Below, in pieces: positions 1-64,000 of a stretch of 64,000 nt of DNA. How positions within the stretch are numbered: the first letter of the stretch is position 1; each line of letters opens with the position of its first letter. The stretch comes from Clostridia bacterium (GTDB taxonomy: Bacteria > Bacillota > Clostridia > Christensenellales > UBA1242), in contig JAZSRL010000009.1 of NCBI GenBank assembly GCA_045538455.1, positions 78,875-142,874 of the forward strand, given 5' to 3'. The notes beneath the pieces are model-generated. The model was not told the DNA's origin and searched no databases. It was given only the letters and a program-made list of their open reading frames with translations. The position numbers and the translations under genes were made by a program.

Positions 1-541
1 CACGACAATAAGTACAAACCGCCACAACAGAACCTTTTTCAATCCCAGTGAAACAACAATCATAACTTTTTTTCGTTCCCCAGTTGATCGTTGGAATAAC
101 TTTTAAACCTTGACTCTGCCAATAAGCACCACACCAGCGGTTTTTAAAAGTGCTATACATTTGTAAAATCAGTGGCATATCTTTATAGGTAGAAAATTCC
201 GGTGTCAATATGGCGTAATATTGTTTTAATTTTTCCAAAACGCTTTCTGGTTTGTTATATACGCTTTCAAACAACCAGTCATAAGTAAAAAAGTGAATCG
301 TTTTATGTTGATTATCTTCATCGTTTAATTTGGCTTTGTTCCAGCACCATAAATCTATACAATCTAAATCAATATCTTGTTTTTTTATGATTGGTAAACC
401 ATATTTTTCTTCTAATTGAAATTCGTTCCGCACAATTCGTTGTTTTTTCTGTCGTTTTTCTTGTTGGTAGTTTTCACTGCTTTCATCTGTTTCGGATTGC
501 AGCGTAAAATATAGTTCCTTGAACTTTTCGGTATCTTTCAT
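1..541 (-). CDS. DUF4417-like protein (C-terminus runs off the window edge)
   Basis: Own translation of the minus strand from ATG (541-539, AAGGAG upstream) stays open to position 1: MKDTEKFKELYF...HFFTYDWLFESVYNKPE...LTPEFSTYKDMP...NRWCGAYWQSQGLKVIPTINWG. This matches my recollection of the DUF4417 pattern. It is absent from the ORF track because it is truncated. Confidence 0.6.
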   Translation of the reverse strand, partial: MKDTEKFKELYFTLQSETDESSENYQQEKRQKKQRIVRNEFQLEEKYGLPIIKKQDIDLDCIDLWCWNKAKLNDEDNQHKTIHFFTYDWLFESVYNKPESVLEKLKQYYAILTPEFSTYKDMPLILQMYSTFKNRWCGAYWQSQGLKVIPTINWGTKKSYDCCFTGIEKGSVVAVCTYCR

Positions 542-556
542 TTTTAACTCCTTAAT

Positions 557-1030
557 TTAATTAGCCCAATCAACATCTTTGACTTGTGGCCATAAGTCCT
601 TTAATAACACGCCATTAAGATTAGCTTTGGCAGTAAATTCTTCAATTGTAGAATATTTACAAACAATATTTCCATTCCAAAAATAAATATAAACACTATC
701 CCAATCGCTACAAACGCCGTATTTGGTTCCCAAATAAAAAAACTGAATTTCGCCCCAATATTTAACCATCGCAATGAAATCGTCATAATCTGGGTTTAAT
801 GGTTGCCCTAACTGATAGTATTGTTTGGCTTTATTTAATGATATATGATTTGGCCAATCAATTTCATCGGGTTTAATTTTTCCACTATTTGTTTTATGCC
901 AACCACATTCACAAATACATCCTTCGCTATGTTCACCATTATTGTCAACTTGGTTACCGCTAATAGTAAAAATCATACGCCCACAAATTGGACATTTTTC
1001 AATTTCAATCTTTTCTTTTTTTTTGTTCAT
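557..1030 (-). CDS. hypothetical protein with N-terminal Cys-rich (zinc-ribbon-like) segment
   Basis: 157-aa ORF, 13 nt downstream of the 1044-1340 ORF on the same strand. Has CPICG...CICECGWH cysteines and a Trp/Tyr-rich C-terminal half. No family recognised. Confidence 0.5.
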   Translation of the reverse strand: MNKKKEKIEIEKCPICGRMIFTISGNQVDNNGEHSEGCICECGWHKTNSGKIKPDEIDWPNHISLNKAKQYYQLGQPLNPDYDDFIAMVKYWGEIQFFYLGTKYGVCSDWDSVYIYFWNGNIVCKYSTIEEFTAKANLNGVLLKDLWPQVKDVDWAN

Positions 1031-1043
1031 TTTCTACTCCTTT

Positions 1044-1340
1044 TTAACAAAATCTGCCCATTCTGTCTACTGGCATTTGAGGTGCCTTTGGACCATATTT
1101 TCCCATGTCATGATCATGTGGCACTTCGGGATGTTGTTTTGAATTACCATGGTCATCGTAATCTCGTCGATAAATTAAATTACCTAAATAATCAGTCCAA
1201 TATTGTCGAAACAAATTTCCAAGTTGATCAAAAATATCAAAACGAGCATTTGGATAATCTGGATTATTAATCTCCATTCCAAAGTGTCCATTCTTTGTTA
1301 TAGTGACAACCCCACCACTCGGCATACATGCGCCACCCAT
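1044..1340 (-). CDS. hypothetical small protein with His/Asp-rich C-terminus
   Basis: 98-aa ORF, first gene of a 3-gene minus-strand string. Contains HPEVPHDHDMGKYG. No family recognised. Confidence 0.4.
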   Translation of the reverse strand: MGGACMPSGGVVTITKNGHFGMEINNPDYPNARFDIFDQLGNLFRQYWTDYLGNLIYRRDYDDHGNSKQHPEVPHDHDMGKYGPKAPQMPVDRMGRFC

Positions 1341-1737
1341 TTTTACCTCCTTTTATTTTTGCATATAAAATTTCATTAGTATTATCTCAGGGTAACAAAG
1401 AATCTGAAATATTTGTCGTTTTACTGTCACGAAAATTCACGCACAAAAAACAGCTTAACCCAAAATTCGGAATAAGCCTAACTTTAGATATAGTCTTAGA
1501 ATTACATTGTGTTCATCAACTGTGTCGCATAGGCATAGTTTTATAAATAAAGTTCAAGTCGAATGGTATTGATGTTTTCTTTGTGTCTGTGATTTGTATA
1601 TGAAATTTGTGTAATTGTCGCATAAAATAGGGTTTGGCAAAAAGCCTGCGCGCCAACCCCATTAGTTGCCGTTTTTTAGATTTTTTATGAATATCAAAGC
1701 GAAAAAAGATAATTTTTTGCATTTAATAAAGATTTTT

Positions 1738-2106
1738 CTATAGTTCACGAGAAACATCATCTTTTGATTTTTGTTGTTCTAGTTCAATTAATGAATCTAA
1801 ATATTTAATTAATTCAAGAGCCTGTAAATAAATAATTTTACAATCTTTAGGTTCCCTTTTTACATATTCGGGTTTGCCATCCTTATTCTTCACCAAATTA
1901 TATCCAGTTCCTTGTAGTTCGCTATTAAGTAACATAACTCCGGTATGCCCACCGACACACGCATCTAGCGCGTCATCAAAAGTATCAGAAAGATTAGTTC
2001 CTCTTTTTTCGTTTCTTATAATATAAAACAAGCTATTTAAAAATTCCTTTACATTGTCTTTAGTTATTTCTTTGTCTTGTAACAATTTAACTTTATCTTT
2101 AATCAT
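1738..2106 (-). CDS. hypothetical protein
   Basis: 122-aa ORF in an AT-rich region with GGAG-type RBS (aaggagaaaaaaaaat before the ATG). No family recognised. Confidence 0.5.
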   Translation of the reverse strand: MIKDKVKLLQDKEITKDNVKEFLNSLFYIIRNEKRGTNLSDTFDDALDACVGGHTGVMLLNSELQGTGYNLVKNKDGKPEYVKREPKDCKIIYLQALELIKYLDSLIELEQQKSKDDVSREL

Positions 2107-2144
2107 ATTTTTTTTTCTCCTTAAAAAATAACTTAAGAAAAGTT

Positions 2145-2221
2145 TGGTGCACCGCGGGCGATTCGAACGCTCGACCTTCTGTTCCGTAGACAGACGCTCT
2201 ATCCAGCTGAGCTAGCGGTGC
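2145..2221 (-). tRNA. tRNA-Arg (anticodon ACG)
   Basis: Reverse complement folds as a cloverleaf: acceptor GCACCGC/GCGGTGC, anticodon stem TCTGT/ACAGA, loop CUACGGA, T-loop GTTCGAATC, encoded CCA. Confidence 0.95.
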
Positions 2222-2298
2222 GTTTTTCGTGAATAAAATTATTATAACATAGTACTTGACAAAAAGCTAGAAGTTTTTTAAAATGTTTTTTAGAACTT

Positions 2299-2375
2299 GG
2301 GGGTGTAGCTCAGCTGGTCGGAGCACCTGCCCTGCAAGCAGGGGGTCAGCGGTTCGAATCCGCTCACCTCCACCA
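2299..2375 (+). tRNA. tRNA-Ala (anticodon UGC) with unusual C32-C33 anticodon loop
   Basis: Acceptor GGGGGTG/CACCTCC gives the G3:U70 alanine identity pair, with A73 and an encoded CCA. Anticodon stem is CCTGC/GCAGG and the loop reads CCUGCAA. Confidence 0.85.
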
Positions 2376-2387
2376 TGGTTCAAAAAG

Positions 2388-2417
2388 TCCTCATCTGTTG
2401 TGGTGGGGATTTTTTTT
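2388..2417 (+). terminator. rho-independent terminator after tRNA-Ala
   Basis: TCCTCATC / GGTGGGGA stem (2 G:U pairs) followed by T8. Confidence 0.6.
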
Positions 2418-2483
2418 GTCTTTTCACTCTTTACATATTTTTTTGCGTTCGACGCATAATAGTTTTAGGGAGGGAATGCTATT

Positions 2484-2699
2484 ATGATTATCGCAAACAT
2501 TATTAGTTTAATTGTGTTGTTTATCGGCGGATTAAACTGGGGGTTGGTCGGTATCTTTCGCTTTAATTTAGTGGAATGGATTTTTGGTGGATATAACGCC
2601 GGCTCCATTATTATCTATATTTTAGTGTTGCTGGCTACTCTGTGGTTGATTTGTAGCGTGATTTGGCGCGGTGCGATTTACATTAAGCGCAAATATTAA
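2484..2699 (+). CDS. DUF378 family small membrane protein
   Basis: 71 aa, IGGLNWGLVGIFRFNLVEWIFG signature, two TM helices, AGGGAGG RBS upstream. Confidence 0.85.
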   Translation: MIIANIISLIVLFIGGLNWGLVGIFRFNLVEWIFGGYNAGSIIIYILVLLATLWLICSVIWRGAIYIKRKY

Positions 2700-2726
2700 G
2701 TTTAAAAGTTTTGCATGAACAAAAAA

Positions 2727-2756
2727 GTCTTCATCGCTTGGTGAAGATTTTTTTTT
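2727..2756 (+). terminator. rho-independent terminator
   Basis: TCTTCA-N8-TGAAGA stem followed by T9. Confidence 0.7.
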
Positions 2757-2771
2757 GATGAAATTCGGGCA

Positions 2772-2805
2772 AAATTGTTGACATAACAACAATTTATGGT
2801 AAGCT
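2772..2805 (+). promoter_or_regulatory. marR promoter with overlapping perfect inverted repeat (candidate MarR operator)
   Basis: AAATTGTTG-N6-CAACAATTT (2772-2795) overlaps TTGACA (2778-2783). A weak -10, TAAGCT, follows after a 16-nt spacer. Confidence 0.55.
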
Positions 2806-2821
2806 GAATTTAGGTAAAATT

Positions 2822-3280
2822 ATGGAAGAAAGGTATCAAACTTTTACAGGATTAATTTTAAACATTTCGCGTTGTATTCAAAAAATCAAGAATTGCGAAG
2901 TTGAAGAGCTAGGTTTAAAAGGCAAGCAAGTACAGTGTTTGTTTTTTTTACACAAACTGGAAGATGGTGTTAGTTTAACCGAACTTTGTGATTTATGTGA
3001 TGAAGATAAAGGTGCAATGTCGCGAACTGTTAAAGAATTGATAGAAAAAGGTTTGGTTTATGTGGACGAAAAGAGTACGCAAAAATACCGAAATCCAATT
3101 AAATTGACTGTGCAAGGTCAAAAAGATGCAGCCATTATTTATCATAAAATAAACAACATGATAAGTATGGGAGGTAATGGAATTTCGGATACCGACCGTG
3201 AAGTTTTTTACAAAGCATTAACAAAAATTTCGGATAATTTAACCGCAATTTGTGAAAATTATGGAGGAAAAAATGATTAA
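2822..3280 (+). CDS. MarR family transcriptional regulator
   Basis: 152 aa with a winged-helix region: LTELCDLCDEDKGAMSRTVKELIEKGLVYVDE. Confidence 0.8.
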   Translation: MEERYQTFTGLILNISRCIQKIKNCEVEELGLKGKQVQCLFFLHKLEDGVSLTELCDLCDEDKGAMSRTVKELIEKGLVYVDEKSTQKYRNPIKLTVQGQKDAAIIYHKINNMISMGGNGISDTDREVFYKALTKISDNLTAICENYGGKND

Positions 3281-4127
3281 AATTTTGATTGATAGTGCTT
3301 CGGATATTACGGAGGAAGAGGCAAGACAAAAAGGAATCCACATGATTCCGTTGGAAGTGCGTTTTGGTGAAGATGTATATTTAGACGGTGTTAATTTGTT
3401 GCCGCAAGAATTTTTAAATAAGTTAATTGAAAGTAATGAATTACCAAAAACTAGCCAAATTAACGAATTTCGTTGGACAGAACAATTTGAAAAATTAACG
3501 GCGAATGGGGACCAAGTAATTGCCATTACCATTTCTTCTAAATTATCGGGAACTTACAATAGTGCGAAAGCGGCTGCGAAAAAATTTCCAGGTCAAGTTT
3601 TTGTGGTCGATAGTTTGACGGCAGCGACTGGTGAACGCGTTTTATGTGACTATGCCCTACGCTTGGTTGCGGAAGGTAAGACTGCGGAAGTGATACATCA
3701 AGAACTAGAAACAATTAAACATAAAGTGCAAGTGATTGCGGTTGTTGATACTTTAAAATATTTACGCAAAGGCGGACGCATTTCGACTTTAACGGCTTTT
3801 GCAGGTGAATTATTGTCCATTAAACCAGTAATTTCAGTTACGAATGGTGAAGTGAAGATGGTCGGTAAAGCCATGGGTAGCAAAAAAAGCAACAATTTAT
3901 TGATGCAGTTAGTACAAAAATGTGGCGGTATTGATTTTAATATGCCTTATGGTGTGATCTTTTCGGGTTATCGTGATGAGTATTTACGCAAGTATTTGGA
4001 AGATAGTGCGGTATTGTGGCAAGAACATGTGGCTAGCATGAAAGAGATTCCTGTTTATATGTATGGTAGTACGATTGGTACCCATGTGGGACCCAATGCT
4101 TTGGGCGTAGCGTTCTTTGCAAAATAA
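3273..4127 (+). CDS. DegV family (fatty-acid-binding, FakB-like) protein
   Basis: MIKILIDSASDI... and later LKYLRKGGRIS are typical DegV. I chose ATG 3273 (GGAGG 7 nt upstream), which overlaps the marR stop. Confidence 0.85.
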   Translation: MIKILIDSASDITEEEARQKGIHMIPLEVRFGEDVYLDGVNLLPQEFLNKLIESNELPKTSQINEFRWTEQFEKLTANGDQVIAITISSKLSGTYNSAKAAAKKFPGQVFVVDSLTAATGERVLCDYALRLVAEGKTAEVIHQELETIKHKVQVIAVVDTLKYLRKGGRISTLTAFAGELLSIKPVISVTNGEVKMVGKAMGSKKSNNLLMQLVQKCGGIDFNMPYGVIFSGYRDEYLRKYLEDSAVLWQEHVASMKEIPVYMYGSTIGTHVGPNALGVAFFAK

Positions 4128-4154
4128 AAATACACAACAGATAAGGAGAGAAAA

Positions 4155-5075
4155 ATGAAAATTGGGATACCCCGTGCGTTACTTTATTATAAGTACGAAA
4201 AGTTTTGGACAACTTTTTTTGACCAAGCTGGTATTGATTATGTTATTAGTCCGGTTACCACGAAAGACATTGTCACGCGTGGTGAAAATTTGGCGATTGA
4301 CGAAGCTTGTTTGCCGACCAAAATTTTGTTGGGTCACATTGATTGGTTAATTGGTAAATGCGACTATATTTTTGTGCCGCGTGTAGAGTTTGCTTATCGA
4401 GCGCAAATGTGTACCAAGTTTTTGGCGCAAATTGACTTAGTGCGCAATACTTTCCGCGACCAAAATATTCAGTTATTATTTTATAATTGTTTTAAAAAAG
4501 GACCACGCGCCGAGTATAATGCTTTCAAAAAAATGGGCAAGTTTTTGGGGTTGAAAAATGCCGTAATTAAAGATGCTTATACCAAAGCACGACAAGCGCA
4601 ACAGTACTTTGAAATGTTCCGTAGTCAAGCACAAGTCCAAACTTTACGCGAAACCACGAAAAATAAAGTTTTGGTAGTTTCTCATGCTTATAATATCGGT
4701 GATAAGTTTGTTGGGGAACCCATTTTGCGTGCTTTGCGTCAATTAAACTGTGAACCCATTATTGCGGAATACTTTGATGCTTATGAATGTATGCACCATG
4801 TGCAAGAAATTAGCAAGACACTACCCTGGGGGTACAACAAACATTTGGTGGGTGCGATTGCAAAATACCGCAATGAGGTTGATGGGATTGTAATTTTGAC
4901 TACCTTCCCTTGCGGGCCGGATAGTATGGTCAACGAAATAATTACCCGCAAAGTTAAAGAGATTCCAATCTTAGTTTTAACCATGGACACACAAGACGGA
5001 ACAGCTGGATTGGAAACGCGCTTGGAAAGTTATGTTGATATTTTGAATTTCAAAAAGGAGCATGCAAATGAGTAA
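4155..5075 (+). CDS. DUF2229-type protein (acyl-CoA dehydratase activase-related module)
   Basis: IGIPRALLYYKYEKFWTTFFDQAGIDYVISPVTTKDIVTRGENLAIDEACLPTKILLGH matches the DUF2229 N-terminal signature. Also has FPCGPDS. AAGGAG RBS. Confidence 0.7.
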   Translation: MKIGIPRALLYYKYEKFWTTFFDQAGIDYVISPVTTKDIVTRGENLAIDEACLPTKILLGHIDWLIGKCDYIFVPRVEFAYRAQMCTKFLAQIDLVRNTFRDQNIQLLFYNCFKKGPRAEYNAFKKMGKFLGLKNAVIKDAYTKARQAQQYFEMFRSQAQVQTLRETTKNKVLVVSHAYNIGDKFVGEPILRALRQLNCEPIIAEYFDAYECMHHVQEISKTLPWGYNKHLVGAIAKYRNEVDGIVILTTFPCGPDSMVNEIITRKVKEIPILVLTMDTQDGTAGLETRLESYVDILNFKKEHANE

Positions 5076-6159
5076 AGTGAACGAAGAAATTGTAGCTTGT
5101 TTCCCGCAATTGGGTAATTATTCGCACGCGTTTAAGTTCTTAATTGAGCGTGGTTTTGGCGTAAAATATATGACGCCACCGCCGATTACACGCCGTACTC
5201 TTGAATTAGGTAGTCGACACAGTCCAGATTATGTTTGTGTTCCGTTTAAATATTGCCTAGGTTGTTATTTGGAAGCTTTGGAACAAGGTGCGAACTGTTT
5301 GATGCAGATTTTCGGGGCTTGTCGTTTGAACTATTACGGTGAATTAGCGGAACAAATCTTGCGCGATTTGGGATACCAGTTCGAATTTATGAATATGGCG
5401 GAAATTAAGTGGACTTCCCCGCGTTCGATTGTCGAACATATGCGCAAAATTAATCCGAATGTGTCAATTGCTAAGGTAGTTGCCGCCCTTCCAACCATGG
5501 TTAATATGATTAAGTTGATTGACCAATTTGATGATTTTCTTCGTCATAATATTGGTTTTGAAGTTAATGAAGGTGATTTTGAAAACTTGGCGAAGGAATT
5601 TTATGCTTCCTTATATAATATCCAGTCGGGAAAGCAATTAAAACGCATAAAAAAAGACTATCTGCACCGTTTGAAAAAAATTCCCGTCAACAAACCAGCA
5701 AAAACTTTGAAAGTTGGTATGGTTGGTGATTACTATACAGTGCAAGAACCGTTTAGTAATTACTATATGGAAAAAGAGTTGGCGGCTATGGGTATGGAAG
5801 TTTATCGCGATATGAATTTGACGAATACTTTGATTCACAACCAATGGAAAAAGCGTCATCGTTACGCGAAGAAATACGCGAAGTTTAATCCAGGTGCAAC
5901 CGCAACTTTTACCATTGCCGAAGCGTTGTCTTATGTGAAGCAAGGTATGGACGGTGTAATTCAGGTGAAATCATTTGGGTGTACGCCGGAAGTGGATGCG
6001 ATGCCGATTTTGCAAAACATCAGTAATGATTACCGTATTCCGATTTTAAATTTCAGTTTTGATTCGCAAACCAGTGAAACGGGGATTAAAACACGGTTAG
6101 AAGCATTTTATGATATGGTTATAGCTCGCAAAAACACAGGAAAAGGAGAAAAAGCATGA
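5068..6159 (+). CDS. 2-hydroxyacyl-CoA dehydratase / BcrC-HgdB-like family protein
   Basis: Cys-rich motifs SPDYVCVPFKYCLGCY and KSFGCTPE. ATG 5068 is 7 nt after GGAG and overlaps the upstream stop. ATGA overlap with the next gene. Confidence 0.6.
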   Translation: MSKVNEEIVACFPQLGNYSHAFKFLIERGFGVKYMTPPPITRRTLELGSRHSPDYVCVPFKYCLGCYLEALEQGANCLMQIFGACRLNYYGELAEQILRDLGYQFEFMNMAEIKWTSPRSIVEHMRKINPNVSIAKVVAALPTMVNMIKLIDQFDDFLRHNIGFEVNEGDFENLAKEFYASLYNIQSGKQLKRIKKDYLHRLKKIPVNKPAKTLKVGMVGDYYTVQEPFSNYYMEKELAAMGMEVYRDMNLTNTLIHNQWKKRHRYAKKYAKFNPGATATFTIAEALSYVKQGMDGVIQVKSFGCTPEVDAMPILQNISNDYRIPILNFSFDSQTSETGIKTRLEAFYDMVIARKNTGKGEKA

Positions 6160-7112
6160 AAAAAGGATACATAGGAATTGATATTGGGTCGATTTCGACC
6201 AAGGGTGTGGTGGTAGATGAAAAAAACACCATTATTGCCAGCGATTATTTATGGACAGAAGGCGATCCGATGAATGCGGTTAAGCGTTTGTTAAAATCTT
6301 TGGAAAAACAAATCAAAGGGAAAGACATCAAAGTGGTCGCAGTGGGTACGACTGGAAGTGCGCGTAAATTAATTGGTGCGGTAACGAATGCCAGCGTGGT
6401 GAAAAATGAAATTACGGCACACGCAATTGGAACCACTACTCTGTATCCAGGGGTCAATACAATTTTTGAAATTGGTGGCCAAGATAGTAAAATTATCATT
6501 ATTGAAAATGGCTATGTTGTGGATTACGCGATGAATACTTTGTGTGCCGCGGGTACGGGTTCATTTTTAAGCAGTCAAGCGCATCGTTTAGGTGTTTCGG
6601 TGGAAGATTTTGGTTCGATTGCGTTGACCAGTAAGCAACCGACGAACATTGCGGCGCGTTGTACTGTTTTTGCCGAAAGTGATTTGGTCCATAAAGCGCA
6701 AATGGGTCACAAAAAAGAAGACATCATTGCGGGTTTATGTAAAGCAGTGGTAACTAACTATTTAAATAATGTGGGTAAAGGCAAACGCATCAAAGCACCG
6801 ATTGTTTTCCAAGGTGGTGTCAGCAAAAATATTGGTGTGAAAAAAGCTTTTGAAGACGCGGTTGGTTGCGAAGTTACGGTGGATGCGAATGGTCATTTGA
6901 TGGGGGCCTTCGGTGTGGCTATTTTAGCGAAGAAATCGGGAATTGAACGCGACTTTGATTTTAATATTACTGCGCTGGATTTCAAGACCAAAGGGTTTGA
7001 ATGTCCGAAATGTGCGAACCATTGTGAAATTATGTGTGTTTATCGTGATAATAAGTTGATTGATTCTTGGGGAAACAAGTGCGATAACGGCGCAATTCGT
7101 GTTAATAACTAA
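6156..7112 (+). CDS. BadF/BadG/BcrA/BcrD-type ATPase (HgdC-like activase)
   Basis: GIDIGSISTKGVVVD, EIGGQDSK and CAAGTGSFL are ASKHA/activase motifs. C-terminal CPKCANHCE cysteines. Confidence 0.8.
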   Translation: MKKGYIGIDIGSISTKGVVVDEKNTIIASDYLWTEGDPMNAVKRLLKSLEKQIKGKDIKVVAVGTTGSARKLIGAVTNASVVKNEITAHAIGTTTLYPGVNTIFEIGGQDSKIIIIENGYVVDYAMNTLCAAGTGSFLSSQAHRLGVSVEDFGSIALTSKQPTNIAARCTVFAESDLVHKAQMGHKKEDIIAGLCKAVVTNYLNNVGKGKRIKAPIVFQGGVSKNIGVKKAFEDAVGCEVTVDANGHLMGAFGVAILAKKSGIERDFDFNITALDFKTKGFECPKCANHCEIMCVYRDNKLIDSWGNKCDNGAIRVNN

Positions 7113-7167
7113 GGATTGGCGTGATTTTTGCTAGCATATTTAGTGTAATTCATGCTATGTTTAAAAT

Positions 7168-8001
7168 ATGATTAGATTAATTGTAGACTGTACCTGTGAA
7201 ATTGGGACAGCCGAAGCCGCAAAAATGGGAATTATCTCGATGCCGATGCGCATGATGATTGATGATAAGGAATACTTGGCGGGTGAAAATTTAGACAATG
7301 ACACTTTTTACGATTTATTGCCGAAAGCCAAAGCTGCACCCAAAACCATGCAAATTAATGCGCATGATTATGTGCAAGTAATCAAACCTTTGTTAGATGC
7401 CGGTGACCAAGTTTTTGTGATGTCGGTTTCCAGTGGTTTGTCGGGAACTTTTAACAGTTTAACGCAAGCTGCCGCCGAGTTGAACTCCCCTAATTTAGTG
7501 ATTTTTGATTCGCAAACATTTACTTTGGCTTATTACGCGTTGGTAATGGAAGCTAAAAAATTAATTGATGCTGGTGTGACTTTGGACGAGTTGACCACTA
7601 CCCTAGAAAAATTACGCGAACGCGTGCGCATTTATTTTATTGCCGATACGACCAAATATTTGGTAAAAGGTGGACGCATCAGTTTTATGAAAGGGTTGTT
7701 GGCGGATACATTACATTTAAAACCAATCATTGGTGTGGTGAATAAAAAGCTGCAAATGGTTGGCAAAGGGATTGGTTATAATTTAGCGAAACGGCAGATG
7801 ATGCGATTTACGCAAAATGTCGATACTTCGATGCCAATTTATTATGGTCACATTCACAACAGCGCGAAAGCCGAGGATTTCAAGCAAATTTTCAAATTTG
7901 ATTTTACGGAAAAACGCGAAATTGGTCCAATTGTCGGTGCACATGGTGGTCCAAACTGCGTGGGATTAGCTTTCTTTGAAAAAATTGACGATCAAAAGTA
8001 A
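7168..8001 (+). CDS. DegV family protein (second copy)
   Basis: MIRLIVDCTCEI... and TKYLVKGGRIS, 277 aa. Confidence 0.85.
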   Translation: MIRLIVDCTCEIGTAEAAKMGIISMPMRMMIDDKEYLAGENLDNDTFYDLLPKAKAAPKTMQINAHDYVQVIKPLLDAGDQVFVMSVSSGLSGTFNSLTQAAAELNSPNLVIFDSQTFTLAYYALVMEAKKLIDAGVTLDELTTTLEKLRERVRIYFIADTTKYLVKGGRISFMKGLLADTLHLKPIIGVVNKKLQMVGKGIGYNLAKRQMMRFTQNVDTSMPIYYGHIHNSAKAEDFKQIFKFDFTEKREIGPIVGAHGGPNCVGLAFFEKIDDQK

Positions 8002-8817
8002 TTATTTTTGACAATGTTCGCAAAAAACCGAACTGCGTTGTCCGATGCGGGTGCCTTGCAAGGGGTGTCCGCATTTTTGGCATGGTTGGCCTTTGCGTCC
8101 GTAGACGGCGCGGTGTGTGTCTTTTTGGTAGCTGGTGCCTTTGGTTTGATGGTAAACATCAAATGGCACGCGGTGAATTTGGATAAATTCTTGGATTACC
8201 GCGGGAATTGCGGTGGTCAGGCGTTGGATTTCGCTGTCGGTAAGACTGTTACCGCGGCGAGTTGGTCGGATTTGCGTGCGGAAACAAATTTCATCAGCGT
8301 AAATATTGCCGATGCCGGCGACAATATGTTGGTCTAAAAGTAAAGTTTTTAAGGCGGTTTGTCTTTTGGTTAGTTTTTCTTTGAGATATGCGAAAGTAAT
8401 TTGGTCGGGTTCGGGACCGAGTAGTAATTGTCCACTGCTGTCGCTTTGCCCGGCATCGAAATACCACCAATGACCAAAACCGCGGGAGTCAATAAAGCGC
8501 AGTTGTTGTTGATTGGCAAAAGTTAAAATCACATGAGTGTGTTTATCTAAGACAGTTCCCTTGTCTTCGATAGTTAAAGTGCCGGTCATACGAAAATGAA
8601 TCACAATGAAAGCCGCGTTGTCGAGATGTAAAGTTAAAAATTTACCGCGGCGGGTAAAATGGGTAATTGTTCGCTGTTTGGTTTTGGTAATAAAGTCTTG
8701 GCTGTTAATATTGGCTAAGACTTTGGGAAGACTAATTGTTGTATCGGTAATTTTTTGACCCACTACATATGGTAGTAAGACAGTGCGTACGGTTTCGACT
8801 TCGGGTAATTCGGGCAT
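8002..8817 (-). CDS. mutM: formamidopyrimidine-DNA glycosylase
   Basis: MPELPEVETVR N-terminus and a C-terminal CxxC...CxxC zinc finger. Confidence 0.95.
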   Translation of the reverse strand: MPELPEVETVRTVLLPYVVGQKITDTTISLPKVLANINSQDFITKTKQRTITHFTRRGKFLTLHLDNAAFIVIHFRMTGTLTIEDKGTVLDKHTHVILTFANQQQLRFIDSRGFGHWWYFDAGQSDSSGQLLLGPEPDQITFAYLKEKLTKRQTALKTLLLDQHIVAGIGNIYADEICFRTQIRPTRRGNSLTDSEIQRLTTAIPAVIQEFIQIHRVPFDVYHQTKGTSYQKDTHRAVYGRKGQPCQKCGHPLQGTRIGQRSSVFCEHCQK

Positions 8818-8819
8818 GA

Positions 8820-9959
8820 TTACTCCTTCCCTGTTGCGACAATGACGGGGACCAACATTTCATCGGCTGTCATGCCGGAATGGGTGCCGCGGTGTAATTT
8901 TTTAGGATTGCCAGGATGTTGGAGTACCATAATTTTATTGGTGTCTGTTCCGATAGCTAAATAATCGCCGCAGTATTGGCGGTTTTGTGGGTGTTGTGAA
9001 AAATCGCCGAATAAGCCTTGGTCAATTAAGTCTTGGAATGGATATAAAACAAAGTCGGCGGCGTATTTTTGGAAAGCTTGTAAAAATTGTTTTTCATAAC
9101 CGGGTTTAACGGAAAAGCTGGTAGCACGGAAATCCCAAGCGGGCGGATGTGCTAGACAATTTTGCAGTTCTGTATCATGACAAAGATAAGCATAACCTTT
9201 TACATCGACTTGTCCGTGGTCGGTGGTAATAACTATTTGCGTATCGGGATGACGGCGAGCAAAAGTTGCAATTTTTCGGTCCAGTTTTCGCAGAAAATGG
9301 CGGACTTTATGTGATTGAGTGCCATGGTGATGCATTAAAGAATCTAATTCTGGGAAGTATGTGTAAATAAATTTTGGTTCTGGTGTATTGCAAGTTTGAT
9401 GCAATTTATGCCACATTTCGCGTGATGATTGATATAGAATTTGATTTGGGGTTGGATATTTGTAGGAAATTTCTGGCATACAGGTAAAAATTCTGCGTGA
9501 GAGCGTTTTAGACGACCAAAAAGTTGGATATGGCAAGGTTTTGCGGACAAAATCGCGGTCGGTTAAATATGTTTTTGTGTAAAAGTTACGGCTGCGGAAT
9601 AATTCAACCACTGCTCCGTCAAAATCCAGTACCCAACCTAACCAACCGTGTTCGGCGGGTGTGAGACCGCTGACTAACGAAGTTGTGGCGGCCGCGGTTG
9701 TCGATGGAAAGACCGAAGTTACGGTTGCGATTTGGTGTCGGCGCAGAAAACTTTTGGCGGGTAAATTTTTTTCAAGAATTTTGGCGCCCATACCATCAAT
9801 AACCAAGAAAATGACATTGCGCGACTTAGGGTCAAGCTTTTTTGTTAAAGCGGGTAAAGTTGTGTGTTGTGGTTGGTTACCAAGAAACTGTGAGATGGTG
9901 GCGGTAACATTGACAATACTGTTTTTAAAATTGGGTAATGTAAAGTTGTGATTTTGCAT
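8820..9959 (-). CDS. alkaline-phosphatase-superfamily protein (type I phosphodiesterase/nucleotide pyrophosphatase-like)
   Basis: VIDGMG, SVFPSTTAAATTSL and TTDHGQ motifs. Confidence 0.7.
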   Translation of the reverse strand: MQNHNFTLPNFKNSIVNVTATISQFLGNQPQHTTLPALTKKLDPKSRNVIFLVIDGMGAKILEKNLPAKSFLRRHQIATVTSVFPSTTAAATTSLVSGLTPAEHGWLGWVLDFDGAVVELFRSRNFYTKTYLTDRDFVRKTLPYPTFWSSKTLSRRIFTCMPEISYKYPTPNQILYQSSREMWHKLHQTCNTPEPKFIYTYFPELDSLMHHHGTQSHKVRHFLRKLDRKIATFARRHPDTQIVITTDHGQVDVKGYAYLCHDTELQNCLAHPPAWDFRATSFSVKPGYEKQFLQAFQKYAADFVLYPFQDLIDQGLFGDFSQHPQNRQYCGDYLAIGTDTNKIMVLQHPGNPKKLHRGTHSGMTADEMLVPVIVATGKE

Positions 9960-10124
9960 TTGTTTTAGCTTAACACATGGTCCGCTGTCGGTGTCAAATA
10001 CTAAAAATAGTGTCTCAATTTGTGAAAAATGACTTGTGGTAAAGCTAATCCTTGGGTATACTGAACTAGATTTACTTTATGTAAAAATTTTTTGGGATAC
10101 GCCCAAATTAAAAGGAGATAAGTC

Positions 10125-10655
10125 ATGGATTTTATTCGTAAGAACTGGTCGCGACTTTCTATAGCACTCCTTTACTTAGTAGGTGGTGTGCTTGCTGTTG
10201 TTGCATGGGTAAATTTCTACAGTGTAGATGCTTCATTTTCTGCAATTGTTAATTTCCGTATGATTGCAACATTAATTGCGACTTTGGCATTTTTCTTGGG
10301 TATGATCGCTATTGCTATCGTTAAATCAGTAACTTGCAGCAAAAAAGCAGTTAGCTTGGTTTATATGATTATGGGTGGTGTTGCAACAATTGCTATGTTG
10401 GCTTACATCATTACTGCTTCATTCCAAGATAGTCCTTTATTCTTTGGCGGTATTGAAGGTTTGCTTTCTTTCTATCAAATCTGGGTTCCTTTCTTTGTTT
10501 TCGCTTTACATCCATTAGTTAAAGGTGTAACTCGTTTCATCGAAATGGCAACTGTACCAGCAAAAGCTGCTCCAGTTGAACAACCAGCTGTTGAAGCTGT
10601 TGCAGAAGAAAAAGCACCTGCAAAAAAAGCTACTAAAGCAAAAGCTGCTAAATAA
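10125..10655 (+). CDS. hypothetical multi-pass membrane protein with Ala/Lys/Glu-rich tail
   Basis: 176 aa, about 5 hydrophobic helices, AAGGAG RBS, tail AKAAPVEQPAVEAVAEEKAPAKKATKAKAAK. Confidence 0.6.
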   Translation: MDFIRKNWSRLSIALLYLVGGVLAVVAWVNFYSVDASFSAIVNFRMIATLIATLAFFLGMIAIAIVKSVTCSKKAVSLVYMIMGGVATIAMLAYIITASFQDSPLFFGGIEGLLSFYQIWVPFFVFALHPLVKGVTRFIEMATVPAKAAPVEQPAVEAVAEEKAPAKKATKAKAAK

Positions 10656-10674
10656 TTAATTAAAAAATTTAGCC

Positions 10675-10708
10675 GAAAAAACCGTGGCGTTGCTGCGGTT
10701 TTTTTTGT
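10675..10708 (+). terminator. probable rho-independent terminator
   Basis: AAACCG...CGGTTT stem followed by T8. Confidence 0.5.
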
Positions 10709-10723
10709 ATGCTATTAATAATC

Positions 10724-11764
10724 ATGCGCATTACTAAATTGGTGGTTGACCATTTTCGGAATCATACCCACTCTGCTCTGGAATTAGATGCAGGGATTAA
10801 TGTTTTAGTGGGTCCAAATGCGCAAGGTAAAACTAATTTATTGGAAGCAATATATTTATCCTGTGTTGGTCGCGGTTGGCGCACTGTTCGTGATAATGAG
10901 ATGGTTCAGTTTGGGCAAGACCGCGCGTTAGTACAAGTTATGGCAACGAAACGCTTCGGCAATGTGGAAATTGCAATACAGTTGGGTCAAGGTTTAAAAA
11001 AATCCATTGCAATTAATCGTGTACCAATTGCGAAAGTTGCGGAATTGATGGGACAGATTAATTGTATTTTCTTTTCGCCGGATGAATTAAAATTGGTGAA
11101 AGAAGCTCCCGCCGACCGCCGGCGTTTTATGAATATTGATTTATCGCAAATTGATAAAAGTTATTTTTATGCACTCGCCCGCTATAATAAAATTTTGCAA
11201 CAGCGTAACGCTAGTTTAAAAAACGGTTGCGGTTTGCGGGAATTGGATATTTGGGATCAGCAGTTAGTTCAGCAAGGAAATTTAATTATCCAAAAACGCC
11301 AAGCATTTATCCAAAAGTTGATGCCCTATGTGGTGGCTAAGCATCAGGCTTTAACAGGTGGACAAGAATCAATTACCGTGGCTTACGAGACTTGCGCAGA
11401 TTTTGCCGCCGACTTAGCAGCCGCGCGTGAGCGTGATTTGCGTTTGCGAACCACAACGGTCGGACCGCACCGCGATGACTTGGCGATTACGATTAATGGA
11501 CAAGATGTGCGTATGTTCGGGAGTCAGGGACAACAGCGCACCGTGGCTCTGTCGATTAAATTGGCGGAGTTGGATTTGTTCGCAGAGTTGACTGGTGAAA
11601 AACCGATTTTACTTTTAGATGATGTTTTTAGTGAACTGGATAGCAGTCGTCAGTCGAGACTGCTAACCGCCATTGCGGATACACAAGTGGTTATTACTGC
11701 TACTGATGCTCCGGCGGTTGGTAAAATTTTTCAGGTTAAACATGGCGCTGTTCGGCCGCAATAA
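10724..11764 (+). CDS. recF: DNA replication/repair protein RecF
   Basis: MRITKLVVDHFRNH...GPNAQGKTNLLEAI (Walker A) and LLLDDVFSELD (Walker B). Confidence 0.9.
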   Translation: MRITKLVVDHFRNHTHSALELDAGINVLVGPNAQGKTNLLEAIYLSCVGRGWRTVRDNEMVQFGQDRALVQVMATKRFGNVEIAIQLGQGLKKSIAINRVPIAKVAELMGQINCIFFSPDELKLVKEAPADRRRFMNIDLSQIDKSYFYALARYNKILQQRNASLKNGCGLRELDIWDQQLVQQGNLIIQKRQAFIQKLMPYVVAKHQALTGGQESITVAYETCADFAADLAAARERDLRLRTTTVGPHRDDLAITINGQDVRMFGSQGQQRTVALSIKLAELDLFAELTGEKPILLLDDVFSELDSSRQSRLLTAIADTQVVITATDAPAVGKIFQVKHGAVRPQ

Positions 11765-11766
11765 AA

Positions 11767-11800
11767 AAAGTTACTTACATTTTAATTGTAAATAACTTTT
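11767..11800 (+). terminator. hairpin terminator after recF
   Basis: AAAGTTACTTACA / TGTAAATAACTTT stem with one mismatch, then a short T-run. Confidence 0.5.
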
Positions 11801-11826
11801 GGCTTTCTGTTAATAATTTATTAAAT

Positions 11827-11842
11827 TGTTTGTCGTTAAACA
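11827..11842. promoter_or_regulatory. parS-like box (TGTTTGTCGTTAAACA), outlying copy
   Basis: One mismatch to the six boxes at 12477-12946, with the same AATTG 3' flank. Confidence 0.5.
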
Positions 11843-11855
11843 ATTGAGTTTTAAT

Positions 11856-12422
11856 TTAGAATTGTGGTATAGCTTCAGATGCTGCTGCAAAAATTGAACC
11901 GATAATATTGAAGACATGGTCGCGGCAAAAATCGAATAAGCGATAAGCAAAGTATCCACCGCTGTCTGCTGTTAAAGATAAGGCTGATTGCCAACCAAAA
12001 GTATTAATTAACATGAAGATTAATGACAACTCGACCAATGCTGCGATGATGCCGAACACAGAACCAAAGATGCGGTCAACAATGTTGATGGCATGCAGCT
12101 TTTCTTTTAGGTGTCTTAGTAGTTTGTCGAGTAAGATACAAACTAAACGAACTAACACAAACACGGCAATCCCGACAATTAATTTTAGAAGTGTTTGCTC
12201 ACTGATAAAGGGAATGTTCCATTTATCTATGGCTGCGTACCAACCAAACTTGCTGTCGAGGAAATTGGCAATGGGTGCCGCAGTTAACATTGCGACGGTA
12301 AATGCTAAGACGGTAGAAAAGCATTTTAATACGCAACGCACAAAACCAAATCTGGTGCAAATTGCAATGTTGATAATAATAATTACCGCAACAATTATGT
12401 CTGCAATTAATCCTGCTTTCAT
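11856..12422 (-). CDS. cvpA: CvpA family membrane protein
   Basis: 188 aa, 4-5 TM helices, N-terminus LIADIIVAVIIIINIAICTRFGFVR typical of CvpA. Confidence 0.65.
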   Translation of the reverse strand: MKAGLIADIIVAVIIIINIAICTRFGFVRCVLKCFSTVLAFTVAMLTAAPIANFLDSKFGWYAAIDKWNIPFISEQTLLKLIVGIAVFVLVRLVCILLDKLLRHLKEKLHAINIVDRIFGSVFGIIAALVELSLIFMLINTFGWQSALSLTADSGGYFAYRLFDFCRDHVFNIIGSIFAAASEAIPQF

Positions 12423-12476
12423 GTGTTTATTATAACTCTGTTTTTTTTATCGTGTCAAGGTGTGGAAAAGTTCGAT

Positions 12477-12946
12477 TGTTTATCGTTAAACAATTTGGAA
12501 TTTATTTTGTAAAATCGATTTGTTTGCTAAATGTTTATCGTCAAACAATTTATGGATGATAAGTACGGTAATTAATTGTTTATCGTTAAACAATTTGGAG
12601 TTTACCTTATACAAAATAGGTTTGTATGCTGAATGTTTATCGTTAAATAATTTGTGCATGATGAGTGTGGTAAATATTGGTCCGATATTTGATAAATTTT
12701 TATAGATGGCTTGTTGTTGATTGTGTGTTGGAAAAATGTTTATCGTTAAACAATTTGAGCAGTTAATGTTACTTACATGAAAAATGTAAATAAAATCATT
12801 ATCTTGTTTATGACAGTTTTATCAGTTATGAATTTATTTATTGTTTTTTGTTTTATAGTTGTTTACATAATCATTGTTAATAAGTGCCAAGCAAATAATT
12901 GTTAATATGTAATATCTATCTATTTTAAAATGTTTATCGTTAAACA
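12477..12946. repeat. array of six parS-like 16-mers (consensus TGTTTATCGTTAAACA) directly upstream of parB
   Basis: Boxes at 12477-12492, 12532-12547, 12577-12592, 12634-12649, 12737-12752 and 12931-12946, all in one orientation with a conserved AATTTG flank. 12477-12576 and 12577-12677 form a ~100-bp tandem duplication. Confidence 0.75.
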
Positions 12947-12989
12947 ATTTGTGATTGCCTTTTTTAAAAAAGCCAATTACAATAAAAAT

Positions 12990-13895
12990 ATGGCAGAAAA
13001 AAAATTAGGTAAAGGTTTAGGCGCGTTGTTTGGAGATATTGTTCTGGATGACGAATTAACACCAATTAATGAATCTGTAGAACAAGGAAAACAATCTAAA
13101 GATGACCACGAAGATGGTGTTCAACAAATTGCGATTGCAATGATTGATAACAATTTGGATCAACCGCGTAAGGTATTTAATCAAGAAGCTTTGCGTGAAT
13201 TGGCAGAAAGTATTCAAACTTATGGTGTAGTTCAACCAATTTTGGTAACCCCAGTGGGTAACCGTTTTATGATTGTAGCTGGTGAACGCCGTTGGCGTGC
13301 AGCGCGTATGGCTGGTTTGGTGGAAATTCCGGCCGTGATTAAAAAATTTAATCCGAAACAAGTTGCGGAAATTGCGATTATTGAAAACTTGCAACGCGCT
13401 GATTTGAATGAGATTGAATTGGCTTTGGGTATTAAAAGGCTAATGGACGAGCATAAGTTGACCCAAGAGAAAGTGGCTGAACGCTTGTCAAAGCCGCGTA
13501 GTACAATTGCTAACTCGTTGCGTTTGTTAAGTTTACCAAATGAAATTCAACAGATGATTAGTAATCAACAATTAACGGCGGGACACGCAATTCGTTTACT
13601 GAGTATGGGTGATACACAAAAACAATTAGATTATGCACGCCGCGCAGTGAGTGAAGGTTTGTCGGTGCGTGCTTTGGGTGATTTGATTGAAGGTAAGATG
13701 CCGGTCTTTGCTGCAAATAAATCTAAGCCAGCCAAAGCTCCTGAAATCCGCGAACAGGAAAAAATCTTGTCGCGCGCGATTGGAACCAAGGTCAAAATTG
13801 ATGGTACTTTGGAACGCGGTAAGGTTGTAATTGGCTATTACAGTGCGGAAGAGTTGGAAAGAGTGGTTAATTATTTAAAAAACCACAAGATATAG
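12990..13895 (+). CDS. parB: ParB/Spo0J family partition protein
   Basis: MAEKKLGKGLGALF start and the GERRWRAARMAG CTP-binding box. The track start 12930 lies inside a repeat box, so I chose ATG 12990. Confidence 0.9.
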   Translation: MAEKKLGKGLGALFGDIVLDDELTPINESVEQGKQSKDDHEDGVQQIAIAMIDNNLDQPRKVFNQEALRELAESIQTYGVVQPILVTPVGNRFMIVAGERRWRAARMAGLVEIPAVIKKFNPKQVAEIAIIENLQRADLNEIELALGIKRLMDEHKLTQEKVAERLSKPRSTIANSLRLLSLPNEIQQMISNQQLTAGHAIRLLSMGDTQKQLDYARRAVSEGLSVRALGDLIEGKMPVFAANKSKPAKAPEIREQEKILSRAIGTKVKIDGTLERGKVVIGYYSAEELERVVNYLKNHKI

Positions 13896-14018
13896 TATAC
13901 ATCTATTAATTAATACCGCTATATATTGTGTTTTTTGGGAAAATGTGGCAGAAAACTGGTAAAAATTGTGGCGGTATGGTATAGTAGAAGGGTTAAAATC
14001 AAAAGGAGTTCAATCAAG

Positions 14019-14792
14019 ATGGGAAAAATTGTGGCAGTAGCATTGCAGAAAGGTGGGGTTGGTAAAACAACAACCTGTATCAACTTGGCTGCATACTTAG
14101 CACACGACTTAGGAAAAAAAGTTTTAATTGTGGACTTTGACCCACAGCATAATGCCAGCAGTGGTGTCGGTGTGGAAGTTACCGATAAGACTGTTTCGGT
14201 ATACAATGTGATGTGTGATCAAGTGGATCCTACCGATGCAATTCAATTGACTTCTGTTAAGGGATTGGAAGTTTTGCCCAGTACCCAAGATTTAGTTGGA
14301 GCCGAAATTGAATTGGTGCGTATGAGTGGGCGTGAACAAATTTTGCGTAATTGCTTGAACAAAATTCGCGACAGTTATGATTACATTTTTATTGACTGTC
14401 CACCGACTTTGACTTTGTTGACGGTGAATGCTTTGACCGCGGCCGATACTGTTATCATTCCAATTTTGTGTGAATACTTTGCTTTGGAAGGTATCAGTCA
14501 ATTGGTGCGCGCAATTCGTTTGATTAAGAAACAAGGGTTAAATCCGAATATTGATATTGAAGGTGTGTTGGTCACTATGATGACACATAATTTATTAACT
14601 CAACAAGTGCAAGCCGAGCTTTTGAAATTCTTTGGTCGTAAAGTTTTCAATACGAAAATTCCACGCAATGTGCGTTTGGCTGAAGCACCAAGTTATGGTA
14701 AGCCAATTTGTATTTATGATGCCAAATGTCCGGGGGCGAAAGCGTATCGTGAATTAGCTTTTGAATTTATGAAGAGGCAACGCGAAGAATGA
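14019..14792 (+). CDS. parA: ParA/Soj partition ATPase
   Basis: MGKIVAVALQKGGVGKTTT deviant Walker A, with AAAAGGAG 10 nt upstream of ATG 14019. Confidence 0.9.
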   Translation: MGKIVAVALQKGGVGKTTTCINLAAYLAHDLGKKVLIVDFDPQHNASSGVGVEVTDKTVSVYNVMCDQVDPTDAIQLTSVKGLEVLPSTQDLVGAEIELVRMSGREQILRNCLNKIRDSYDYIFIDCPPTLTLLTVNALTAADTVIIPILCEYFALEGISQLVRAIRLIKKQGLNPNIDIEGVLVTMMTHNLLTQQVQAELLKFFGRKVFNTKIPRNVRLAEAPSYGKPICIYDAKCPGAKAYRELAFEFMKRQREE

Positions 14793-15799
14793 ACTCGAAT
14801 GTAAAATCGTTTTACCGTATTTATCGTCCTAAAAGTTTTGATGCTGTGGTGGGACAAGAATTTATTACACGGACTTTAAGTAATCAAATTGCCAGCCAAA
14901 AAATTGGACACGCATATTTATTTTGCGGTACGCGCGGAACGGGGAAAACTTCGGTGGCAAAAATTTTTGCGGACGCTGTGAACTGTGAAAATTTCAAAGA
15001 CGGAAAAGTTTGTGGTCAATGTGCTTGGTGTCAAAATCCGAATAAAAGTATGGATATTTTTGAAATTGACGCGGCAAGTAACAATGGTGTTGATGCGGTG
15101 CGCGATTTAATTGAAAGTGTCAAATATCCACCCGTGGTCGGGAAATATAAAGTTTATATTATTGACGAAGTTCATATGTTTTCGGGTGCGGCATTTAATG
15201 CGTTGTTAAAAACTTTGGAAGAACCACCAGCTCATGTCATTTTTGTGTTAGCAACGACCGAACCGCATAAATTATTGCCGACTGTGCAAAGTCGTTGTTT
15301 GCGTTTTAATTTCCAAAATGTTGGTTTAGCAGATTTGGAAAAAGTTATTAAGGGTGTTTTCCAAAATGAAAAAATTACCGCCGATGATGCAGCAGTAACT
15401 TTGATTGCCAAAGAAGGTCAAGGTAGTGTGCGTGATGCGTTGTCTTTCGCGGATACTGTTGCAGCATATTGCGGCAAAGACCCAATTACAGTGGCAGCAA
15501 TTAATCATGTGGTCGGTGGGTTAGATGCAAAAGTGTTTCAAACTTTGGTGGCGCAAATTGTAGCAAATGATGCCAAAGGTGTGCGCGAAACAGTCAATCA
15601 AATTTTTAACAGTTCAACTGGCACGGCACGCATTATGGCGGGGACTTTAACCGCTTTGAAAGATGCGTATGTACAACAAACTAATCCGCGTTTAGCAAAT
15701 GCTTTGCGCATTTTTGCAAATTTGGAAACCACTTTAAAGTATGCGAATGACCCACACGGTTACTTTGAAACCGCGGCTTTGGTGGCTTGCGGGGCTTAA
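14789..15799 (+). CDS. dnaX: DNA polymerase III gamma/tau subunit, ATPase module only (336 aa)
   Basis: YRPKSFDAVVGQE, CGTRGTGKTS, IIDEVHM and SRC motifs. ATGA overlap with parA. Confidence 0.9.
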   Translation: MNSNVKSFYRIYRPKSFDAVVGQEFITRTLSNQIASQKIGHAYLFCGTRGTGKTSVAKIFADAVNCENFKDGKVCGQCAWCQNPNKSMDIFEIDAASNNGVDAVRDLIESVKYPPVVGKYKVYIIDEVHMFSGAAFNALLKTLEEPPAHVIFVLATTEPHKLLPTVQSRCLRFNFQNVGLADLEKVIKGVFQNEKITADDAAVTLIAKEGQGSVRDALSFADTVAAYCGKDPITVAAINHVVGGLDAKVFQTLVAQIVANDAKGVRETVNQIFNSSTGTARIMAGTLTALKDAYVQQTNPRLANALRIFANLETTLKYANDPHGYFETAALVACGA

Positions 15800-16110
15800 T
15801 GGCGGAACAAAATTTAGAAGCCGTTTGGGTAAGAGTTTTACGCGGTTTGCGGGAAGAAAAAAAATTTGCCTTATTTGGTTTGTTGAGTAATTTAGATGAT
15901 GTGTCTTTTGGTGATGGCAAGATAATTTTACCAGCACATAATGAAAGCGAAAAAAGTATGCTCAAACATCACTTGGTGGATATACAAAAATTGACCAATG
16001 GGGAAGCCGAAATTCAAATTCAAGATGCAACTCGAATTGAACAAGCCGGCAGTGATGAATATGTCACACGCTTGAAGGAAATATTTGGCGATAAAGTCGA
16101 AATCGTGTAA
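15799..16110 (+). CDS. small protein resembling the C-terminal domain of Firmicute DnaX/tau, encoded separately
   Basis: TAATG stop/start overlap with dnaX. LEAVWVRVLRGLREEKKFALFGLL...VSFGDGKIILP follows the W-x2-VL...L-x-F pattern I recall from the DnaX C-terminus. Confidence 0.5.
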   Translation: MAEQNLEAVWVRVLRGLREEKKFALFGLLSNLDDVSFGDGKIILPAHNESEKSMLKHHLVDIQKLTNGEAEIQIQDATRIEQAGSDEYVTRLKEIFGDKVEIV

Positions 16111-16119
16111 ACTATTTTT

Positions 16120-16422
16120 ATGAGAAATTTTTCAATGGGTAACAATGGACAAATGGCAAACTTGATGAAGCAAGCCGAAGCCATGCAAAAAAAGATGGAA
16201 CAAGCCAAAGAAGAGTTGGCAGAAACGGCAGTGGAAGCCACAGTTGGCGGTGGTATGGTTACTGCTTCCATGTCGGGTGCTTATGAATTATTAGATTTAC
16301 ATATTAAGCCGGAAGCTGTCGACCCAGATGATGTGGAAACAACGGAAGATTTAGTAATTGCAGTCATTAATGAATGCTTGCGTCAAGTAACGGAGTTGCG
16401 TAATGAAAAATTACCACTCTAA
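16120..16422 (+). CDS. ybaB: YbaB/EbfC nucleoid-associated protein
   Basis: NLMKQAEAMQKKMEQAKEELAE...VEATVGGGMV is typical. The start could also be ATG 16135. Confidence 0.85.
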   Translation: MRNFSMGNNGQMANLMKQAEAMQKKMEQAKEELAETAVEATVGGGMVTASMSGAYELLDLHIKPEAVDPDDVETTEDLVIAVINECLRQVTELRNEKLPL

Positions 16423-17848
16423 CCAAACACCGAACGGTTATCGTATTGCCCCCAGTCCAACTGGCTATGTCCATTTGGGTACGGTTGGTATGGCTTTGGT
16501 GAATAGTTATTTAGCTCGCCAAAATGGGGGGCGCTTTTATTTCCGTATTGAAGATACCGACAGTAAAAGATTTGTTGCCGATGCCGTTGAAAAGATGAAC
16601 CAAACTTTTGATTATTTGGGCATTAAGTTTGCGGAAACTTATGTGCAAAGTGAGCGTGCGGAAATTTATCAAAAATATGCTCATGATTTAGTCCAACAAG
16701 GGAAAGCTTATTATTGTTTCTGTACCGAAGATGATTTGTCGCAAATGCGCGAAACGCAAATTAAAAATAATGAGCCAACGGGGTATTACGGAAAATATGC
16801 GCAGTGCCGTCATTTAAGTGCGGATGAAGTACAAAAACGCCTTGCGGCGGGTGAGCCGTATGTGATTCGTGCCAACTTTGGCTATCAAGATTGGGGCGAA
16901 CGCATAACTTTTGTTGATGCCGCGCGTGGTGAAATTGCTTTATTGCCACAAGTCAATGACCCCATTATTTTGAAAACGAATGGTTTACCACCATATAATT
17001 TTGCGCATGTGATCGATGATACCTTGATGGGAACAGCTTTAGTTGTGCGTGGAGAAGAATGGTTGATTTCAACTGCGGAGCATATGCAGTTGTGTGATTT
17101 ATTGGGATTTCCGCGTTTGCAATATTTGCATATGCCGACCATTAATATCGAAGACAATGGTAAGAAACGAAAATTATCTAAACGCAAAGACCCGCAAGCT
17201 TTGGTCATGAATTTGATTGATGCTGGTTATCCGCGCGATGCGATATTTGAGTATTTGTTGACCATTTATAATAGTGACTTTGAATTATGGCGCACAGCTA
17301 ATCCATTGGCTCCATTGACCGCTTACGAATTTAAAATTAATAAAATTGGAACCAATAATCCTTTGTTTGATTTACCTAAATTTAATGATATCGCCAAAAA
17401 TGTTTGGGCGCGTTACGACCATGAAACTATGATAAAATATTTTAACGCTTGGAATTGGCAAAAGTTACCGCAAATTACGCCGACCATTAAAACGCGTATT
17501 GAAGCAATGTTAGGGGTGGAACGCGGTGGTGAACGCCCGCGTAAAGATTTGACTAAATTTGAAGACTTACCAGAGTTATACAGTTATTTGTGGGATGAAA
17601 TTCAAGTCGATGGTCAAAACCTGGACGGCGCATTATTGAAACAATATGCATCAATTTATGATGCCAATGATGATAAAGAAACTTGGTGGCAAAAAATTAA
17701 AGATATGGCACCAGATAAACCCAGTTTACGCAACTTGGCGGCGCAAATTCGTTTAGCTGTAACAGGTAAAACAAATACACCAGATTTGTGGTCAATTTGC
17801 CGCATCTTGGGAAATGATTTAGTTAAAGCGCGTTTGAATCGCTGGTAA
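16403..17848 (+). CDS. gltX: glutamate--tRNA ligase
   Basis: RIAPSPTGYVHLG (HIGH-type motif) and KLSKRK (KMSKS-type motif), 481 aa. Confidence 0.85.
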   Translation: MKNYHSNQTPNGYRIAPSPTGYVHLGTVGMALVNSYLARQNGGRFYFRIEDTDSKRFVADAVEKMNQTFDYLGIKFAETYVQSERAEIYQKYAHDLVQQGKAYYCFCTEDDLSQMRETQIKNNEPTGYYGKYAQCRHLSADEVQKRLAAGEPYVIRANFGYQDWGERITFVDAARGEIALLPQVNDPIILKTNGLPPYNFAHVIDDTLMGTALVVRGEEWLISTAEHMQLCDLLGFPRLQYLHMPTINIEDNGKKRKLSKRKDPQALVMNLIDAGYPRDAIFEYLLTIYNSDFELWRTANPLAPLTAYEFKINKIGTNNPLFDLPKFNDIAKNVWARYDHETMIKYFNAWNWQKLPQITPTIKTRIEAMLGVERGGERPRKDLTKFEDLPELYSYLWDEIQVDGQNLDGALLKQYASIYDANDDKETWWQKIKDMAPDKPSLRNLAAQIRLAVTGKTNTPDLWSICRILGNDLVKARLNRW

Positions 17849-17860
17849 AAAGGGTTGGTT

Positions 17861-18412
17861 ATGCTGAAAACTTTCCGACACCACGAAATTAAAAAAATTG
17901 CTGCTTATGTGAAAAACGGCGGCGTGATAATTTATCCCACCGATACGGTTTGGGGTATCGGTGGTAGCGCTTGCGATGCGGCAGCCGTACAAAAAACTAA
18001 AACGCTGAAAGGCAAACCCGATAATGCCAAATTGATTTGGTTGTTACCTTCGGTGGCGGCGGTAGAAAAATATTGCGGCAAAGTCACCGATGCCGAACGC
18101 AAAATGTTGCGTCAAAAAAGAACTACGGTAATTATCCATGGTCAAGCGGTGCGGGTTGTGCGCAGTGGTTGGCTGAGCCATTTATTGTTTGCGTGTGGTG
18201 TGCCGTTAATTGCGACCAGTGCGAATAAACATGGGGAAACTGTTATCAAATCATGGCGACAAGCGGTACAAGTTTTTGACGGGCAAGATGTGGCGGTGGT
18301 GCGGGGACGAAAACTGAAACAAGTGGCCAGTTCTTTGGTGCAATTTGAAAAGACAAAAGAAGGTCCACAAATGAAGATACTTCGCCATGGTAGCGGCATA
18401 TCTATAAATTAG
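17861..18412 (+). CDS. tsaC: L-threonylcarbamoyladenylate synthase (YrdC/TsaC family)
   Basis: IIYPTDTVWGIGG and PLIATSANKHG motifs. Confidence 0.8.
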   Translation: MLKTFRHHEIKKIAAYVKNGGVIIYPTDTVWGIGGSACDAAAVQKTKTLKGKPDNAKLIWLLPSVAAVEKYCGKVTDAERKMLRQKRTTVIIHGQAVRVVRSGWLSHLLFACGVPLIATSANKHGETVIKSWRQAVQVFDGQDVAVVRGRKLKQVASSLVQFEKTKEGPQMKILRHGSGISIN

Positions 18413-19314
18413 TGGATGCGATATTAGAAAATTACTTACAGTATATTTGTGGTCAAGAAAATGTAAAGCGTAATGAGCCATTAGCGCGGTGGACGACTTT
18501 CCGTGTTGGCGGCCCAGCGCGTTTTTTTGTGCTGGTGGAAAGTAAAGAAAAATTGCAAAAGTTGATAAGTGCTTTGGAATATTTGGAACGCCCGTATTTT
18601 GTATTAGGGTTGGGGGCCAATGTCTTAGCCAGTGACCAAGGTTACGATGGCGTAGTAATTAAAATTAATTTCCAAACCATTCAACACAATGATGTTTTTG
18701 TGTATGCTGATGCTGGGGCGAAGTTATCCGCGGTTGTGAATTACGCGCGCGAACATGGATTGAGTGGTTTGGAATGGGCAACAGGGATACCAGCCACAAT
18801 TGGTGGTGGAGTATATATGAATTGTGGTGCATTTGAACATAGCATGAGTGATGTTGTTGTTTTGGTTGATGTGTTACAAAAGGGAAAAATTAAAACTTTG
18901 ACTAACCACCAAATCAACTTTGGTTATCGGCATTCGTGTTTTATGGAAGAACCGGCTGTAATTATCGGCGCATATTTACGATTAAAACATGATAAACCGG
19001 CAAAAATTGCGACCCGTATGCGCGAAATTGTGGCTAAGCGCAATCGTCACCCTCATGAGCCCAGCGCCGGAAGTGTTTTTAAACGACCTTACGATAATTT
19101 TTTTGTGGGGCGTGAAATTGAAAAGTTAGGGCTGGCAGGCTATACGGTTGGTGGTGCCCAGGTAAGTCCGCGTCATTGTAATTTCATAGTGAATACGGGT
19201 GGTGCCACTTGTCGTGATGTGTGGCAAGTTTTAAACCATGTGAAACAGCAAGTAGAAGCAGCTACCGGTGTTAAATTAGAGTCCGAAATCGTGATTTTAG
19301 GGGAAATGGAGTAA
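18412..19314 (+). CDS. murB: UDP-N-acetylenolpyruvoylglucosamine reductase
   Basis: NEPLARWTTFRVGGPARFF and SAGSVFKRP motifs. GTG start overlaps the tsaC stop (TAGTG). Confidence 0.9.
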   Translation: MDAILENYLQYICGQENVKRNEPLARWTTFRVGGPARFFVLVESKEKLQKLISALEYLERPYFVLGLGANVLASDQGYDGVVIKINFQTIQHNDVFVYADAGAKLSAVVNYAREHGLSGLEWATGIPATIGGGVYMNCGAFEHSMSDVVVLVDVLQKGKIKTLTNHQINFGYRHSCFMEEPAVIIGAYLRLKHDKPAKIATRMREIVAKRNRHPHEPSAGSVFKRPYDNFFVGREIEKLGLAGYTVGGAQVSPRHCNFIVNTGGATCRDVWQVLNHVKQQVEAATGVKLESEIVILGEME

Positions 19315-19382
19315 AAACTCTTTTTGATTGCCAATAAAATAAAATTCCTTTAAAATATTACAGTAAAGTTTGGGGGAACTTG

Positions 19383-20693
19383 ATGGAAAACTACTATAAT
19401 TTAATTTTAATTGGTTTTATAGTTGCTTTGAGCATCGTTTTAGTGTTTTGGGCAATGAATACTGTCCGCTGTATTGCGGTTAATAAAAATTTTTGCGCGG
19501 ATACTTTGACGGCGATTGCAAAGTTGTGGCGCCGTGCGCAGTTTATTCCAGAAGATGCTAAAGAGCGTGAATCTTTGTTTTTGTATCGCGATTTTTTACA
19601 AAAGTTCGCAGGCGTAGATTGTAAATACCCTTTAGTTTTGAAAAACGGTGGGGTGCGTGTAATGTCGCGCAAAGAATATGATGCTTCGTTTGTGCAAAAA
19701 CCAGTTCATATCTTTTCGCTGTTATTACTTGTAGCTTCTGTATTAGTCGCGGGAATTGCTTTATGGGTCAATCTCACTGTTACAAAAATGATATGGGTTG
19801 GTGCGGGTTTGGCTTTGATTTTGCCAGTTGAACAATTAATTGTTGCATTTGTTTTGTCGCGTTTTGTTCGTGAAAAAAATCTCTATCGTGATGCAATCTT
19901 CGTGGCTTTGAAAGAGAACAGTGCGAACTTTATTACAATTACAAAGCCATTTATTGTGGTTGACGCTTATCCGCATAAGTTTGGTAAAAACACACAACCG
20001 CTTTATACGGCGAAAGGCGATTTAAGCCCAGAACAAGTTGAAGAAATTCGTGCTTTCGTAATGGAACAAAAACGCAATGAAGTGACAGCGGCTTTTGATG
20101 CGGTACCAAAACAAAACACGATACCAACACAAACTGTGGCTCCCGTTGAAACACCGATTGCACCATCTGAACCAGTAGCACCGGCAACAACACCAGCAAC
20201 TCCTGTTGATGATACCGCGCATCAAATCGAAATGTCAGCAAGTGGAGTGGAAAATGATGATATGGCAGACAGCGCGGTAACGCAAGATAAAAAAGCTGCG
20301 GTTTTAAATCAATTTATTGATGATATGACGGTTGGAGAAATTCAACGCCTTGAACGCGAAGCTGCGGAAAAGGGCGAACCATTCCAATTTACTGATGAAG
20401 AAATTATGGAAATTTTGAGCGCAGGTCAAGATGTGAATCCAGCGGAACTTGGTACTATTACGGCGGAACCTGTTCAAAATGTCCCAATGCAAGCCGAAAC
20501 AGTTACACCAGGCGAAGAATCTTTTGATGTTGATATGGATTTTAGCACACCAATTCAAGAATTGGCGAAAGCACCGATTCCAGATGAAAATACACCAATT
20601 GTGGAACCAGACGAAGATGATTTCTCGTTGGAAGCCATTGGGTTAGCATTGGATGCGGAAATTGCAAAACGCAATGCCAGTGGTAAAAAATAA
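19383..20693 (+). CDS. hypothetical membrane protein with long acidic Pro/Thr/Ala/Glu-rich C-terminal region
   Basis: About 4 TM helices in the first 170 aa, then a low-complexity acidic tail. No family recognised. Confidence 0.6.
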   Translation: MENYYNLILIGFIVALSIVLVFWAMNTVRCIAVNKNFCADTLTAIAKLWRRAQFIPEDAKERESLFLYRDFLQKFAGVDCKYPLVLKNGGVRVMSRKEYDASFVQKPVHIFSLLLLVASVLVAGIALWVNLTVTKMIWVGAGLALILPVEQLIVAFVLSRFVREKNLYRDAIFVALKENSANFITITKPFIVVDAYPHKFGKNTQPLYTAKGDLSPEQVEEIRAFVMEQKRNEVTAAFDAVPKQNTIPTQTVAPVETPIAPSEPVAPATTPATPVDDTAHQIEMSASGVENDDMADSAVTQDKKAAVLNQFIDDMTVGEIQRLEREAAEKGEPFQFTDEEIMEILSAGQDVNPAELGTITAEPVQNVPMQAETVTPGEESFDVDMDFSTPIQELAKAPIPDENTPIVEPDEDDFSLEAIGLALDAEIAKRNASGKK

Positions 20694-20710
20694 TAACTTA
20701 AACCAAAAAA

Positions 20711-20731
20711 AGTCCAAAACGGACTTTTTTT
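20711..20731. terminator. bidirectional hairpin terminator
   Basis: AGTCC-AAAAC-GGACT flanked by an A-run and a T-run, between convergent genes. Confidence 0.7.
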
Positions 20732-20737
20732 AATTTG

Positions 20738-21865
20738 TTAATAAGCCATAAAATCAATGTAAAGCGCGTATCCTTTGGCTGGGTCGTGAGTAAGTGCGTG
20801 CGTTAAAGTGCCGACCAAGTGTCCGTCCTGAATGATGGGGCTGCCGCTCATACCATGAACGATGCCGCCGGTTGCGGATAATAAGCGGGGGTCTGTGATA
20901 CGAATGACCATAGATTTATCGTTGCGGCGGTTTTGGTAGCGTGTTTTTAAAATTTCGCAATCAAATTCTTCCACCGTGTTACCGTCCAAAGATGTGCGTA
21001 AAGTGGCTTTGCCTGGGTGGACATGGTAGCGAGTAGCTACCGGCATGGTGGTTGTTGCCATATCCAGAATGGAGCTGTCGGGTGTGAGACAACCAGTGAT
21101 GCCGAAAGATGTTCCTTGGGTAATGCTGCCTTGCGGAGCCGTGTTTTGTTGTATGGAGCTTTGAATGATACCGGTTTGCTTGCCTTGCGTTTTGATGATG
21201 CCGTAAGTTTTGACGGTGCGGATTTCGCCACCGCATAAATCGACGGCGGTGTTGGTTTCGAAGTCTGCCATTTGGTGCCCCAGTGCAGAAAATTGGTTGT
21301 TTTCGGGGTTAATCATGGTTAAAATGCCGACGCCATTCGTGGTATCGCGCAGGTTTATCATTTGGTTTAAGTTGACAGTTTTTTGTAATGGGGTACTGTT
21401 GCGGATAATATGAAATGTGGCCTGAGTTTTTTTTTGGGTAGCTGCGAGAAAATCGGCGTGAGTTTGGACTGGAATGTTGTCCACGCTTTTGATAATATCG
21501 CCTTTTTGTAAAACATTATCTGCGGTATTGTTAGTGACCAGTAAACCTTCAATGTTACCGGTAATACCAATGGGCATACCGCCAACTAAGATTGTATCAA
21601 AAGGTAAAATATCAACCATGACTTTTTTGATGGGAATGAAGCCCAGTAGTTTGACGGTAATGTATTTTTCTTCATTCGTATCCGAACCGGTCGGATTATC
21701 GGGCGGTACATCGGCTTGCCGTGCATATTCGCTGGGCGATAAAATAATGCGCGCCGGTGTTGTGATACCTTGCACAAAAGGAATGATTAAAAACATGTAA
21801 ATGCCGAAAGCTGTGAGGGCAAAGCTAATTCCGCGCCAAAATCGTAAACTGCGTAAAGATTTCAT
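20738..21865 (-). CDS. spoIVB: SpoIVB peptidase (S55 family)
   Basis: VHGMSGSPIIQDGHLVGTLTHALTHDPAKGYALYIDFM is the S55 catalytic region. N-terminal TM segment and a PDZ-like middle. Confidence 0.85.
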   Translation of the reverse strand: MKSLRSLRFWRGISFALTAFGIYMFLIIPFVQGITTPARIILSPSEYARQADVPPDNPTGSDTNEEKYITVKLLGFIPIKKVMVDILPFDTILVGGMPIGITGNIEGLLVTNNTADNVLQKGDIIKSVDNIPVQTHADFLAATQKKTQATFHIIRNSTPLQKTVNLNQMINLRDTTNGVGILTMINPENNQFSALGHQMADFETNTAVDLCGGEIRTVKTYGIIKTQGKQTGIIQSSIQQNTAPQGSITQGTSFGITGCLTPDSSILDMATTTMPVATRYHVHPGKATLRTSLDGNTVEEFDCEILKTRYQNRRNDKSMVIRITDPRLLSATGGIVHGMSGSPIIQDGHLVGTLTHALTHDPAKGYALYIDFMAY

Positions 21866-21903
21866 CTTGCATTTATTGTGTTACAAAAACATATAAATTA
21901 TTT

Positions 21904-22527
21904 ATGATGGCGCTATGGTGGTGCCGATTAATTGATTATTTACGCGTGCAATGGAAAACTTACCGCGCGACAATGTGTTGGTTGGCGGTATGTTTGGTTT
22001 TGGGTGCGGTACTGGGAATTGTGACTATTTGCATTGGTGATGTGGAAGTCGACAACATTAATTATCAATTAATTGACGGAAATATTTTGAATGCGACTGC
22101 GATTGGTGTGGGTATGGGAAGTTTTGTATGGCAACGCATTTTATCGTTGGCGGCACCGGTGCTGGTGGTGTTCGTTTTTGCGGCATTGTCGCGATGGACG
22201 GGGTGCGTGCTGTTTCCCATTGTTTTGATGCACGGATATTGGTTCAGTGTTGCGCTGTGGTGGGTGTTTTTTTATTACAGCTTTTCCGCCATATTGGTAA
22301 TTGTGTTTTATGCTGTGTGGCTGATGATGGTAACGGCAATTTTATTTGTTGGTTTGGTTTGGGCGTACCAGTGGGGTTGTCATTGTCGAATTTGTCGTGG
22401 AAAACGGGAATGGGGGTGCATTGTTCGCGGAGCGTGCTGTTTGATTGGTGTGGCAGTGGTGATGGGTTTTCTTGAATATCTGGTTTTTTGTACGGTTTTA
22501 GGAAAAATTGTGTATAAAGCGGTTTAA
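21904..22527 (+). CDS. hypothetical Trp/Cys-rich multi-pass membrane protein (possibly SpoIIM-like)
   Basis: 207 aa, about 5 TM helices. The SpoIIM suggestion rests on size, topology and context only. Confidence 0.4.
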   Translation: MMALWWCRLIDYLRVQWKTYRATMCWLAVCLVLGAVLGIVTICIGDVEVDNINYQLIDGNILNATAIGVGMGSFVWQRILSLAAPVLVVFVFAALSRWTGCVLFPIVLMHGYWFSVALWWVFFYYSFSAILVIVFYAVWLMMVTAILFVGLVWAYQWGCHCRICRGKREWGCIVRGACCLIGVAVVMGFLEYLVFCTVLGKIVYKAV

Positions 22528-22546
22528 AATTCCGCATGATAAAGGT

Positions 22547-23797
22547 ATGAAAACAAATAAAATTTTGATGACGGCTTGGGCGATGAGTGCCGTTTGCGGA
22601 TTAAGTGCGGTGACTGGTGTACCGTGTTGCCGTGATTGCTACGAAAACAAAACGGTAAATGCTGCTGCGTTGGTGACCGAAACAGTGACGGAACAAACCG
22701 AAACCGTGCCGCAGTTTGCAAACGCACCGCAATTGACTGCCAAAGCTGCGTTTTTGTTGGAAGCTAATAGTGGTAAAATTCTCTATGCGCAGAATGCAGA
22801 CCAACATTTACCCATTGCTTCCATGACGAAGGTGGCTACGCTGGGTGTCATTTATCAAGCTTTAGATGCTGGTAAAATTACCATGGATGATATGGTCATG
22901 GTTAGTGAACGCGCATCTTCAATGGGTGGCAGCCAAGCTTTCTTAGATGCGGGAAGTGAATATTCGGTGCGTGATTTAATTCAATCCATTGTGGTGGCTT
23001 CTGCGAATGACAGTTGTGTTGCGATGGCGGAACACATTAGCGGGTCAGTCGAAAATTTTGTGCAAGAGATGAATAACTTTGCCAAAGATTTAGGTTGTAA
23101 AGATACGAACTTTGTGAATTGTACGGGATTGCCAGCTACGGGAGCTTATTCCTGTGCGCGTGATATGGCAACTTTGTATCAAAAAATTATGCAGTCGGAA
23201 CATTATGGAGATTTTAATCATGTATGGATGTATGATTTAAAACATCCGAGTGGTCGTATTACAGGTTTAACAAACACAAATAAATTAATTCGTCGTTATC
23301 AAGGTTGTTTGGGCGGTAAAACTGGATTTACGAATGAAGCAGGACACTGTATTACAGTAGCGGCGAAGCGTGGTGATTTGCAACCGATTGCGGTGATTAT
23401 TGGGGCTGCTAACAGTCAAACGCGTTTTAATGAAAGTAGTGCTTTATTAGATTATGCGTGCCAAAATTTTGAAAACCGTTTAGTTGTCGATGCGAGTAAG
23501 CCTTTGAAAACTGTCGCTTTAAAAAACGCGGTCGCGGAACAGATTGATTTGTATCCTGCTGTCAATTATTATCATTTGACCGCGAAAAACCAAGACGACA
23601 ATTTGGCTTTGGCATTGGAAATTCCAGATTCGGTGGCGGCGCCATTGAGTCCGCAAAATAATTTGGGAAAAGTGTTAGTAACTGACAATGGCAAAGTGGT
23701 GGCGGAAATTCCGGTACGCGTCAATAGTGAAGTTGGTAAAGCCAGCTATTGGGAAACCGTGCAGAAAGTTGTGCGTCGCAGTCCAATTAATTCGTAA
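22547..23797 (+). CDS. D-alanyl-D-alanine carboxypeptidase (peptidase S11, PBP5-like)
   Basis: SMTK, SANDS and KTGFT active-site motifs plus a signal sequence. Confidence 0.9.
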   Translation: MKTNKILMTAWAMSAVCGLSAVTGVPCCRDCYENKTVNAAALVTETVTEQTETVPQFANAPQLTAKAAFLLEANSGKILYAQNADQHLPIASMTKVATLGVIYQALDAGKITMDDMVMVSERASSMGGSQAFLDAGSEYSVRDLIQSIVVASANDSCVAMAEHISGSVENFVQEMNNFAKDLGCKDTNFVNCTGLPATGAYSCARDMATLYQKIMQSEHYGDFNHVWMYDLKHPSGRITGLTNTNKLIRRYQGCLGGKTGFTNEAGHCITVAAKRGDLQPIAVIIGAANSQTRFNESSALLDYACQNFENRLVVDASKPLKTVALKNAVAEQIDLYPAVNYYHLTAKNQDDNLALALEIPDSVAAPLSPQNNLGKVLVTDNGKVVAEIPVRVNSEVGKASYWETVQKVVRRSPINS

Positions 23798-23842
23798 TAC
23801 CGTGCTTTACAGCTGCCGCGTTTTTTGGTATGATAACTATAC

Positions 23843-23927
23843 GCGGCCGTGGCGGAATTGGCAGACGCACAGGACTAAGGATCCTGTATCGCGAGATGTG
23901 GAGGTTCAAGCCCTCTCGGCCGCACCA
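23843..23927 (+). tRNA. tRNA-Leu with anticodon AAG (A34), type II long variable arm
   Basis: Acceptor GCGGCCG/CGGCCGC, A73, encoded CCA, anticodon stem CAGGA/TCCTG, loop CUAAGGA (U33, A34 A35 G36, G37), T-arm GGAGG-TTCAAGC-CCTCT. Confidence 0.9.
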
Positions 23928-23965
23928 TATACATACAAAAAAAGTCTCGTTTAAAAGGGGTAAAT

Positions 23966-24331
23966 ATGTTTATAAAGAGTGCAGATTTAAAATCTTCTGA
24001 TTATTTAGAATTGCAATATATAAAAAACAATTTAATCTCTGATAAAGAACTATTAAAATTAAAGAGCATTGAACACTTTAAAGAAGATTCGATATTTGTT
24101 AAATCTGATGATATAGACAAGTTTGAAGATAATTATTCTGCTATTTTTGATAGACCTAAAAATCCTGACGGGAGCAACAAGTTTTATCCTTTTGGAATTA
24201 ATCTTTATACCACAGAACAATTAAAAGAAATCTATAATAAATTAAAACAAATTGAAGCAGATTCGGTGCTACTAAATTGGTTGAAATTCGCGGTGGAGAA
24301 AAAGTATAGAATCTATATACTGGGGGTGTAG
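23966..24331 (+). CDS. hypothetical protein
   Basis: 121 aa, AT-rich, normal RBS (AAAAGGGG), followed by a strong terminator. No family recognised. Confidence 0.55.
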   Translation: MFIKSADLKSSDYLELQYIKNNLISDKELLKLKSIEHFKEDSIFVKSDDIDKFEDNYSAIFDRPKNPDGSNKFYPFGINLYTTEQLKEIYNKLKQIEADSVLLNWLKFAVEKKYRIYILGV

Positions 24332-24376
24332 TTTTGATTTAAAAAGACTTTTTGTAGCATTGACAAAATGAATTTA

Positions 24377-24400
24377 AACAACCTGAAAGGTTGTTTTTTT
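24377..24400 (+). terminator. rho-independent terminator
   Basis: AACAACC-TGAAA-GGTTGTT followed by a T-run. Confidence 0.8.
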
Positions 24401-24447
24401 ATGAAAAGTTAAAAAGCAAAATTTGATTTTTTTTTGTGGGGTGGATC

Positions 24448-24477
24448 TTGATTTTTGGGATTTTGCTATTTTATAAT
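24448..24477 (+). promoter_or_regulatory. sigma-70-type promoter of paralog 1 (leaderless geometry)
   Basis: TTGATT-18-TATAAT. ATG 24485 begins 7 nt after the -10. No SD. Confidence 0.6.
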
Positions 24478-24484
24478 ATATGCG

Positions 24485-25387
24485 ATGAAAAAATTGAGTA
24501 AATTATTAAGTCGTCTTTCGAAAATGGGATTGACGCAAGAAGAAAGGGAAGTCTTTAAGACGCTTGACCTTTATGTTGAGGGATTTTTCCCACAAACTGT
24601 TTCTATCTTGACGCGTTTAGAAAAGTTGGGCAACAAGGATATGAAAAACCTCTTAGATATTCGTTTAAAAAAGGACGATGGTTTCAACTTGTTTAATATG
24701 TTTTTCCGTTCGCGTGATGACGCTTGGATGGCTCAATATTTAGCATATTATTATGAGCATAATCAATTTACAGATGGGCAATTTAAAGCTACGGAAGAAA
24801 AAAAAGCTCAACTGCCGTTAAATGCCGTAGAGAAGTATGTTAAATTTGCAACTAAATATAAAGCTTTGCGTGATGAGTTTGAACAAAATATAGTGCGTTC
24901 ATACATTAGTAATTGGGTAACCTATGTTCGTGAAGATGATTTTTACTGCAAAAGTGAACGCAAAAAAGACATGGTTCAATCCGAAAACTTTGACCACCTG
25001 TTCCGTCACAATGTTGTTTCGGCAATGCAGTTTTTGAATATTCCTGATGAAAATATTCAAGCAGGTCTTGAACGCTATAATAATTATTGGCGTGACACTG
25101 CGATGTTATTATCTTTTAAGAATCATTATAAAAAAATGTTTGGCAAAGAATATGATTTTGAAACCCAAAATTTTGATTTAAAAAATTATGAACACAAATG
25201 GATGATTGTTCGTAACAAGGAATATTATAACCTACACAAAGATGCAGTTAATAAATATGGAAAAGTAAATTTAGCCATGAAAATGCCGAAATCAAAAGTT
25301 GCCGAAATACATCGAGATGTTTTAGCTTATGAAGCTTATTTGAAATATGTACAGGAAGCAAAGGAAATCAATTACGAGAATTGTTAA
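24485..25387 (+). CDS. tandem-family paralog 1 of 9 (uncharacterised)
   Basis: 300 aa. Shares blocks RDDAWMAQY, YV-x5-Y-x2-LRDEFE, DDFY, FR-x6-AMQFL, YWRD, F-x-N-x-Y and WMIVRNKEYY with the next eight ORFs. Confidence 0.8.
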   Translation: MKKLSKLLSRLSKMGLTQEEREVFKTLDLYVEGFFPQTVSILTRLEKLGNKDMKNLLDIRLKKDDGFNLFNMFFRSRDDAWMAQYLAYYYEHNQFTDGQFKATEEKKAQLPLNAVEKYVKFATKYKALRDEFEQNIVRSYISNWVTYVREDDFYCKSERKKDMVQSENFDHLFRHNVVSAMQFLNIPDENIQAGLERYNNYWRDTAMLLSFKNHYKKMFGKEYDFETQNFDLKNYEHKWMIVRNKEYYNLHKDAVNKYGKVNLAMKMPKSKVAEIHRDVLAYEAYLKYVQEAKEINYENC

Positions 25388-25406
25388 GAAAAAATCGGTT
25401 TGAATA

Positions 25407-25435
25407 TTGAATTTTAAAGAGAGGAGATATATAAT
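25407..25435 (+). promoter_or_regulatory. promoter of paralog 2 (leaderless geometry)
   Basis: TTGAAT-17-TATAAT. ATG 25441 begins 5 nt after the -10. A GAGGAG lies 14 nt upstream inside the spacer. Confidence 0.55.
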
Positions 25436-25440
25436 ACATT

Positions 25441-26334
25441 ATGAAAAAATTAACTAAATTATCAGAAAACTTTTATCAAATGGGGTTGACTAAGGCTGAA
25501 AAAGCGGATTTCCAAGTTTTAGATACTTTTATGGAAAATTTCTTTCCCAAAATGGACGCTATTGAACAATGCTTAAAAACTTTTTGCGATAATGATATCA
25601 GAAAAGTTTTACAATTGCGCGTACAAAAGAACAAAGATTATAACATGGAAAGTATGATGGTGCAGTCGCAAAATGATAAATGGTTAGCAGATTATTTACA
25701 ATTTTATGTAATGAATAATTTTGTTACCGGTGTTTATCAAAATCCGCAAAGAAATTTTGCAAACAGCTTGACAACTAATGTTGTGAAAAAATATGTACAA
25801 ATCTCGCCTAAGTTTAAAGCAAAGCGCAGTGAATTTGAACAAGCTGTTGTTATGGCTTATATCCAAAATTGGACAGCGAATAACTGTGCTAATGATTTTT
25901 ATTGTAAGCAAGAACAAAAATGGGCAATGAGTTGTTCTGTTGATTTCGACAAGGGTTTCCGCAACAAAGTGAAGAATGCGATGCAATTTTTAAACATTAG
26001 AGATGAATCAATTGAAGCTGGAATCGAGCGCACAGCTCGTTATTGGCGCAAGGACGCTATGAAGTTGGCTTTTCAAAATAATTATAAGAAGACTTTCCGC
26101 AAAGAATATAATTTCAACACAACTGATGCAAAGGCAAAGAGCTATATGAATCAATGGTTGGCTTTGCGTGAACACGAATATTTTAATGAACATAAAGTTT
26201 CAGTTCAAAAATACGGGAGACCAACTAAATCAATGTTAATGAAAGATAAAACTGCGGCATTTATGCGTAAACAACTTGAAAGTTGGGAAGATTATCACGA
26301 AATGGAACTCCGTGGTGTTGAATGTATTTATTGA
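25441..26334 (+). CDS. tandem-family paralog 2 of 9
   Basis: 297 aa. Closest to paralog 1 (MKKLxKL...MGLT...FFP, NAMQFLNI, YWR). Confidence 0.8.
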   Translation: MKKLTKLSENFYQMGLTKAEKADFQVLDTFMENFFPKMDAIEQCLKTFCDNDIRKVLQLRVQKNKDYNMESMMVQSQNDKWLADYLQFYVMNNFVTGVYQNPQRNFANSLTTNVVKKYVQISPKFKAKRSEFEQAVVMAYIQNWTANNCANDFYCKQEQKWAMSCSVDFDKGFRNKVKNAMQFLNIRDESIEAGIERTARYWRKDAMKLAFQNNYKKTFRKEYNFNTTDAKAKSYMNQWLALREHEYFNEHKVSVQKYGRPTKSMLMKDKTAAFMRKQLESWEDYHEMELRGVECIY

Positions 26335-26381
26335 TTTGGTTGTGATGATGAGAAAACTAACGAAAATTGATTTTAAAAAAG

Positions 26382-26407
26382 TAACGGTGAAAATCGTTAT
26401 TTTTTTT
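26382..26407 (+). terminator. weak hairpin plus T8 between paralogs 2 and 3
   Basis: TAACG-N8-CGTTA followed by T8. Confidence 0.4.
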
Positions 26408-26414
26408 GTGTACC

Positions 26415-26444
26415 TTGACTTTGATAAAGTTGAAACGCTATAAT
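26415..26444 (+). promoter_or_regulatory. promoter of paralog 3 (leaderless geometry)
   Basis: TTGACT-18-TATAAT. ATG 26451 begins 6 nt after the -10. Confidence 0.65.
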
Positions 26445-26450
26445 GGGCAA

Positions 26451-27404
26451 ATGAAGTTTAAAAAATTGAAACAGAAGTTCGAAGATATAATGATTAAAGA
26501 TCAAAAAATGCTTACTGATTTCAAGTTTTTAGATCGGTATGTCAGTAGTGTTTTCCCGACGAAAGCAGAGGTCGAAGGGTTGATGTATCATAAAAATTTA
26601 ACTGATAGAAATATGCGTGTTCTTTTGCATGCACGCTCGTTGCCTTTTCACACGCGCGAAGACGAATGGCTGGCTTTGTATTTAGAACAAGCAGTAGCAC
26701 AAATCTTTTTGACTGAACGCGAAGAAGAAAGTAAACGGAGTACTTGTGAGGCTTATGAGCCGATTTTATCGATTGATCAACGAAGCTTTTTACAATATGT
26801 TAAATTATCACCTAAGTTCGAAGCGATGCGTACGCGTTATGAGCATTATTTAGTAAAAGATTATGTTGACAACTGGGTCAAAGGTCAAAGTTATGATTTC
26901 TATTACACAGAAGAAGAGAAGAAAAAGTTTGTGCAAAAAACAAATTATGAAGATGTTTTCCGCGAAAGTGTGATTGATGCGATGGTTGCTTTGGGATTAC
27001 CACAAAAAAGTATTGAAGAAGGATTAGAACTTAGTGCGTCGATTTGGTTGATGCCGGCAATTTGTCGTGGCTTAATGAACGAAAGTGGATTACATTCAGA
27101 TGAGTTTTGTGCTTTACAAAAATATGAACCGGCTGTGGCCAAAGAGTTGTTCAATTCTGAATTTAAAAGTATGGCAGCAGCTGCTCGGTTGCGGGAATAT
27201 AAATATTATTTAAAACATCGTGAAGTGATTGATCGAATGGGTACGGCAACAAAAAACATGAAAATGTCACAGGAGGAAGCGTCGAAATTAGAACAAGTAG
27301 TACGAAGCAATGCCTATAAAAGTGAATGTGTTATGTTTAATCAAATTGCTTGTTCTTTATATGCAAAGGAATTTACCACGGGCTTAGGAAGAAATGGCCT
27401 ATGA
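26451..27404 (+). CDS. tandem-family paralog 3 of 9
   Basis: 317 aa. LPFHTREDEWLALY, YVKLSPKFEAMRTRYE, NYEDVFRESVIDAMVALGL, LREYKYY, TATKNMKM. The WR/F-x-N-x-Y block is degenerate. Confidence 0.8.
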   Translation: MKFKKLKQKFEDIMIKDQKMLTDFKFLDRYVSSVFPTKAEVEGLMYHKNLTDRNMRVLLHARSLPFHTREDEWLALYLEQAVAQIFLTEREEESKRSTCEAYEPILSIDQRSFLQYVKLSPKFEAMRTRYEHYLVKDYVDNWVKGQSYDFYYTEEEKKKFVQKTNYEDVFRESVIDAMVALGLPQKSIEEGLELSASIWLMPAICRGLMNESGLHSDEFCALQKYEPAVAKELFNSEFKSMAAAARLREYKYYLKHREVIDRMGTATKNMKMSQEEASKLEQVVRSNAYKSECVMFNQIACSLYAKEFTTGLGRNGL

Positions 27405-27437
27405 TTTGTGTTGCTCATGAAAATTTCTTTATTAATC

Positions 27438-27467
27438 TTGACTTAGTGGTTTAACAACAATTATAAT
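27438..27467 (+). promoter_or_regulatory. promoter of paralog 4 (leaderless geometry)
   Basis: TTGACT-18-TATAAT. ATG 27474 begins 6 nt after the -10. Confidence 0.65.
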
Positions 27468-27473
27468 AGAAAC

Positions 27474-28418
27474 ATGAATAACATTCCTGATATTGCAGGA
27501 TATTTAAGGGATAAGTATGCTTACTTAAATCTCTCGGATGAGGAATTAAACGCCTTTATCATTATGGACGGGAATCTTGACATATTATTGCCGTCGATTA
27601 GTGATGTAAAGCATCATGTGTTAGCTATTGAAGATATCAAAGCGCGCCGAAAGGAAATCAATACAATTCGTGAATTTCGTGTTCAAGATTTTCCGTTACA
27701 ACTACATGATTCTGAATGGATTAATCAGTACATTATGGAGCGACTAAATTTTTGGGGTCGTGAGATAAAAGGCGATGTTGCCATCAGTCACAAAACGCTG
27801 GGAAATTATTTGGCTCGTTCGAGAGATTTTTGGAAAAAACGCGATGAGTACATTAAAGAAGTTTTGCAAACTTGTTTAAAAACATGTTTGCGTTATAATC
27901 CGGAAAGTAAGTTTTTTGGCGCAATCAAAGAGTATCAATATAACAGTATCAATTATGATAAAGATTTTCGTGCGCATTTCATAAAAGTAGGTGAGTCGTT
28001 GGGGTTATCAGGGTTGGAAGTTGCAAAATTTTTAGAAGACAATGCTAAATCTTGGCGAACAGAAGTACAGATGCATACATTTTCGAATAATTACACAAAG
28101 TACAAACCAAGGGGTTGGGTGAAACATAAACAGCGTCCACCTGAAATGGAAGAAATTGATCAAATTGAAGATAAGCTATATAAAAAATGGATGATGTTGC
28201 GTGAATTTGAATATGAGCGTGAAAACTGGATTCTTTTTAATCGGTTAGGTATAAAACCTAAAATGCAGTTAAAGGATGAAGAAGTTGAAAAATTAAGACA
28301 AGAAGTTGCGTCCCTAGAACACGAGTTCCGTGTGCGAGTCAATTTATATGAGAACTGGGAAAGGCAACCAGAGTTGTTCGGAGTGGAAGATTTAGAACAA
28401 CCAAGTTATGAAAAGTAA
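27474..28418 (+). CDS. tandem-family paralog 4 of 9 (most divergent)
   Basis: 314 aa. Keeps HDSEWINQY, NYDKDFR, SWR, FSNNY and WMMLREFEY but lacks the SPKF and DDFY blocks. Confidence 0.75.
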   Translation: MNNIPDIAGYLRDKYAYLNLSDEELNAFIIMDGNLDILLPSISDVKHHVLAIEDIKARRKEINTIREFRVQDFPLQLHDSEWINQYIMERLNFWGREIKGDVAISHKTLGNYLARSRDFWKKRDEYIKEVLQTCLKTCLRYNPESKFFGAIKEYQYNSINYDKDFRAHFIKVGESLGLSGLEVAKFLEDNAKSWRTEVQMHTFSNNYTKYKPRGWVKHKQRPPEMEEIDQIEDKLYKKWMMLREFEYERENWILFNRLGIKPKMQLKDEEVEKLRQEVASLEHEFRVRVNLYENWERQPELFGVEDLEQPSYEK

Positions 28419-28423
28419 TGGGA

Positions 28424-28429
28424 TATAAT
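28424..28429 (+). promoter_or_regulatory. -10 box of paralog 5 (no convincing -35)
   Basis: TATAAT, with ATG 28435 beginning 5 nt after it. Only 5 nt separate the paralog 4 stop from this box. Confidence 0.4.
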
Positions 28430-28434
28430 TGGTG

Positions 28435-29355
28435 ATGAAACTGAAACAGTTTGTGATGAATTTACAAGTTGGACAAAAATTTGATGCCCAATTTTTAGAT
28501 CGTCACTTAATAGAAATTTTCCCAGATCTTGCTTTTGTTGAAAAAAATATCAAAATGTTGCAGTCGGTTAAAAAAGCGGATGTTTTAAGCGCGGATAAGC
28601 GGATTACATCAGAAGACTTTTTACCCTATTTTGTGCGCGATGATGATTGGTTGGAAGTTTATCTTGGCAGCAAGTTTAAGATACAAAATTTATCATATGA
28701 GACTATTCGTAAATACATTGCTTATTCACCAAAATTTGCAGCGGCTCGTGACCAGTATGAAGAAAACATTGTGCGTTGTTATTTAAATGAATACAAAAAT
28801 TTTAAAAGTGATGATTTTTATGCGGACATGGAAACTAAATATTTTTTGCGTAACAGCATTAATTATGACAAAGTTTTCCGTCATGAAGTGAAATCCGCGA
28901 TGAATAAATTAGGGCTATCTGCAAAAAGCATTGAGTATGCGTTGGAAAAAAATGCGGCATTGTGGCGTGATGAGGTCATGACCGTGGCTTTTTTAAATCG
29001 TTATCCAGATTGTGGGATACGGGATTATGTGCGTCATGGTTATCGCTTTGAAGATGGTTTGATTGAGGAACAAGATAGTAAACCAAATTTTTATGCGGAG
29101 CGTGCATGGTGTCTTTTGCCTTTATCAAAATTATCGGAACAGCAAAAATCTTTATATAATATTTGGAAGTCTTTGCGTGAATTTGAGTATTATCAAGAAA
29201 ACAAAAAAACGGTTGATAAGTTAGGTCTAGCGACACCAAATATGAAAATGAACTTAAAAGAGGCGATATCATTATATTCTAAACTTCAAGCGTTAGAATA
29301 TATCTGTGGGTACAGAAGAAATTATTACAGAAAAGATGAAACTAAAACATTTTAA
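28435..29355 (+). CDS. tandem-family paralog 5 of 9
   Basis: 306 aa. RDDDWLEVY, YIAYSPKFAAARDQYE, DDFY, NYDKVFRHEVKSAMNKLGL, LWRD, LREFEYY, LATPNMKM. Confidence 0.8.
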   Translation: MKLKQFVMNLQVGQKFDAQFLDRHLIEIFPDLAFVEKNIKMLQSVKKADVLSADKRITSEDFLPYFVRDDDWLEVYLGSKFKIQNLSYETIRKYIAYSPKFAAARDQYEENIVRCYLNEYKNFKSDDFYADMETKYFLRNSINYDKVFRHEVKSAMNKLGLSAKSIEYALEKNAALWRDEVMTVAFLNRYPDCGIRDYVRHGYRFEDGLIEEQDSKPNFYAERAWCLLPLSKLSEQQKSLYNIWKSLREFEYYQENKKTVDKLGLATPNMKMNLKEAISLYSKLQALEYICGYRRNYYRKDETKTF

Positions 29356-29368
29356 TTTTGTGTGAATA

Positions 29369-29397
29369 TTGACTTTTGATTTTGGATTGTCTATAAT
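29369..29397 (+). promoter_or_regulatory. promoter of paralog 6 (leaderless geometry)
   Basis: TTGACT-17-TATAAT. ATGATG follows at 29400/29403, and the second ATG begins 5 nt after the -10. Confidence 0.65.
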
Positions 29398-29402
29398 GCA
29401 TG

Positions 29403-30335
29403 ATGCAAATAAAACAGAAGTTAAAAAACAGTTTTAATCATATTCATTTAAAGCTAAATGAAAAAAAATATTTAACAGAATTAGATAAACATTTTGGAGA
29501 TTTTTTCCCAGCAAAGAATTTCGTGATGCAAAATTTAAGTAATTTATCAATGCAAGATCGTAAGTATAAATTTGTTTATAATGTAATTCATTTACCATTC
29601 CACACGCGTGATGTTGAATGGTTGACTAACTACATTATGGACAAAATTCAAAAAACACCGCGGTTATCGGTATTAAGTGATATTCCTTACAATACTTTAA
29701 AACGATATGTAGAAACCTCGTCAAATTTTATTGCGCGCCGTAATCAATATGAAAAAGATTTAGTTTGTGGTTATATCAATAACTGGTTGCATGAATGTTG
29801 TGATGATTATTACTTAAAAGCGGAACAAAAACAAAAATATGAAAAAAAGCGTAACTTTGATGAAGTCTTCCGTGAAAAAGTTGTTAATGCGATTAGTTTA
29901 TTAGGTATCGACAGTTCAATTGTAAATCTTTATTTGGAAGAGAGTGCGCATATGTGGCGTAAGTGTGTGATGCAAAAGACTTTTATGAATCGTTTGCAAA
30001 ATAGTTCGTATTTTAAACAATTTGCGCTGAACGATGACCAACGCATATTATTGTCAAAAAATAATCCGCAGGCTTGGGAAAAATTTGTAAATAAAGAATT
30101 TGATTTTATGAATCTTTGGCTGGCTGTTCGGGAAGTTAAATACTATCAACAAAATAAAAGAGTTGTGGATAAAGCAGGTACCATTACTCCCGCAATGCAG
30201 TTGATTGATTATAAAGTCTATCGTTTAAGAGATGAAAAGAGTTCAATGCGTTTTGAATATATTAAATTATTGAAAGAGGCCGCACAATTAGTTCAAGAAA
30301 TTGAATCACAAAATTACGGGAAAAGTAATATTTAA
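29403..30335 (+). CDS. tandem-family paralog 6 of 9
   Basis: 310 aa. LPFHTRDVEWLTNY, YVETSSNFIARRNQYE, DDYY, NFDEVFR, MWRK, VREVKYY. Confidence 0.8.
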   Translation: MQIKQKLKNSFNHIHLKLNEKKYLTELDKHFGDFFPAKNFVMQNLSNLSMQDRKYKFVYNVIHLPFHTRDVEWLTNYIMDKIQKTPRLSVLSDIPYNTLKRYVETSSNFIARRNQYEKDLVCGYINNWLHECCDDYYLKAEQKQKYEKKRNFDEVFREKVVNAISLLGIDSSIVNLYLEESAHMWRKCVMQKTFMNRLQNSSYFKQFALNDDQRILLSKNNPQAWEKFVNKEFDFMNLWLAVREVKYYQQNKRVVDKAGTITPAMQLIDYKVYRLRDEKSSMRFEYIKLLKEAAQLVQEIESQNYGKSNI

Positions 30336-30363
30336 TTGCCTGAATAAATTTAGGTAGTCTTGT

Positions 30364-30392
30364 TTGACAGAAAAGTTGCGCTCATATATACT
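30364..30392 (+). promoter_or_regulatory. promoter of paralog 7 (leaderless geometry)
   Basis: TTGACA-17-TATACT. ATG 30399 begins 6 nt after the -10. Confidence 0.6.
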
Positions 30393-30398
30393 GCCGCT

Positions 30399-31337
30399 AT
30401 GAAATTGAGTTATACGCAAGATAAGCAATTTCCCCAAACCCATTTAAAGTTCAATGTTTTGTTAGATGAATGCCTAAGAACACTTTTCCCGAATGAAGAG
30501 TACATATTAGATAATCTAAAAAACATCACACGAAAAGATAAATCATATACATTATCCTATAACAAGGGGTATTTAGCTTACCATACCTGTGATACCAATT
30601 GGTTAGCAAAATATTTAGAAATGGCGTATAATCACTTGCAAAGTTTGAAAACAACGCGTTTAAATCCACAAGAACAAACAGCCTTAACAAAAAAAATTCC
30701 ATTTAGTTATATTCGTAATTATGTTGAAACTTCACCAAAGTTTGACGCATTGCGTTCTCAGTATGAACAAAAATTAGTCGGTGCCTATATTCAATTAACC
30801 CAAGATAATAAGAAAGATGATTTTTTTGCCAAGAGTATCGTGAAAATTGCTGATGCTCAGCACCCACAGTATGAGCGTCTTTTGCGTGACCGTTTTGTCG
30901 CGGCGATGCAGCATTTGGGTATGGATAAATTTCGTGCGGAAATAGGAATTGAATTAAATGCGCATTTATGGCGTGATAATGCACGCTTTCAGACTTTCTT
31001 AAATAATTTTCGAAAATATGATATGCGAAATTTGACCGGAAGCAAAGGTTTAATGGCGCGTCATAATACGCCTGTATGGGTTAAGTTAGTTAACATGGGT
31101 GAACAATTATATGAAAAATGGTCGCAGTTAGCTGAATATGATTATTATCAACAACATAGAAGGATTATTGATCAATTAGGTACAGCTAATTCACATATGT
31201 TAATTTCAGAAGATAAAGCGGCGAAATTAGAAAAAGAAGTTGAATCAATGCAATTTACTTTTGAATGTATGTTGTTTGATGCCACACAAAAAATAGAACA
31301 AATAACAAATAAAACCCAAAATGGTATCGAAAAATGA
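30399..31337 (+). CDS. tandem-family paralog 7 of 9
   Basis: 312 aa. CDTNWLAKY, YVETSPKFDALRSQYE, DDFF, LWRD, FLNNF, LAEYDYY. Confidence 0.8.
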   Translation: MKLSYTQDKQFPQTHLKFNVLLDECLRTLFPNEEYILDNLKNITRKDKSYTLSYNKGYLAYHTCDTNWLAKYLEMAYNHLQSLKTTRLNPQEQTALTKKIPFSYIRNYVETSPKFDALRSQYEQKLVGAYIQLTQDNKKDDFFAKSIVKIADAQHPQYERLLRDRFVAAMQHLGMDKFRAEIGIELNAHLWRDNARFQTFLNNFRKYDMRNLTGSKGLMARHNTPVWVKLVNMGEQLYEKWSQLAEYDYYQQHRRIIDQLGTANSHMLISEDKAAKLEKEVESMQFTFECMLFDATQKIEQITNKTQNGIEK

Positions 31338-31356
31338 TAAAGAAATTTAGTGTATA

Positions 31357-31386
31357 TTGACATGGTAGTATGCGTAAAGTTATAAT
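31357..31386 (+). promoter_or_regulatory. promoter of paralog 8 (leaderless geometry)
   Basis: TTGACA-18-TATAAT. ATG 31392 begins 5 nt after the -10. Confidence 0.65.
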
Positions 31387-31391
31387 TGCAT

Positions 31392-32396
31392 ATGAAATTA
31401 AAACATTTTATTATCAAAAATTTGAACCAGACCCAATCAATGGATGAAACCTTAGAACAAAAGCTAACCGCTTTGTTACCTAAAATTTTTCCAGCAGATG
31501 ATTTAAAAAAATTAAAAATGGTTGATAAGATGGACAACCAAATATACACTGCCCAGTATTTACCATTCCATACGCGTGATAATGTGTGGTTAGCAAATTA
31601 TATTGCTAAGTTAGTACATGATTTGCAAGTAAAACCTAGCCGCGATGGAAAAAAATCGTCTTATCGTATGTTGGGCGTAGTCGGTCTTGCTGATGTGATG
31701 CAGTTTATGAAAAATTCGGTTGAATTCACTCAGGCGCGTGATTGTTATGAACAGAATTTAGTTGCGAGTTATATCCCGTTGTTAAGTGATAATACACGCG
31801 ATGATTTCTTTACGGTTGCGGAAGAAAAACGAGCTATTTTAAGTCATAAACACTGTTCAACTTTATTCCGATATCGTATCACAGAAGCAATGCGTTTTTT
31901 AGGTTTACCAGAAGATGTTATTGAGTTGGGAATTGAAAAGAATCGTTCAAAATGGTATGCACGGATGCAAAAACATACTTTTGCGAATTTGTATGAGCAT
32001 GTACCGATGCTGGAACAAAATAGTCAGTATATTTATTCCTATTTACGCAAAGAATTACTTGCATTGGAAAAAGCGAGAGATGAGTTTCAGGTAAACTGGG
32101 AAAAATTAGAAGCTTTAAAATATTATAAAGCACATAAAGCGGCAATTGATAAAGTGGGTGGTGGAGCTTCGTATATGAAAATATCCAAAGGTCAAGCTGT
32201 AAATTTAATGAAAAAAACGAATGCGACTTTCTTGGAGTACAAGCGCTTACTTTTGAATATAATTGGGCAAATTAAACCAGACGATGAAGAAAGTGTTAAC
32301 AGGTACCATGTGAATGGCAAAAACGCGCAAATTAAACTTGCAAATTGTGTTGCCAAAAAGCATGTGCGTGACGCTAATTTAGAACGCGAAAAGTAA
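31392..32396 (+). CDS. tandem-family paralog 8 of 9
   Basis: 334 aa. LPFHTRDNVWLANY, DDFF, LFRYRITEAMRFLGL, FANLY, LEALKYY. Confidence 0.8.
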   Translation: MKLKHFIIKNLNQTQSMDETLEQKLTALLPKIFPADDLKKLKMVDKMDNQIYTAQYLPFHTRDNVWLANYIAKLVHDLQVKPSRDGKKSSYRMLGVVGLADVMQFMKNSVEFTQARDCYEQNLVASYIPLLSDNTRDDFFTVAEEKRAILSHKHCSTLFRYRITEAMRFLGLPEDVIELGIEKNRSKWYARMQKHTFANLYEHVPMLEQNSQYIYSYLRKELLALEKARDEFQVNWEKLEALKYYKAHKAAIDKVGGGASYMKISKGQAVNLMKKTNATFLEYKRLLLNIIGQIKPDDEESVNRYHVNGKNAQIKLANCVAKKHVRDANLEREK

Positions 32397-32433
32397 GAAC
32401 AGTAAAAATTGTGTAACTTTTTTTGTGGTAATA

Positions 32434-32463
32434 TTGACTTTGGGTTGTTTGATTTCTTATAAT
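32434..32463 (+). promoter_or_regulatory. promoter of paralog 9 (leaderless geometry)
   Basis: TTGACT-18-TATAAT. ATG 32469 begins 5 nt after the -10. Confidence 0.65.
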
Positions 32464-32468
32464 TGAAT

Positions 32469-33731
32469 ATGGAAAAATTGAGTCAATTACAAGAAGAAAA
32501 ATTCTCTGTAAATAGTTTAGTTTTAAATAAGGAAGACCAAAATATTTTAGATAGTTATTTGTCATCATTTTTTGCAAGCGAAAAGAATGTTCAACAAGCA
32601 TTAGTTCATTTGAACCGTTTTGAAAGAGATGTGTTGGACAAATATGATGTGAAACATTTGCCGTTTCATACGCGTGATAATAAATGGCTAGTGCAATATA
32701 TTTTGGCTTGCTTAAATGAAGTGCGTTGTATGCAATTTAATGAAAAGGAAAAAGACCCAACTGTGCAGGTTTTGAAATATATAACTCCACAAACGATTGT
32801 GTCATACATTACACAGTCGCCTAATTTTAAGGCACAACGCGCAGAATATGAAGAAAATGTTGTAAAGGCATACATAAAGATTTTAAAAGATGCTAAAATT
32901 GATGATTTTCAAGTGCATGATTATGAGAAACGAATATATCGTAACAAACCGGACTATGATAAAATTTTCCGCATCAAAATTGTAAAAGCAATGCGTTTCT
33001 TGTGTTTTAACGCACGCTCTTACGAACCAGCGATAGAAAAGAACGCAGATTTGTGGCGTGACCAAGTGCGTAGGCAGACTTTTGCCAATATATACCATTT
33101 AAATAAATATCTAGATGAAGAAACTGTAAAAAAGTTGAAATTCTTTGCACCGCGTATGTTCGCTGAAATTAATAATTTATTGGAAGACATTTATCAAACT
33201 TGGGCAGCTGCGCGTGATTATGTTTATTACTGCGAAAACCAAGAAACAATCGATAAATTAAATTTAGCAACACCGAATATGAAAATGTCAGAAGTTGAAT
33301 ACAGAAAAATGAACCGCAAAGTAATGGTGAAAATTGCTCAATACAAAGAAATGGTTGCGAAAGCCAAAAGAAGTGTTTATGGCAAAGCATTGATAAAAGC
33401 AAAAGAGAATTATTGGAATACACATCAACCAGTTTCAAATGGTTTTGACATTGTGGAAATTGATGAAGAAAAGTTAAAATATTGGGACAATCATCAACCA
33501 GTAACCAACGGTCATGATGAAGTTATTGTGGACGAAAAAAAATTACGCTATTGGGATTTTAATCAACCGTTAACCAATGATGGAAAAAATATTCCAGCAA
33601 AAGAAATTAACTATGATTATTGGGATCATCATCAACCACAAACAAGCGACGGTAAACCAGTTTTCAAAAAAAATTACAAGAATCTTAAATATTGGGACCA
33701 ACATCAACCAAATACTTATTTAAGTAAATAA
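32469..33731 (+). CDS. tandem-family paralog 9 of 9 with C-terminal YWDxHQP repeat extension
   Basis: 420 aa. LPFHTRDNKWLVQY, YITQSPNFKAQRAEYE, DDF, IFRIKIVKAMRFL, LWRD, FANIY, LATPNMKM, then five YW(D/N)xxQP repeats. Confidence 0.8.
   Translation: MEKLSQLQEEKFSVNSLVLNKEDQNILDSYLSSFFASEKNVQQALVHLNRFERDVLDKYDVKHLPFHTRDNKWLVQYILACLNEVRCMQFNEKEKDPTVQVLKYITPQTIVSYITQSPNFKAQRAEYEENVVKAYIKILKDAKIDDFQVHDYEKRIYRNKPDYDKIFRIKIVKAMRFLCFNARSYEPAIEKNADLWRDQVRRQTFANIYHLNKYLDEETVKKLKFFAPRMFAEINNLLEDIYQTWAAARDYVYYCENQETIDKLNLATPNMKMSEVEYRKMNRKVMVKIAQYKEMVAKAKRSVYGKALIKAKENYWNTHQPVSNGFDIVEIDEEKLKYWDNHQPVTNGHDEVIVDEKKLRYWDFNQPLTNDGKNIPAKEINYDYWDHHQPQTSDGKPVFKKNYKNLKYWDQHQPNTYLSK
33408..33728 (+). repeat. five in-frame ~20-24-aa repeats (YW[DN]-x-[HN]QP-x-[TS]-x-G) at the C-terminus of paralog 9
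   Basis: NYWNTHQPVSNG, KYWDNHQPVTNG, RYWDFNQPLTNDG, DYWDHHQPQTSDG, KYWDQHQPNTY. The DNA repeats TATTGGGA...CATCAACCA. Confidence 0.8.
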
Positions 33732-33761
33732 CATTATTTTGTTTAGTGCTTGCAACAAAAA

Positions 33762-33791
33762 AAGAACCCTAACAATTAGAGTTCTTTTTTT
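33762..33791. terminator. bidirectional terminator between the array and potCD
   Basis: AAGAAC...GTTCTT hairpin flanked by an A-run and a T-run. Confidence 0.7.
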
Positions 33792-33809
33792 ATGTTTTGC
33801 AAGTTGTGC

Positions 33810-36176
33810 TTATTCATTTTGGGGCAGTGCTATGGTCGTTGGGGCGAAGCGCGGGCGGCGATGTGTTAAGGCGTAAACCAACCACCAAATGAATGCAGCA
33901 ATCGCGAGTAACAAGATGATTATCAAGAAAATGTTTACGCTGCCGTCGTCTTCGGTTAATTGTGCAGCTTTATTTTGAACTTCAACCATCAAATTAGTTA
34001 CGGCTTTTTCTTTTGCTTTGTCGAAGTTTTTCATGACAGCAGCAAAAGTTAAGTTATCTGCGTTTGGGAAGACGGTACAAGCGTAATTAATATCGGGGTT
34101 GAAGATACCTTCTTCATTGTCAGGGATATTGTTTTTTAAATTTTCTGGGACATAGTAGTCGCCGTATTCGATAACTGGGTCGCCATTTTCGTCAAAGATT
34201 TGGTTGCCATCTTCGTCAACTGCATATTCCCAACCCGTCATGTCATCGATAGCTTCACCAGCGGCAACCATTTGGCTACCAACATAGTCGATGTTTGCTG
34301 CTGCGTTTTCGGCGTCTAACATAAAGTTAATGAATTCGTAAGCTGCGTCCAGATTTTTCGCGTAAGTTGGAATAGCAAAGTTATCGGTCCATAAGTTAGT
34401 TCCATTTGGCGCGTAGTAGCGGAGTGGGTTAACATAGTCTTCGTCTTCGGCATTTGCTTCCATTAATTCGTACATCGCTAAGCCGGCATCACAACTCCAG
34501 AATAAACCGTAAGCAAAATCATTATTGTTGGGGTCTACGAAAGATTTTTTACCGTTATCGTTTTCGTAGGTCGGATCCATCGTGGTAATTTGTTCTAACA
34601 GTACCTTGCGCGCGTCATCAATGCTGTAGTCGCCGGTCATGTTGATGATGTCTTGCAATAAACTGTTATCATAGTTTCCAGCATCGTCAAATTGGTCATC
34701 GTTCATATAAACAGCATCATCAATTAATCCGGTGTCATTATTTTCTTTTTGAGCGCTGTAAATCATAGCAATGGCAATCGAGTCACGCGCTGATTTTTTC
34801 ATGGTGATACGGCCTTCAAACTTGTCAGTACCACCTTCACCAAAGAGAACACCAAAACCGTATTGCGTAAGTTTTTCTTCAAACATTTCCACAGAAATAT
34901 GAGTGGTTGCTTCAAGTGAGTCAATAACACGGGTATCATACATAATACCCAAAGTACCAATCATATAAGGAATTGCCCAAGCTTGTTCGGCAACGGGATT
35001 GTTGTTTGCGTCGTAAACGGTGGTAAATGGTTTGGTACGGTCCATGATAGCGGCGTCAAGTTCATCTGTGACGCGGGTCATATCAATGGTTCGGAGTAAA
35101 CCATCTTGTGCCATTTTTTCGACCATGTATTCTGATGGGAAAATTAAATCGTAATCGGCGCGTTGAGTGTTAATTTTGCTGTACAATTCTTCGTTATCGG
35201 CAAAAGTGTGGTATTCGATACGGAATTTATTGGCATTTTTAACTCCGTCTGCTGCTAATTTCTCGCGGTAGTATTCGGTAAAATCATCCAATAATTCGGT
35301 TTCGATATAGTCTTCCCAGTTATAAACTTTTAAGACCATTTCGCGTGGTGTTAAATTGGAAGCAATGACCGGAACAACTCCGGCACCGGTTAATAATAGG
35401 ATGCCCGCTAAAATGCCGGCGACAACTTTTTTATTTAATTTTATGCCTTTGCGGACGCGAGCGGCATTGAAGTTCATCACAACCAAGACCAATAAAATCA
35501 CAACAAAGATAATTGTGGTTAAGGCTTTGAACGCGTCGGGGATATCGCGACGGCTGATGGCTCCGTAAATTACGGTCGAAATGGTTGGAACACCGCTGTT
35601 GTTATATTGTGTGATAACAAAGTCGTCCAAAGACAAGGTGAAGCCTAACAAGAAAGCTTGAATCATGGCTGGGACTAATTGTGGCACAATGACACTGGTA
35701 AAAGCTTTGAATGGGGAAGCGCCCAAATCCAAAGCTGCATCAATTAAGTTCGCATCAAGTTGGCGCATTTTAGGTAAAATGGTTAACAAGCAGAAAGGTA
35801 AGGCAATTAAGATGTGCGCTAATAACAATTTTAACAAGCCGAAGTTAGTTAAGCCCAAGCTAACAAATAATAACACTAAACTAAATGAAGTAACGATATC
35901 GGCGTTAATAACCGGTAATTGGTTCACCGCCATGGTAACAGCACGGGTGCGTTTGCCTAAATACAAAATTCCAGTCGCAGCCATGGAAGCAATAATTGTC
36001 GCAATCAACGAAGCGACCACGGCAATTAACAAAGTATTACCGATAGCGGTCATATATTCTGATGTTGTAAACAATTCAACATAGAATTCTAACCCGTTAC
36101 TAAATGATAAGTAGATGAGTAAAAGAATTGGTAAATAAACAATTGCCGCTACGGCTAAGATTAATGTCATTCCCAT
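33810..36176 (-). CDS. potCD: fused spermidine/putrescine ABC permease PotC and substrate-binding PotD-like domain, with C-terminal TM anchor
   Basis: N-terminal ~260 aa form a 6-TM permease with the DAALDLGASPFKAF EAA loop. Then comes a TM segment, then LKVYNWEDYIE and a PotD-like periplasmic domain, then the final TM NIFLIIILLLAIAAFIWWLVYAL. Confidence 0.8.
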   Translation of the reverse strand: MGMTLILAVAAIVYLPILLLIYLSFSNGLEFYVELFTTSEYMTAIGNTLLIAVVASLIATIIASMAATGILYLGKRTRAVTMAVNQLPVINADIVTSFSLVLLFVSLGLTNFGLLKLLLAHILIALPFCLLTILPKMRQLDANLIDAALDLGASPFKAFTSVIVPQLVPAMIQAFLLGFTLSLDDFVITQYNNSGVPTISTVIYGAISRRDIPDAFKALTTIIFVVILLVLVVMNFNAARVRKGIKLNKKVVAGILAGILLLTGAGVVPVIASNLTPREMVLKVYNWEDYIETELLDDFTEYYREKLAADGVKNANKFRIEYHTFADNEELYSKINTQRADYDLIFPSEYMVEKMAQDGLLRTIDMTRVTDELDAAIMDRTKPFTTVYDANNNPVAEQAWAIPYMIGTLGIMYDTRVIDSLEATTHISVEMFEEKLTQYGFGVLFGEGGTDKFEGRITMKKSARDSIAIAMIYSAQKENNDTGLIDDAVYMNDDQFDDAGNYDNSLLQDIINMTGDYSIDDARKVLLEQITTMDPTYENDNGKKSFVDPNNNDFAYGLFWSCDAGLAMYELMEANAEDEDYVNPLRYYAPNGTNLWTDNFAIPTYAKNLDAAYEFINFMLDAENAAANIDYVGSQMVAAGEAIDDMTGWEYAVDEDGNQIFDENGDPVIEYGDYYVPENLKNNIPDNEEGIFNPDINYACTVFPNADNLTFAAVMKNFDKAKEKAVTNLMVEVQNKAAQLTEDDGSVNIFLIIILLLAIAAFIWWLVYALTHRRPRFAPTTIALPQNE

Positions 36177-36177
36177 A

Positions 36178-36975
36178 TTACACCAGACCTCCTTCTTTTT
36201 TATTGTTGCCGATGCGTGATAGGCGGTTTGTAATGAAAACAGACAAGCCGACCAAAGCTAACAAGACTAAAGCTATGACAGCTGCTCCGGATTTGTTGTC
36301 TTTGGTGAACATGATGTTTAATTGTTCGCCAATCATAAAGGTACTTTGGTTGCCCAAGTATTCACTCATGTAGTAGGTCGAAACAGCTGGGGTGAAGACC
36401 ATTAAGAAGCCGCTAATGATACCCGACATTGACAAAGGTAAAACGACTTTGAAAAAGGTTACCATCGGGGAAGCCCCCAAGTCGGCACTAACTTCTAAAT
36501 ATGAATGAGGGATACCAGTAATAACCAAATAAATTGGCATTAACATGAAAGGTAAGTAGTCAATGATTAAACCCAAGGTTAACAAAGTTTCGCCGGCAGG
36601 AATACCAACCAAGGAAGCCAAGTTTTTTAGAGCAATGGTGCGTAACAAACCGTTAATCCACATGGGAGCGACCAAAGCCATTAAAACCATGTATTGTGCG
36701 GTTTTGGAACGAATTTTGGCAATGGTATATGCTAAAGGGTAACCAATCAAGATGCAAACCAAGGAAGCGGTTAAAGCAATACGCAAACTGCGTCCGATTG
36801 TGGCCCATTGGCTGCTGTCGGTGAAGAAAGCCGAAACTTCGGCAAAAGAGAAACTACCTTCGCCGAAAAACGCGTAGCCGAACAACATAAACAAGGGAAC
36901 GACCACAAAGATGAACATATAAATGAGATAAGGAAGGGCAAATAAACTGCGTGAGTTAAAATTATTCTTTTTCAT
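36178..36975 (-). CDS. potB: spermidine/putrescine ABC transporter permease PotB
   Basis: 265 aa, 6 TM helices, VSADLGASPMVTFFKV EAA loop. Confidence 0.85.
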   Translation of the reverse strand: MKKNNFNSRSLFALPYLIYMFIFVVVPLFMLFGYAFFGEGSFSFAEVSAFFTDSSQWATIGRSLRIALTASLVCILIGYPLAYTIAKIRSKTAQYMVLMALVAPMWINGLLRTIALKNLASLVGIPAGETLLTLGLIIDYLPFMLMPIYLVITGIPHSYLEVSADLGASPMVTFFKVVLPLSMSGIISGFLMVFTPAVSTYYMSEYLGNQSTFMIGEQLNIMFTKDNKSGAAVIALVLLALVGLSVFITNRLSRIGNNKKEGGLV

Positions 36976-38392
36976 CGTGGCGCACCTTAATGTCTTCTTT
37001 TTTAATTACTAGACCCACGCGGTCATCGGTGTTCCAGTCGTACGGCGTATCCACGATTAATGCCGTATCATTATCTAACCAGATTTTAACTTGGTAGTAT
37101 TTGCCCTTATAAATCATGTCGGTAATGTTACCGCTAATTTGTCCTTCATCTTCGTTATCAGTTAAGTCAATTTTGTCAAAGTCGATAGTCGCAATTACGC
37201 GGTCGCCTTTGTTGAAAGTTTCACCTGCGGCTGGGATAAATTCAAAATCGGTGTCACCAATGGAAATGGTGTTTTCGCCGGTGATTTCAGTTTTGTATTC
37301 GTTAGTAATGCAGTCTTTCGGCATAACATGAATGCCGTCGGGTGCAATGCTCATCATAATTTTTTCGCCAATCGGGAAAGTTTTCGTATTTTTTATCGAC
37401 AATTCGTAGTTATCCAAAACTACGGTAATATCGTAGAATGTGCCCTTAAAAACAACATTCATGACTGTGCCTTCGAATTGTGGTTCGCGGGGGTTAATTT
37501 TAATATCTTCTGGACGAATCAGAATATCAACTGGTTCATTCGCTTCAAAACCTTTGTCGGTGCAAGGGAATTGGTGTCCAAAGAATTCCACTAAGTTGTC
37601 TTTAATCATTTTGCCCGAAATAATATTACTTTCGCCAATGAAGTCTGCGGTAAACGCATTTTGTGGTTCGTCATAGATTTTCTTTGGTGTTCCTACCTGT
37701 TGAATTTGACCGTCACGCATGACAACAATGGTGTCACTCATGGTCATCGCTTCTTCTTGGTCGTGAGTAACGAAAATGAAAGTGATGCCCAATTCTTTGT
37801 GTAAACGGCGTAATTCAATTTGCATCTCTTTACGCATTTTTAAATCAAGTGCGGATAATGGTTCGTCTAAAAGTAAAACTTTTGGTTCGTTAACAATCGC
37901 ACGCGCAATTGCAACGCGTTGTTGTTGACCGCCGGATAAACTGTTAATATCACGGTGTCCGTAAGCTTCTAAGTCCACCATGCGTAAGGCACGATTAACT
38001 TTATCAGCAATTTCTTGTTGACTCAGCAAACGATAGCCCTTTTTGCTGTTTGCATCGGGAACGGTTTTCAATTTTAAACCGTAAGCGATATTGTTAAACA
38101 CATTTAAATGTGGAAACAACGCGTATTTTTGGAAAACCGTGTTGATATTGCGTTTGTGGGGAGGTACTGATGTTACATCTTCGCCTTCCAAATAAATTTC
38201 CCCCGCAGTTGGTTGTTCAAAGCCCGCCAACATACGCAAGATTGTCGTCTTTCCACAACCAGATGGACCAAGAATGGTTACGAAATCTCCTTTTTTAATG
38301 GATAAGGAAACATCGTCAACGGCCTTCTCTTTGTCGTAGATTTTTACGACATTTTTTAGTTCGATAATTTTTTCTCCTGTGAATTTTGCCAC
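36962..38392 (-). CDS. potA: spermidine/putrescine ABC transporter ATPase PotA with extended C-terminus (476 aa)
   Basis: GPSGCGKTT, LSGGQQQRVAIARA and LLLDEPLSALD motifs. Two TOBE-like segments lie C-terminal. GTG start. Confidence 0.85.
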   Translation of the reverse strand: MAKFTGEKIIELKNVVKIYDKEKAVDDVSLSIKKGDFVTILGPSGCGKTTILRMLAGFEQPTAGEIYLEGEDVTSVPPHKRNINTVFQKYALFPHLNVFNNIAYGLKLKTVPDANSKKGYRLLSQQEIADKVNRALRMVDLEAYGHRDINSLSGGQQQRVAIARAIVNEPKVLLLDEPLSALDLKMRKEMQIELRRLHKELGITFIFVTHDQEEAMTMSDTIVVMRDGQIQQVGTPKKIYDEPQNAFTADFIGESNIISGKMIKDNLVEFFGHQFPCTDKGFEANEPVDILIRPEDIKINPREPQFEGTVMNVVFKGTFYDITVVLDNYELSIKNTKTFPIGEKIMMSIAPDGIHVMPKDCITNEYKTEITGENTISIGDTDFEFIPAAGETFNKGDRVIATIDFDKIDLTDNEDEGQISGNITDMIYKGKYYQVKIWLDNDTALIVDTPYDWNTDDRVGLVIKKEDIKVRHDEKE

Positions 38393-38428
38393 TGCATAAA
38401 ACCCTACCTTTTTGTTTAAATTTTTTGC

Positions 38429-38480
38429 TAAATAGCATTAAAAATTGAGTTATTATGCTATTTACAGAACGCATTGTCAA
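38429..38480 (-). promoter_or_regulatory. pot operon promoter with a 10-bp inverted repeat whose promoter-side arm overlaps the -10
   Basis: On the minus strand, TTGACA (38480-38475)-17-CATAAT (38457-38452). TAAATAGCAT (38429-38438) and ATGCTATTTA (38455-38464) are perfect inverted repeats 16 nt apart. Confidence 0.55.
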
Positions 38481-38492
38481 TAATAAATTTTG

Positions 38493-38948
38493 ATGAGCCG
38501 AACTGCTTACATTACTAACATTTTTGTGCGTGGTTTTTTTATTTTTATCGTCGTTTATTTGCTGCTGCGACAGCTGTTTTGGGCGTTATTTTTGGCGGTC
38601 GGGATTAATGTTATTTATGAGTTGACGGCGGGGCGGAAGTTCTGGCAAGCGTGGCGGAACGCGCCGAAAAAAACGCGGCGGAATTGGCGTATTGTCTTAC
38701 GGGATTTGTGGCGGCGTGCCTTTGCGCGTGAACGGACGAAAGGGTTAGTTTTTGCGGGCATCATTTTGCTGTTGACCAGTTATGTGGTCAAGTTTCAAGT
38801 CTATTATATATTAGTAGCATGTTTGGTTTTTACCTTAGCAGCAATTAGCCGCTTTGCACCGCCGACAAAATCTGATACAATAAAACATGAACCGTCGGGA
38901 GACACAAGTATGGGCACAACAACTAGCACACCGCCTACAACAAAGTAA
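38493..38948 (+). CDS. hypothetical Arg/Trp-rich membrane protein
   Basis: About 4 TM helices and a Thr/Pro tail. The 3' end overlaps tsaE by ~60 nt in another frame. Confidence 0.45.
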   Translation: MSRTAYITNIFVRGFFIFIVVYLLLRQLFWALFLAVGINVIYELTAGRKFWQAWRNAPKKTRRNWRIVLRDLWRRAFARERTKGLVFAGIILLLTSYVVKFQVYYILVACLVFTLAAISRFAPPTKSDTIKHEPSGDTSMGTTTSTPPTTK

Positions 38949-39291
38949 TGGTGGTGTTGTGTTGTTGCATGGTGCTATGGGCGCCGGCAAGACCACTTTT
39001 GTGGGTGATGTCGTGCGCGCTTTGTGTCCCGATGCGATGCCAGCCAGTCCGACTTTTACCATTATTAACCAGTACGCCGAAAATATTTTTCATGCGGATT
39101 TGTATCGTTTATGGGAAAACGAAAACCAAACAATTGAGGCGGTGATGCAAGAGACGGGTTTGATTGATTTATGTGTACCCGGTAACTATGTTTTTATTGA
39201 ATGGCCAAATGATTTGCAAATACCTAATGCCATTAAAATTACCATTGAAGTCAAGGAGGACGGGGAGCGTGAATTTACTGTTATTGGATAG
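38887..39291 (+). CDS. tsaE: tRNA t6A biosynthesis ATPase TsaE
   Basis: LHGAMGAGKTTFV P-loop, PTFTIINQY and HADLYRL. Confidence 0.85.
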   Translation: MNRRETQVWAQQLAHRLQQSNGGVVLLHGAMGAGKTTFVGDVVRALCPDAMPASPTFTIINQYAENIFHADLYRLWENENQTIEAVMQETGLIDLCVPGNYVFIEWPNDLQIPNAIKITIEVKEDGEREFTVIG

Positions 39292-39640
39292 TACACAACC
39301 CCAGTTAGTTGTCGCTTTGGCGGTAGACGGTGCAATTACGGTGACCAAAACTTGTGACGAACAAAGGCAACATGATAAAAATGTAAACCGCTTGATTCGT
39401 GAATTAGGTGTTCCTAAATTTGATGCGGTGGCTGTGGTGACGGGGCCGGGGTCATGGACGGGAATTCGTGTTGGATTAGCGGTGGCCAAAGCTTTTGCTT
39501 ACGCGCAAAAGATTCCAGTCATTGCCTTGACCCAAAAATTAGATGTAGAAGAAGCGATGCGTAAATATCAAGCGGGTGAAACGGTAGATCCATTTGCTTT
39601 GCAACCATTCTATAATGGTGAGTTTATTGTGAAACAGTAA
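39269..39640 (+). CDS. tsaB: TsaB-like protein, N-terminal domain only (~123 aa)
   Basis: LLLDSTQPQLVVALA...VTGPGSWTGIRVGLAVAKAFAYAQKIPVIAL. GTG 39269 is 8 nt after AAGGAGGA and overlaps the tsaE end. Confidence 0.7.
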   Translation: MNLLLLDSTQPQLVVALAVDGAITVTKTCDEQRQHDKNVNRLIRELGVPKFDAVAVVTGPGSWTGIRVGLAVAKAFAYAQKIPVIALTQKLDVEEAMRKYQAGETVDPFALQPFYNGEFIVKQ

Positions 39641-39646
39641 AGTTCG

Positions 39647-39676
39647 TTGACGGAAGTTTTGAGTTCGTGATAGAAT
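39647..39676 (+). promoter_or_regulatory. sigma-70-type promoter
   Basis: TTGACG-18-TAGAAT. Confidence 0.45.
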
Positions 39677-39758
39677 GGAAATCTTGTCAAAAACGCGGCT
39701 TTGTGATTTTTTATCGAAAAGCAAGAAAAACAAAATAAAAACAAAAGGAAATTTAAAA

Positions 39759-40019
39759 ATGGGAAATGACATTAGAGAAAACAAGCATTTTAAGCGTGCA
39801 AGTAAAAAAAGAGCATTTAGGCAAGATCTATTTTCAAAAATTCACAAAAAAGAAAGCAATTTGTTAAGGGAATTTTATGACTTATTTTATGCTGCGGAGG
39901 CAGGTGAGCTGTCAGAAGATATTTTAAATGCGACAACTGGACAAACTGCGGATTATGTTTGTGAAGTCTTTCATCAAAAAAAATTAAGGAATGGTAATTA
40001 CGAAGAACGCTCAATGTAA
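39759..40019 (+). CDS. hypothetical small basic protein
   Basis: I chose ATG 39759 (AAGGAA RBS) rather than track start 39675, which overlaps the -10 box. No family recognised. Confidence 0.4.
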   Translation: MGNDIRENKHFKRASKKRAFRQDLFSKIHKKESNLLREFYDLFYAAEAGELSEDILNATTGQTADYVCEVFHQKKLRNGNYEERSM

Positions 40020-40064
40020 TCATGTTTTAGGAAATAATTTGTTGAAGAAAAGTAGGTAGACCTA

Positions 40065-40094
40065 TTGACTTTGGGTAGTTTGGCATGGGATAAT
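40065..40094 (+). promoter_or_regulatory. sigma-70-type promoter sharing its -35/spacer sequence with the paralog 9 promoter
   Basis: TTGACT-18-GATAAT. TATTGACTTTGGGTnGTTTG matches 32432-32451 at 19 of 20 positions. Confidence 0.5.
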
Positions 40095-40117
40095 GAAAGT
40101 ATCAAAAGGAGATAATT

Positions 40118-40312
40118 ATGGCAAAATTTGATTTAGATGCAGAAATGATGGAAGATTTGATGGCTGCAGATGACAAAATTCAAGCAATGTTTGAAACTGC
40201 AAGTACACCAAAATTGCGTTGTTTAGTAAAAGATGCATTTCACAAAGATGCTGTGAAAAAGAACCATCAACCAAATAAAAACATACAATCAAACAATGTA
40301 AACGAAAAATAA
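40118..40312 (+). CDS. hypothetical small acidic protein
   Basis: 64 aa with AAAGGAG RBS. Confidence 0.5.
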   Translation: MAKFDLDAEMMEDLMAADDKIQAMFETASTPKLRCLVKDAFHKDAVKKNHQPNKNIQSNNVNEK

Positions 40313-40395
40313 TTTTTGAAGTAATCAATGAATTACGAAAATTTGTCATCAGTTTTGCAATAATTAACAAATTTCAAAAATAAGGAGAAATAAAC

Positions 40396-40830
40396 ATGAA
40401 ACATTATGAAAATAAAATTTGTTTGGAAGAAAAATCAGTCATTCGTAGTATTGTCAAAGAATTAATTGAAAAAAACTTAACGGAAGATTTTAAAAAATCA
40501 GATTTGGCAGCGAATAAAGATTTTTTAGCTTCATTTGAGAATGAAATTTCTAGTTCAGTTGTGAGAGCGTTTAAGTCAAAAGGTTATAACGAATATGACG
40601 AAATTAACACAGCAGAAGTTATTGAATTTACAGATAATTTAATTTTTGGTCGTTTGCGTTATAAGAACCGTATGGCAGTAGCGGAAAATTCAAAAAAATT
40701 AGCGAAACTTAAATCTGATGATTTCCACAAAGGAAACAAAGAAACATTAGCAGAAACTCGTTTGGGTTATGCTATTCCAGGCGCTCAAAGTATTAAATCA
40801 TTGGGTCAAAGTTTCATTAAAGTTAATTGA
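40396..40830 (+). CDS. hypothetical protein
   Basis: 144 aa with AAGGAG RBS. No family recognised. Confidence 0.55.
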   Translation: MKHYENKICLEEKSVIRSIVKELIEKNLTEDFKKSDLAANKDFLASFENEISSSVVRAFKSKGYNEYDEINTAEVIEFTDNLIFGRLRYKNRMAVAENSKKLAKLKSDDFHKGNKETLAETRLGYAIPGAQSIKSLGQSFIKVN

Positions 40831-40850
40831 TGATTTAAGCGTAAAATAAA

Positions 40851-40920
40851 AAAGTCCGTATGTGTAATAGAAAAACCGAATAAGTGGTGCAATTCATATA
40901 TTACATTATGCGGACTTTTT
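40851..40920 (+). terminator. long imperfect hairpin plus T-run, overlapping the start codon of the next gene
   Basis: AAAGTCCG (40851-40858) pairs with CGGACTTT (40911-40918). Inner TGTGTAAT/ATTACAT pairing. T-run 40916-40921. Confidence 0.45.
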
Positions 40921-41597
40921 TGTTGCTTCACGGTTGGGGTGGTAATGCAGATAGTTTTACGCCGCTTAGTCAATATTTGGCAAGAATTCCGGACTGTCAA
41001 GTTTTGACACCCAGTTTTCTTTGTCCACCGTGTGAAGTTTATACTTTGGACGATTATGTCGATGATTTGGAAAATTATCTTCGGCAATACAATGTGACAC
41101 GCTGTGTTGTGATTGCTCATTCTTTTGGGGCGCGGTTGGTGGCGCTAATGAATGTGCGGTATCCGAAATTGTTCACACAAATTATTATTACGGGTGGTGC
41201 GGGTTTGCGCTGTCGGTCTTTTCGCGTATGGTGGAAAGTTAAGTGGTATCGGTTGCTGCGGCGGTGCGGAGTGCGGGTACAAGGTGGCAGTCGGGATTAT
41301 CGTCAGCTGGACGCTAACGGAAAACGGACTTTTCAAAACATCATTCATCGGGATTTAACAGCGGAAGTTGCACAAATTACGGCACCAACCTTATTAATTT
41401 GGGGGACGCGGGACAAAGATACTCCGTTGTGTCAAATGCGCCGTTGGCAGCGGTTGGTGCCGCACGCGGAAAAAATTTGTTATCGCGGCAAAGGGCATTT
41501 TGCCTATTTAGAAGACAGTGCGCGTTTTATCAATGATGTGATGCGTTTTTTGCGCAAACACGAATGGAGGAGTAATGATGTGGCACGGAATGCATGA
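40908..41597 (+). CDS. alpha/beta hydrolase
   Basis: LLLHGWGGNADSF and the nucleophile elbow IAHSFG. ATG 40908 chosen. Confidence 0.75.
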   Translation: MRTFLLLHGWGGNADSFTPLSQYLARIPDCQVLTPSFLCPPCEVYTLDDYVDDLENYLRQYNVTRCVVIAHSFGARLVALMNVRYPKLFTQIIITGGAGLRCRSFRVWWKVKWYRLLRRCGVRVQGGSRDYRQLDANGKRTFQNIIHRDLTAEVAQITAPTLLIWGTRDKDTPLCQMRRWQRLVPHAEKICYRGKGHFAYLEDSARFINDVMRFLRKHEWRSNDVARNA

Positions 41598-42810
41598 ACT
41601 TTTATATAAGATGCAGTTGGTGGGGTACGACAGTGGCGCGTATTGGGATTTGGTTCCAAAAAATACACAGGGGCGGGTTAAGGTAACGGCGCGTATCAAA
41701 CGGTTGCGTGTGGTAACTATCTTATTATGTATGGTTGGATTGGGGTTGCCGTTGTTATGTTTAGCGCAAACGGTGGCGGTAGCGAGTTGGTTGTTAAGAC
41801 CTTATGAACAAAGCATGCAAAAAAAATTTATTCGCAAAGCGCAGCAGAGATTAGCTAAGCGCTTAGATTTAATTCGTATTGGTATCACAGGAAGTTACGG
41901 TAAAACCACTGTTAAAAATATTTTAGCGCAGATGTTAAGCGTGAAGTACCGTGTGGTTGCTAGTCCGGCCAGTTTTAATACGCCTTTGGGATTTGCGCGT
42001 ACAATTAATGAAGATTTAAAGGCGGACACTCAAGTTTTGATTATGGAGATGGGTGCGCGGCGCCGTGGCGAAATCCGCGAATTATGTGAATTATTGCAAC
42101 CGCAACATGGCATTATTACCAGTATTGGCGCGTGTCATTTGGCAACCTTTGGCGATATTAAGACGGTGGCGCAAACCAAAGCCGAATTGTTTGCAGCTTT
42201 ACCTGCCGATGCTGTGGCGGTGACAGACGGTGACAATGAATACTGTCGAGCATTACAACATCCACACTTAACATTGGTGAAAGCGGCGGAGCAGCCAGTT
42301 TTTGTGACATCGTTGTTGGGGCAGCATCAACAAAAAAACATTCAAATGGCGGCAGCGTTGGCGCGAGCTTTAGGGGTGAGTGATAAAGATATACGCAGTG
42401 TGGTTAAAAACTTACAACCGACACCGCATCGTTTGGAACGCATTATTGCACCAAATGGCATTATTATTTTTGATGACAGTTACAATGCGAATCCAGTCAG
42501 TGCGCAAAGTGCTTTGGCGGTTATTCGTGAATATCCTACCCGCAAAGTTGTGCAAACGCCTGGTTTTGTGGAACAAGGTTCCAACGCGGCAGCAGCGCAC
42601 GCTACTTTTTGTCAACAGTTAAAAACCGTAGCCGATGCTGTAATTGTGGTCGGTGAAGTAAACCGTGATTATTTTGAGCAAGGTTTAGCGGATTGGGACG
42701 GTGATGTGGTTTATGTGCCTAATCGCGAAGCCGCAAAAAAAATATATCCCCAATGGCTCGGCAAAGGGGATATCTTGTTGATTATTAATGATTTACCCGA
42801 ACAGTATTAG
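41575..42810 (+). CDS. murF: MurF-type Mur ligase (UDP-MurNAc-tripeptide--D-Ala-D-Ala ligase) with atypical N-terminus
   Basis: [22 protein letters not shown] and DDSYNANP motifs. The N-terminal ~100 aa contain a hydrophobic helix instead of the usual domain 1. Confidence 0.75.
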
Positions 42811-43832
42811 TTGGCTTCGGTTGGTGCTGTATTGCCGTTCGTAAAGGTAGCTTTGACTTGGTTTAAAATTTCTTCTTTGATTTTCGGGTCGCTGTCTAAC
42901 CAAGCTTTTGTTGCTTCTTTACCTTGGGCAATGCGTTCGCCTTGGTAGCTAAACCAGCTGCCTGCTTTTTGAATGATATCATTGGCAATCGCTAAATCTA
43001 AGATGCAGCCTTCGTTGGAAATACCTTTACCGAAAGTAATTTCAAATTCAGCAATTTTAAATGGTGAAGCCAATTTGTTTTTGACAACTTTGACTTTGGT
43101 TTTGTTCGCAATAACTTCATCGCCTTGCTTGACGCTGCCGATACGGCGGACATCTAAACGCATTGATGAGTAGAATTTCAAAGCTTTACCACCCGGAGTA
43201 GTTTCTGGGTTTTGACCCGGCATCATCAAGCCAACTTTTTCGCGTAATTGGTTAATGAAAACTAAAGCGGTTTCGGTTTTGTTAATAATTGGTGTTAATT
43301 TACGCAAAGCTTGACTCATTAAGCGGGCTTGTAAACCGATGTGTGCATCGCCAATATCGCCATCAATTTCGGCGCGTGGAGTTAAGGCTGCCACACTGTC
43401 GATGATAATCAAATCAACACAACCAGATTCAACTAATTTGTGTGCAATGTCTAAACCTTGTTCGCCGCTGTCGGGTTGACTGATAATTAAGTCTTTAACA
43501 TTAACACCCAAGGCTTCGGCGTAGATGGGGTCCAAAGCTTGTTCGGCATCAATATAAGCGCAGGTTAAACCCATTTTTTGTGCTTCGGCAACAACATGTA
43601 AACAAACGGTAGTTTTACCACTAGATTCTGGTCCGTAGATTTCCGTGATGCGTCCGCGGGGAATACCGCCGATACCTAACGCATGGTCCAAGGTTAAACA
43701 ACCGGTCGAAATAACTTTGACATTACGCACAACGGGGCCATCACCCATTTTCATAATTGCGCCTTTACCATAAATTTTTTCAATGGTGGCTAAGGCTGCT
43801 TGCAATGCTTTACTTTTTTCTTGTTCTGCCAT
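42807..43832 (-). CDS. recA: recombinase RecA
   Basis: [27 protein letters not shown] and [12 protein letters not shown] 43832 chosen over the upstream TTG. Confidence 0.95.
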
Positions 43833-43848
43833 AATATAGTAAGGATAT

Positions 43849-45459
43849 ATGAAATTTCGCAATTTTGCAAATAGGTTCTTGCTGATTGCCTTGCTGGTGG
43901 TTTTGTCTTTGGGACAACCTGCGGTGCGAGCTGTAACTTTGTCGGTACAGACTTTAGATGCGCCAAGTGAGGTATCTAAGACATATTATTTTGATTATTT
44001 TAATTATCAAGGTATAGCTGATCAAAGTGTTTATGAATCTTTGGGCATTAAAGTTTATAATGATTATTTGTCAGCGGTACAAGCGGAGCGTGGTTTAAAA
44101 AATGTTGTCATTGCCGTGATTGATTCTGGTTTAAATCCAAATCATCCGGTTTTTAAAAATCGAATACTGGAAAACTATGCCATGGATTTTAGTCGTGGTG
44201 GCACCATGTCGGTGATTGCTAATCATTGGAATGTGGATAGCAATGGACATGGCACGCATGTGGCGGGTATCTTGGCGGATTTAACTTTGAATAATGTTAA
44301 AATTTTGCCAATTAAAATTATGGATGGAATTACTAACAATGTGATTGATGAGTTTGCGTTGGAAAATGCAATACGGTATTTAGTGGCATTGAAAAGAGGT
44401 GTTGCGGTTAAATTAGTTAACGAAGATGGTTATGAAGATGCAAGTTTAGTTTGCAATGCGGAACGCGCCCAACTGAATATTGTTGCGGTGAATATGAGTT
44501 TAGGGACCGTTAGTGGTTTTGATAAAACGAATGAAGAAGATATGGCGGATTTTCAGAATATGAAGTATGGATATACCGAAAATAATGTGCGTTATCCCGG
44601 TTATCAAGATTACATTGATCATTTAATCAAATATGATATTTTGCCGATTGTGGCGGCAGGTAATATTGTCAATAAAGAGAATAAGCGCAATACATATTAT
44701 TCTTTGCCTGGTGCTTGTGACGGAGTATTGTCTGTCTCGGCGTATAACAATACGCAAGTTGAGTATGCTTTGGCAGATTTTTCGTATCACAATGACTGTA
44801 TTAGTTTGGCGGCACCGGGGGTGAATATTTGGTCGGCATGCAGTCAAAACATCATTAATTTACTGAATACGGCGGGCAGTGTTGAAGAATATCATGATGA
44901 GTTTGGTTATTATTATAAATATTCTTATCGTGGGAAAAGTTGGTATGTACGGGAAGATGCAAATGATGTGTATTATTTACGCGAGCAAGGCACCAGTATG
45001 GCAACTCCGTTTGTAACCGCATGTTATGCGATGTTAATGAGCGATGTAAGTAAAACCAATGCAACAGATTTTGGGTTAACGGCTTGGGATACGAAAGGCA
45101 AAGATAAGGATTTCATGACAATCCAACATAAAGCTTTGTTGGCGGCAGCAGCTACTTATGCGGACAAAGGGGAAGCCGGACATGACGACTATTTTGGTTA
45201 TGGTGTTTTAAGTATGGCGTCTTTTGCAGCGGACGAGATTAGTGAACCGTTATTAGACATTGAATATGAAGTTGAGCCGAGTAAGAATTATCAAGATAAA
45301 GATTTATTTGGGCGTAATGAAGAAGAAGCGGATTGGTATCGTGTTTGTTGGATTTTGTTTTTGGGTGGATTTTTGATTTGGGGAATTTCTTATTTTAGGT
45401 CATACTTTAACAGGAGAAAGATTCATGACAACGAACCAAAGCAACCAACCTTTGAGTAA
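43849..45459 (+). CDS. S8 family (subtilisin-like) serine peptidase, secreted with C-terminal TM anchor
   Basis: VIDSGL (Asp), GHGTHVAG (His), GTSMATPFV (Ser), a signal peptide and C-terminal [21 protein letters not shown]. Confidence 0.85.
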
Positions 45460-45967
45460 GCGCGTACAAGCGGATGAACGGTTAGATGGTCTCTTTATGA
45501 CGGAGATGCGTTGTCCGTATTGTCAAACCAAAATGCCGAAAGCAACTTCCAAATGTAAAAACTGTGGATTAACTAAAGACCAAATTTACAACGCAGAATT
45601 GACGGCGCCTTATCGACACGAAGTGCTATTTTCTAAGGTGCGACCGGCGTCAATGCCTTATTGGAAAATGGTCTTGGGTAGTCTGTTTGGTTTCTTTGGC
45701 GTACATAATTTTATTGCGAAGCGTTATTTGCGTGGCGCCATTATGTTATTGTTGACAGTGGCTTACTTGGTGAGTTTGATTATTTTCCCGCCGATGTTGG
45801 GCGAAGCAGAACCAAATGCCATCCGCTATCTATTTGAAAGTCAGACATATTTATTCCCTGGGGATTTATTAGGTATTTTTGCTTTAACTTTATGGGTCTG
45901 GGATTTCTTTGCGGTTGTTTTCGGGCAATATAAGTATCCGGTTTTACCCAAAATAGAGGAAGAATAA
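45425..45967 (+). CDS. zinc-ribbon plus TM2 domain membrane protein
   Basis: CPYCQT...CKNCG, then FGFFGVHNFIAKRYLRGAIMLLL (TM2 signature). Confidence 0.7.
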   Translation: MTTNQSNQPLSKRVQADERLDGLFMTEMRCPYCQTKMPKATSKCKNCGLTKDQIYNAELTAPYRHEVLFSKVRPASMPYWKMVLGSLFGFFGVHNFIAKRYLRGAIMLLLTVAYLVSLIIFPPMLGEAEPNAIRYLFESQTYLFPGDLLGIFALTLWVWDFFAVVFGQYKYPVLPKIEEE

Positions 45968-46395
45968 TGAGTACACAAAACACAAAAACACCTAAGCCTA
46001 AAACCAAAATTTTATTCGTCTGCGCGGGAAATACTTGTCGTAGTCCGATGGCGGAAGTGATTTTCAAACACATTTGCAAAAAGCATCGTCGCACGGGGGT
46101 GGTGGTACGCAGTGCAGGAACGGCGGCCGCGGTGGGTTCGGACATGATGCCGCAGGTGATTATTGCTTTGCAAAACAAGGAAATCCCAGTGCCGAAAAAG
46201 CCGCATATAGCGCGTCAGTATTTACCTAAAATGCAACAGCAGTATGATTATATTTTTGATTTGCGTGATTACAATGACCCTTATGGATATGGCCAAGATA
46301 TGTATGACCAAGTATGCGAAAAATTGTTATTTGATTTAGAAGGTGTTTATCACCAGATTTTTGATTTGCGAAATCCGCACCCCGTGATACCATAA
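45967..46395 (+). CDS. low-molecular-weight protein phosphatase (YwlE-like)
   Basis: ILFVCAGNTCRSPMAE (CX5R-S P-loop), next to rpiB as in Bacillus ywlE-ywlF. Confidence 0.85.
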   Translation: MSTQNTKTPKPKTKILFVCAGNTCRSPMAEVIFKHICKKHRRTGVVVRSAGTAAAVGSDMMPQVIIALQNKEIPVPKKPHIARQYLPKMQQQYDYIFDLRDYNDPYGYGQDMYDQVCEKLLFDLEGVYHQIFDLRNPHPVIP

Positions 46396-46398
46396 AGT

Positions 46399-46836
46399 AT
46401 GATTTATTTGGGTTGTGACCATGGCGGTTTTGCTTTAAAAGAAGCGATTCGTATTCACTTGGAAAAACAAGGATTGGCTTATGTCGATTGCGGAAATACT
46501 CAATTTGATAGCGAAGATGATTTCACCAGCTTTGTGACACCAGTAGTGCATGGTGTTTTAAGTGACAGCGACAACCGCGGTATTTTAGTGTGCGGGACGG
46601 GAATTGGTGTTTCCATTGCGGCGAATCATCATGTCGGCATTCGTGCGGCTTTGGTACATAGTGTGGACTATGCGCGTTTGGCGCGTGAACATAATAATGC
46701 CAATGTGTTATGTCTGGGAGGTCGGTTCATGGATACGCCGGTGGCTTTAACTGCGGTAGATACATTTTTGGATACACCCATGAATCCAGATCCGAAATAT
46801 CAAAGAAGAATGGCTTTGGCCAGTGGAGATAAGTAA
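46399..46836 (+). CDS. rpiB: ribose-5-phosphate isomerase B
   Basis: GCDHGGFALKEAI and VCGTGIGVSIAANH. Confidence 0.9.
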   Translation: MIYLGCDHGGFALKEAIRIHLEKQGLAYVDCGNTQFDSEDDFTSFVTPVVHGVLSDSDNRGILVCGTGIGVSIAANHHVGIRAALVHSVDYARLAREHNNANVLCLGGRFMDTPVALTAVDTFLDTPMNPDPKYQRRMALASGDK

Positions 46837-47738
46837 TGGGTTTTTTTAAAAAAATTTTTAGCGGATTAAAGAAAACAGCCGCGGCAGTCACGAACGGAAT
46901 TGCCGCAATCTTTAATAAAACTTTTGATGATGAGTTTTATGAAGATTTGGAAACCGTGTTAATTAGTGCGGATATTGGTGTGTCGGCAACACAAAAAATT
47001 ATTGAAGATATCAAACAGACGGTAAAAGTTGAAAAAATTAAAACCGAAGAAGAATTGAAAGCGCGTTTGGTACGCAGCATTGCGGAAATTTTGGAAAATG
47101 AAACGCCAGAAATGACGGACCCAACCGTGCTGATGGTGGTGGGTGTTAACGGTGTGGGTAAAACGACTTCGATTGGCAAGTTAGCGAATTTGTTAAAAAA
47201 TGACGGGAAGTCGGTGTTATTGGTCGCGGGTGATACTTTCCGTGCGGCTGCGACCGAACAATTAGTTGAATGGAGTCAACGCGCGGATGTTCGGATTGTG
47301 AAGCAGGGTGCTGGCGCGGACCCAGCTTCTTTGGTTTTTGATGCTTTGACTTCGATGAAAGCCAAGGGTGAGCAGGTTGCCATCATTGACACGGCGGGGC
47401 GTTTGCATAACAAAGTGAACTTAATGGCAGAGTTGCAAAAAGTTGACCGGGTGGTTGGTAAGGTGATGCCGGAAGCTAATTATCGTAAGTTATTGGTGAT
47501 TGATGCGACCACGGGTGGTAATGCGTTAAGTCAAGTAGAATATTTTCATGAAGCTGTCGGCTTAGATGGTATTATTTTGACGAAGTTAGACGGTACGGCG
47601 AAAGGTGGGATTGTAGTTGCCATTAAGCAACAATTTGATTTACCTGTTTGGTATGTGGGTGTTGGCGAACAGCTTAATGATTTAGTGCCTTTTGACGCGG
47701 AGTCTTTCGCGGCTGGTTTGGTTGGCATTGACGCATAA
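46836..47738 (+). CDS. ftsY: signal recognition particle receptor FtsY
   Basis: GVNGVGKTTSIGKLA, DTAGRL and TKLDGTAKGG. Confidence 0.95.
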   Translation: MGFFKKIFSGLKKTAAAVTNGIAAIFNKTFDDEFYEDLETVLISADIGVSATQKIIEDIKQTVKVEKIKTEEELKARLVRSIAEILENETPEMTDPTVLMVVGVNGVGKTTSIGKLANLLKNDGKSVLLVAGDTFRAAATEQLVEWSQRADVRIVKQGAGADPASLVFDALTSMKAKGEQVAIIDTAGRLHNKVNLMAELQKVDRVVGKVMPEANYRKLLVIDATTGGNALSQVEYFHEAVGLDGIILTKLDGTAKGGIVVAIKQQFDLPVWYVGVGEQLNDLVPFDAESFAAGLVGIDA

Positions 47739-48175
47739 AGCTGTCTTTAATCCACGGGTGTTGGTGCAGTAAATCTTGCCAAGTAAAGAAATTAATTCCG
47801 ATGTCGTCTAATCGGCGGCTAAGGTGGGCTGTGGCACGATCAAGGTGACGATAAAATGTGCGTTCCGCGATACCTAGTTGCTTGGCTTGGGCGGGAATAT
47901 TTGCTGCGATGCCGTAGTTGCGGTAGTAACTGCGAATTACGGCTTGGGTATCGGTTGGTAGTTTATCAATGACGCGGTTCAAGCGTAAAGCCAGATTGTG
48001 AATGGTTTGTTGTTTGACATTGAGGTCAATGATTTTGTCGATGATGCGGTTGGTCAACAGTGGTGTGTTGCAACTGCACAGTGCATGGTTGTGGGCGCGT
48101 TCGGCTAACATCGTTTCGTATTCGGTTAGCCCTGGCCAGATCGATAATAATGTTTTTGTTATTGCATTTTCGTTC
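47674..48175 (-). CDS. putative HTH regulator with sigma-70 region-4-like C-terminal segment
   Basis: AKQLGIAERTFYRHLDRATAHLSRRL. The start is uncertain (ATG 48175 or 48213). The 3' end overlaps ftsY convergently by 65 nt. Confidence 0.45.
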
Positions 48176-48217
48176 ATGTATAAAAATGTATCAAAGTGTA
48201 GTGTTACAAACAAGGGA

Positions 48218-48234
48218 TATAGAATTATTCTATA
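48218..48234. promoter_or_regulatory. 17-bp perfect palindrome TATAGAAT-T-ATTCTATA upstream of the LysR-HTH ORF
   Basis: Read directly. It ends 6 nt before ATG 48241 and lies between divergent regulator genes. Confidence 0.5.
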
Positions 48235-48240
48235 CTAGCC

Positions 48241-48522
48241 ATGTTAACCGAAGTTAATTTAAACTTATACAAATATTTTTTTGCGGTGATTGAAGAACGC
48301 AGTGTCAGTAAGGCTGCAGAAAAATTGTGTGTGAGTCAACCGACAGTGAGTTACAATATCCACGAATTGCAACGGGCTTTATGCGAAGATTTGTTTGTGA
48401 TGGAGCGCAGTGGTTTAGTGCCTTTACCGCGTGCGGTAGATTTATACCAAAATGTAAAACCGGTGTACAATCAACTGATGCAAACAATTCAAGACTTTGC
48501 TGAAAATAAACTTAACCATTAG
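48241..48522 (+). CDS. LysR-family N-terminal HTH domain only (93 aa; truncated relative to full-length LTTRs, possible gene remnant)
   Basis: LYKYFFAVIEERSVSKAAEKLCVSQPTVSYNIHELQRAL. No effector-binding domain follows. Confidence 0.55.
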   Translation: MLTEVNLNLYKYFFAVIEERSVSKAAEKLCVSQPTVSYNIHELQRALCEDLFVMERSGLVPLPRAVDLYQNVKPVYNQLMQTIQDFAENKLNH

Positions 48523-49198
48523 CTTCGGCTTTGGCAGAGCGTGGCATTTTATCTTTTTCTTTGATAATTTTATCGACGATGTCTTTTTTGAGTGTGGTAC
48601 GGTTGCGGGCTTGAATTTGGCGGGCGCGTTTTTTTAAGGCTGCGGCGTGTTGCTCGTTGGCGAGAACTTGCAGCTTGGCAGCGATGGCTTCGTATTGACG
48701 ACTTTTACCCAGTTTGAGTTTTTTGATTTCTTTGGCGTCAATAATTTGCCCGAGAAGTTGGTCAATGCGTTTAATGGGGCGGACATAAACATAAATAATA
48801 AATAAAATAATTAAAAACCACAAAGCGAATAAGCCGATTTGCGCAAAGAACAAAGGCGTAAACCAGCCGTTTGTTTCGGTGGCGGTGGTGGTGGCAACTC
48901 CGGCAACGGTCAGGTTGCCTGCGACACGCGGTACGGCGGTTTGAATAAAACGGTTAGCGACAAAATAGATTGCAGTAGCGGCGGTAGTAGTAATGAGTAA
49001 GCCACTGGTGATAGAACGATTACGCAGGAAGCGGGTCAAGGTAATAAGAAAAAATAAAAGGGCTAAACCGGCTAAACCTAATGCAATCCATAAAAAGAAT
49101 GGATTATATTTTTCTCCGAAAGTAAAACACAAAAAAGCCCCTACTACTGCGATGATGCAAATAATTAAAGGGACTTTGGTTTTTTTGCGTGATGCCAT
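48512..49198 (-). CDS. hypothetical membrane protein with coiled-coil-like cytoplasmic tail
   Basis: 228 aa, about 4 TM helices, then a K/A/Q-rich tail. Confidence 0.55.
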   Translation of the reverse strand: MASRKKTKVPLIICIIAVVGAFLCFTFGEKYNPFFLWIALGLAGLALLFFLITLTRFLRNRSITSGLLITTTAATAIYFVANRFIQTAVPRVAGNLTVAGVATTTATETNGWFTPLFFAQIGLFALWFLIILFIIYVYVRPIKRIDQLLGQIIDAKEIKKLKLGKSRQYEAIAAKLQVLANEQHAAALKKRARQIQARNRTTLKKDIVDKIIKEKDKMPRSAKAEANG

Positions 49199-49237
49199 AA
49201 CGGTAGCGTGCGGATTATGGTAGAAAAATATGCGTAA

Positions 49238-50083
49238 TTATTTTGTACCGAATAAAATACCAATGGTATTTTCGCCACAATGTGCTGTGACAGTACCGCT
49301 GGCAATAGTTTCGATAACTTGTTCGAAAGGATAACGCGCTAAAGCTTGTTGTTTGATGTCTTCAACAATTTGTGGGTTTGCCATTTTGGTGTGTGTGATA
49401 AACAAAACAGATAAATCTGGATTGGGGTTCTCGTTTAAAACGGTATCCACATATTGTTTCACACAGAAATTCAAATTGCCACGGAATTTCTTGCCGGATT
49501 CCATTTTACCGTCTTTAAGTAGAATTTGTGGTTTAATGCGTAAGATGCTGGCAAAGAATTTGGTGGTGCTACTACAACGGCCGCCGCGGTGTAAATAAGT
49601 TAAGTCGTCGACGATGAAACTGGCTTGGACTTTGTCAATTTCTGATTGAACGCGTTCCACAATTTCGGCGGCAGAGAGACCTTGGCTGCGATATTTGACT
49701 GCGCGTAAAATGGAAATTGCGGTGCCGGTTGACAAAGAGCGACTGTCAATGACATAAACATTTTCCATTTCGTTGGCGGCGGCTACGGCATTACGGTGGG
49801 TGCAAGAAATTTCTCCGGAAATATTAAAGTGGATTAAGCTGCCACCTGCTGGCTTATGCGCTGTAAAAAATTCTTTGTATTCGGGAGTGCTAATCGCCGA
49901 TGTTTTGGGAGTTTTTTTAGTCGCGCGGAAGTATGCATAAATTTCTTCTGCAATGTTTGGGTGGTCACGACCTTCTTTATCGCCCATAAAGATGTACATT
50001 GGTATGGTTGTTATATCATGTTCTTTTAAAATGTCGTCTGGTAAGTCGCAAGTGCTGTCTGCGGTAATTTTAATGTTTTCCAT
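49238..50083 (-). CDS. DegV family protein (third copy)
   Basis: ITADSTCDLPDD and LTYLHRGGRCS. Confidence 0.85.
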   Translation of the reverse strand: MENIKITADSTCDLPDDILKEHDITTIPMYIFMGDKEGRDHPNIAEEIYAYFRATKKTPKTSAISTPEYKEFFTAHKPAGGSLIHFNISGEISCTHRNAVAAANEMENVYVIDSRSLSTGTAISILRAVKYRSQGLSAAEIVERVQSEIDKVQASFIVDDLTYLHRGGRCSSTTKFFASILRIKPQILLKDGKMESGKKFRGNLNFCVKQYVDTVLNENPNPDLSVLFITHTKMANPQIVEDIKQQALARYPFEQVIETIASGTVTAHCGENTIGILFGTK

Positions 50084-50145
50084 ATAAGCAGCTTAATCGG
50101 TTTTTGGTTGCAATACAACTAAAATTATGTTAATTTGTGTGTGGC

Positions 50146-52161
50146 ATGGAATACAAAGTCAGGTGCGGGGAGTTAACCCCACGGCAACTGGCGGCGTTCA
50201 ACCAATCAGGGTATAGTGAAAAATTTATCCGTTTATTAATTGAAAGAGGTATTGACACCAAAGAGAAGGCAGACAAATTTTTTAACTTCGACCCGAACCA
50301 ACTGCATGACCCCATGTTATTGAAGGGTATGCCGGAAGCGGTGGCAAGGTTGCGCGACGCTATTAACCGAAAACAGAGAGTTTTAATCATCGGCGATTAT
50401 GACGCTGATGGTATCTGTGCGACTGCCATTTTGTATAAATACTTATTGACACAGCGTGTGCGTACTTCTTATTTCTTGCCCGAGCGCGATGCTGATGGCT
50501 ATGGTTTAAATATAGATTTAATCGGTCGTTTACATGAAAAATTTCAACCGGAGTTATTAATTACTGTTGACTGTGGAATTTCTTGTCCGGAAGAAATTAA
50601 GTATGCGCAATCGTTAGGAATTGATTGTATTGTGACTGACCACCACGCGATTCCAGAGCAAACACCGAACTGTATTTGTGTGGACCCGAAGTTTACCGAC
50701 CAAGCATATCCATTTGATGACTTATGTGGTGCTGGTGTAGCTTTGAAGTTAGTGCAAGCGATGGAAGGCTTGGAAGTTGCGAAAAATTATTTTGATATTT
50801 GTGCGATTGCAACAGTTGCGGACATTGTGTCTTTGACCGATGAAAATCGCATTATTGTGCATCATGGTTTAAAAATGTTGAATCAAGGGACTGTGCCGGG
50901 AATTACAGCTTTGGCGCGGGCTTGTAATATCCGTGGAACAATTAAAAGCGGGGATATAAGTTTCCGTCTGGGGCCCAAGATTAATGCCAGTGGGCGCATG
51001 GGCAATGCGAAGCGTGGACTGGATGTTATCTTGGAACAAGATGAAACGCGCTTGGAACGCATTGTTAAAAACCTGTTATATATGAATACAAAACGCCAAG
51101 AATTATGCACGGTGATTTTTAATGAATGTGTTCAATTAATTGAGCAAGAAGGTTTACAAAATGACAGTGCGATTGTGGTCGCGAAACCAGAATGGGAAAG
51201 TGGTGTTTTAGGAATTGTGGCGGTACGCTTAGCTGAAAAATACGGGCGTCCGTGTATCGTTTTAGGCGGTAAAGGTGAAGTATATAAAGGCAGTGGTCGC
51301 AGTATTGCCGGTATTCATTTAGTCGAATGTATTACGAAAGCGGCGGAATGTTTATCGACATTTGGTGGTCATGCAATGGCGGCGGGAATGTCTTTGCCGG
51401 TCACTAAGTTTGAAGCTTTCCGTACTCTTTTCCAAAAAATTGTGACCGAAGCAGCGGCGGCACAGACTGCGGAAAATTGTAAGTATTATGATTTTGAAAT
51501 TAGCGAAAGCGAATTAAATCCACAATTTTTCCAAGAAGTGGCGATGTTGGAGCCGACGGGTTGTGGTAATCCAGCACCGGTTTTAATGACGGTTATGCGT
51601 GAAACGCGTGCGGTAAGTTTGCCAAGTCACCCAACGCATACCAAATTTGATAGTGGGCAATTAAAATACATTTTCTTTGGCGGTGCAGCCTTTAATTCAA
51701 TTTTGGCAGCACCGTGTGTTAAGAGTGTGATATTTGAATTACAGCACAATGAAGGTGCGGCACCACAAGCTGTCGTCAAATGTGTGATTCCGTTTGCGAT
51801 TAACGATGATGAGAAAGCGTTGGTTTTACAAAGATATTTACATGATGATTTAGCGGTAGCGCCAGATCAAAACTTGCAAGAAGTAATTCATAGTTTAAGT
51901 ATTGACAGGTCGGTATTTATTGATTATTATAAAGCAATTCTAAACTTAGTGAGCCAAAACAATTACTGTCCATCGGTTTTAAAATTGTTTGGCAAAATCA
52001 CATTACCAAAGAAAAACATCTTCCAGTTTGTTTTTTGTTTCGCGGTATTTCAACAACTGGGAATTTATGAGATTGTGCGCAACCGTTTGAATATCCACAA
52101 TGAACGCACAACCGAACTCAACAAAAGTGCTATTTACAATAAAATTGTGAATTTAAATTAG
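50146..52161 (+). CDS. recJ: single-stranded-DNA-specific exonuclease RecJ
   Basis: IIGDYDADGICATA, DCGIS, VTDHH and GGHAMAAG motifs. Confidence 0.9.
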   Translation: MEYKVRCGELTPRQLAAFNQSGYSEKFIRLLIERGIDTKEKADKFFNFDPNQLHDPMLLKGMPEAVARLRDAINRKQRVLIIGDYDADGICATAILYKYLLTQRVRTSYFLPERDADGYGLNIDLIGRLHEKFQPELLITVDCGISCPEEIKYAQSLGIDCIVTDHHAIPEQTPNCICVDPKFTDQAYPFDDLCGAGVALKLVQAMEGLEVAKNYFDICAIATVADIVSLTDENRIIVHHGLKMLNQGTVPGITALARACNIRGTIKSGDISFRLGPKINASGRMGNAKRGLDVILEQDETRLERIVKNLLYMNTKRQELCTVIFNECVQLIEQEGLQNDSAIVVAKPEWESGVLGIVAVRLAEKYGRPCIVLGGKGEVYKGSGRSIAGIHLVECITKAAECLSTFGGHAMAAGMSLPVTKFEAFRTLFQKIVTEAAAAQTAENCKYYDFEISESELNPQFFQEVAMLEPTGCGNPAPVLMTVMRETRAVSLPSHPTHTKFDSGQLKYIFFGGAAFNSILAAPCVKSVIFELQHNEGAAPQAVVKCVIPFAINDDEKALVLQRYLHDDLAVAPDQNLQEVIHSLSIDRSVFIDYYKAILNLVSQNNYCPSVLKLFGKITLPKKNIFQFVFCFAVFQQLGIYEIVRNRLNIHNERTTELNKSAIYNKIVNLN

Positions 52162-52178
52162 ATAGTAAGGAGAGAAAA

Positions 52179-53843
52179 ATGAGCAAAAATTTAAGAATTA
52201 GTTTCTTGGGGGGCTTAGGTGAAATCGGTAAAAATATGACCGTTTTCGAATTTGGCGATGACATGATTGTTGTTGATGCTGGGCTTGGCTTTCCGGATAG
52301 TGCGAAAATGCCGGGGATTGATATGGTTGTGCAAGATATCACCTATTTGATTCGTAACAAGAACAAAGTTAAAGGGTACATTATTACTCACGGTCACGAA
52401 GACCACATTGGTGGTTTGCCACACGCCTTGAAAGAAGTGCCGGCTCCGATTTATGCCAGCCGTATGACTTTGGGATTGATTGAACATAAATTGCGTGAAC
52501 ATTCAGGATTGAAAGTTAAAGCGGTTGCTGTGCGTCCGCGCGCGGTGGTGAAGATTGGTGAATTCTCGGTTGAGTTTGTTCATGTGAATCACTCGATTCC
52601 GGGGGCTTTCGCGGTGGCAATTACCACGCCTTTGGGTACGGTTTTCCACACGGGGGATTTGAAGATTGATTTGACGCCAGTTGACAATCAACCGATTGAC
52701 TTGGCGCGCATTGGTGAAATTGGACGCCGTGGCGTGTCTTTGATGTTATGTGAGAGTACCAACATTGAGCGTGAGGGCTTTACCATGAGTGAAACCACAG
52801 TTGGTGAACGCTTAGACGAGTTGTTTGCGCAGTACAAAGACAAACGCATGTTTATTACATCATTTGCATCAAATGTACACCGTATGCAACAAATTTTGGA
52901 CTTAGCACAAAAGTACAAGCGTAAAGTGGCTTTCTTGGGACGCAGTATGATAGCAGTGAGTGATATTGCGATTAAATTGGGCGAAATGAAAACGCGTCCA
53001 GAAAACATTATTGAAATCAGCAAAATTAATGCTTTTAAGAATGAAGAAGTGTTGGTCTTATTAACGGGTAGTCAAGGGGAACCCAATGCGGCGTTAAGTC
53101 GTATGGCGAATGGCGATTTCCCGCAAATTAACTTGGGGCCCAGTGATGCGGTGATTTTCTCGGCTTCACCGATTTCGGGTAATGAAGGTGCGGTGGCCGA
53201 TGTGGTTAATAATTTGGTGCATCGTGGTTGTGAAGTTGTTTATGAGCGTTTGGCGGCTGTGCATGTTTCGGGACACGCTTGTCAGGAAGAAATCAAAATT
53301 ATTCATGCTTTGGTGCGTCCGCGTAATTTTATTCCAATTCACGGCGAATACAAGATGTTGAAGAAGCACTGTGACTTGGCGAAAAAAATGGGGATGCCGG
53401 CGCGTAATGTGCACATGGCTGAGTTAGGTGAATGTTGGGAAATGTCGGCAACGGGCTTGAAGAAAGTTGGTTCGGTGCCACATGGTTCGCGCTTGATTGA
53501 TGGATATGGCGCTGGTGATGTGGATAGTTCGGTTTTGCGTGACCGCCAAGCTTTAGCCGAAGATGGGATTTGTGTGATTGGTTTGGGTTATGATGGTAAG
53601 ACGGGTGATTTATTGTCGGGCCCAGATGTTATTATGAAAGGTTTAGCATACGCGCATGAATTAGAAAAAGTCATTGTGGATATTCGTGGCGTGGTGTTAG
53701 AGTCTTTGGAAAAGATGCCATTCAATGGTAATGATGCGAATGATGTACGCAATCAAATTCGCAAGGATGTACAAAGTTATTTCCAAAAAACTTTTAACCG
53801 CCGTCCGATTGTTGTTTCAATGTTGGAAAAGGTTGGTCAATGA
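52179..53843 (+). CDS. rnj: ribonuclease J
   Basis: LGGLGEIGKNM, THGHEDHIGG and HVSGHA, 554 aa. Confidence 0.95.
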   Translation: MSKNLRISFLGGLGEIGKNMTVFEFGDDMIVVDAGLGFPDSAKMPGIDMVVQDITYLIRNKNKVKGYIITHGHEDHIGGLPHALKEVPAPIYASRMTLGLIEHKLREHSGLKVKAVAVRPRAVVKIGEFSVEFVHVNHSIPGAFAVAITTPLGTVFHTGDLKIDLTPVDNQPIDLARIGEIGRRGVSLMLCESTNIEREGFTMSETTVGERLDELFAQYKDKRMFITSFASNVHRMQQILDLAQKYKRKVAFLGRSMIAVSDIAIKLGEMKTRPENIIEISKINAFKNEEVLVLLTGSQGEPNAALSRMANGDFPQINLGPSDAVIFSASPISGNEGAVADVVNNLVHRGCEVVYERLAAVHVSGHACQEEIKIIHALVRPRNFIPIHGEYKMLKKHCDLAKKMGMPARNVHMAELGECWEMSATGLKKVGSVPHGSRLIDGYGAGDVDSSVLRDRQALAEDGICVIGLGYDGKTGDLLSGPDVIMKGLAYAHELEKVIVDIRGVVLESLEKMPFNGNDANDVRNQIRKDVQSYFQKTFNRRPIVVSMLEKVGQ

Positions 53844-54229
53844 TTGGTATTTTTGCCGGTATCATTATTGCAGTTGCCTGCGTGGATTTAGGTACAAAGT
53901 TTATTTTTGATGGTGTTTTGAACACAGGGATAGCTTGGGGCTTGGGTGCGCAGTGGCCTTGGTTATGGATTGCGATTGTGGTTTTGTCGGCAGTGTTAGT
54001 GGTGTTTTGTATTGTGTGGTATTGTCGTTCGTCACGCCGTCATTCATGGTGGTTTACAGTTGGTTTGGCTTTGTTTGTTGGTGGTGTGATTGGCAACGCG
54101 GTTGACCGTTGTTTGACGGGCGGTGCAGTACATGACTTTATTAATTTTGTACTCTTTAAAAATAACTTGGCAGACATGGCGATTATTGCCGGTGCCATAA
54201 TGGTGGGAGGTCAAATTGCGTTTCGATAA
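53840..54229 (+). CDS. lspA: lipoprotein signal peptidase II (short, 129 aa)
   Basis: NTGIAWG and GGVIGNAVDR...VHDFINF. Confidence 0.8.
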   Translation: MIGIFAGIIIAVACVDLGTKFIFDGVLNTGIAWGLGAQWPWLWIAIVVLSAVLVVFCIVWYCRSSRRHSWWFTVGLALFVGGVIGNAVDRCLTGGAVHDFINFVLFKNNLADMAIIAGAIMVGGQIAFR

Positions 54230-55052
54230 ATATTTATGTGATTTGTATCCAGAAGTCACGCGCAGTCAAATTGTGGCGGCCATTAAGCGCGGTGATTTTA
54301 CCGTAAATGGTCAAGTGGTGAAGGCGGGTTATGACTTACGCGAAACTGATAAAGTAGAAGGGGAACTGCAACCCGTATCCGTAACCGCAGAGCCAGAAGA
54401 CATTGCTTTGGATATTGTTTATGAAGATGAACATTTACTGGTGATTAATAAGCCACGGGGCATGGTGGTGCATCCCGGGGCTGGAATTAAGAATGGTACG
54501 GTTTTAAATGCTTTGTTAGGTCGTGGGCAGGGTCATTTAGAAAGAGCGGGCATTGTACATCGTTTGGATAAAAATACGGCGGGTTTGTTGATAGTGGCGA
54601 AGACGGTGGCTTGTCAAAGTGCCTTAGCCAAAATGTTTGAGACACATAGTATCCAAAGAACTTACTGGGGCTTGGTCGAGGGGAAAGTTGACAGTGATTT
54701 GACGATTGACCGTAATATTGTACGCCACCCGAACCATCGTACTATCTTTACGGTCACGGAAACCGGTGGGCGCCGTGCGATTACGCATTTAAAAGTTTTG
54801 GAGCGCTATGCACGACACACCTTATGTGAATTCACTTTGGAAACAGGACGCACACACCAAATTCGTGTGCATTGTAAGTCGATTCATCATCCAATTGTGG
54901 GTGATCCGGAATATAATAGTGGTAAGGGGCAAATGCTGGAAGCGGTGCGTTTGGATTTCGTGCATCCGATAACTGGGCAACTTGTGCACCTAGAAATCGC
55001 GCCGACAAAAGAGTTTGCCGATACTCGCGATAAATGTTATCATCTAGTATAG
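54216..55052 (+). CDS. rluD: RluA/RluD family pseudouridine synthase
   Basis: S4-like N-terminus, HRLDKNTAGLLIVAK and GRTHQIRVH. Confidence 0.9.
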   Translation: MRFDKYLCDLYPEVTRSQIVAAIKRGDFTVNGQVVKAGYDLRETDKVEGELQPVSVTAEPEDIALDIVYEDEHLLVINKPRGMVVHPGAGIKNGTVLNALLGRGQGHLERAGIVHRLDKNTAGLLIVAKTVACQSALAKMFETHSIQRTYWGLVEGKVDSDLTIDRNIVRHPNHRTIFTVTETGGRRAITHLKVLERYARHTLCEFTLETGRTHQIRVHCKSIHHPIVGDPEYNSGKGQMLEAVRLDFVHPITGQLVHLEIAPTKEFADTRDKCYHLV

Positions 55053-55065
55053 GAGGTAAAATCAA

Positions 55066-55353
55066 ATGTCATCAACAAGAAGTGGGCTTTTGAATGTATT
55101 GTCATACTTGTCAATTGTTGGCGTTGGCCTTGTATTGTTAATTTCATGGATTTTTGAAATGGTGGGATTAACTGCACAAGTTGTTAGTGCTGTAAAACTA
55201 TTGGCAGAAGTTTTGGCTTACATTGTAGTTGCATGTCACTCATTCGGCTACGCTCGTAGACGCGGAGGATGGTGGTTGGCGATTTGGGTCGTTGCCATTG
55301 TTTTAATCGTGGTATTCTTGGTTTTGGGCAATATGAATATTCGTTTTAAATAA
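55066..55353 (+). CDS. hypothetical small membrane protein
   Basis: 95 aa, 3 TM helices, GGAGG RBS. Confidence 0.6.
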   Translation: MSSTRSGLLNVLSYLSIVGVGLVLLISWIFEMVGLTAQVVSAVKLLAEVLAYIVVACHSFGYARRRGGWWLAIWVVAIVLIVVFLVLGNMNIRFK

Positions 55354-55355
55354 AA

Positions 55356-55832
55356 ATGAAACATTTTTTCCAAAATGCATTTACCAAAATAAAGAATTAT
55401 TTTACGGCTAATACTGGTCGTAAAATTTTCTTTTTTGGTGGTTTGGTGGCTACGCTTGGTTTAATCGTTTTGGCAACGCTGCATTTAAGCTTGCCGCATC
55501 TGCGAGACCATTCACTTTATTTTGCATTGCGTGAATTGAGAGTTGGTGTTTGGTATCTTACATTAATTAGTTTGGTTGTGGCGGGTGTTGGTACTTTATG
55601 GGATAGTATGTACACGCGTTATTTATTTTTAAAAAAAGTCCGTGATATGCAATACAACCATTTAAAAGAAATTTACGAAAAGCAAGATGCCGGGGAAGCG
55701 GTGGAAATGACTTCGACATTTAGCGAAGACGAAAAAAAATACATACGCCGCCGCAAGTTGGGATTTATCGGCATAATTATTTTTAAGGTAGCTGCGGTTA
55801 TTGCGTTGTTTTCCTTGCTATTAGGGTTGTAA
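55356..55832 (+). CDS. hypothetical membrane protein
   Basis: 158 aa, 3 TM helices. Confidence 0.55.
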   Translation: MKHFFQNAFTKIKNYFTANTGRKIFFFGGLVATLGLIVLATLHLSLPHLRDHSLYFALRELRVGVWYLTLISLVVAGVGTLWDSMYTRYLFLKKVRDMQYNHLKEIYEKQDAGEAVEMTSTFSEDEKKYIRRRKLGFIGIIIFKVAAVIALFSLLLGL

Positions 55833-55851
55833 ATAAGGTATAATAATCCTT

Positions 55852-57018
55852 ATGGATAAAAAAGTAACAAAACAACAAAATCAAGCTACGGTCGAAATGA
55901 CCTTCAACAAAGCAGAATGGGATGCAGCCATTGAGAGTGCTTACAAAAAGAATGCCGGAAAATACAAAGTTGCCGGTTTCCGTGCTGGTAAAGCTCCACG
56001 CAAAATGGTAGAACAACAATACGGTGCTGGTATCTTCATCGAAGATGCAATTCAAGATTTATTTGCCGCTAATTTTGGTGACGAATTAAAGTTGATTGAC
56101 TATCCACATTTGGATTTTAATTTTACCGAAGATGGTGGGATTAAATTAGTTGCAAAGTGTGATGTTGAACCAGAAGTTACCTTGGGAAAATACACTGGTT
56201 TGGAAATTAAGAAAACTGAAGTGAAAGTTGGCACCAAAGATGTTGATGCTTACTTGAAGCGCTTACAAGAAACACGCGCGAAGCAAGTCGCAGCAGACAA
56301 AGAACACGCTGTTGCCGATGGAGATATTGCGGTGATTGATTTCCGTGGTAGTGTCGATGGTAAATATTTTGACGGTGGTACCGCAAAGAATTATGAATTA
56401 GAAATTGGCAGCCACAGTTTCATTGATAATTTTGAAGAACAATTAATTGGTTTGAAAATTGGAGAAAGCCGTGATGTGAATGTCACTTTCCCAGCGACTT
56501 ATCATGTAGAAGATTTGAAAAACGCAAAAGCAAAATTTGAAGTAACTTTGAACAATATCATGGTTAAAGAAATGCCAAAGTTAGATGATGAATTTGCGAA
56601 AGAAGTTTCTGAATTTGACAGCTTACAAGCTTTGAAAGATGACATCTTGAAAAAATTAACCGACCAAGCAACAAAGCAAGCAGAATACGCGGACGAAGAA
56701 AAATTGTTTGAAGCAATTATGGATAACGCAAAAGTGGAAATTCCTGACAAAATGATTCACGACTATGCTCATGCCATGATTCACGACATGGAACACAAGT
56801 TGGCGGCACAAGGTGCAAGCTTGGAAATCTATGCGCAATACATGGGAACAACGGTGGAAAAAATTCACGATGAACAACATCAAATTGCGGCAAAGCAAGT
56901 GAAGATGCGTTTGGTGATGGATGCGATTGTCGAAAAAGAACAATTGTCCGACAAAGACCGACAAAAACAATTTGAGAATTTGACTATATTCTTAAAAAGG
57001 GAGAACAAAATATGCTAG
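55852..57018 (+). CDS. tig: trigger factor (short, 388 aa)
   Basis: [20 protein letters not shown], an FKBP-like middle ([15 protein letters not shown]), and position upstream of clpP-clpX. Confidence 0.9.
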
Positions 57019-57593
57019 TTCCAATGGTAGTTGACCAAACCGCAAACGGTGAACGCAGTTACGATATTTACAGTCGTCTTTTGGAAGACCGTATCATCTT
57101 TTTGAATGGGGAAGTCAATGCTCAATCGGCGAACTTGGTAGTTGCGCAATTGATTTACTTGGAAGCTAAAGACCCAAACAAAGATATTTCTTTGTACATC
57201 AACAGCCCAGGGGGTTCGGTAACCGACGGTTTTGCCATCTACGATACAATGCAATATATCAAGTGTGATGTTTCTACCATCTGTGTGGGAATGGCGGCTT
57301 CGATGGGTGCGTTCTTGTTGGCGGCTGGCGCCAAAGGAAAACGCTTTGCGTTAGCGAACAGTGAAATTATGATTCACCAACCACTTGGTGGTACCCAAGG
57401 TCAAGCCACGGATATTCAAATCCAAGCTGAACACATTTTACATTTGAAGAAAAAATTGACAAAAATCTTAGCGGAAAACTGTGGTAAATCTTTGGAAGAG
57501 GTAACCGCAGATTGTGAACGCGACCATTATTTGACAGCAACCGCAGCCAAAGAATATGGTTTAGTAGATAAGGTTTTTACGAAAAGAGCTTAA
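57012..57593 (+). CDS. clpP: ATP-dependent Clp protease proteolytic subunit
   Basis: [29 protein letters not shown] and IMIHQP. Confidence 0.95.
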
Positions 57594-57660
57594 TTGGCAG
57601 GTATAATCATATCTGTCTATGGGAAACTAACAAATAGATATGATTTTCCGAGGAGGTGTT

Positions 57661-59001
57661 ATGAACGCTTTATGTAGTTTTTGCGGACGCAGTAGCCGCG
57701 AAGTAAAGAAAATTATTGGCAGCCCAACTGGGTCGGCCTATATTTGCGAATATTGTATTGAAGCTTGTTCTGATGTGTTATTGGCTCATCGTGAGCATAC
57801 AACGCCTGCGGATTTGGTGTTATTACCACCCGCAGTGATTAAAGCGAAATTAGATGAATATATCATTGGTCAAGACGAAGCGAAGAAAACTTTGTCGGTG
57901 GCGGTGTATAATCATTACAAGCGTATTAATTACAATCAATATTTAAAACAAAGTAAAAAGAAAGACCGTAAACCGGATGATGTCGAATTAGAAAAAAGCA
58001 ATATCTTGATGATTGGGCCAACCGGGTCAGGGAAGACTTTGTTAGCCAAAAACTTGGCGCGGATTTTAGATGTGCCGTTTGCGATTGCCGATGCGACCAC
58101 TTTGACCGAGGCTGGTTATGTGGGTGAAGATGTTGAAAATATTTTATTAAAGTTATTACAAAACTGCGATTACGATGTGGAAAAAGCGCAACGCGGAATT
58201 GTCTATGTGGACGAAATTGACAAGATTGCCAAGAAAGGTGAAAACCGTAGTATTACGCGCGATGTGTCAGGCGAAGGCGTACAACAGTCTTTGTTAAAGA
58301 TTATTGAAGGCACGGTAGCGAATGTGCCACCACAAGGCGGACGCAAACACCCTAGTCAAGAATGTATTCAAATTGATACTTCGAACATTTTATTTATTGT
58401 GGGTGGTGCATTTGTTGGCTTGGAAAAAATTGTATCGGCGCGTTTGAACGGTTCTGGTTTAGGATTTGGTGCCGAGTTGAAAAACAATACAGATGAGTCT
58501 GCCGCAATCACCGACATTAAAAGAGTTAGTCCGGTTGACTTGGTTAAGTTTGGTATTATCCCAGAATTTGTGGGCCGTGTACCCGTGATGGTTGGCTTGG
58601 AAGCTTTAGACAAAGAAGCGTTAATCAAAATTATGACACAGCCGAAGAATGCTTTAACCAAACAATTCATCAAAATGTTTTCGTTGGACAATGTTAAATT
58701 GGAAATTACCAAAGATGCGATTGAACGCGTGGCGGACTTGGCCTTAGAATTAAAAACAGGCGCGCGTGGTTTGCGTACAATTTTGGAAGATGCTTTATTA
58801 GATGTTATGTATGCTACGCCAGCGGATAAAACGATTGATAAAATCATAATTGATGCCGATGTCATTAACAAGAACGCAAAGCCGAAAATTATTCACGCGG
58901 AGAAAGCGCCTGTGGACGAAGTTAGCGAAAGCAAACCCGTTGCGAAAAAAAATAGCACAGCAAAAAACAAAACTGCTGTAAAGCCATTGGCTTCGGCGTA
59001 A
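57661..59001 (+). CDS. clpX: ATP-dependent Clp protease ATP-binding subunit ClpX
   Basis: CSFCGR...CEYC zinc finger, [11 protein letters not shown] and [17 protein letters not shown] before ATG 57661. Confidence 0.95.
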
Positions 59002-59020
59002 AACAAAATTGCGAGGATAT

Positions 59021-59776
59021 ATGTCAAGCTTAAGAGAAGATTTTAATGCATTACCATTTCAGGAAGTTTATAAGATTTTAAGTGAGTTAAATGCTGCACC
59101 TGAACTAACTGATAAATTAATCGTAGGTGGGGGAATAGCACCATATTTATTAATTGAAACAAATTCAGAAAGGCAACACCGTGATGCAGATTTGTTGGTT
59201 GATGAAAATGATATGACAGCGGTGCGTGATTATTTAAAAAAACACAATCTTTATGATGCGCGCTATGATTCTCTTTCGTATCAAGGTGTAACACGCGACC
59301 ATGGGGTGACGGCACGGATTAACGGATTTCCGGTCGGGTTTTATCCGTACAATGCCGTGACAGACGAACAAACAAAAGAACCGGCAATCGACATTTATGC
59401 TTACAGTTTTGGTGAAACGCCAGATCAAATCGACTTAAAAGAAAGTCATATTGTTGGTTTTGAAAAAGGTGACTTATGTATAACAAAATGCTTGAGTGAT
59501 GAAAGTCGAATGAAAATTATATCACCAGAAGTTGTTGTTGTTTCAAAACTAGGGAAAGGTAAAAATAATTTAAGAGATAAAGATAAACAAGATTTACATG
59601 CGATGATCTTTACACGCATGAATGCGGAGAAAATGAAACGCATTTATCACGCCTTTAATCACCGTGGCACCAGAAGGTCGATTGCGGAAAAAGATGTAGA
59701 AAAAGTGTCTTTGGACGACATCCTAAAAATATTCCGCTATAACGACCTTGAAATAGAAACTACAATTGGTCAGTAA
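59021..59776 (+). CDS. putative Lnu/ANT(2'')-like nucleotidyltransferase-fold protein
   Basis: VGGGIAPYLL...RQHRDADLLV resembles the GGWG...HxDxD core of lincosamide/aminoglycoside nucleotidyltransferases. AT-rich gene. Confidence 0.4.
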   Translation: MSSLREDFNALPFQEVYKILSELNAAPELTDKLIVGGGIAPYLLIETNSERQHRDADLLVDENDMTAVRDYLKKHNLYDARYDSLSYQGVTRDHGVTARINGFPVGFYPYNAVTDEQTKEPAIDIYAYSFGETPDQIDLKESHIVGFEKGDLCITKCLSDESRMKIISPEVVVVSKLGKGKNNLRDKDKQDLHAMIFTRMNAEKMKRIYHAFNHRGTRRSIAEKDVEKVSLDDILKIFRYNDLEIETTIGQ

Positions 59777-59780
59777 AAAA

Positions 59781-59807
59781 AAGACATACAAGCGTATGTC
59801 TTTTTTC
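59781..59807. terminator. bidirectional rho-independent terminator
   Basis: AAGACATAC-AAGC-GTATGTCTT flanked by A7 and T6. Confidence 0.85.
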
Positions 59808-59827
59808 TTTTGTTTGCGCTTTGCGAA

Positions 59828-60451
59828 TTAGTTTTCCAATGCTTTAATTTGGCTGGTATGTAATTCGACTTTGTTGCTGCGGCCAAACATATTAACGATA
59901 ACTGTAATTTTGTGGTTGGCAGCATCGACATTCGTAATCTTTGCGGTTTGTCCCATTAATGGTCCGTCAATGATGGTTACTACATCGTCAACTTCGAATG
60001 ATACTTTCGCATTTAATTTGCGTTCTAAACGCATTTTCATGACATCAGCATTTGACAAGGGAAGTGGACGACCTTTTGGACCAACAAAACCAGTAATACC
60101 ACGCGTACGCGTAATGGTGTGCCAGATATCATCTCCGTAAATCATTTTTACGAAAATGTAAGTTGGCATACTGTGTTGGCTCTTGATTGATTTAGTGCCG
60201 TCTTTCTTTTCAGTCATCACATCTTCGGTTGGAATGTAGATTTCCAAAACGCGATCTTCTAAGTGATATTTTTCCACAACTTTTTTTAAGTTATCTTCGG
60301 CAACAGCTTCATAACCATTGAAAGTGTGTAATACATACCAACGAGCTTCGCTGTCGCGGCGTTGATTGCCAGCGACTTTCAATTCTGGTGGCATATCGTT
60401 TTTTAATTCTTGAGCGATATTGTTTTCTGTCAAATTTGTATTCTCTTCCAT
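59828..60451 (-). CDS. nusG: transcription termination/antitermination factor NusG
   Basis: WYVLHTFNGYE NGN domain and a KOW motif (VTIIDGPLMGQTAKI). Confidence 0.95.
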   Translation of the reverse strand: MEENTNLTENNIAQELKNDMPPELKVAGNQRRDSEARWYVLHTFNGYEAVAEDNLKKVVEKYHLEDRVLEIYIPTEDVMTEKKDGTKSIKSQHSMPTYIFVKMIYGDDIWHTITRTRGITGFVGPKGRPLPLSNADVMKMRLERKLNAKVSFEVDDVVTIIDGPLMGQTAKITNVDAANHKITVIVNMFGRSNKVELHTSQIKALEN

Positions 60452-60460
60452 AATTCCTCC

Positions 60461-60946
60461 TTAAAAGAGTGTCCAGCCGGAAAGGCTTCCGTTCACTAAT
60501 AAATAATGTAGTAAGCCGAACAAGATCCACATAACTAATAAAAGGATACCGAAAAGGATAACAATCCCCAAAACGATTCCAGTAGATTTTATGACTTGTT
60601 TGAATGTCGGCCAATGGACTTTCTTTAATTCGCTAAAAATAGCAGCGATACCACGAGAAAGCCATTTAAAGAAACGAACCAAGAAAAATGGTTTCTTGTC
60701 TTTTTTATCTTTTGGCTTGTCCGCCGCTTTTTTAGCTTTTTCTTTTTGTAAGCGTTTTTCTTCTTTTGCGCGTTCTTTTGCAGCTTTGCGCAATTCTTTC
60801 GGTGTCAGAATGGGTGACAAGTTTTCGGTTGCAACATTGTCATTGACATTCTCGACCGTTGAATCGGCTGCTGCGGACACAGGAGCTTTATTTTGAGCTC
60901 GGTTGTATTGCTTTTGTGCGTGTCTGCGCTTCGATTTTGAACCCAT
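60461..60946 (-). CDS. secE: preprotein translocase SecE with ~100-aa Lys/Glu-rich N-terminal extension
   Basis: C-terminal ELKKVHWPTFKQVIKSTGIVLGIVILFGILLL is SecE-like. Position between rpmG and nusG. Confidence 0.8.
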   Translation of the reverse strand: MGSKSKRRHAQKQYNRAQNKAPVSAAADSTVENVNDNVATENLSPILTPKELRKAAKERAKEEKRLQKEKAKKAADKPKDKKDKKPFFLVRFFKWLSRGIAAIFSELKKVHWPTFKQVIKSTGIVLGIVILFGILLLVMWILFGLLHYLLVNGSLSGWTLF

Positions 60947-60955
60947 GCGGCCTCC

Positions 60956-61123
60956 TTATTTGCTTTCTTTGTGTTCCGTGTGTTTGCGGCAGAAACGGCA
61001 GTACTTTGTCAACACTTTACGCTCTGGATCATTCTTTTTGTTTTTTTCCGTGTCGTAGTTGCGTTGGTTGCATTCTGTACAAACCAATACCATTGGAACG
61101 CGATTACCTTTTTTGTTTGCCAT
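60956..61123 (-). CDS. rpmG: 50S ribosomal protein L33
   Basis: Own translation: [55 protein letters not shown] (55 aa) with GGAGAG RBS. Too short for the ORF track. Confidence 0.9.
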
Positions 61124-61135
61124 ATTTTTCTCTCC

Positions 61136-61207
61136 TTAAAAAAAAGACACCTTTTGCGGCTGTCTTTGTTTATCTTATATAATATATCCAAGACTCTTGA
61201 TTGTCAA
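61136..61207 (-). promoter_or_regulatory. rpmG-secE-nusG promoter plus terminator-like leader hairpin
   Basis: On the minus strand, TTGACA (61207-61202)-17-TATTAT (61184-61179). Then hairpin AAAGACA/TGTCTTT (61167-61143) followed by U8, ending just before the RBS. Confidence 0.5.
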
Positions 61208-61232
61208 GCGGATATATGATAAGCTGCTCTTG

Positions 61233-62573
61233 ATGGAAGCAACAGTTATTCAATATATGACAGACCATAATATGATTAATGCGGGCGACCGTGTGGGGAT
61301 TGGTGTGTCTGGTGGCGAAGATTCAATGGCTTTGTTGGCGTTGTTTAATAACTTGGCCCAACAATTAGATTTTGAGATTTTGGCGGTACATGTTAATCAC
61401 AAGATTCGTAAGTCGGCGAACCGTGATATGCGTTTTGTAAAAAAATACTGTGATGATAATGGGATACCATTTGTGAAATATGTCGTGGACGCACCCGAAT
61501 ACTCTACGACACACAAGGTTGGGTTAGAAGTCGCTGCGCGTGAGTTGCGTTATGAATGTTTTGAAAAAGCTGTAAAAAAATACAAGTTAAATAAATTTGC
61601 TTTGGCACATCATTTGAATGACCAAGCCGAAACTGTGTTAATGCATTTATTCCGTGGTTGCAGCTTGGAAGGGGCTTCGGGGATGGCACCGAAGCGTGGA
61701 TTCTATATCCGTCCGTTCTTAGAAACCAAGAAGTCGGATATTATTGCTTACAATTATCGCAATTCAATTCCGCATGTAGATGATGAAACGAATGATGACA
61801 ACGCTTATCGCCGTAATTATATTCGGAATGTTTTGTTGCCAGAAATTACGCGTGAATGGCGTGGTGCGGCGGAGAACTTGGCTTCGTTCGGGAAGATTGC
61901 GGCACGCGACAATAAGTTCATTACCGACCAATGTGATATGAATGGGATAGTGCGTGATGGTAATGTGGTGCGGATTCCTTTAAATCGTTTTTATTTGCCT
62001 GATGCGATTGTGACGCGTATGATTTATCACGGCTTAGGTTTATTGGGGTTACGCATTGATATTGAAATTAAACATATTAACGCGATTATGGCTTTAAGCG
62101 CGGACGGTTTGAACGGTGAAAAAGTTTCTTTGCCACACAATGCTTACGCGGTGAAAGAATATGAATATATTAGCTTGGTGCGCAGCGAAAATCGGCCAGA
62201 ATTTAAAGAATATAGTTTCCGCGTAGGTAAGACTTTGGTGGAAGGTTTTGGCACAATTTCGATTACTAAAACCATTAGTTATAAATTAGCAATTCAACGC
62301 GGTTTATGTGTTGTCGATGCAGATAAGTTGCCGCGTAAAGCAAAATGGCGTTTCCGTTTAGATGGTGATATGTTTGAAAAAATTGGCGGCGGTACCAAGA
62401 AGTTAAATGCTTATTTAACGGATAAAAAAGTACCAGCCCGTTTAAGACCGACCACACCAGTTCTGGCTTTGGACCACGAAGTATTTGTGGTTGGTGGTGT
62501 GGCGATTAGTGAAAAAGTCAAAACCGACCGTGACACAATTGATGCTTATGTTTTGGAATTTATTCGTCAATAA
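61233..62573 (+). CDS. tilS: tRNA(Ile)-lysidine synthase
   Basis: GVSGGEDSMALL PP-loop and HHLNDQAET. ATG 61233 chosen. Confidence 0.9.
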   Translation: MEATVIQYMTDHNMINAGDRVGIGVSGGEDSMALLALFNNLAQQLDFEILAVHVNHKIRKSANRDMRFVKKYCDDNGIPFVKYVVDAPEYSTTHKVGLEVAARELRYECFEKAVKKYKLNKFALAHHLNDQAETVLMHLFRGCSLEGASGMAPKRGFYIRPFLETKKSDIIAYNYRNSIPHVDDETNDDNAYRRNYIRNVLLPEITREWRGAAENLASFGKIAARDNKFITDQCDMNGIVRDGNVVRIPLNRFYLPDAIVTRMIYHGLGLLGLRIDIEIKHINAIMALSADGLNGEKVSLPHNAYAVKEYEYISLVRSENRPEFKEYSFRVGKTLVEGFGTISITKTISYKLAIQRGLCVVDADKLPRKAKWRFRLDGDMFEKIGGGTKKLNAYLTDKKVPARLRPTTPVLALDHEVFVVGGVAISEKVKTDRDTIDAYVLEFIRQ

Positions 62574-62594
62574 AGGCGAGTGACGATTTTTAAA

Positions 62595-64000
62595 TTAAAT
62601 TTCTGAGGGAGTTTCGTTTTGGCGGTTGCGGTTTTCGGCAGCAATTTCGGATAAGATTTGCGCGAAAGCTTCAATGCCAATTTCTTCGATATGCCCGCTT
62701 TGGTTGGCGCCCAGCACTTCGCCAGAGCCACGGATTTCTAGGTCGCGCATGGCAATATTAAAGCCGGCGCCGGTTGAATAAAAGTTTTTAATCGCGTTAA
62801 TGCGTTCCATAGCTTTGTCAGTGGTGTATTCGGCGCGCGCATAAGTTAGGTAAGCATAAGCTTGGGTGGTGCTGCGTCCGACACGACCACGCAATTGGTG
62901 CATTTGGGCTAGTCCCAATTTATCCGCACCAATGACAAACAATGTATTGGCTGTGGTTAAGTCGATACCGTTTTCCAAAATTGTGGAAGCAACGATAATA
63001 TCGATTTCGCGTTCGTAAACGGCAGTGATGGTGCGTTCGATTTGGGCAGTTGGCATTTGGCCGTGAACATAAGCCACTTTCTCGGGATAGCGTGCGGCAA
63101 TTTTCGCAGCAAATTTGTCCATGTCTTTGACTGTGTTATACAGTATTATGACTTGACCTTGGCGTGCCAGTTCTTCGTCAATGGCATTCCATAAAAGTTC
63201 CCAACTAAATTCGGCAACGCGTGTGATAACGGGGAGACGGTCTTTGGGTGGTGTGGTGATAACGGAAATATCACGCAGTCCCATTAGAGACATATTCAGT
63301 GTGCGGGGGATTGGGGTCGCGGACAAAGTAAGCACATCGACATGGGGTGTCAGCTTTTTGATTTTTTCTTTGGCTTCGACGCCGAAGCGTTGTTCTTCGT
63401 CTAAGATGAGTAATCCGAGATGATGGAAATTGGATTGGGTAAGTGATAATAATTTATGAGTGCCGACAATAATGTCAATTTTTCCTTCTTGTAAATCGGC
63501 GAGTGTTTGGGCTTGTTGTTTAGGCGTAATAAAACGGTTATAAACGGCAACGCGAATGCCGAATTGTTGGAAACGAGCCACTGCGTTTTGGTAGTGTTGC
63601 ATAGACAGGATTGTGGTCGGACACAGGAGTACGACTTGGTAGCCATTCATGACCGCATTGAAAGCGGTGCGGAAAGCAATTTCCGTTTTGCCATAACCGA
63701 CATCGCCGCAAACCAAGCGGTCCATTAAGCGTGGACTGGTTAAGTCGGTATAGATGTCTTGCATGACTTTTTCTTGGTCGGTGGTTAAATTATAAGGAAA
63801 GCTGGCGGCGAAAGCGGCGTTATTGTCATCTAAAATTTCGTAGGGTGTGCGTTTGATGCCAGCCCGTTGACGATATAAGTCACTTAATTTGAAGGAGAGT
63901 TCTTGCAGGCGTCGCCGAACCCGTTGCTTCGCATTGGCGAAGTCTTGCCCCCCTATTTTGTGTAGGCGTGTTGGTTCCCCAACATAGTTAGAAAGTACAT
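62595..64000 (-). CDS. mfd: transcription-repair coupling factor Mfd (C-terminal part; N-terminus beyond window)
   Basis: CGDVGYGKTE, LILDEEQRFG and QLRGRVGRS helicase motifs. The reading frame stays open upstream of the track start to the window end. Confidence 0.9.
   Translation of the reverse strand, partial: VLSNYVGEPTRLHKIGGQDFANAKQRVRRRLQELSFKLSDLYRQRAGIKRTPYEILDDNNAAFAASFPYNLTTDQEKVMQDIYTDLTSPRLMDRLVCGDVGYGKTEIAFRTAFNAVMNGYQVVLLCPTTILSMQHYQNAVARFQQFGIRVAVYNRFITPKQQAQTLADLQEGKIDIIVGTHKLLSLTQSNFHHLGLLILDEEQRFGVEAKEKIKKLTPHVDVLTLSATPIPRTLNMSLMGLRDISVITTPPKDRLPVITRVAEFSWELLWNAIDEELARQGQVIILYNTVKDMDKFAAKIAARYPEKVAYVHGQMPTAQIERTITAVYEREIDIIVASTILENGIDLTTANTLFVIGADKLGLAQMHQLRGRVGRSTTQAYAYLTYARAEYTTDKAMERINAIKNFYSTGAGFNIAMRDLEIRGSGEVLGANQSGHIEEIGIEAFAQILSEIAAENRNRQNETPSEI

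Follow-up and report, generated by a model that had tools for sequence, protein, structure and literature searches.

A conserved array of nine tandem genes for a previously undescribed soluble protein family in uncultured Clostridia, with predicted promoter elements abutting each start codon

Genes of the array and their chromosomal setting

The window analyzed here is a stretch of 64,000 nt from a Clostridia bacterium (GCA_045538455.1, contig JAZSRL010000009.1, positions 78,875 to 142,874, forward strand). It contains nine genes on the same strand (24485 to 33731) that encode homologous soluble proteins of 297 to 420 amino acids (Table 1). An earlier reading of the DNA made without database searches, hereafter the sequence-only reading, had listed nine open reading frames, and indeed the same ATG starts and stops were recovered exactly. 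The distances between the genes were not 10 to 66 nt, as given there, but 16 to 116 nt (53, 116, 69, 16, 47, 63, 54, and 72 nt in array order). For array genes, the open reading frame listing sometimes offered an upstream TTG start. The position of the promoters and the conservation of the N termini favor the ATGs, and the constraint on the first 10 codons (omega 0.13) supports them as the real starts.

The nine proteins could be aligned end to end with 12 invariant columns. Pairwise identities are 19 to 42% (19 to 41% in the alignment against paralog 1), the best BLASTP identities between paralogs are 27 to 42%, and each paralog matched the family HMM with E values of 1e-58 to 1e-86, an HMM that was itself built with the nine included. 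Alignment, BLASTP, and HMM thus agree with the claimed homology, and all of the motif blocks listed in the sequence-only reading are visible in the alignment; the subgroup formed by paralogs 1 and 2 (42% identity) and the status of paralog 4 as the most divergent copy were also borne out. The block had looked more AT rich than its neighbors and indeed has a GC content of 0.31 to 0.35 versus 0.40 to 0.44 in the flanks, with a GC3 of 0.30 versus 0.39. The repeat tail of paralog 9 is kept in its orthologs and in five other family representatives; a search beyond the family found it on no other kind of protein.

The array is chromosomal and is not borne by a phage, plasmid, or island. As had been read from the sequence, tRNA-Leu and dac lie upstream, the convergent pot transporter genes lie downstream, and neither an integrase nor a transposase gene is found beside the array. 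The order SpoIVB, membrane protein, dac, tRNA-Leu, array, and pot operon holds clade-wide, and in the genomes L001, L009, L015, L016, and L017, tRNA-Leu separates dac from the family genes. A 121-amino-acid open reading frame adjoining tRNA-Leu is variably present among relatives. The sequence-only reading had hinted at a tRNA-adjacent island, but this candidate was not supported: no integrase is nearby, the same site is occupied in all related genomes sampled, and the order dac/tRNA-Leu/family is kept even at ~30% protein identity. No link of the array to toxins, secretion, T7SS/LXG, phages, plasmids, or viral contigs was found. One genome has a Type ISP restriction enzyme directly upstream of the array.

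In sister genomes, the array is represented by collinear one-to-one orthologs, and positional orthology is partly kept at ~30% identity, as expected for the old repertoire, rather than the recent amplification, that had been proposed. None of the nine frames is disrupted in the window or in L001, and in L009 eight of the nine remain intact. Disrupted frames in sister strains had been named as a sign of decay, but widespread decay was not found; turnover is seen at position 3 only, which is taken by a nonorthologous gene for 185 amino acids in L008 to L012 and is absent in L013. Truncated or frameshifted family copies occur in some strains. With dN/dS values of 0.09 to 0.37, all nine copies are under purifying selection, in agreement with a maintained repertoire, and pooled sliding-window pN/pS is 0.10 to 0.37 throughout the protein, with no hypervariable patch (four genomes, low site-level power). 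In the same genome pair, family proteins share 50 to 65% of their amino acids versus 91% for flanking genes, and such fast divergence relative to the neighbors is unusual for a core metabolic enzyme. The dS along the array is mosaic, which suggests allele exchange. Vertical inheritance of anciently diverged, individually maintained paralogs is the best explanation for the array.

Table 1. Features of the array locus (positions in the window; promoters and terminators are predictions)
Feature	Position	Strand	Remarks
tRNA-Leu(aag)	23843..23927	+	ARAGORN, Rfam; conserved upstream boundary of the array locus; 557 nt before ATG of paralog 1
Terminator-like hairpin and T-run	24376..24399	+	Closes the tRNA-Leu/121-aa ORF unit, just 5' of paralog 1 promoter
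Promoter of paralog 1	24448..24477	+	TTGATT-18-TATAAT; -10 ends 7 nt before ATG; conserved in L001, L009, L013
Paralog 1	24485..25387	+	300 aa; dN/dS 0.10-0.13 versus its orthologs
Promoter of paralog 2	25407..25435	+	TTGAAT-17-TATAAT; 5 nt before ATG
Paralog 2	25441..26334	+	297 aa; subgroup with paralog 1
Hairpin and T8	26375..26407	+	Likely intrinsic terminator 3' of paralog 2; RNAfold
Promoter of paralog 3	26415..26444	+	TTGACT-18-TATAAT; 6 nt before ATG; identical in L001
Paralog 3	26451..27404	+	317 aa; position with gene turnover in sister genomes
Promoter of paralog 4	27438..27467	+	TTGACT-18-TATAAT; 6 nt before ATG
Paralog 4	27474..28418	+	314 aa; most divergent copy
-10 box of paralog 5	28424..28429	+	TATAAT; 5 nt before ATG; without good -35
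Paralog 5	28435..29355	+	306 aa
Promoter of paralog 6	29369..29397	+	TTGACT-17-TATAAT; 5 nt before ATG
Paralog 6	29403..30335	+	310 aa; copy chosen for structure model
Promoter of paralog 7	30364..30392	+	TTGACA-17-TATACT; 6 nt before ATG
Paralog 7	30399..31337	+	312 aa; orthologs most widely traceable
Promoter of paralog 8	31357..31386	+	TTGACA-18-TATAAT (12/12 matches); 5 nt before ATG
Paralog 8	31392..32396	+	334 aa
Promoter of paralog 9	32434..32463	+	TTGACT-18-TATAAT; 5 nt before ATG
Paralog 9	32469..33731	+	420 aa; family core and C-terminal repeat tail
Five YW[DN]xHQP repeats	33411..33710	+	Tail of paralog 9; 23-residue period
Strong bidirectional terminator hairpin	33757..33791	.	Between paralog 9 and convergent pot operon; array end; RNAfold

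Predicted promoters and the leaderless layout

New in this analysis is a predicted near-consensus promoter that abuts the ATG at the array genes and is not accompanied by a Shine-Dalgarno sequence; none that fits was found upstream of the nine ATGs. The -10 box (TATAAT or TATACT) ends 5 to 7 nt 5' of the ATG in all nine genes, and a -35 box with at least four of six matches is present at a spacing of 17/18 in eight of them. The exception is paralog 5, where the upstream part of the promoter lies inside the end of paralog 4 because the spacer is only 16 nt long. The promoters are of the sigma-70 type, TTGAC(T/A)-17/18-TATAAT, and the proposal that the genes are individually promoted is thereby strongly borne out, for paralog 5 by the -10 box only. 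A strict promoter pattern occurs 6 times in the window versus 0.01 expected, 5 of the 6 at family starts, and the layout is found in 9/9 array genes versus about 5/55 other genes (Fisher p = 7e-8). Moreover, 26 of the 38 family genes in seven arrays retain it, with proteins only ~30% identical; this argues for selection and not for inheritance by duplication.

The signature of leaderless genes is a -10 box located ~12 nt upstream of the start codon (from the first T) and no Shine-Dalgarno sequence (PMC3160421), and indeed, the first T of the -10 box is at -11 to -13 in all nine array genes. Judged from sequence geometry alone, the nine genes look like nine separate leaderless transcription units that are probably strongly expressed. 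The genes for trigger factor, ParB, CvpA, and TsaE in the window show the same layout, which therefore appears to be in routine use in this organism; compared with the tRNA-Leu and trigger factor promoters, those of the array resemble the consensus more closely. A near-consensus sigma-A-type promoter in this position would start transcription at or beside the A of the ATG and give a leaderless mRNA without a Shine-Dalgarno sequence. Most array genes are separated by weak terminators only, and read-through transcripts are therefore likely. Since the downstream genes have no Shine-Dalgarno sequence, such transcripts would translate them poorly, and thus, the output of each copy would be set by its own promoter. 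In L001, the terminator-like hairpin directly follows tRNA-Leu.

A protein family without known relatives

The family is previously undescribed and matched no known family or solved fold. Searches of Pfam, NCBIfam, PHROGs, PADLOC, and PDB sequences gave no match, even with a profile of 149 sequences; there were scattered single matches below the curated cutoffs, among them one weak PADLOC match (E 0.0078) in one of nine paralogs, and none was common to the paralogs or to the 149 family members. A Foldseek search of the AlphaFold model against PDB and BFVD found no neighbor (best E about 1). The family had been called unrecognized by the sequence-only reading, which had also named a confident match to a known family as the result that would end this claim; such a match was searched for by profile and by structure and was not found. 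An exhaustive HMMER search recovered only 346 representatives among 1.84 billion proteins, which makes this a rare family. The traceable members are all from uncultured, mostly ruminant-gut Clostridia, and the sources are only metagenomes or MAGs labeled "Clostridia bacterium". Functional names were absent from all of the sources examined, family relatives were absent from phage records, plasmid records, and IMG/VR contigs, and no conserved partner gene giving a functional context was found around the family genes examined.

The AlphaFold2 model of paralog 6 (pLDDT 95.7, pTM 0.89) is all-helical, with 17 helices, as had been guessed from the sequences. Neither a transmembrane segment nor a signal peptide was found in the nine paralogs (maximum 19-residue hydropathy, 1.5), again as read before, and searches for internal repeats in the family and for HTH, TPR, or other DNA- or RNA-binding domains (Pfam, Foldseek) were negative. 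About 13 charged residues are conserved across 149 diverse members. In paralog 6 numbering, the charged/polar set comprises H67, D70, R113, E117, D153, R157, E175, E179, R186, N196, R243, H251, and D256, and the conserved aromatic residues are W73, W185, W239, Y247, and Y248. These charged residues suggest that the paralogs have a site for binding or catalysis in common. However, among the polar residues only R157 and E179 are more than 90% conserved and H67 is missing from paralogs 1, 2, 4, and 5; thus, the conserved residues could be structural salt bridges.

Interpretation and comparison with known systems

The observations to be explained are nine homologous genes at a conserved locus, with the promoter geometry described above, under purifying selection, and with no known relative. 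For these, we tentatively favor a chromosomal array of nine maintained paralogs of a new cytoplasmic all-alpha family, expressed as leaderless units, with one shared activity and nine specificities. Through the shared charged and aromatic site, all copies would bind a single type of chemical group or act on it catalytically, and the divergent remainder of each paralog would provide nine nonredundant specificities. We infer nine specialized isoforms of one biochemical activity, with a shared site and diversified specificity. A fuller statement seems rather unlikely to hold in all its parts: a new fold with an undescribed cytoplasmic function, whether as a class of all-alpha enzymes or ligand-binding proteins with nine specificities or as a multisubunit assembly, made from independent, strongly promoted leaderless mRNAs, with read-through silent for the downstream copies. 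The paralogs could instead be abundant subunits that come together in a single cytoplasmic structure, either hetero-oligomeric or self-assembling, with the YW[DN]xHQP tail of paralog 9 as a docking scaffold. The near-consensus promoters, suggesting high expression of all copies, the conserved gene order and one-to-one orthologs, and the long terminal helices of the paralog 6 model (residues 2 to 28 and 269 to 308) would fit such a structure, as would the restriction of the repeat tail to the last array gene in the window, L013, and L029; a natural fusion of two complete family cores (P0018, 680 amino acids) hints that copies may interact. However, the fusion was seen once, on a single short contig, the copy number is 1 to 9 among genomes, with a single copy in distant species, position 3 can be lost or replaced, and the H array and J1-3 arose by lineage-specific expansion. 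We consider such an assembly unlikely.

It is quite improbable that the array is a diversified immunity or antiphage repertoire in which each paralog neutralizes or senses a different toxin or phage protein, although the sequence-only reading had drawn the analogy to immunity, defense, and sensor repertoires. Birth and death of tandem arrays at deeper timescales, fast amino acid divergence versus the flanks, mosaic dS, broken copies in some strains, the AT-rich block, and the upstream Type ISP restriction enzyme in one genome would be in line with it. Against it are the PADLOC result, the missing toxin, T7SS/LXG, phage, plasmid, and viral-contig links, a housekeeping locus that is fixed across the clade, uniformly purifying selection with no window above 0.37, and many conserved charged residues, atypical for immunity proteins. 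Leaderless mRNAs are classically found for regulators, and with pI values of 8.7 to 9.35 in 7/9 paralogs and four conserved arginines, the proteins might be basic helical nucleic-acid-binding proteins or regulators, each with different DNA or RNA targets; some distant members also carry an added small domain of five beta strands that weakly resembles Tudor/PWWP/PilZ domains. But this similarity is not significant (E 2.8 to 5), neither Pfam nor Foldseek revealed an HTH or other nucleic-acid-binding domain, the pI of paralogs 3 and 4 is neutral or acidic, and near-consensus promoters would be unexpected, which leaves regulators just as improbable as an immunity function. That the duplicates are in decay, or that selfish or functionless genes were acquired horizontally as an island beside the tRNA, is extremely improbable. 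The AT-rich block adjoining a tRNA and the position that is replaced or truncated in sister strains would suit it, but it is already largely refuted by the intact frames, dN/dS well below 1 for every copy, the conserved promoters, and a locus that is free of integrase and transposase genes and occupied in species with copies only ~30% identical.

If fold and function are new, the family adds a structural class absent from PDB and gives access to the biology of an uncultured clade of ruminant-gut Clostridia, which devotes some 9 kb and what appear to be very strong (predicted) promoters to it. With its consensus promoters abutting nine AUGs, without Shine-Dalgarno sequences, the array provides a clean, natural system in which to test leaderless expression in Clostridia and could show independent expression of tandem genes without terminators or ribosome-binding sites. 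As compact parts, the TTGAC(T/A)-17/18-TATAAT-N5-6-ATG promoters could find use in driving gene expression in Clostridia.

Tandem immunity arrays are present in type VII secretion loci of Firmicutes, such as the copies of DUF600/EsaG beside EssD in Staphylococcus aureus. In these, too, several paralogs on one strand encode a cytoplasmic protein of small or medium size that has no signal peptide, the copy number varies between strains, and recombination between copies is evident. No sequence or fold similarity of the family to these proteins is known; moreover, the array described here has no adjacent toxin or secretion genes, its proteins are roughly double the length and carry many charged residues that are conserved, its locus is fixed between dac and pot across the clade, and each copy has its own leaderless-type promoter instead of sharing a transcript with a toxin gene. 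A polymorphic-toxin immunity array was not supported: all clade arrays are flanked by SpoIVB, the membrane protein, dac, tRNA-Leu, and the pot transporter, and there is no sign of diversifying selection (pN/pS 0.10 to 0.37; four genomes, low site-level power). A known antiphage defense system was not supported either, given the single weak PADLOC match and no relatives in phage, plasmid, or IMG/VR records. RRNPP receptors (Rap, Rgg, PlcR, NprR, and PrgX) are also ~300-amino-acid, all-helical cytoplasmic proteins, and a genome encodes many diverged paralogs that differ in specificity, but their paralogs are dispersed around the genome, whereas the family genes form one array. RRNPP identity was rejected because TPR and HTH domains (Pfam, Foldseek) and internal repeats were not found and no small peptide gene follows any copy, the 16- to 116-nt spacers being filled by promoters only.

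Leaderless architecture has been described for Deinococcus-Thermus, Actinobacteria, and some Lactobacillales (PMC3160421, PMC4007540, PMC12340547). The genes described there have the same first T of the -10 box ~11 to 13 nt upstream of the start codon, no Shine-Dalgarno sequence, and AUG starts. In contrast, the layout reported here is from an uncultured Clostridia lineage, which the 2011 survey (PMC3160421) does not mention, and it is present at every member of a nine-gene tandem array, with near-perfect -35 boxes.

Sequence family and predicted fold of the nine paralogs

Nine consecutive homologous open reading frames (ORFs) on one strand had been claimed from the sequence alone, and an ORF listing (plus strand, 24.4 to 33.7 kb of the window) together with a MAFFT alignment of the nine proteins (A1) confirmed them. 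With the ATG starts of that sequence-only reading, paralogs 1 to 9, numbered along the array, have 300, 297, 317, 314, 306, 310, 312, 334 and 420 aa. A1 was collinear end to end and contained 12 invariant columns; paralogs 2 to 9 were 19 to 41% identical to paralog 1, and all motif blocks named earlier were visible in it. Paralogs 1 and 2, proposed as a subgroup, are indeed mutual closest relatives (42% identity), and alignment, family HMM and BLASTP comparisons agreed that paralog 4 is the most divergent copy. The spacers had to be corrected from 10 to 66 nt to 53, 116, 69, 16, 47, 63, 54 and 72 nt. The AT richness noticed by eye was borne out by a GC content of 0.31 to 0.35, compared to 0.40 to 0.44 on either flank; GC3 was 0.30 in the array and 0.39 outside. 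As stated before, the nine proteins have neither a transmembrane segment nor a signal peptide; their aromatic content is 10 to 15%, and they are mostly basic (pI 8.7 to 9.35 in seven of the nine). The C terminus of paralog 9 is formed by five YW[DN]xHQP repeats (period, 23 residues), a tail that is limited to family members and usually sits on the last gene of an array; a word-indexed protein search with this tail returned an ortholog fragment only.

The family had been called unrecognised, and no consistent match was found in Pfam, NCBIfam, PHROGs, PADLOC, PDB sequences or Foldseek. None of the nine paralogs reached the curated threshold in Pfam, searches of NCBIfam, PHROGs and PADLOC gave scattered single weak matches only, and a Pfam scan of 149 members revealed no family common to them. 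PDB sequence-profile searches with three alignments, including the 149-sequence alignment A2, and with an N-terminal add-on domain of distant members yielded no match. A HMMER search with the nine-sequence profile against 1.84 billion representative proteins returned 346 proteins at E <= 1e-3, 288 at E <= 1e-10 and 105 at E <= 1e-30; therefore, the family is real but small. The word-indexed protein search with the family profile gave 3 clusters only, and the related loci were retrieved with the narrower alignment A3, the broader alignments lacking a sufficiently conserved stretch. The sole name given to members in any source is "hypothetical protein," and members came only from metagenomes and metagenome-assembled genomes labelled "Clostridia bacterium"; the caecum of water buffalo and of water deer are examples of the sources. 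The family is confined to uncultured organisms. No relative was found in 50,697 phage records, 72,556 plasmids and IMG/VR contigs, and literature searches for leaderless genes and for clostridial tandem paralogs gave no description of the family or the array.

The AlphaFold2 model of paralog 6, computed with A2, had a pLDDT of 95.7 and a pTM of 0.89 and comprised 17 helices and no strands. Foldseek gave a best E value of 1.4 (TM <= 0.23) against the PDB and of 1.0 against BFVD, and hhalign of halves and thirds detected no internal repeat. The model of P0101, a distant member with an N-terminal extension (pLDDT 86), shared the helical core and had, in addition, a small beta domain of five strands; for the core, Foldseek gave no neighbour in the PDB, and the add-on domain gave Tudor/PWWP/PilZ-like hints only, none of them significant. 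The family and its predicted fold are rated categorically new because neither has a known relative in the libraries available.

Accessory parts were seen in several members. In P0101, P0151, P0018 and others (loci L018, L023 and L031), all of them distant low-GC members, the N terminus carries an additional domain (MKKYNxYDLxVIK...; about 90 aa), whose model is a small five-stranded beta barrel. This domain is duplicated in P0018, which is a natural fusion of two family cores (n = 1). P0094 and P0126 share a different accessory segment. None of these accessory parts had a database match.

Promoters and start codons

In a promoter scan, eight of the nine genes had a near-consensus sigma-70-type promoter upstream; paralog 5 alone, with its spacer of 16 nt, lacks a good -35 box. 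In all nine genes, TATAAT (TATACT in paralog 7) ends 5 to 7 nt upstream of the ATG, and there is no room for a Shine-Dalgarno sequence between the two. Computationally, the accepted hallmark of a bacterial leaderless gene is a -10 box with its first T about 12 nt before the start codon (PMC3160421). The pattern TTGAC-N18/19-TATAAT-N5-7-ATG occurred six times in the window versus 0.01 expected, five of the six at family starts, and the layout was present in 9/9 array genes versus about 5/55 other genes (Fisher P = 7e-8). Judged from sequence, the nine paralogs would represent nine leaderless-type transcription units, which is a new finding; a survey of 2011 located the leaderless genes of Firmicutes chiefly in Lactobacillales and Mycoplasma and made no mention of Clostridia (PMC3160421).

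The genes for trigger factor, ParB, CvpA and TsaE have the same layout, and AGGAG precedes many other genes of the window. Since these four genes share it, leaderless initiation seems to be used routinely in this uncultured Clostridia lineage, side by side with Shine-Dalgarno-led initiation; the unusual point is a tandem array in which all members have the leaderless-type layout. Of 38 family genes in seven arrays, 26 had the layout, and its retention at a protein identity of about 30% and with differing spacer sequences argues for selection. Clear terminator-like hairpins follow only the tRNA unit, paralog 2 and paralog 9; that of paralog 8 is weaker. Read-through between array genes would thus occur, and downstream cistrons, which have no Shine-Dalgarno sequence, would depend for translation chiefly on their own 5'-terminal AUGs. 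The alternative of one promoter serving a pseudo-operon was rejected because each gene has its own consensus promoter.

Locus and evolution of the array

Upstream of tRNA-Leu, the window encodes an S11 D-Ala-D-Ala carboxypeptidase (dac), a 207-aa membrane protein and a divergent SpoIVB peptidase; downstream of the array lies a convergent pot-type ABC transporter operon. The order in related genomes is gltX, sua5, murB, an unknown gene, SpoIVB (-), the 207-aa membrane protein, dac, tRNA-Leu, the array and the pot operon (-). The order dac, tRNA-Leu(aag), first family gene holds even at about 30% protein identity, and because the tRNA gene stays in place at such distances, the locus is ancient and resident, not an island. 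L024 represents a separate lineage (GC content of 49%) with a seven-gene array of its own. In low-GC (26%) Clostridia, the gene is present once, has an ordinary Shine-Dalgarno leader and lies in unrelated surroundings.

Features of the window and of related loci (L numbers, loci from other genomes)
Feature	Sequence	Coordinates	Strand	Family copies	Remark
CvpA gene	window	12422	-		-10 box 5-7 nt before ATG, no Shine-Dalgarno
ParB gene	window	12990	+		as CvpA
207-aa multi-pass membrane protein	window	21904-22527	+		no Pfam match
tRNA-Leu(aag)	window	23843-23927	+		between dac and array
121-aa ORF	window	23966-24331	+		AT-rich; no family match
Position 3	window	26345-26407			turnover spot
Position 3	L009	5018-5572			turnover spot
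788-aa pot-type fusion	window	33810-36176	-		permease (BPD_transp_1) + solute-binding domain (SBP_bac_1)
TsaE gene	window	38887	+		as CvpA
Trigger factor gene	window	55852	+		as CvpA
Array	L001			9	
Array	L008-L012			9	185-aa non-orthologous gene at position 3
Array	L007/L013			8	Type ISP restriction gene replaces upstream side
Array	L029			8	
Array	L027			4 + 3	interrupted by unrelated 639-aa gene
Array	L016			6-7	one frameshifted
Family gene	L017			1	
Type ISP restriction-modification gene (Eco57I / Type_ISP_C) + 133-aa ORF	L007 (GCA_045538225.1)	560-3157	-		upstream of array
639-649-aa gene	L027	14252-16171	+		Shine-Dalgarno-led
639-649-aa gene	L014	6920-8869	+		Shine-Dalgarno-led
M60-like (enhancin) peptidase	L017	3116-6646	-		large; F5/8 type C domain
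M60-like (enhancin) peptidase	L024	11744-15013	+		large; F5/8 type C domain

The membrane protein is strictly kept between SpoIVB and dac in each related locus (L001, L008, L015, L016, L017, L027 and L029), and the fusion of permease and solute-binding domain beside the array is conserved in all related loci. Both the window and L009 carry the 121-aa ORF, on about 440 bp inserted between tRNA-Leu and its terminator hairpin; L001, whose flanks are otherwise 98% identical, cleanly lacks it. The Type ISP gene and the 133-aa ORF of L007 take the place of dac and tRNA-Leu of other genomes. The 639- to 649-aa gene, which divides the array 4 + 3 in one species, had no Pfam match and was rejected as a family member because it has no similarity to the family. 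The 6.7-kb contig L017 (CAZXAV010000051.1) is labelled "uncultured Prevotella sp." yet has the Clostridia-type order of 207-aa membrane protein, dac, tRNA-Leu(aag) and family gene, and is probably mis-binned.

Collinear one-to-one orthologs of the window genes were 88 to 98% identical in L001, 76 to 96% in L009 and 49 to 67% in L013. A neighbour-joining tree showed partly deep positional orthology (in tree labels, W6~C5~K6~F5~J7, W7~C6~K7~F6 and W3~F2~J4~K1) and lineage-specific expansions in the H array and J1-3. The collinear orthologs and the positional orthology bear out the earlier view of an old repertoire rather than a recent amplification. The family diverges far faster than its neighbours (versus L013, orthologs 50 to 65% identical, pot 91%), and Nei-Gojobori dN/dS was 0.09 to 0.37 for every copy versus 0.06 to 0.13 for dac, the membrane protein and pot. 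With the paralogs pooled by alignment column, no 15-column window exceeded a pN/pS of 0.37, and the first ten codons gave 0.13. Versus L009, dS was 0.39 to 0.66 for paralogs 1 to 5, 0.08 to 0.16 for paralogs 6 and 7, 0.25 to 0.31 for paralogs 8 and 9 and 0.11 for dac, and this mosaic along the array suggests recombination or allele exchange within it. At position 3, L009 and its relatives have a 185-aa non-orthologous family gene, all that is left of this gene in the window and L001 is a remnant of roughly its first dozen codons, ahead of a terminator and the promoter of paralog 3, and L013 has no paralog 3 altogether.

Possible functions and comparison with known systems

Among the 149 members, H67, D70, R113, E117, D153, R157, E175, E179, R186, N196, R243, H251 and D256 (paralog 6 numbering) are 74 to 97% conserved, and the aromatic residues W73, W185, W239, Y247 and Y248 are also conserved; H67 is missing from paralogs 1, 2, 4 and 5. 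These conserved charged and aromatic residues exceed the needs of a hydrophobic core, which suggests a shared binding or catalytic site. Our preferred reading, a tentative one, is that the nine paralogs are specialised isoforms with one biochemical activity in the cytoplasm and that every copy is expressed on its own, probably at a high level; its descriptive part deserves higher confidence than the reading as a whole. That the paralogs instead form a hetero-oligomeric assembly ranks first among the rivals, though we consider it unlikely. Less probable again, and on a par with each other, are a repertoire for immunity or defence and a set of nucleic-acid-binding regulators. Decaying or island genes come last and are very improbable: decaying duplicates are ruled out by the dN/dS on every copy and the collinear one-to-one orthologs, and an island is contradicted by the locus order around tRNA-Leu.

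No recurrent partner gene was found near the family across the loci. The distant single-copy members have differing neighbours, namely, NUDIX and HTH-CYTH genes, GerE, GerM and SspI genes, or STAS and SpoIIE-kinase genes. Sporulation genes lie near the family in two contexts; a spore-coat or sporulation role, prompted by SpoIVB, dac, GerE, GerM and SspI, was rejected as the leading view because the promoters are of sigma-A consensus and not of the sigma-E/K/F/G type. The M60-like peptidase adjoins family genes in two unrelated loci and was rejected as a partner; since it is absent from the rest, its proximity in host-associated bacteria may be coincidence.

The points of note are a very confident model without a structural neighbour, the strikingly regular nine-fold leaderless-type promoters and a locus conserved throughout the clade. 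In its genetics, with many diverged cytoplasmic paralogs, the array is similar to immunity arrays linked to type VII secretion systems (T7SS) and to RRNPP receptor families, but it fails the defining features of both. Its predicted expression architecture matches the leaderless type of Deinococcus and Actinobacteria.

What the first reader, a model, noticed from the sequence alone, without database searches (positions are those of the whole stretch)
24448..32471. Every gene of the array has its ATG 5-7 nt after a TATAAT box and lacks a Shine-Dalgarno: nine apparently leaderless mRNAs in a row
Read directly, each entry gives the -35, the spacer, the -10 and the distance to the ATG. P1 is TTGATT-18-TATAAT-7 nt-ATG. 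P2 is TTGAAT-17-TATAAT-5. P3 is TTGACT-18-TATAAT-6. P4 is TTGACT-18-TATAAT-6. P5 is TATAAT-5 with no good -35. P6 is TTGACT-17-TATAAT-5 (second ATG of ATGATG). P7 is TTGACA-17-TATACT-6. P8 is TTGACA-18-TATAAT-5. P9 is TTGACT-18-TATAAT-5. Bacterial transcription normally starts about 6-8 nt after the -10, so initiation should fall at or within a nucleotide or two of the A of each ATG. There is no room for an SD. Other genes in the window use canonical GGAG/GGAGG sites, including the ORF at 23966 immediately upstream, degV, clpX and tsaB. The geometry is therefore specific to this family. It implies each paralog is transcribed independently and translated by the leaderless (70S-type) initiation route.
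Basis: partly seen in the sequence, partly recalled or inferred. Interest (0 to 1): 0.75.

Follow-up and report, generated by a model that had tools for sequence, protein, structure and literature searches.

The report
Nine leaderless-type paralog genes in row
Nine tandem copies of an uncharacterised gene each carry a near-perfect promoter pressed against the start codon, so they are probably made as leaderless mRNAs, but about a fifth of the other genes in this bacterium have the same layout, so it is a trait of the organism and not of this gene family.

Summary
All nine paralogs (ATGs at 24485, 25441, 26451, 27474, 28435, 29403, 30399, 31392, 32469) have a -10 hexamer 5-7 nt before the ATG. 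Eight also have a TTGAnn -35 at 17-18 nt, and none has a Shine-Dalgarno (SD) site at working distance. The pattern TTGA-N19-20-TATAAT-N5-7-ATG occurs 9 times in the window against 0.05 expected.

The geometry is kept in five other lineages, with protein identity down to about 25-30%. There, 30 of 35 family genes have it although the spacer sequences differ, so it is under selection. Leaderless, gene-by-gene expression is the best reading. It remains inferred, because no 5' ends are mapped.

The claim that the geometry is specific to this family fails. Eleven of 56 other genes in the window show it: tig, parB, both degV genes, tsaE, tilS, rpiB, ybaB, a cvpA-like gene, a phosphodiesterase and a hydrolase. 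At tsaE it is conserved in a relative. The organism looks like a mixed SD/leaderless genome (GeneMarkS-2 "group C"), which is uncommon in Firmicutes.

Gene 2 keeps a GGAG 12-14 nt upstream and may also be SD-led. The proteins are an unannotated all-helical family with no structural match. They sit in a low-GC island between tRNA-Leu and the pot operon.

The parts
24448..25387 (+). Unit 1: -35 TTGATT 24448-24453, -10 TATAAT 24472-24477, ATG 24485, 300-aa paralog
   Evidence: The same geometry with a different 7-nt discriminator is found in L007.
25407..26334 (+). Unit 2: -35 TTGAAT 25407-25412, -10 TATAAT 25430-25435, ATG 25441, 297-aa paralog. GGAG lies in the spacer, 14 nt before the ATG.
   Evidence: In L009 and L007 the hexamers decay but GGAG is kept, so this gene may be dual or SD-led.
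26415..27404 (+). Unit 3: -35 TTGACT 26415-26420, -10 TATAAT 26439-26444, ATG 26451, 317-aa paralog
   Evidence: This unit replaces a different gene seen in L009.
27438..28418 (+). Unit 4: -35 TTGACT 27438-27443, -10 TATAAT 27462-27467, ATG 27474, 314-aa paralog
28424..29355 (+). Unit 5: -10 TATAAT 28424-28429 only (no -35), ATG 28435, 306-aa paralog. The ATG lies 16 nt after the stop of gene 4.
   Evidence: The L007 ortholog has a full TTGACG-17-TACACT-5-ATG promoter.
29369..30335 (+). Unit 6: -35 TTGACT 29369-29374, -10 TATAAT 29392-29397, ATG 29403 (second of ATGATG), 310-aa paralog
   Evidence: The ATGATG is conserved in L007 and L009.
30364..31337 (+). Unit 7: -35 TTGACA 30364-30369, -10 TATACT 30387-30392, ATG 30399, 312-aa paralog
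   Evidence: Public gene calls wrongly start at TTG 30360.
31357..32396 (+). Unit 8: -35 TTGACA 31357-31362, -10 TATAAT 31381-31386 (12/12 consensus), ATG 31392, 334-aa paralog
32434..33731 (+). Unit 9: -35 TTGACT 32434-32439, -10 TATAAT 32458-32463, ATG 32469, 420-aa paralog with C-terminal YWDxHQP repeats
24376..24403 (+). Intrinsic terminator-like hairpin plus T-run that closes off the unit upstream of the array
26375..26406 (+). Hairpin flanked by an A-tract and a T-tract after gene 2. It is the only convincing internal terminator in the array.
33757..33791 (.). Bidirectional terminator-like hairpin between gene 9 and the convergent potCD gene
23843..23927 (+). tRNA-Leu(aag) bordering the low-GC island that holds the array
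   Evidence: The same tRNA lies upstream of the array in L014.
55815..55854 (+). Non-array example of the same geometry: trigger factor, TTGCTA-18-TATAAT-7-ATG(55852)
12420..12458 (-). Non-array example: CvpA-like gene, TTGACA-18-TATAAT-6-ATG(12422), 12/12 consensus

Best explanation
The region is a tandem array of nine diverged paralogs (19-41% identity) of an unannotated, all-helical, about 300-aa cytoplasmic protein family. Each copy was duplicated together with its own housekeeping (sigma-70/sigma-A type) promoter.

The -10 hexamer ends 5-7 nt before the ATG, so RNA polymerase should start at or within 1-2 nt of the A of the ATG. That would give mRNAs with a 5'-terminal AUG and no SD, which are translated by the leaderless route (direct binding of a ribosome carrying initiator tRNA to the 5' AUG).

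Only three terminator-like hairpins exist: before gene 1, after gene 2 and after gene 9. Read-through therefore probably produces nested transcripts. Internal AUGs on those transcripts lack an SD, so each protein's output should depend mainly on its own promoter.

This layout is not a speciality of the family. It is the way this organism and its relatives (uncultured ruminant-gut Clostridia MAGs) express a sizeable share of first-in-unit genes, with SD sites used for the remaining genes, including most genes internal to operons. That matches the GeneMarkS-2 'group C' type of genome.

Shown: the sequence geometry, its statistical excess, the start-codon assignment, conservation across lineages, and the same geometry at housekeeping genes. 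Inferred: the actual transcription start sites, promoter activity and the mode of ribosome recruitment.
For: - Geometry and excess: (9 composite matches against 0.05 expected).
- No SD 4-mer at 3-13 nt before any of the nine ATGs. In-frame stops lie inside the -10 in 5 of 9 genes, and no downstream SD-preceded start exists within the first ~40 codons of any gene.
- Family-wide MKLK/MKKLSK N-termini that begin at profile position 1.
- Conservation: across six non-redundant lineages (the window plus five others), 30 of 35 family genes have a promoter of 9/12 or better with the -10 at 5-8 nt from the start (5: 12 genes, 6: 7, 7: 10, 8: 1). This holds although spacer and discriminator sequences differ and proteins are only 25-67% identical.
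- Organism-level trait: 11 of 56 non-array genes have TAnnnT 5-7 nt before an SD-less ATG, against a 5.7% background. Of the 24 genes with no SD 4-mer, 10 have it (p = 3e-7).
- The tsaE geometry and the geometry of the 207-aa gene are conserved in L017 and L014.
- Two divergent gene pairs have only 16 and 38 bp between their start codons, which leaves no room for leaders.
- Literature: a Pribnow box 6-8 nt from the start is the accepted signature of bacterial leaderless genes. Group C genomes have 25-50% leaderless operons and make up 3.4% of Firmicutes (PMC6028130). TAnnnT 'TA-led' genes are reported in 56 of 209 Firmicutes genomes (PMC3160421).
Against: - No transcriptome, 5'-end or proteomic data exist for this uncultured organism, so promoter use and start sites are inferred from consensus geometry only.
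- Gene 2 keeps a GGAG 12-14 nt upstream in all three closest lineages while its hexamers decay. Gene 5 lacks a -35. The count of nine leaderless genes is probably eight or fewer strictly leaderless ones.
- The first 40 nt of the mRNAs are not significantly less structured than internal windows (p = 0.1).
- My starts for some non-array genes were chosen by inspection. The 11/56 figure therefore carries some selection bias, although tig, parB, degV, tsaE, rpiB and cvpA are fixed by Pfam/NCBIfam alignment to the first residues.
Confidence: 0.78

Rival explanations
1. Family-specific leaderless regulon. The abutting promoter is a special adaptation of this paralog family, for example to couple its expression to conditions that favour leaderless translation, and sets it apart from the rest of the genome.
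For: 9 of 9 array genes have the geometry, against about 20% of other genes. The array promoters are unusually close to consensus: 10-12 of 12 in 8 of 9 genes, whereas most other leaderless-type genes score 8-10. The geometry persists in the family across six non-redundant lineages.
Against: Housekeeping genes in the same window share the geometry: tig, parB, tsaE, tilS, rpiB, ybaB, two degV genes and a cvpA-like gene. tsaE keeps it in a related species. The nine copies are not independent events, because each duplication carried its promoter along. Some family members elsewhere are SD-led (L015 gene 2, L016 gene 3).
Confidence: 0.12
2. One or a few long leadered polycistronic transcripts. On this reading the promoter-like hexamers are inactive or minor, and the internal ATGs are translated by SD-independent loading (A/U-rich, S1-dependent) or by re-initiation after termination.
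For: Convincing terminators exist only before gene 1, after gene 2 and after gene 9. Gene 5 starts 16 nt after the stop of gene 4 and has no -35. Gene 2 keeps a distant GGAG.
Against: Full -35/-10 pairs with 17-18 nt spacing are conserved at a fixed 5-7 nt from the ATG in lineages whose surrounding sequence has diverged. Selection on the hexamers, their spacing and their distance to the ATG is what a used promoter predicts, not an A/U-rich loading pad. Most intergenic gaps of 47-153 nt are too long for coupling.
Confidence: 0.07
3. Chance product of AT-rich intergenic DNA.
For: The array is AT-rich (31-35% GC). The generic promoter scan finds no more promoter-like sites than in shuffles (50 against 46).
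Against: The composite pattern anchored on the ATG occurs 9 times against 0.05 expected. Eight of the 15 best-scoring ATGs among 2351 are array starts. The geometry is conserved in other species.
Confidence: 0.01

Closest known systems
Bacterial leaderless ('TA-led') genes as modelled by GeneMarkS-2 group C and by Zheng et al. 2011 (Mycobacterium, Streptomyces, Corynebacterium, Deinococcus)
   Same: The Pribnow box lies 6-8 nt from the start codon, there is no SD, and the genes are first in their transcription units. SD sites are used for the remaining genes, including those internal to operons. About a fifth of all genes, or a quarter to a half of units, are affected (PMC6028130, PMC3160421).
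   Different: The host here is a low-GC (about 40%) Clostridia-class MAG, a phylum in which only 3.4% of genomes were put in group C. The promoters have strong, near-consensus -35 boxes and full TATAAT, not the bare TAnnnT of high-GC Actinobacteria. Nine consecutive monocistronic paralogs share the layout.
Classical single leaderless mRNAs: lambda cI from PRM, Tn1721 tetR (own knowledge of the literature, not tested here)
   Same: Transcription starts at the A of the AUG. Translation depends on the 5'-terminal AUG and not on an SD.
   Different: Those are isolated regulatory genes of mobile elements in SD-dominated hosts. Here the mode is shared by housekeeping genes and by a whole gene array.
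Tandem paralog arrays of small-genome Firmicutes and Mollicutes (own knowledge)
   Same: A tandem array of diverged paralogs in a low-GC island at a conserved chromosomal site, with copy number varying between relatives (4 to 10 genes).
   Different: These proteins have no signal peptide or lipobox. There are no phase-variable repeats in the promoters, no Pfam, NCBIfam, PHROG or PADLOC family and no structural neighbour.

Membership tests
Bacterial leaderless (TA-led) genes | -10/Pribnow hexamer (TAnnnT) about 6-8 nt upstream of the start codon | tested here: met
   9 of 9 genes have the hexamer at 5-7 nt.
Bacterial leaderless (TA-led) genes | No Shine-Dalgarno sequence at functional distance upstream of the start | tested here: met
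   No 4-mer of AAGGAGGTG lies 3-13 nt before any of the nine ATGs. Caveat: gene 2 has GGAG at 14 nt, and this is conserved in relatives.
Bacterial leaderless (TA-led) genes | AUG (or GUG) start codon that would lie at the 5' end of the transcript | tested here: met
   All nine starts are ATG. An in-frame stop lies inside the -10 in 5 of 9 genes. The N-termini are conserved family-wide.
Bacterial leaderless (TA-led) genes | Mapped transcription start at, or no more than about 5 nt from, the start codon | not testable with these tools
   No transcriptome or 5'-end data are available for this uncultured organism.
Bacterial leaderless (TA-led) genes | SD-independent translation from the 5'-terminal AUG | not testable with these tools
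   This needs toeprinting, reporter assays or N-terminal proteomics.
Sigma-70/sigma-A housekeeping promoters | TTGACA-like -35 and TATAAT-like -10 separated by 16-19 nt | tested here: met
   8 of 9 genes score 10-12 of 12 with spacers of 17-18 nt. Gene 5 has the -10 only.
GeneMarkS-2 'group C' genome (mixed leaderless and SD) | A substantial fraction of first-in-operon genes with a -10 at 6-8 nt, and SD sites at the other genes | tested here: inconclusive
   Within 64 kb, 11 of 56 non-array genes are leaderless-type and 31 are SD-type. The whole genome was not available and GeneMarkS-2 was not run.
SD-led polycistronic operon | An SD before each cistron, short or overlapping intergenic gaps, and a single upstream promoter | tested here: not met
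   No SD at any gene, gaps of 16-153 nt, and a promoter before each gene.
Any annotated protein family, defence system or phage family | A significant profile or fold match | tested here: not met
   Pfam, NCBIfam, PHROGs and PADLOC gave nothing above threshold. Foldseek against PDB and BFVD gave no hit with E < 1 for a model with pLDDT 86.9. There was no tblastn hit in phage or plasmid records.

The most novel reading that the evidence does not exclude
The leaderless-only layout works as an insulation device. Read-through transcripts carry internal AUGs without an SD, so each of the 4-10 paralogs is translated only from its own 5'-AUG transcript. That would allow strictly promoter-by-promoter (possibly condition-specific or heterogeneous) expression of an orphan-fold protein family. 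The family is kept in a tRNA-Leu-adjacent, low-GC island of a leaderless-rich lineage of gut Clostridia.
Probability: 0.15. Interest if true: 0.6.

Novelty: new member of a known kind. Interest (0 to 1): 0.35.

Why it matters
Leaderless expression is well documented in Actinobacteria, Deinococcus and archaea but is rare and little studied in Firmicutes. This window suggests an uncultured ruminant-gut Clostridia lineage in which a fifth or more of genes, including tig, parB and tsaE, use it.

The paralog array is a compact natural series of about nine promoter/5'-AUG junctions, with discriminators of 5, 6 and 7 nt and different sequences. Such a series would be useful for testing start-site selection and leaderless translation in a low-GC background.

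There is also a practical consequence. Public gene calls for these loci put several starts at spurious upstream TTG or GTG codons. The MAG annotations of this clade would benefit from a leaderless-aware gene finder.

The protein family has about 346 clusters at 50% identity, no annotation and no structural neighbour, and is an open functional question.

Tried and rejected
- Alignment-based scans of genome contigs with A1 and A2 failed because no stretch was conserved enough. A3 found only the known MAG plus L014. The metagenome scan with A4 gave only two short contigs.
- The word-indexed protein search found only 3-4 relatives. The exhaustive profile search was needed to show a real family of 346 clusters.
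- Function of the family: Pfam, NCBIfam, PHROGs, PADLOC, Foldseek against PDB and BFVD, and tblastn against phages and plasmids were all negative. cluster-member look-up gave no names or taxa.
- The test for unusually unstructured 5' ends was not significant.
- Tandem repeats or phase-variation tracts in the promoters: none found.
- Rfam gave only three tRNAs and no riboswitch or sRNA in the array.
- The composite promoter+ATG inside gltX (16970-17009) was rejected as a gene start, because the ATG is followed directly by a stop.
- A literature search for arrays of leaderless paralogs found nothing relevant.
Full report
**What is there**

The interval holds nine same-strand ORFs of 297-420 aa that are paralogs of one another. 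They are 19-41% identical, with 12 invariant columns and motifs such as LPFHTRDxxWL, R..YE, DDFY and TPNMKM. The array is 31-35% GC, against 40-44% in the flanks. It lies between a D-Ala-D-Ala carboxypeptidase gene plus tRNA-Leu(aag) (23843-23927) and a convergent potA-potB-potCD operon.

**Check of the observation**

- The ATGs are at 24485, 25441, 26451, 27474, 28435, 29403, 30399, 31392 and 32469.
- The -10 is TATAAT in eight genes and TATACT in gene 7. It ends 5-7 nt before the ATG.
- Eight genes have a TTGAnn -35 at 17-18 nt. Gene 5 has none.

TATAAT-N5-7-ATG occurs 11 times in the window against 3.7 +/- 1.8 in shuffles. The composite TTGA-N19-20-TATAAT-N5-7-ATG occurs 9 times against 0.05. 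When every ATG on both strands is scored for a -35/-10 pair ending 4-9 nt upstream, 15 of 2351 reach 10/12, and eight of those are array starts.

None of the nine ATGs has a 4-mer of AAGGAGGTG at 3-13 nt. In five genes the TAA inside TATAAT is an in-frame stop three codons upstream, and no gene has a downstream SD-preceded start within about its first 40 codons. The N-termini MKLKQ.., MKKLSKL.. recur in about 150 representatives of the family, most of which align from profile position 1 at residue 1.

**Conservation**

Exact-protein look-ups and pattern scans brought in the same locus from other lineages:
- L001, the same species;
- L008/L009, from the MAG GCA_017537405.1 ('Clostridia bacterium', water-buffalo cecum), about 90% identical;
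- L007, from GCA_045538225.1, about 67% identical, with 8 genes;
- L014, from MAG RGIG8633 (water-deer cecum), about 30% identical, with 4 genes;
- L017/L018, with family genes flagged by Pfam-less calls, nine of them scored;
- two short metagenome contigs, L015 and L016.

The array sits at the same place in all long loci, after dacA/tRNA-Leu and before the pot operon. Across six non-redundant lineages, 30 of 35 family genes have a promoter of 9/12 or better whose -10 ends 5-8 nt before the start (5 nt: 12 genes; 6 nt: 7; 7 nt: 10; 8 nt: 1). Spacers are 17 or 18 nt in 29 of the 30.

The spacer and discriminator sequences differ between orthologs. For gene 1 the discriminator is ATATGCG in the window and ATGGACT in L007. 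The ortholog of gene 5 in L007 has a complete TTGACG-17-TACACT-5-ATG promoter. What is conserved is therefore the hexamers and their distances, which is what selection on a used promoter abutting the start codon would produce.

The exceptions are informative:
- Gene 2 loses its hexamers in L009 and L007 but keeps GGAG 12-14 nt upstream in all three lineages.
- L015 gene 2 and L016 gene 3 have ordinary SD sites.
- One L017 gene starts with GTG 8 nt after TATAAT.

**Is it specific to the family?**

No. I curated starts for the 56 other genes in the window. Thirty-two have an SD 4-mer. Of the 24 without one, 10 have TAnnnT 5-7 nt before the ATG, against 5.7% of 2289 background ATGs (binomial p = 3e-7). 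Trigger factor makes 11.

Profile matches that begin at residue 2-4 fix several of these starts. The genes are:
- Tig: TTGCTA-18-TATAAT-7-ATG at 55852;
- a CvpA-like protein: TTGACA-18-TATAAT-6-ATG at 12422, minus strand;
- ParB at 12990;
- two DegV proteins: ATG 7168 on the plus strand and ATG 50083 on the minus strand;
- TsaE at 38887;
- TilS at 61233;
- RpiB at 46399;
- YbaB at 16120;
- a phosphodiesterase, ATG 9959 on the minus strand;
- an alpha/beta hydrolase at 40908.

The tsaE geometry is retained in L017 with a different hexamer and discriminator, and the geometry of the 207-aa gene at 21904 is retained in L014 and L017. Two divergent gene pairs have only 16 bp (recA/43849) and 38 bp (21865/21904) between their start codons, which leaves no room for leaders.

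This is the picture described for GeneMarkS-2 'group C' genomes: a Pribnow box 6-8 nt from the start of leaderless first genes, SD sites elsewhere, 25-50% of operons affected, and only 3.4% of Firmicutes genomes in the group (PMC6028130). TA-led genes were also reported in 56 of 209 Firmicutes (PMC3160421).

**Mechanism**

Best-supported model (confidence about 0.78): each paralog is a separate transcription unit driven by a near-consensus housekeeping promoter.
- Initiation 5-7 nt after the -10 puts +1 on or next to the A of the ATG.
- The resulting 5'-AUG mRNA is translated without an SD.
- Only three terminator-like hairpins exist: 24376-24403, 26375-26406 and 33757-33791.
- Read-through probably gives nested transcripts. 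Their internal AUGs lack an SD, so each protein should depend mainly on its own promoter.
- Gene 2 may additionally be read from the gene 1 transcript through its conserved distant GGAG.
- Gene 5 (a -10 only, with its ATG 16 nt after the preceding stop) may rely on a weak promoter or on re-initiation.

The geometry, its excess, the start codons and the conservation are shown. Start sites, promoter activity and the 70S route are inferred. A test for unstructured 5' ends was not significant.

**The proteins**

There is no Pfam, NCBIfam, PHROG or PADLOC match. The exhaustive profile search finds 346 clusters at 50% identity, all unnamed metagenomic sequences.

AlphaFold2 with the nine paralogs as the alignment gives a confident all-alpha model of 15 helices (pLDDT 86.9, pTM 0.84). 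It has no Foldseek neighbour in PDB or BFVD at E < 1. There are no homologs in phage or plasmid records. The function is unknown. The proteins lack signal peptides and look cytoplasmic.

Copy number (4-10) and content vary between relatives. The window's gene 3 replaces a different, SD-led 185-aa gene whose first 38 nt survive at 26344-26381.

**Verdict**

Family specificity is refuted and replaced by an organism- or clade-level trait. This is a new example of a known kind of gene organisation in an unusual phylum, attached to an orphan protein family. It is of moderate interest.

Noticed in passing
window 23843-23927 and 24000-33800; L014 about 9800-9900: tRNA-Leu(aag) lies directly upstream of the low-GC (31-35%) array. 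The same tRNA and the same flanks (dacA upstream, potA-B-CD downstream) border the array in relatives. This is a conserved tRNA-adjacent island, and no integrase is present.
   Followed up: partly
window 23966-24331: A 121-aa ORF with no family match, preceded by AAAGGGG, is present in the window, L008, L009 and L012. It is absent from the otherwise near-identical L001, so it is an indel between close strains.
   Followed up: partly
window 26344-26381; L009 5018-5575: The intergenic DNA before gene 3 contains the first ~38 nt of a different gene (ATGATGAGAAAACTAACG...). In L009 that gene is intact, SD-led and 185 aa long. This indicates cassette replacement within the array.
   Followed up: partly
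window 43832/43849 and 21865/21904: Two divergent gene pairs have only 16 bp (recA and a 536-aa membrane protein) and 38 bp between their start codons. Their promoters must lie inside the opposite coding region, and leaders must be close to zero.
   Followed up: partly
window 9959(-), 50083(-), 61233(+), and near 2790: TAAGCT recurs as the -10-like hexamer 6-7 nt before SD-less ATGs of three housekeeping genes. It may be a preferred -10 variant in this organism.
   Followed up: no
window 16970-17009: A full TTGAAA-18-TATAAT-7-ATG composite lies inside gltX, out of frame, and its ATG is followed immediately by a stop. It is either a chance match or an internal promoter.
   Followed up: partly
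window about 33420-33731: Gene 9 ends in about five YWDxHQP(x)T(N/S)(D)G repeats. The last gene of the L007 array (415 aa) and of the L017 array (465 aa) is similarly extended.
   Followed up: no
window 33810-36176 (-): A fused PotC permease and PotD binding protein of 788 aa. Its best NCBIfam match is the Mycoplasma-type MMSYN1_0195 model, though below that model's cut-off.
   Followed up: no
window 30360, 24455, 26406; L001 8811; L014 9815: Mechanical and public gene calls place several array starts at upstream TTG, GTG or ATG codons, and one call fuses gene 3 to an overlapping frame. This is the typical mis-annotation of SD-less genes.
   Followed up: yes
L017 8944: One family gene in a related lineage appears to start with GTG, 8 nt after a 12/12 consensus promoter. 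It is a possible leaderless GUG start in a Firmicute.
   Followed up: no
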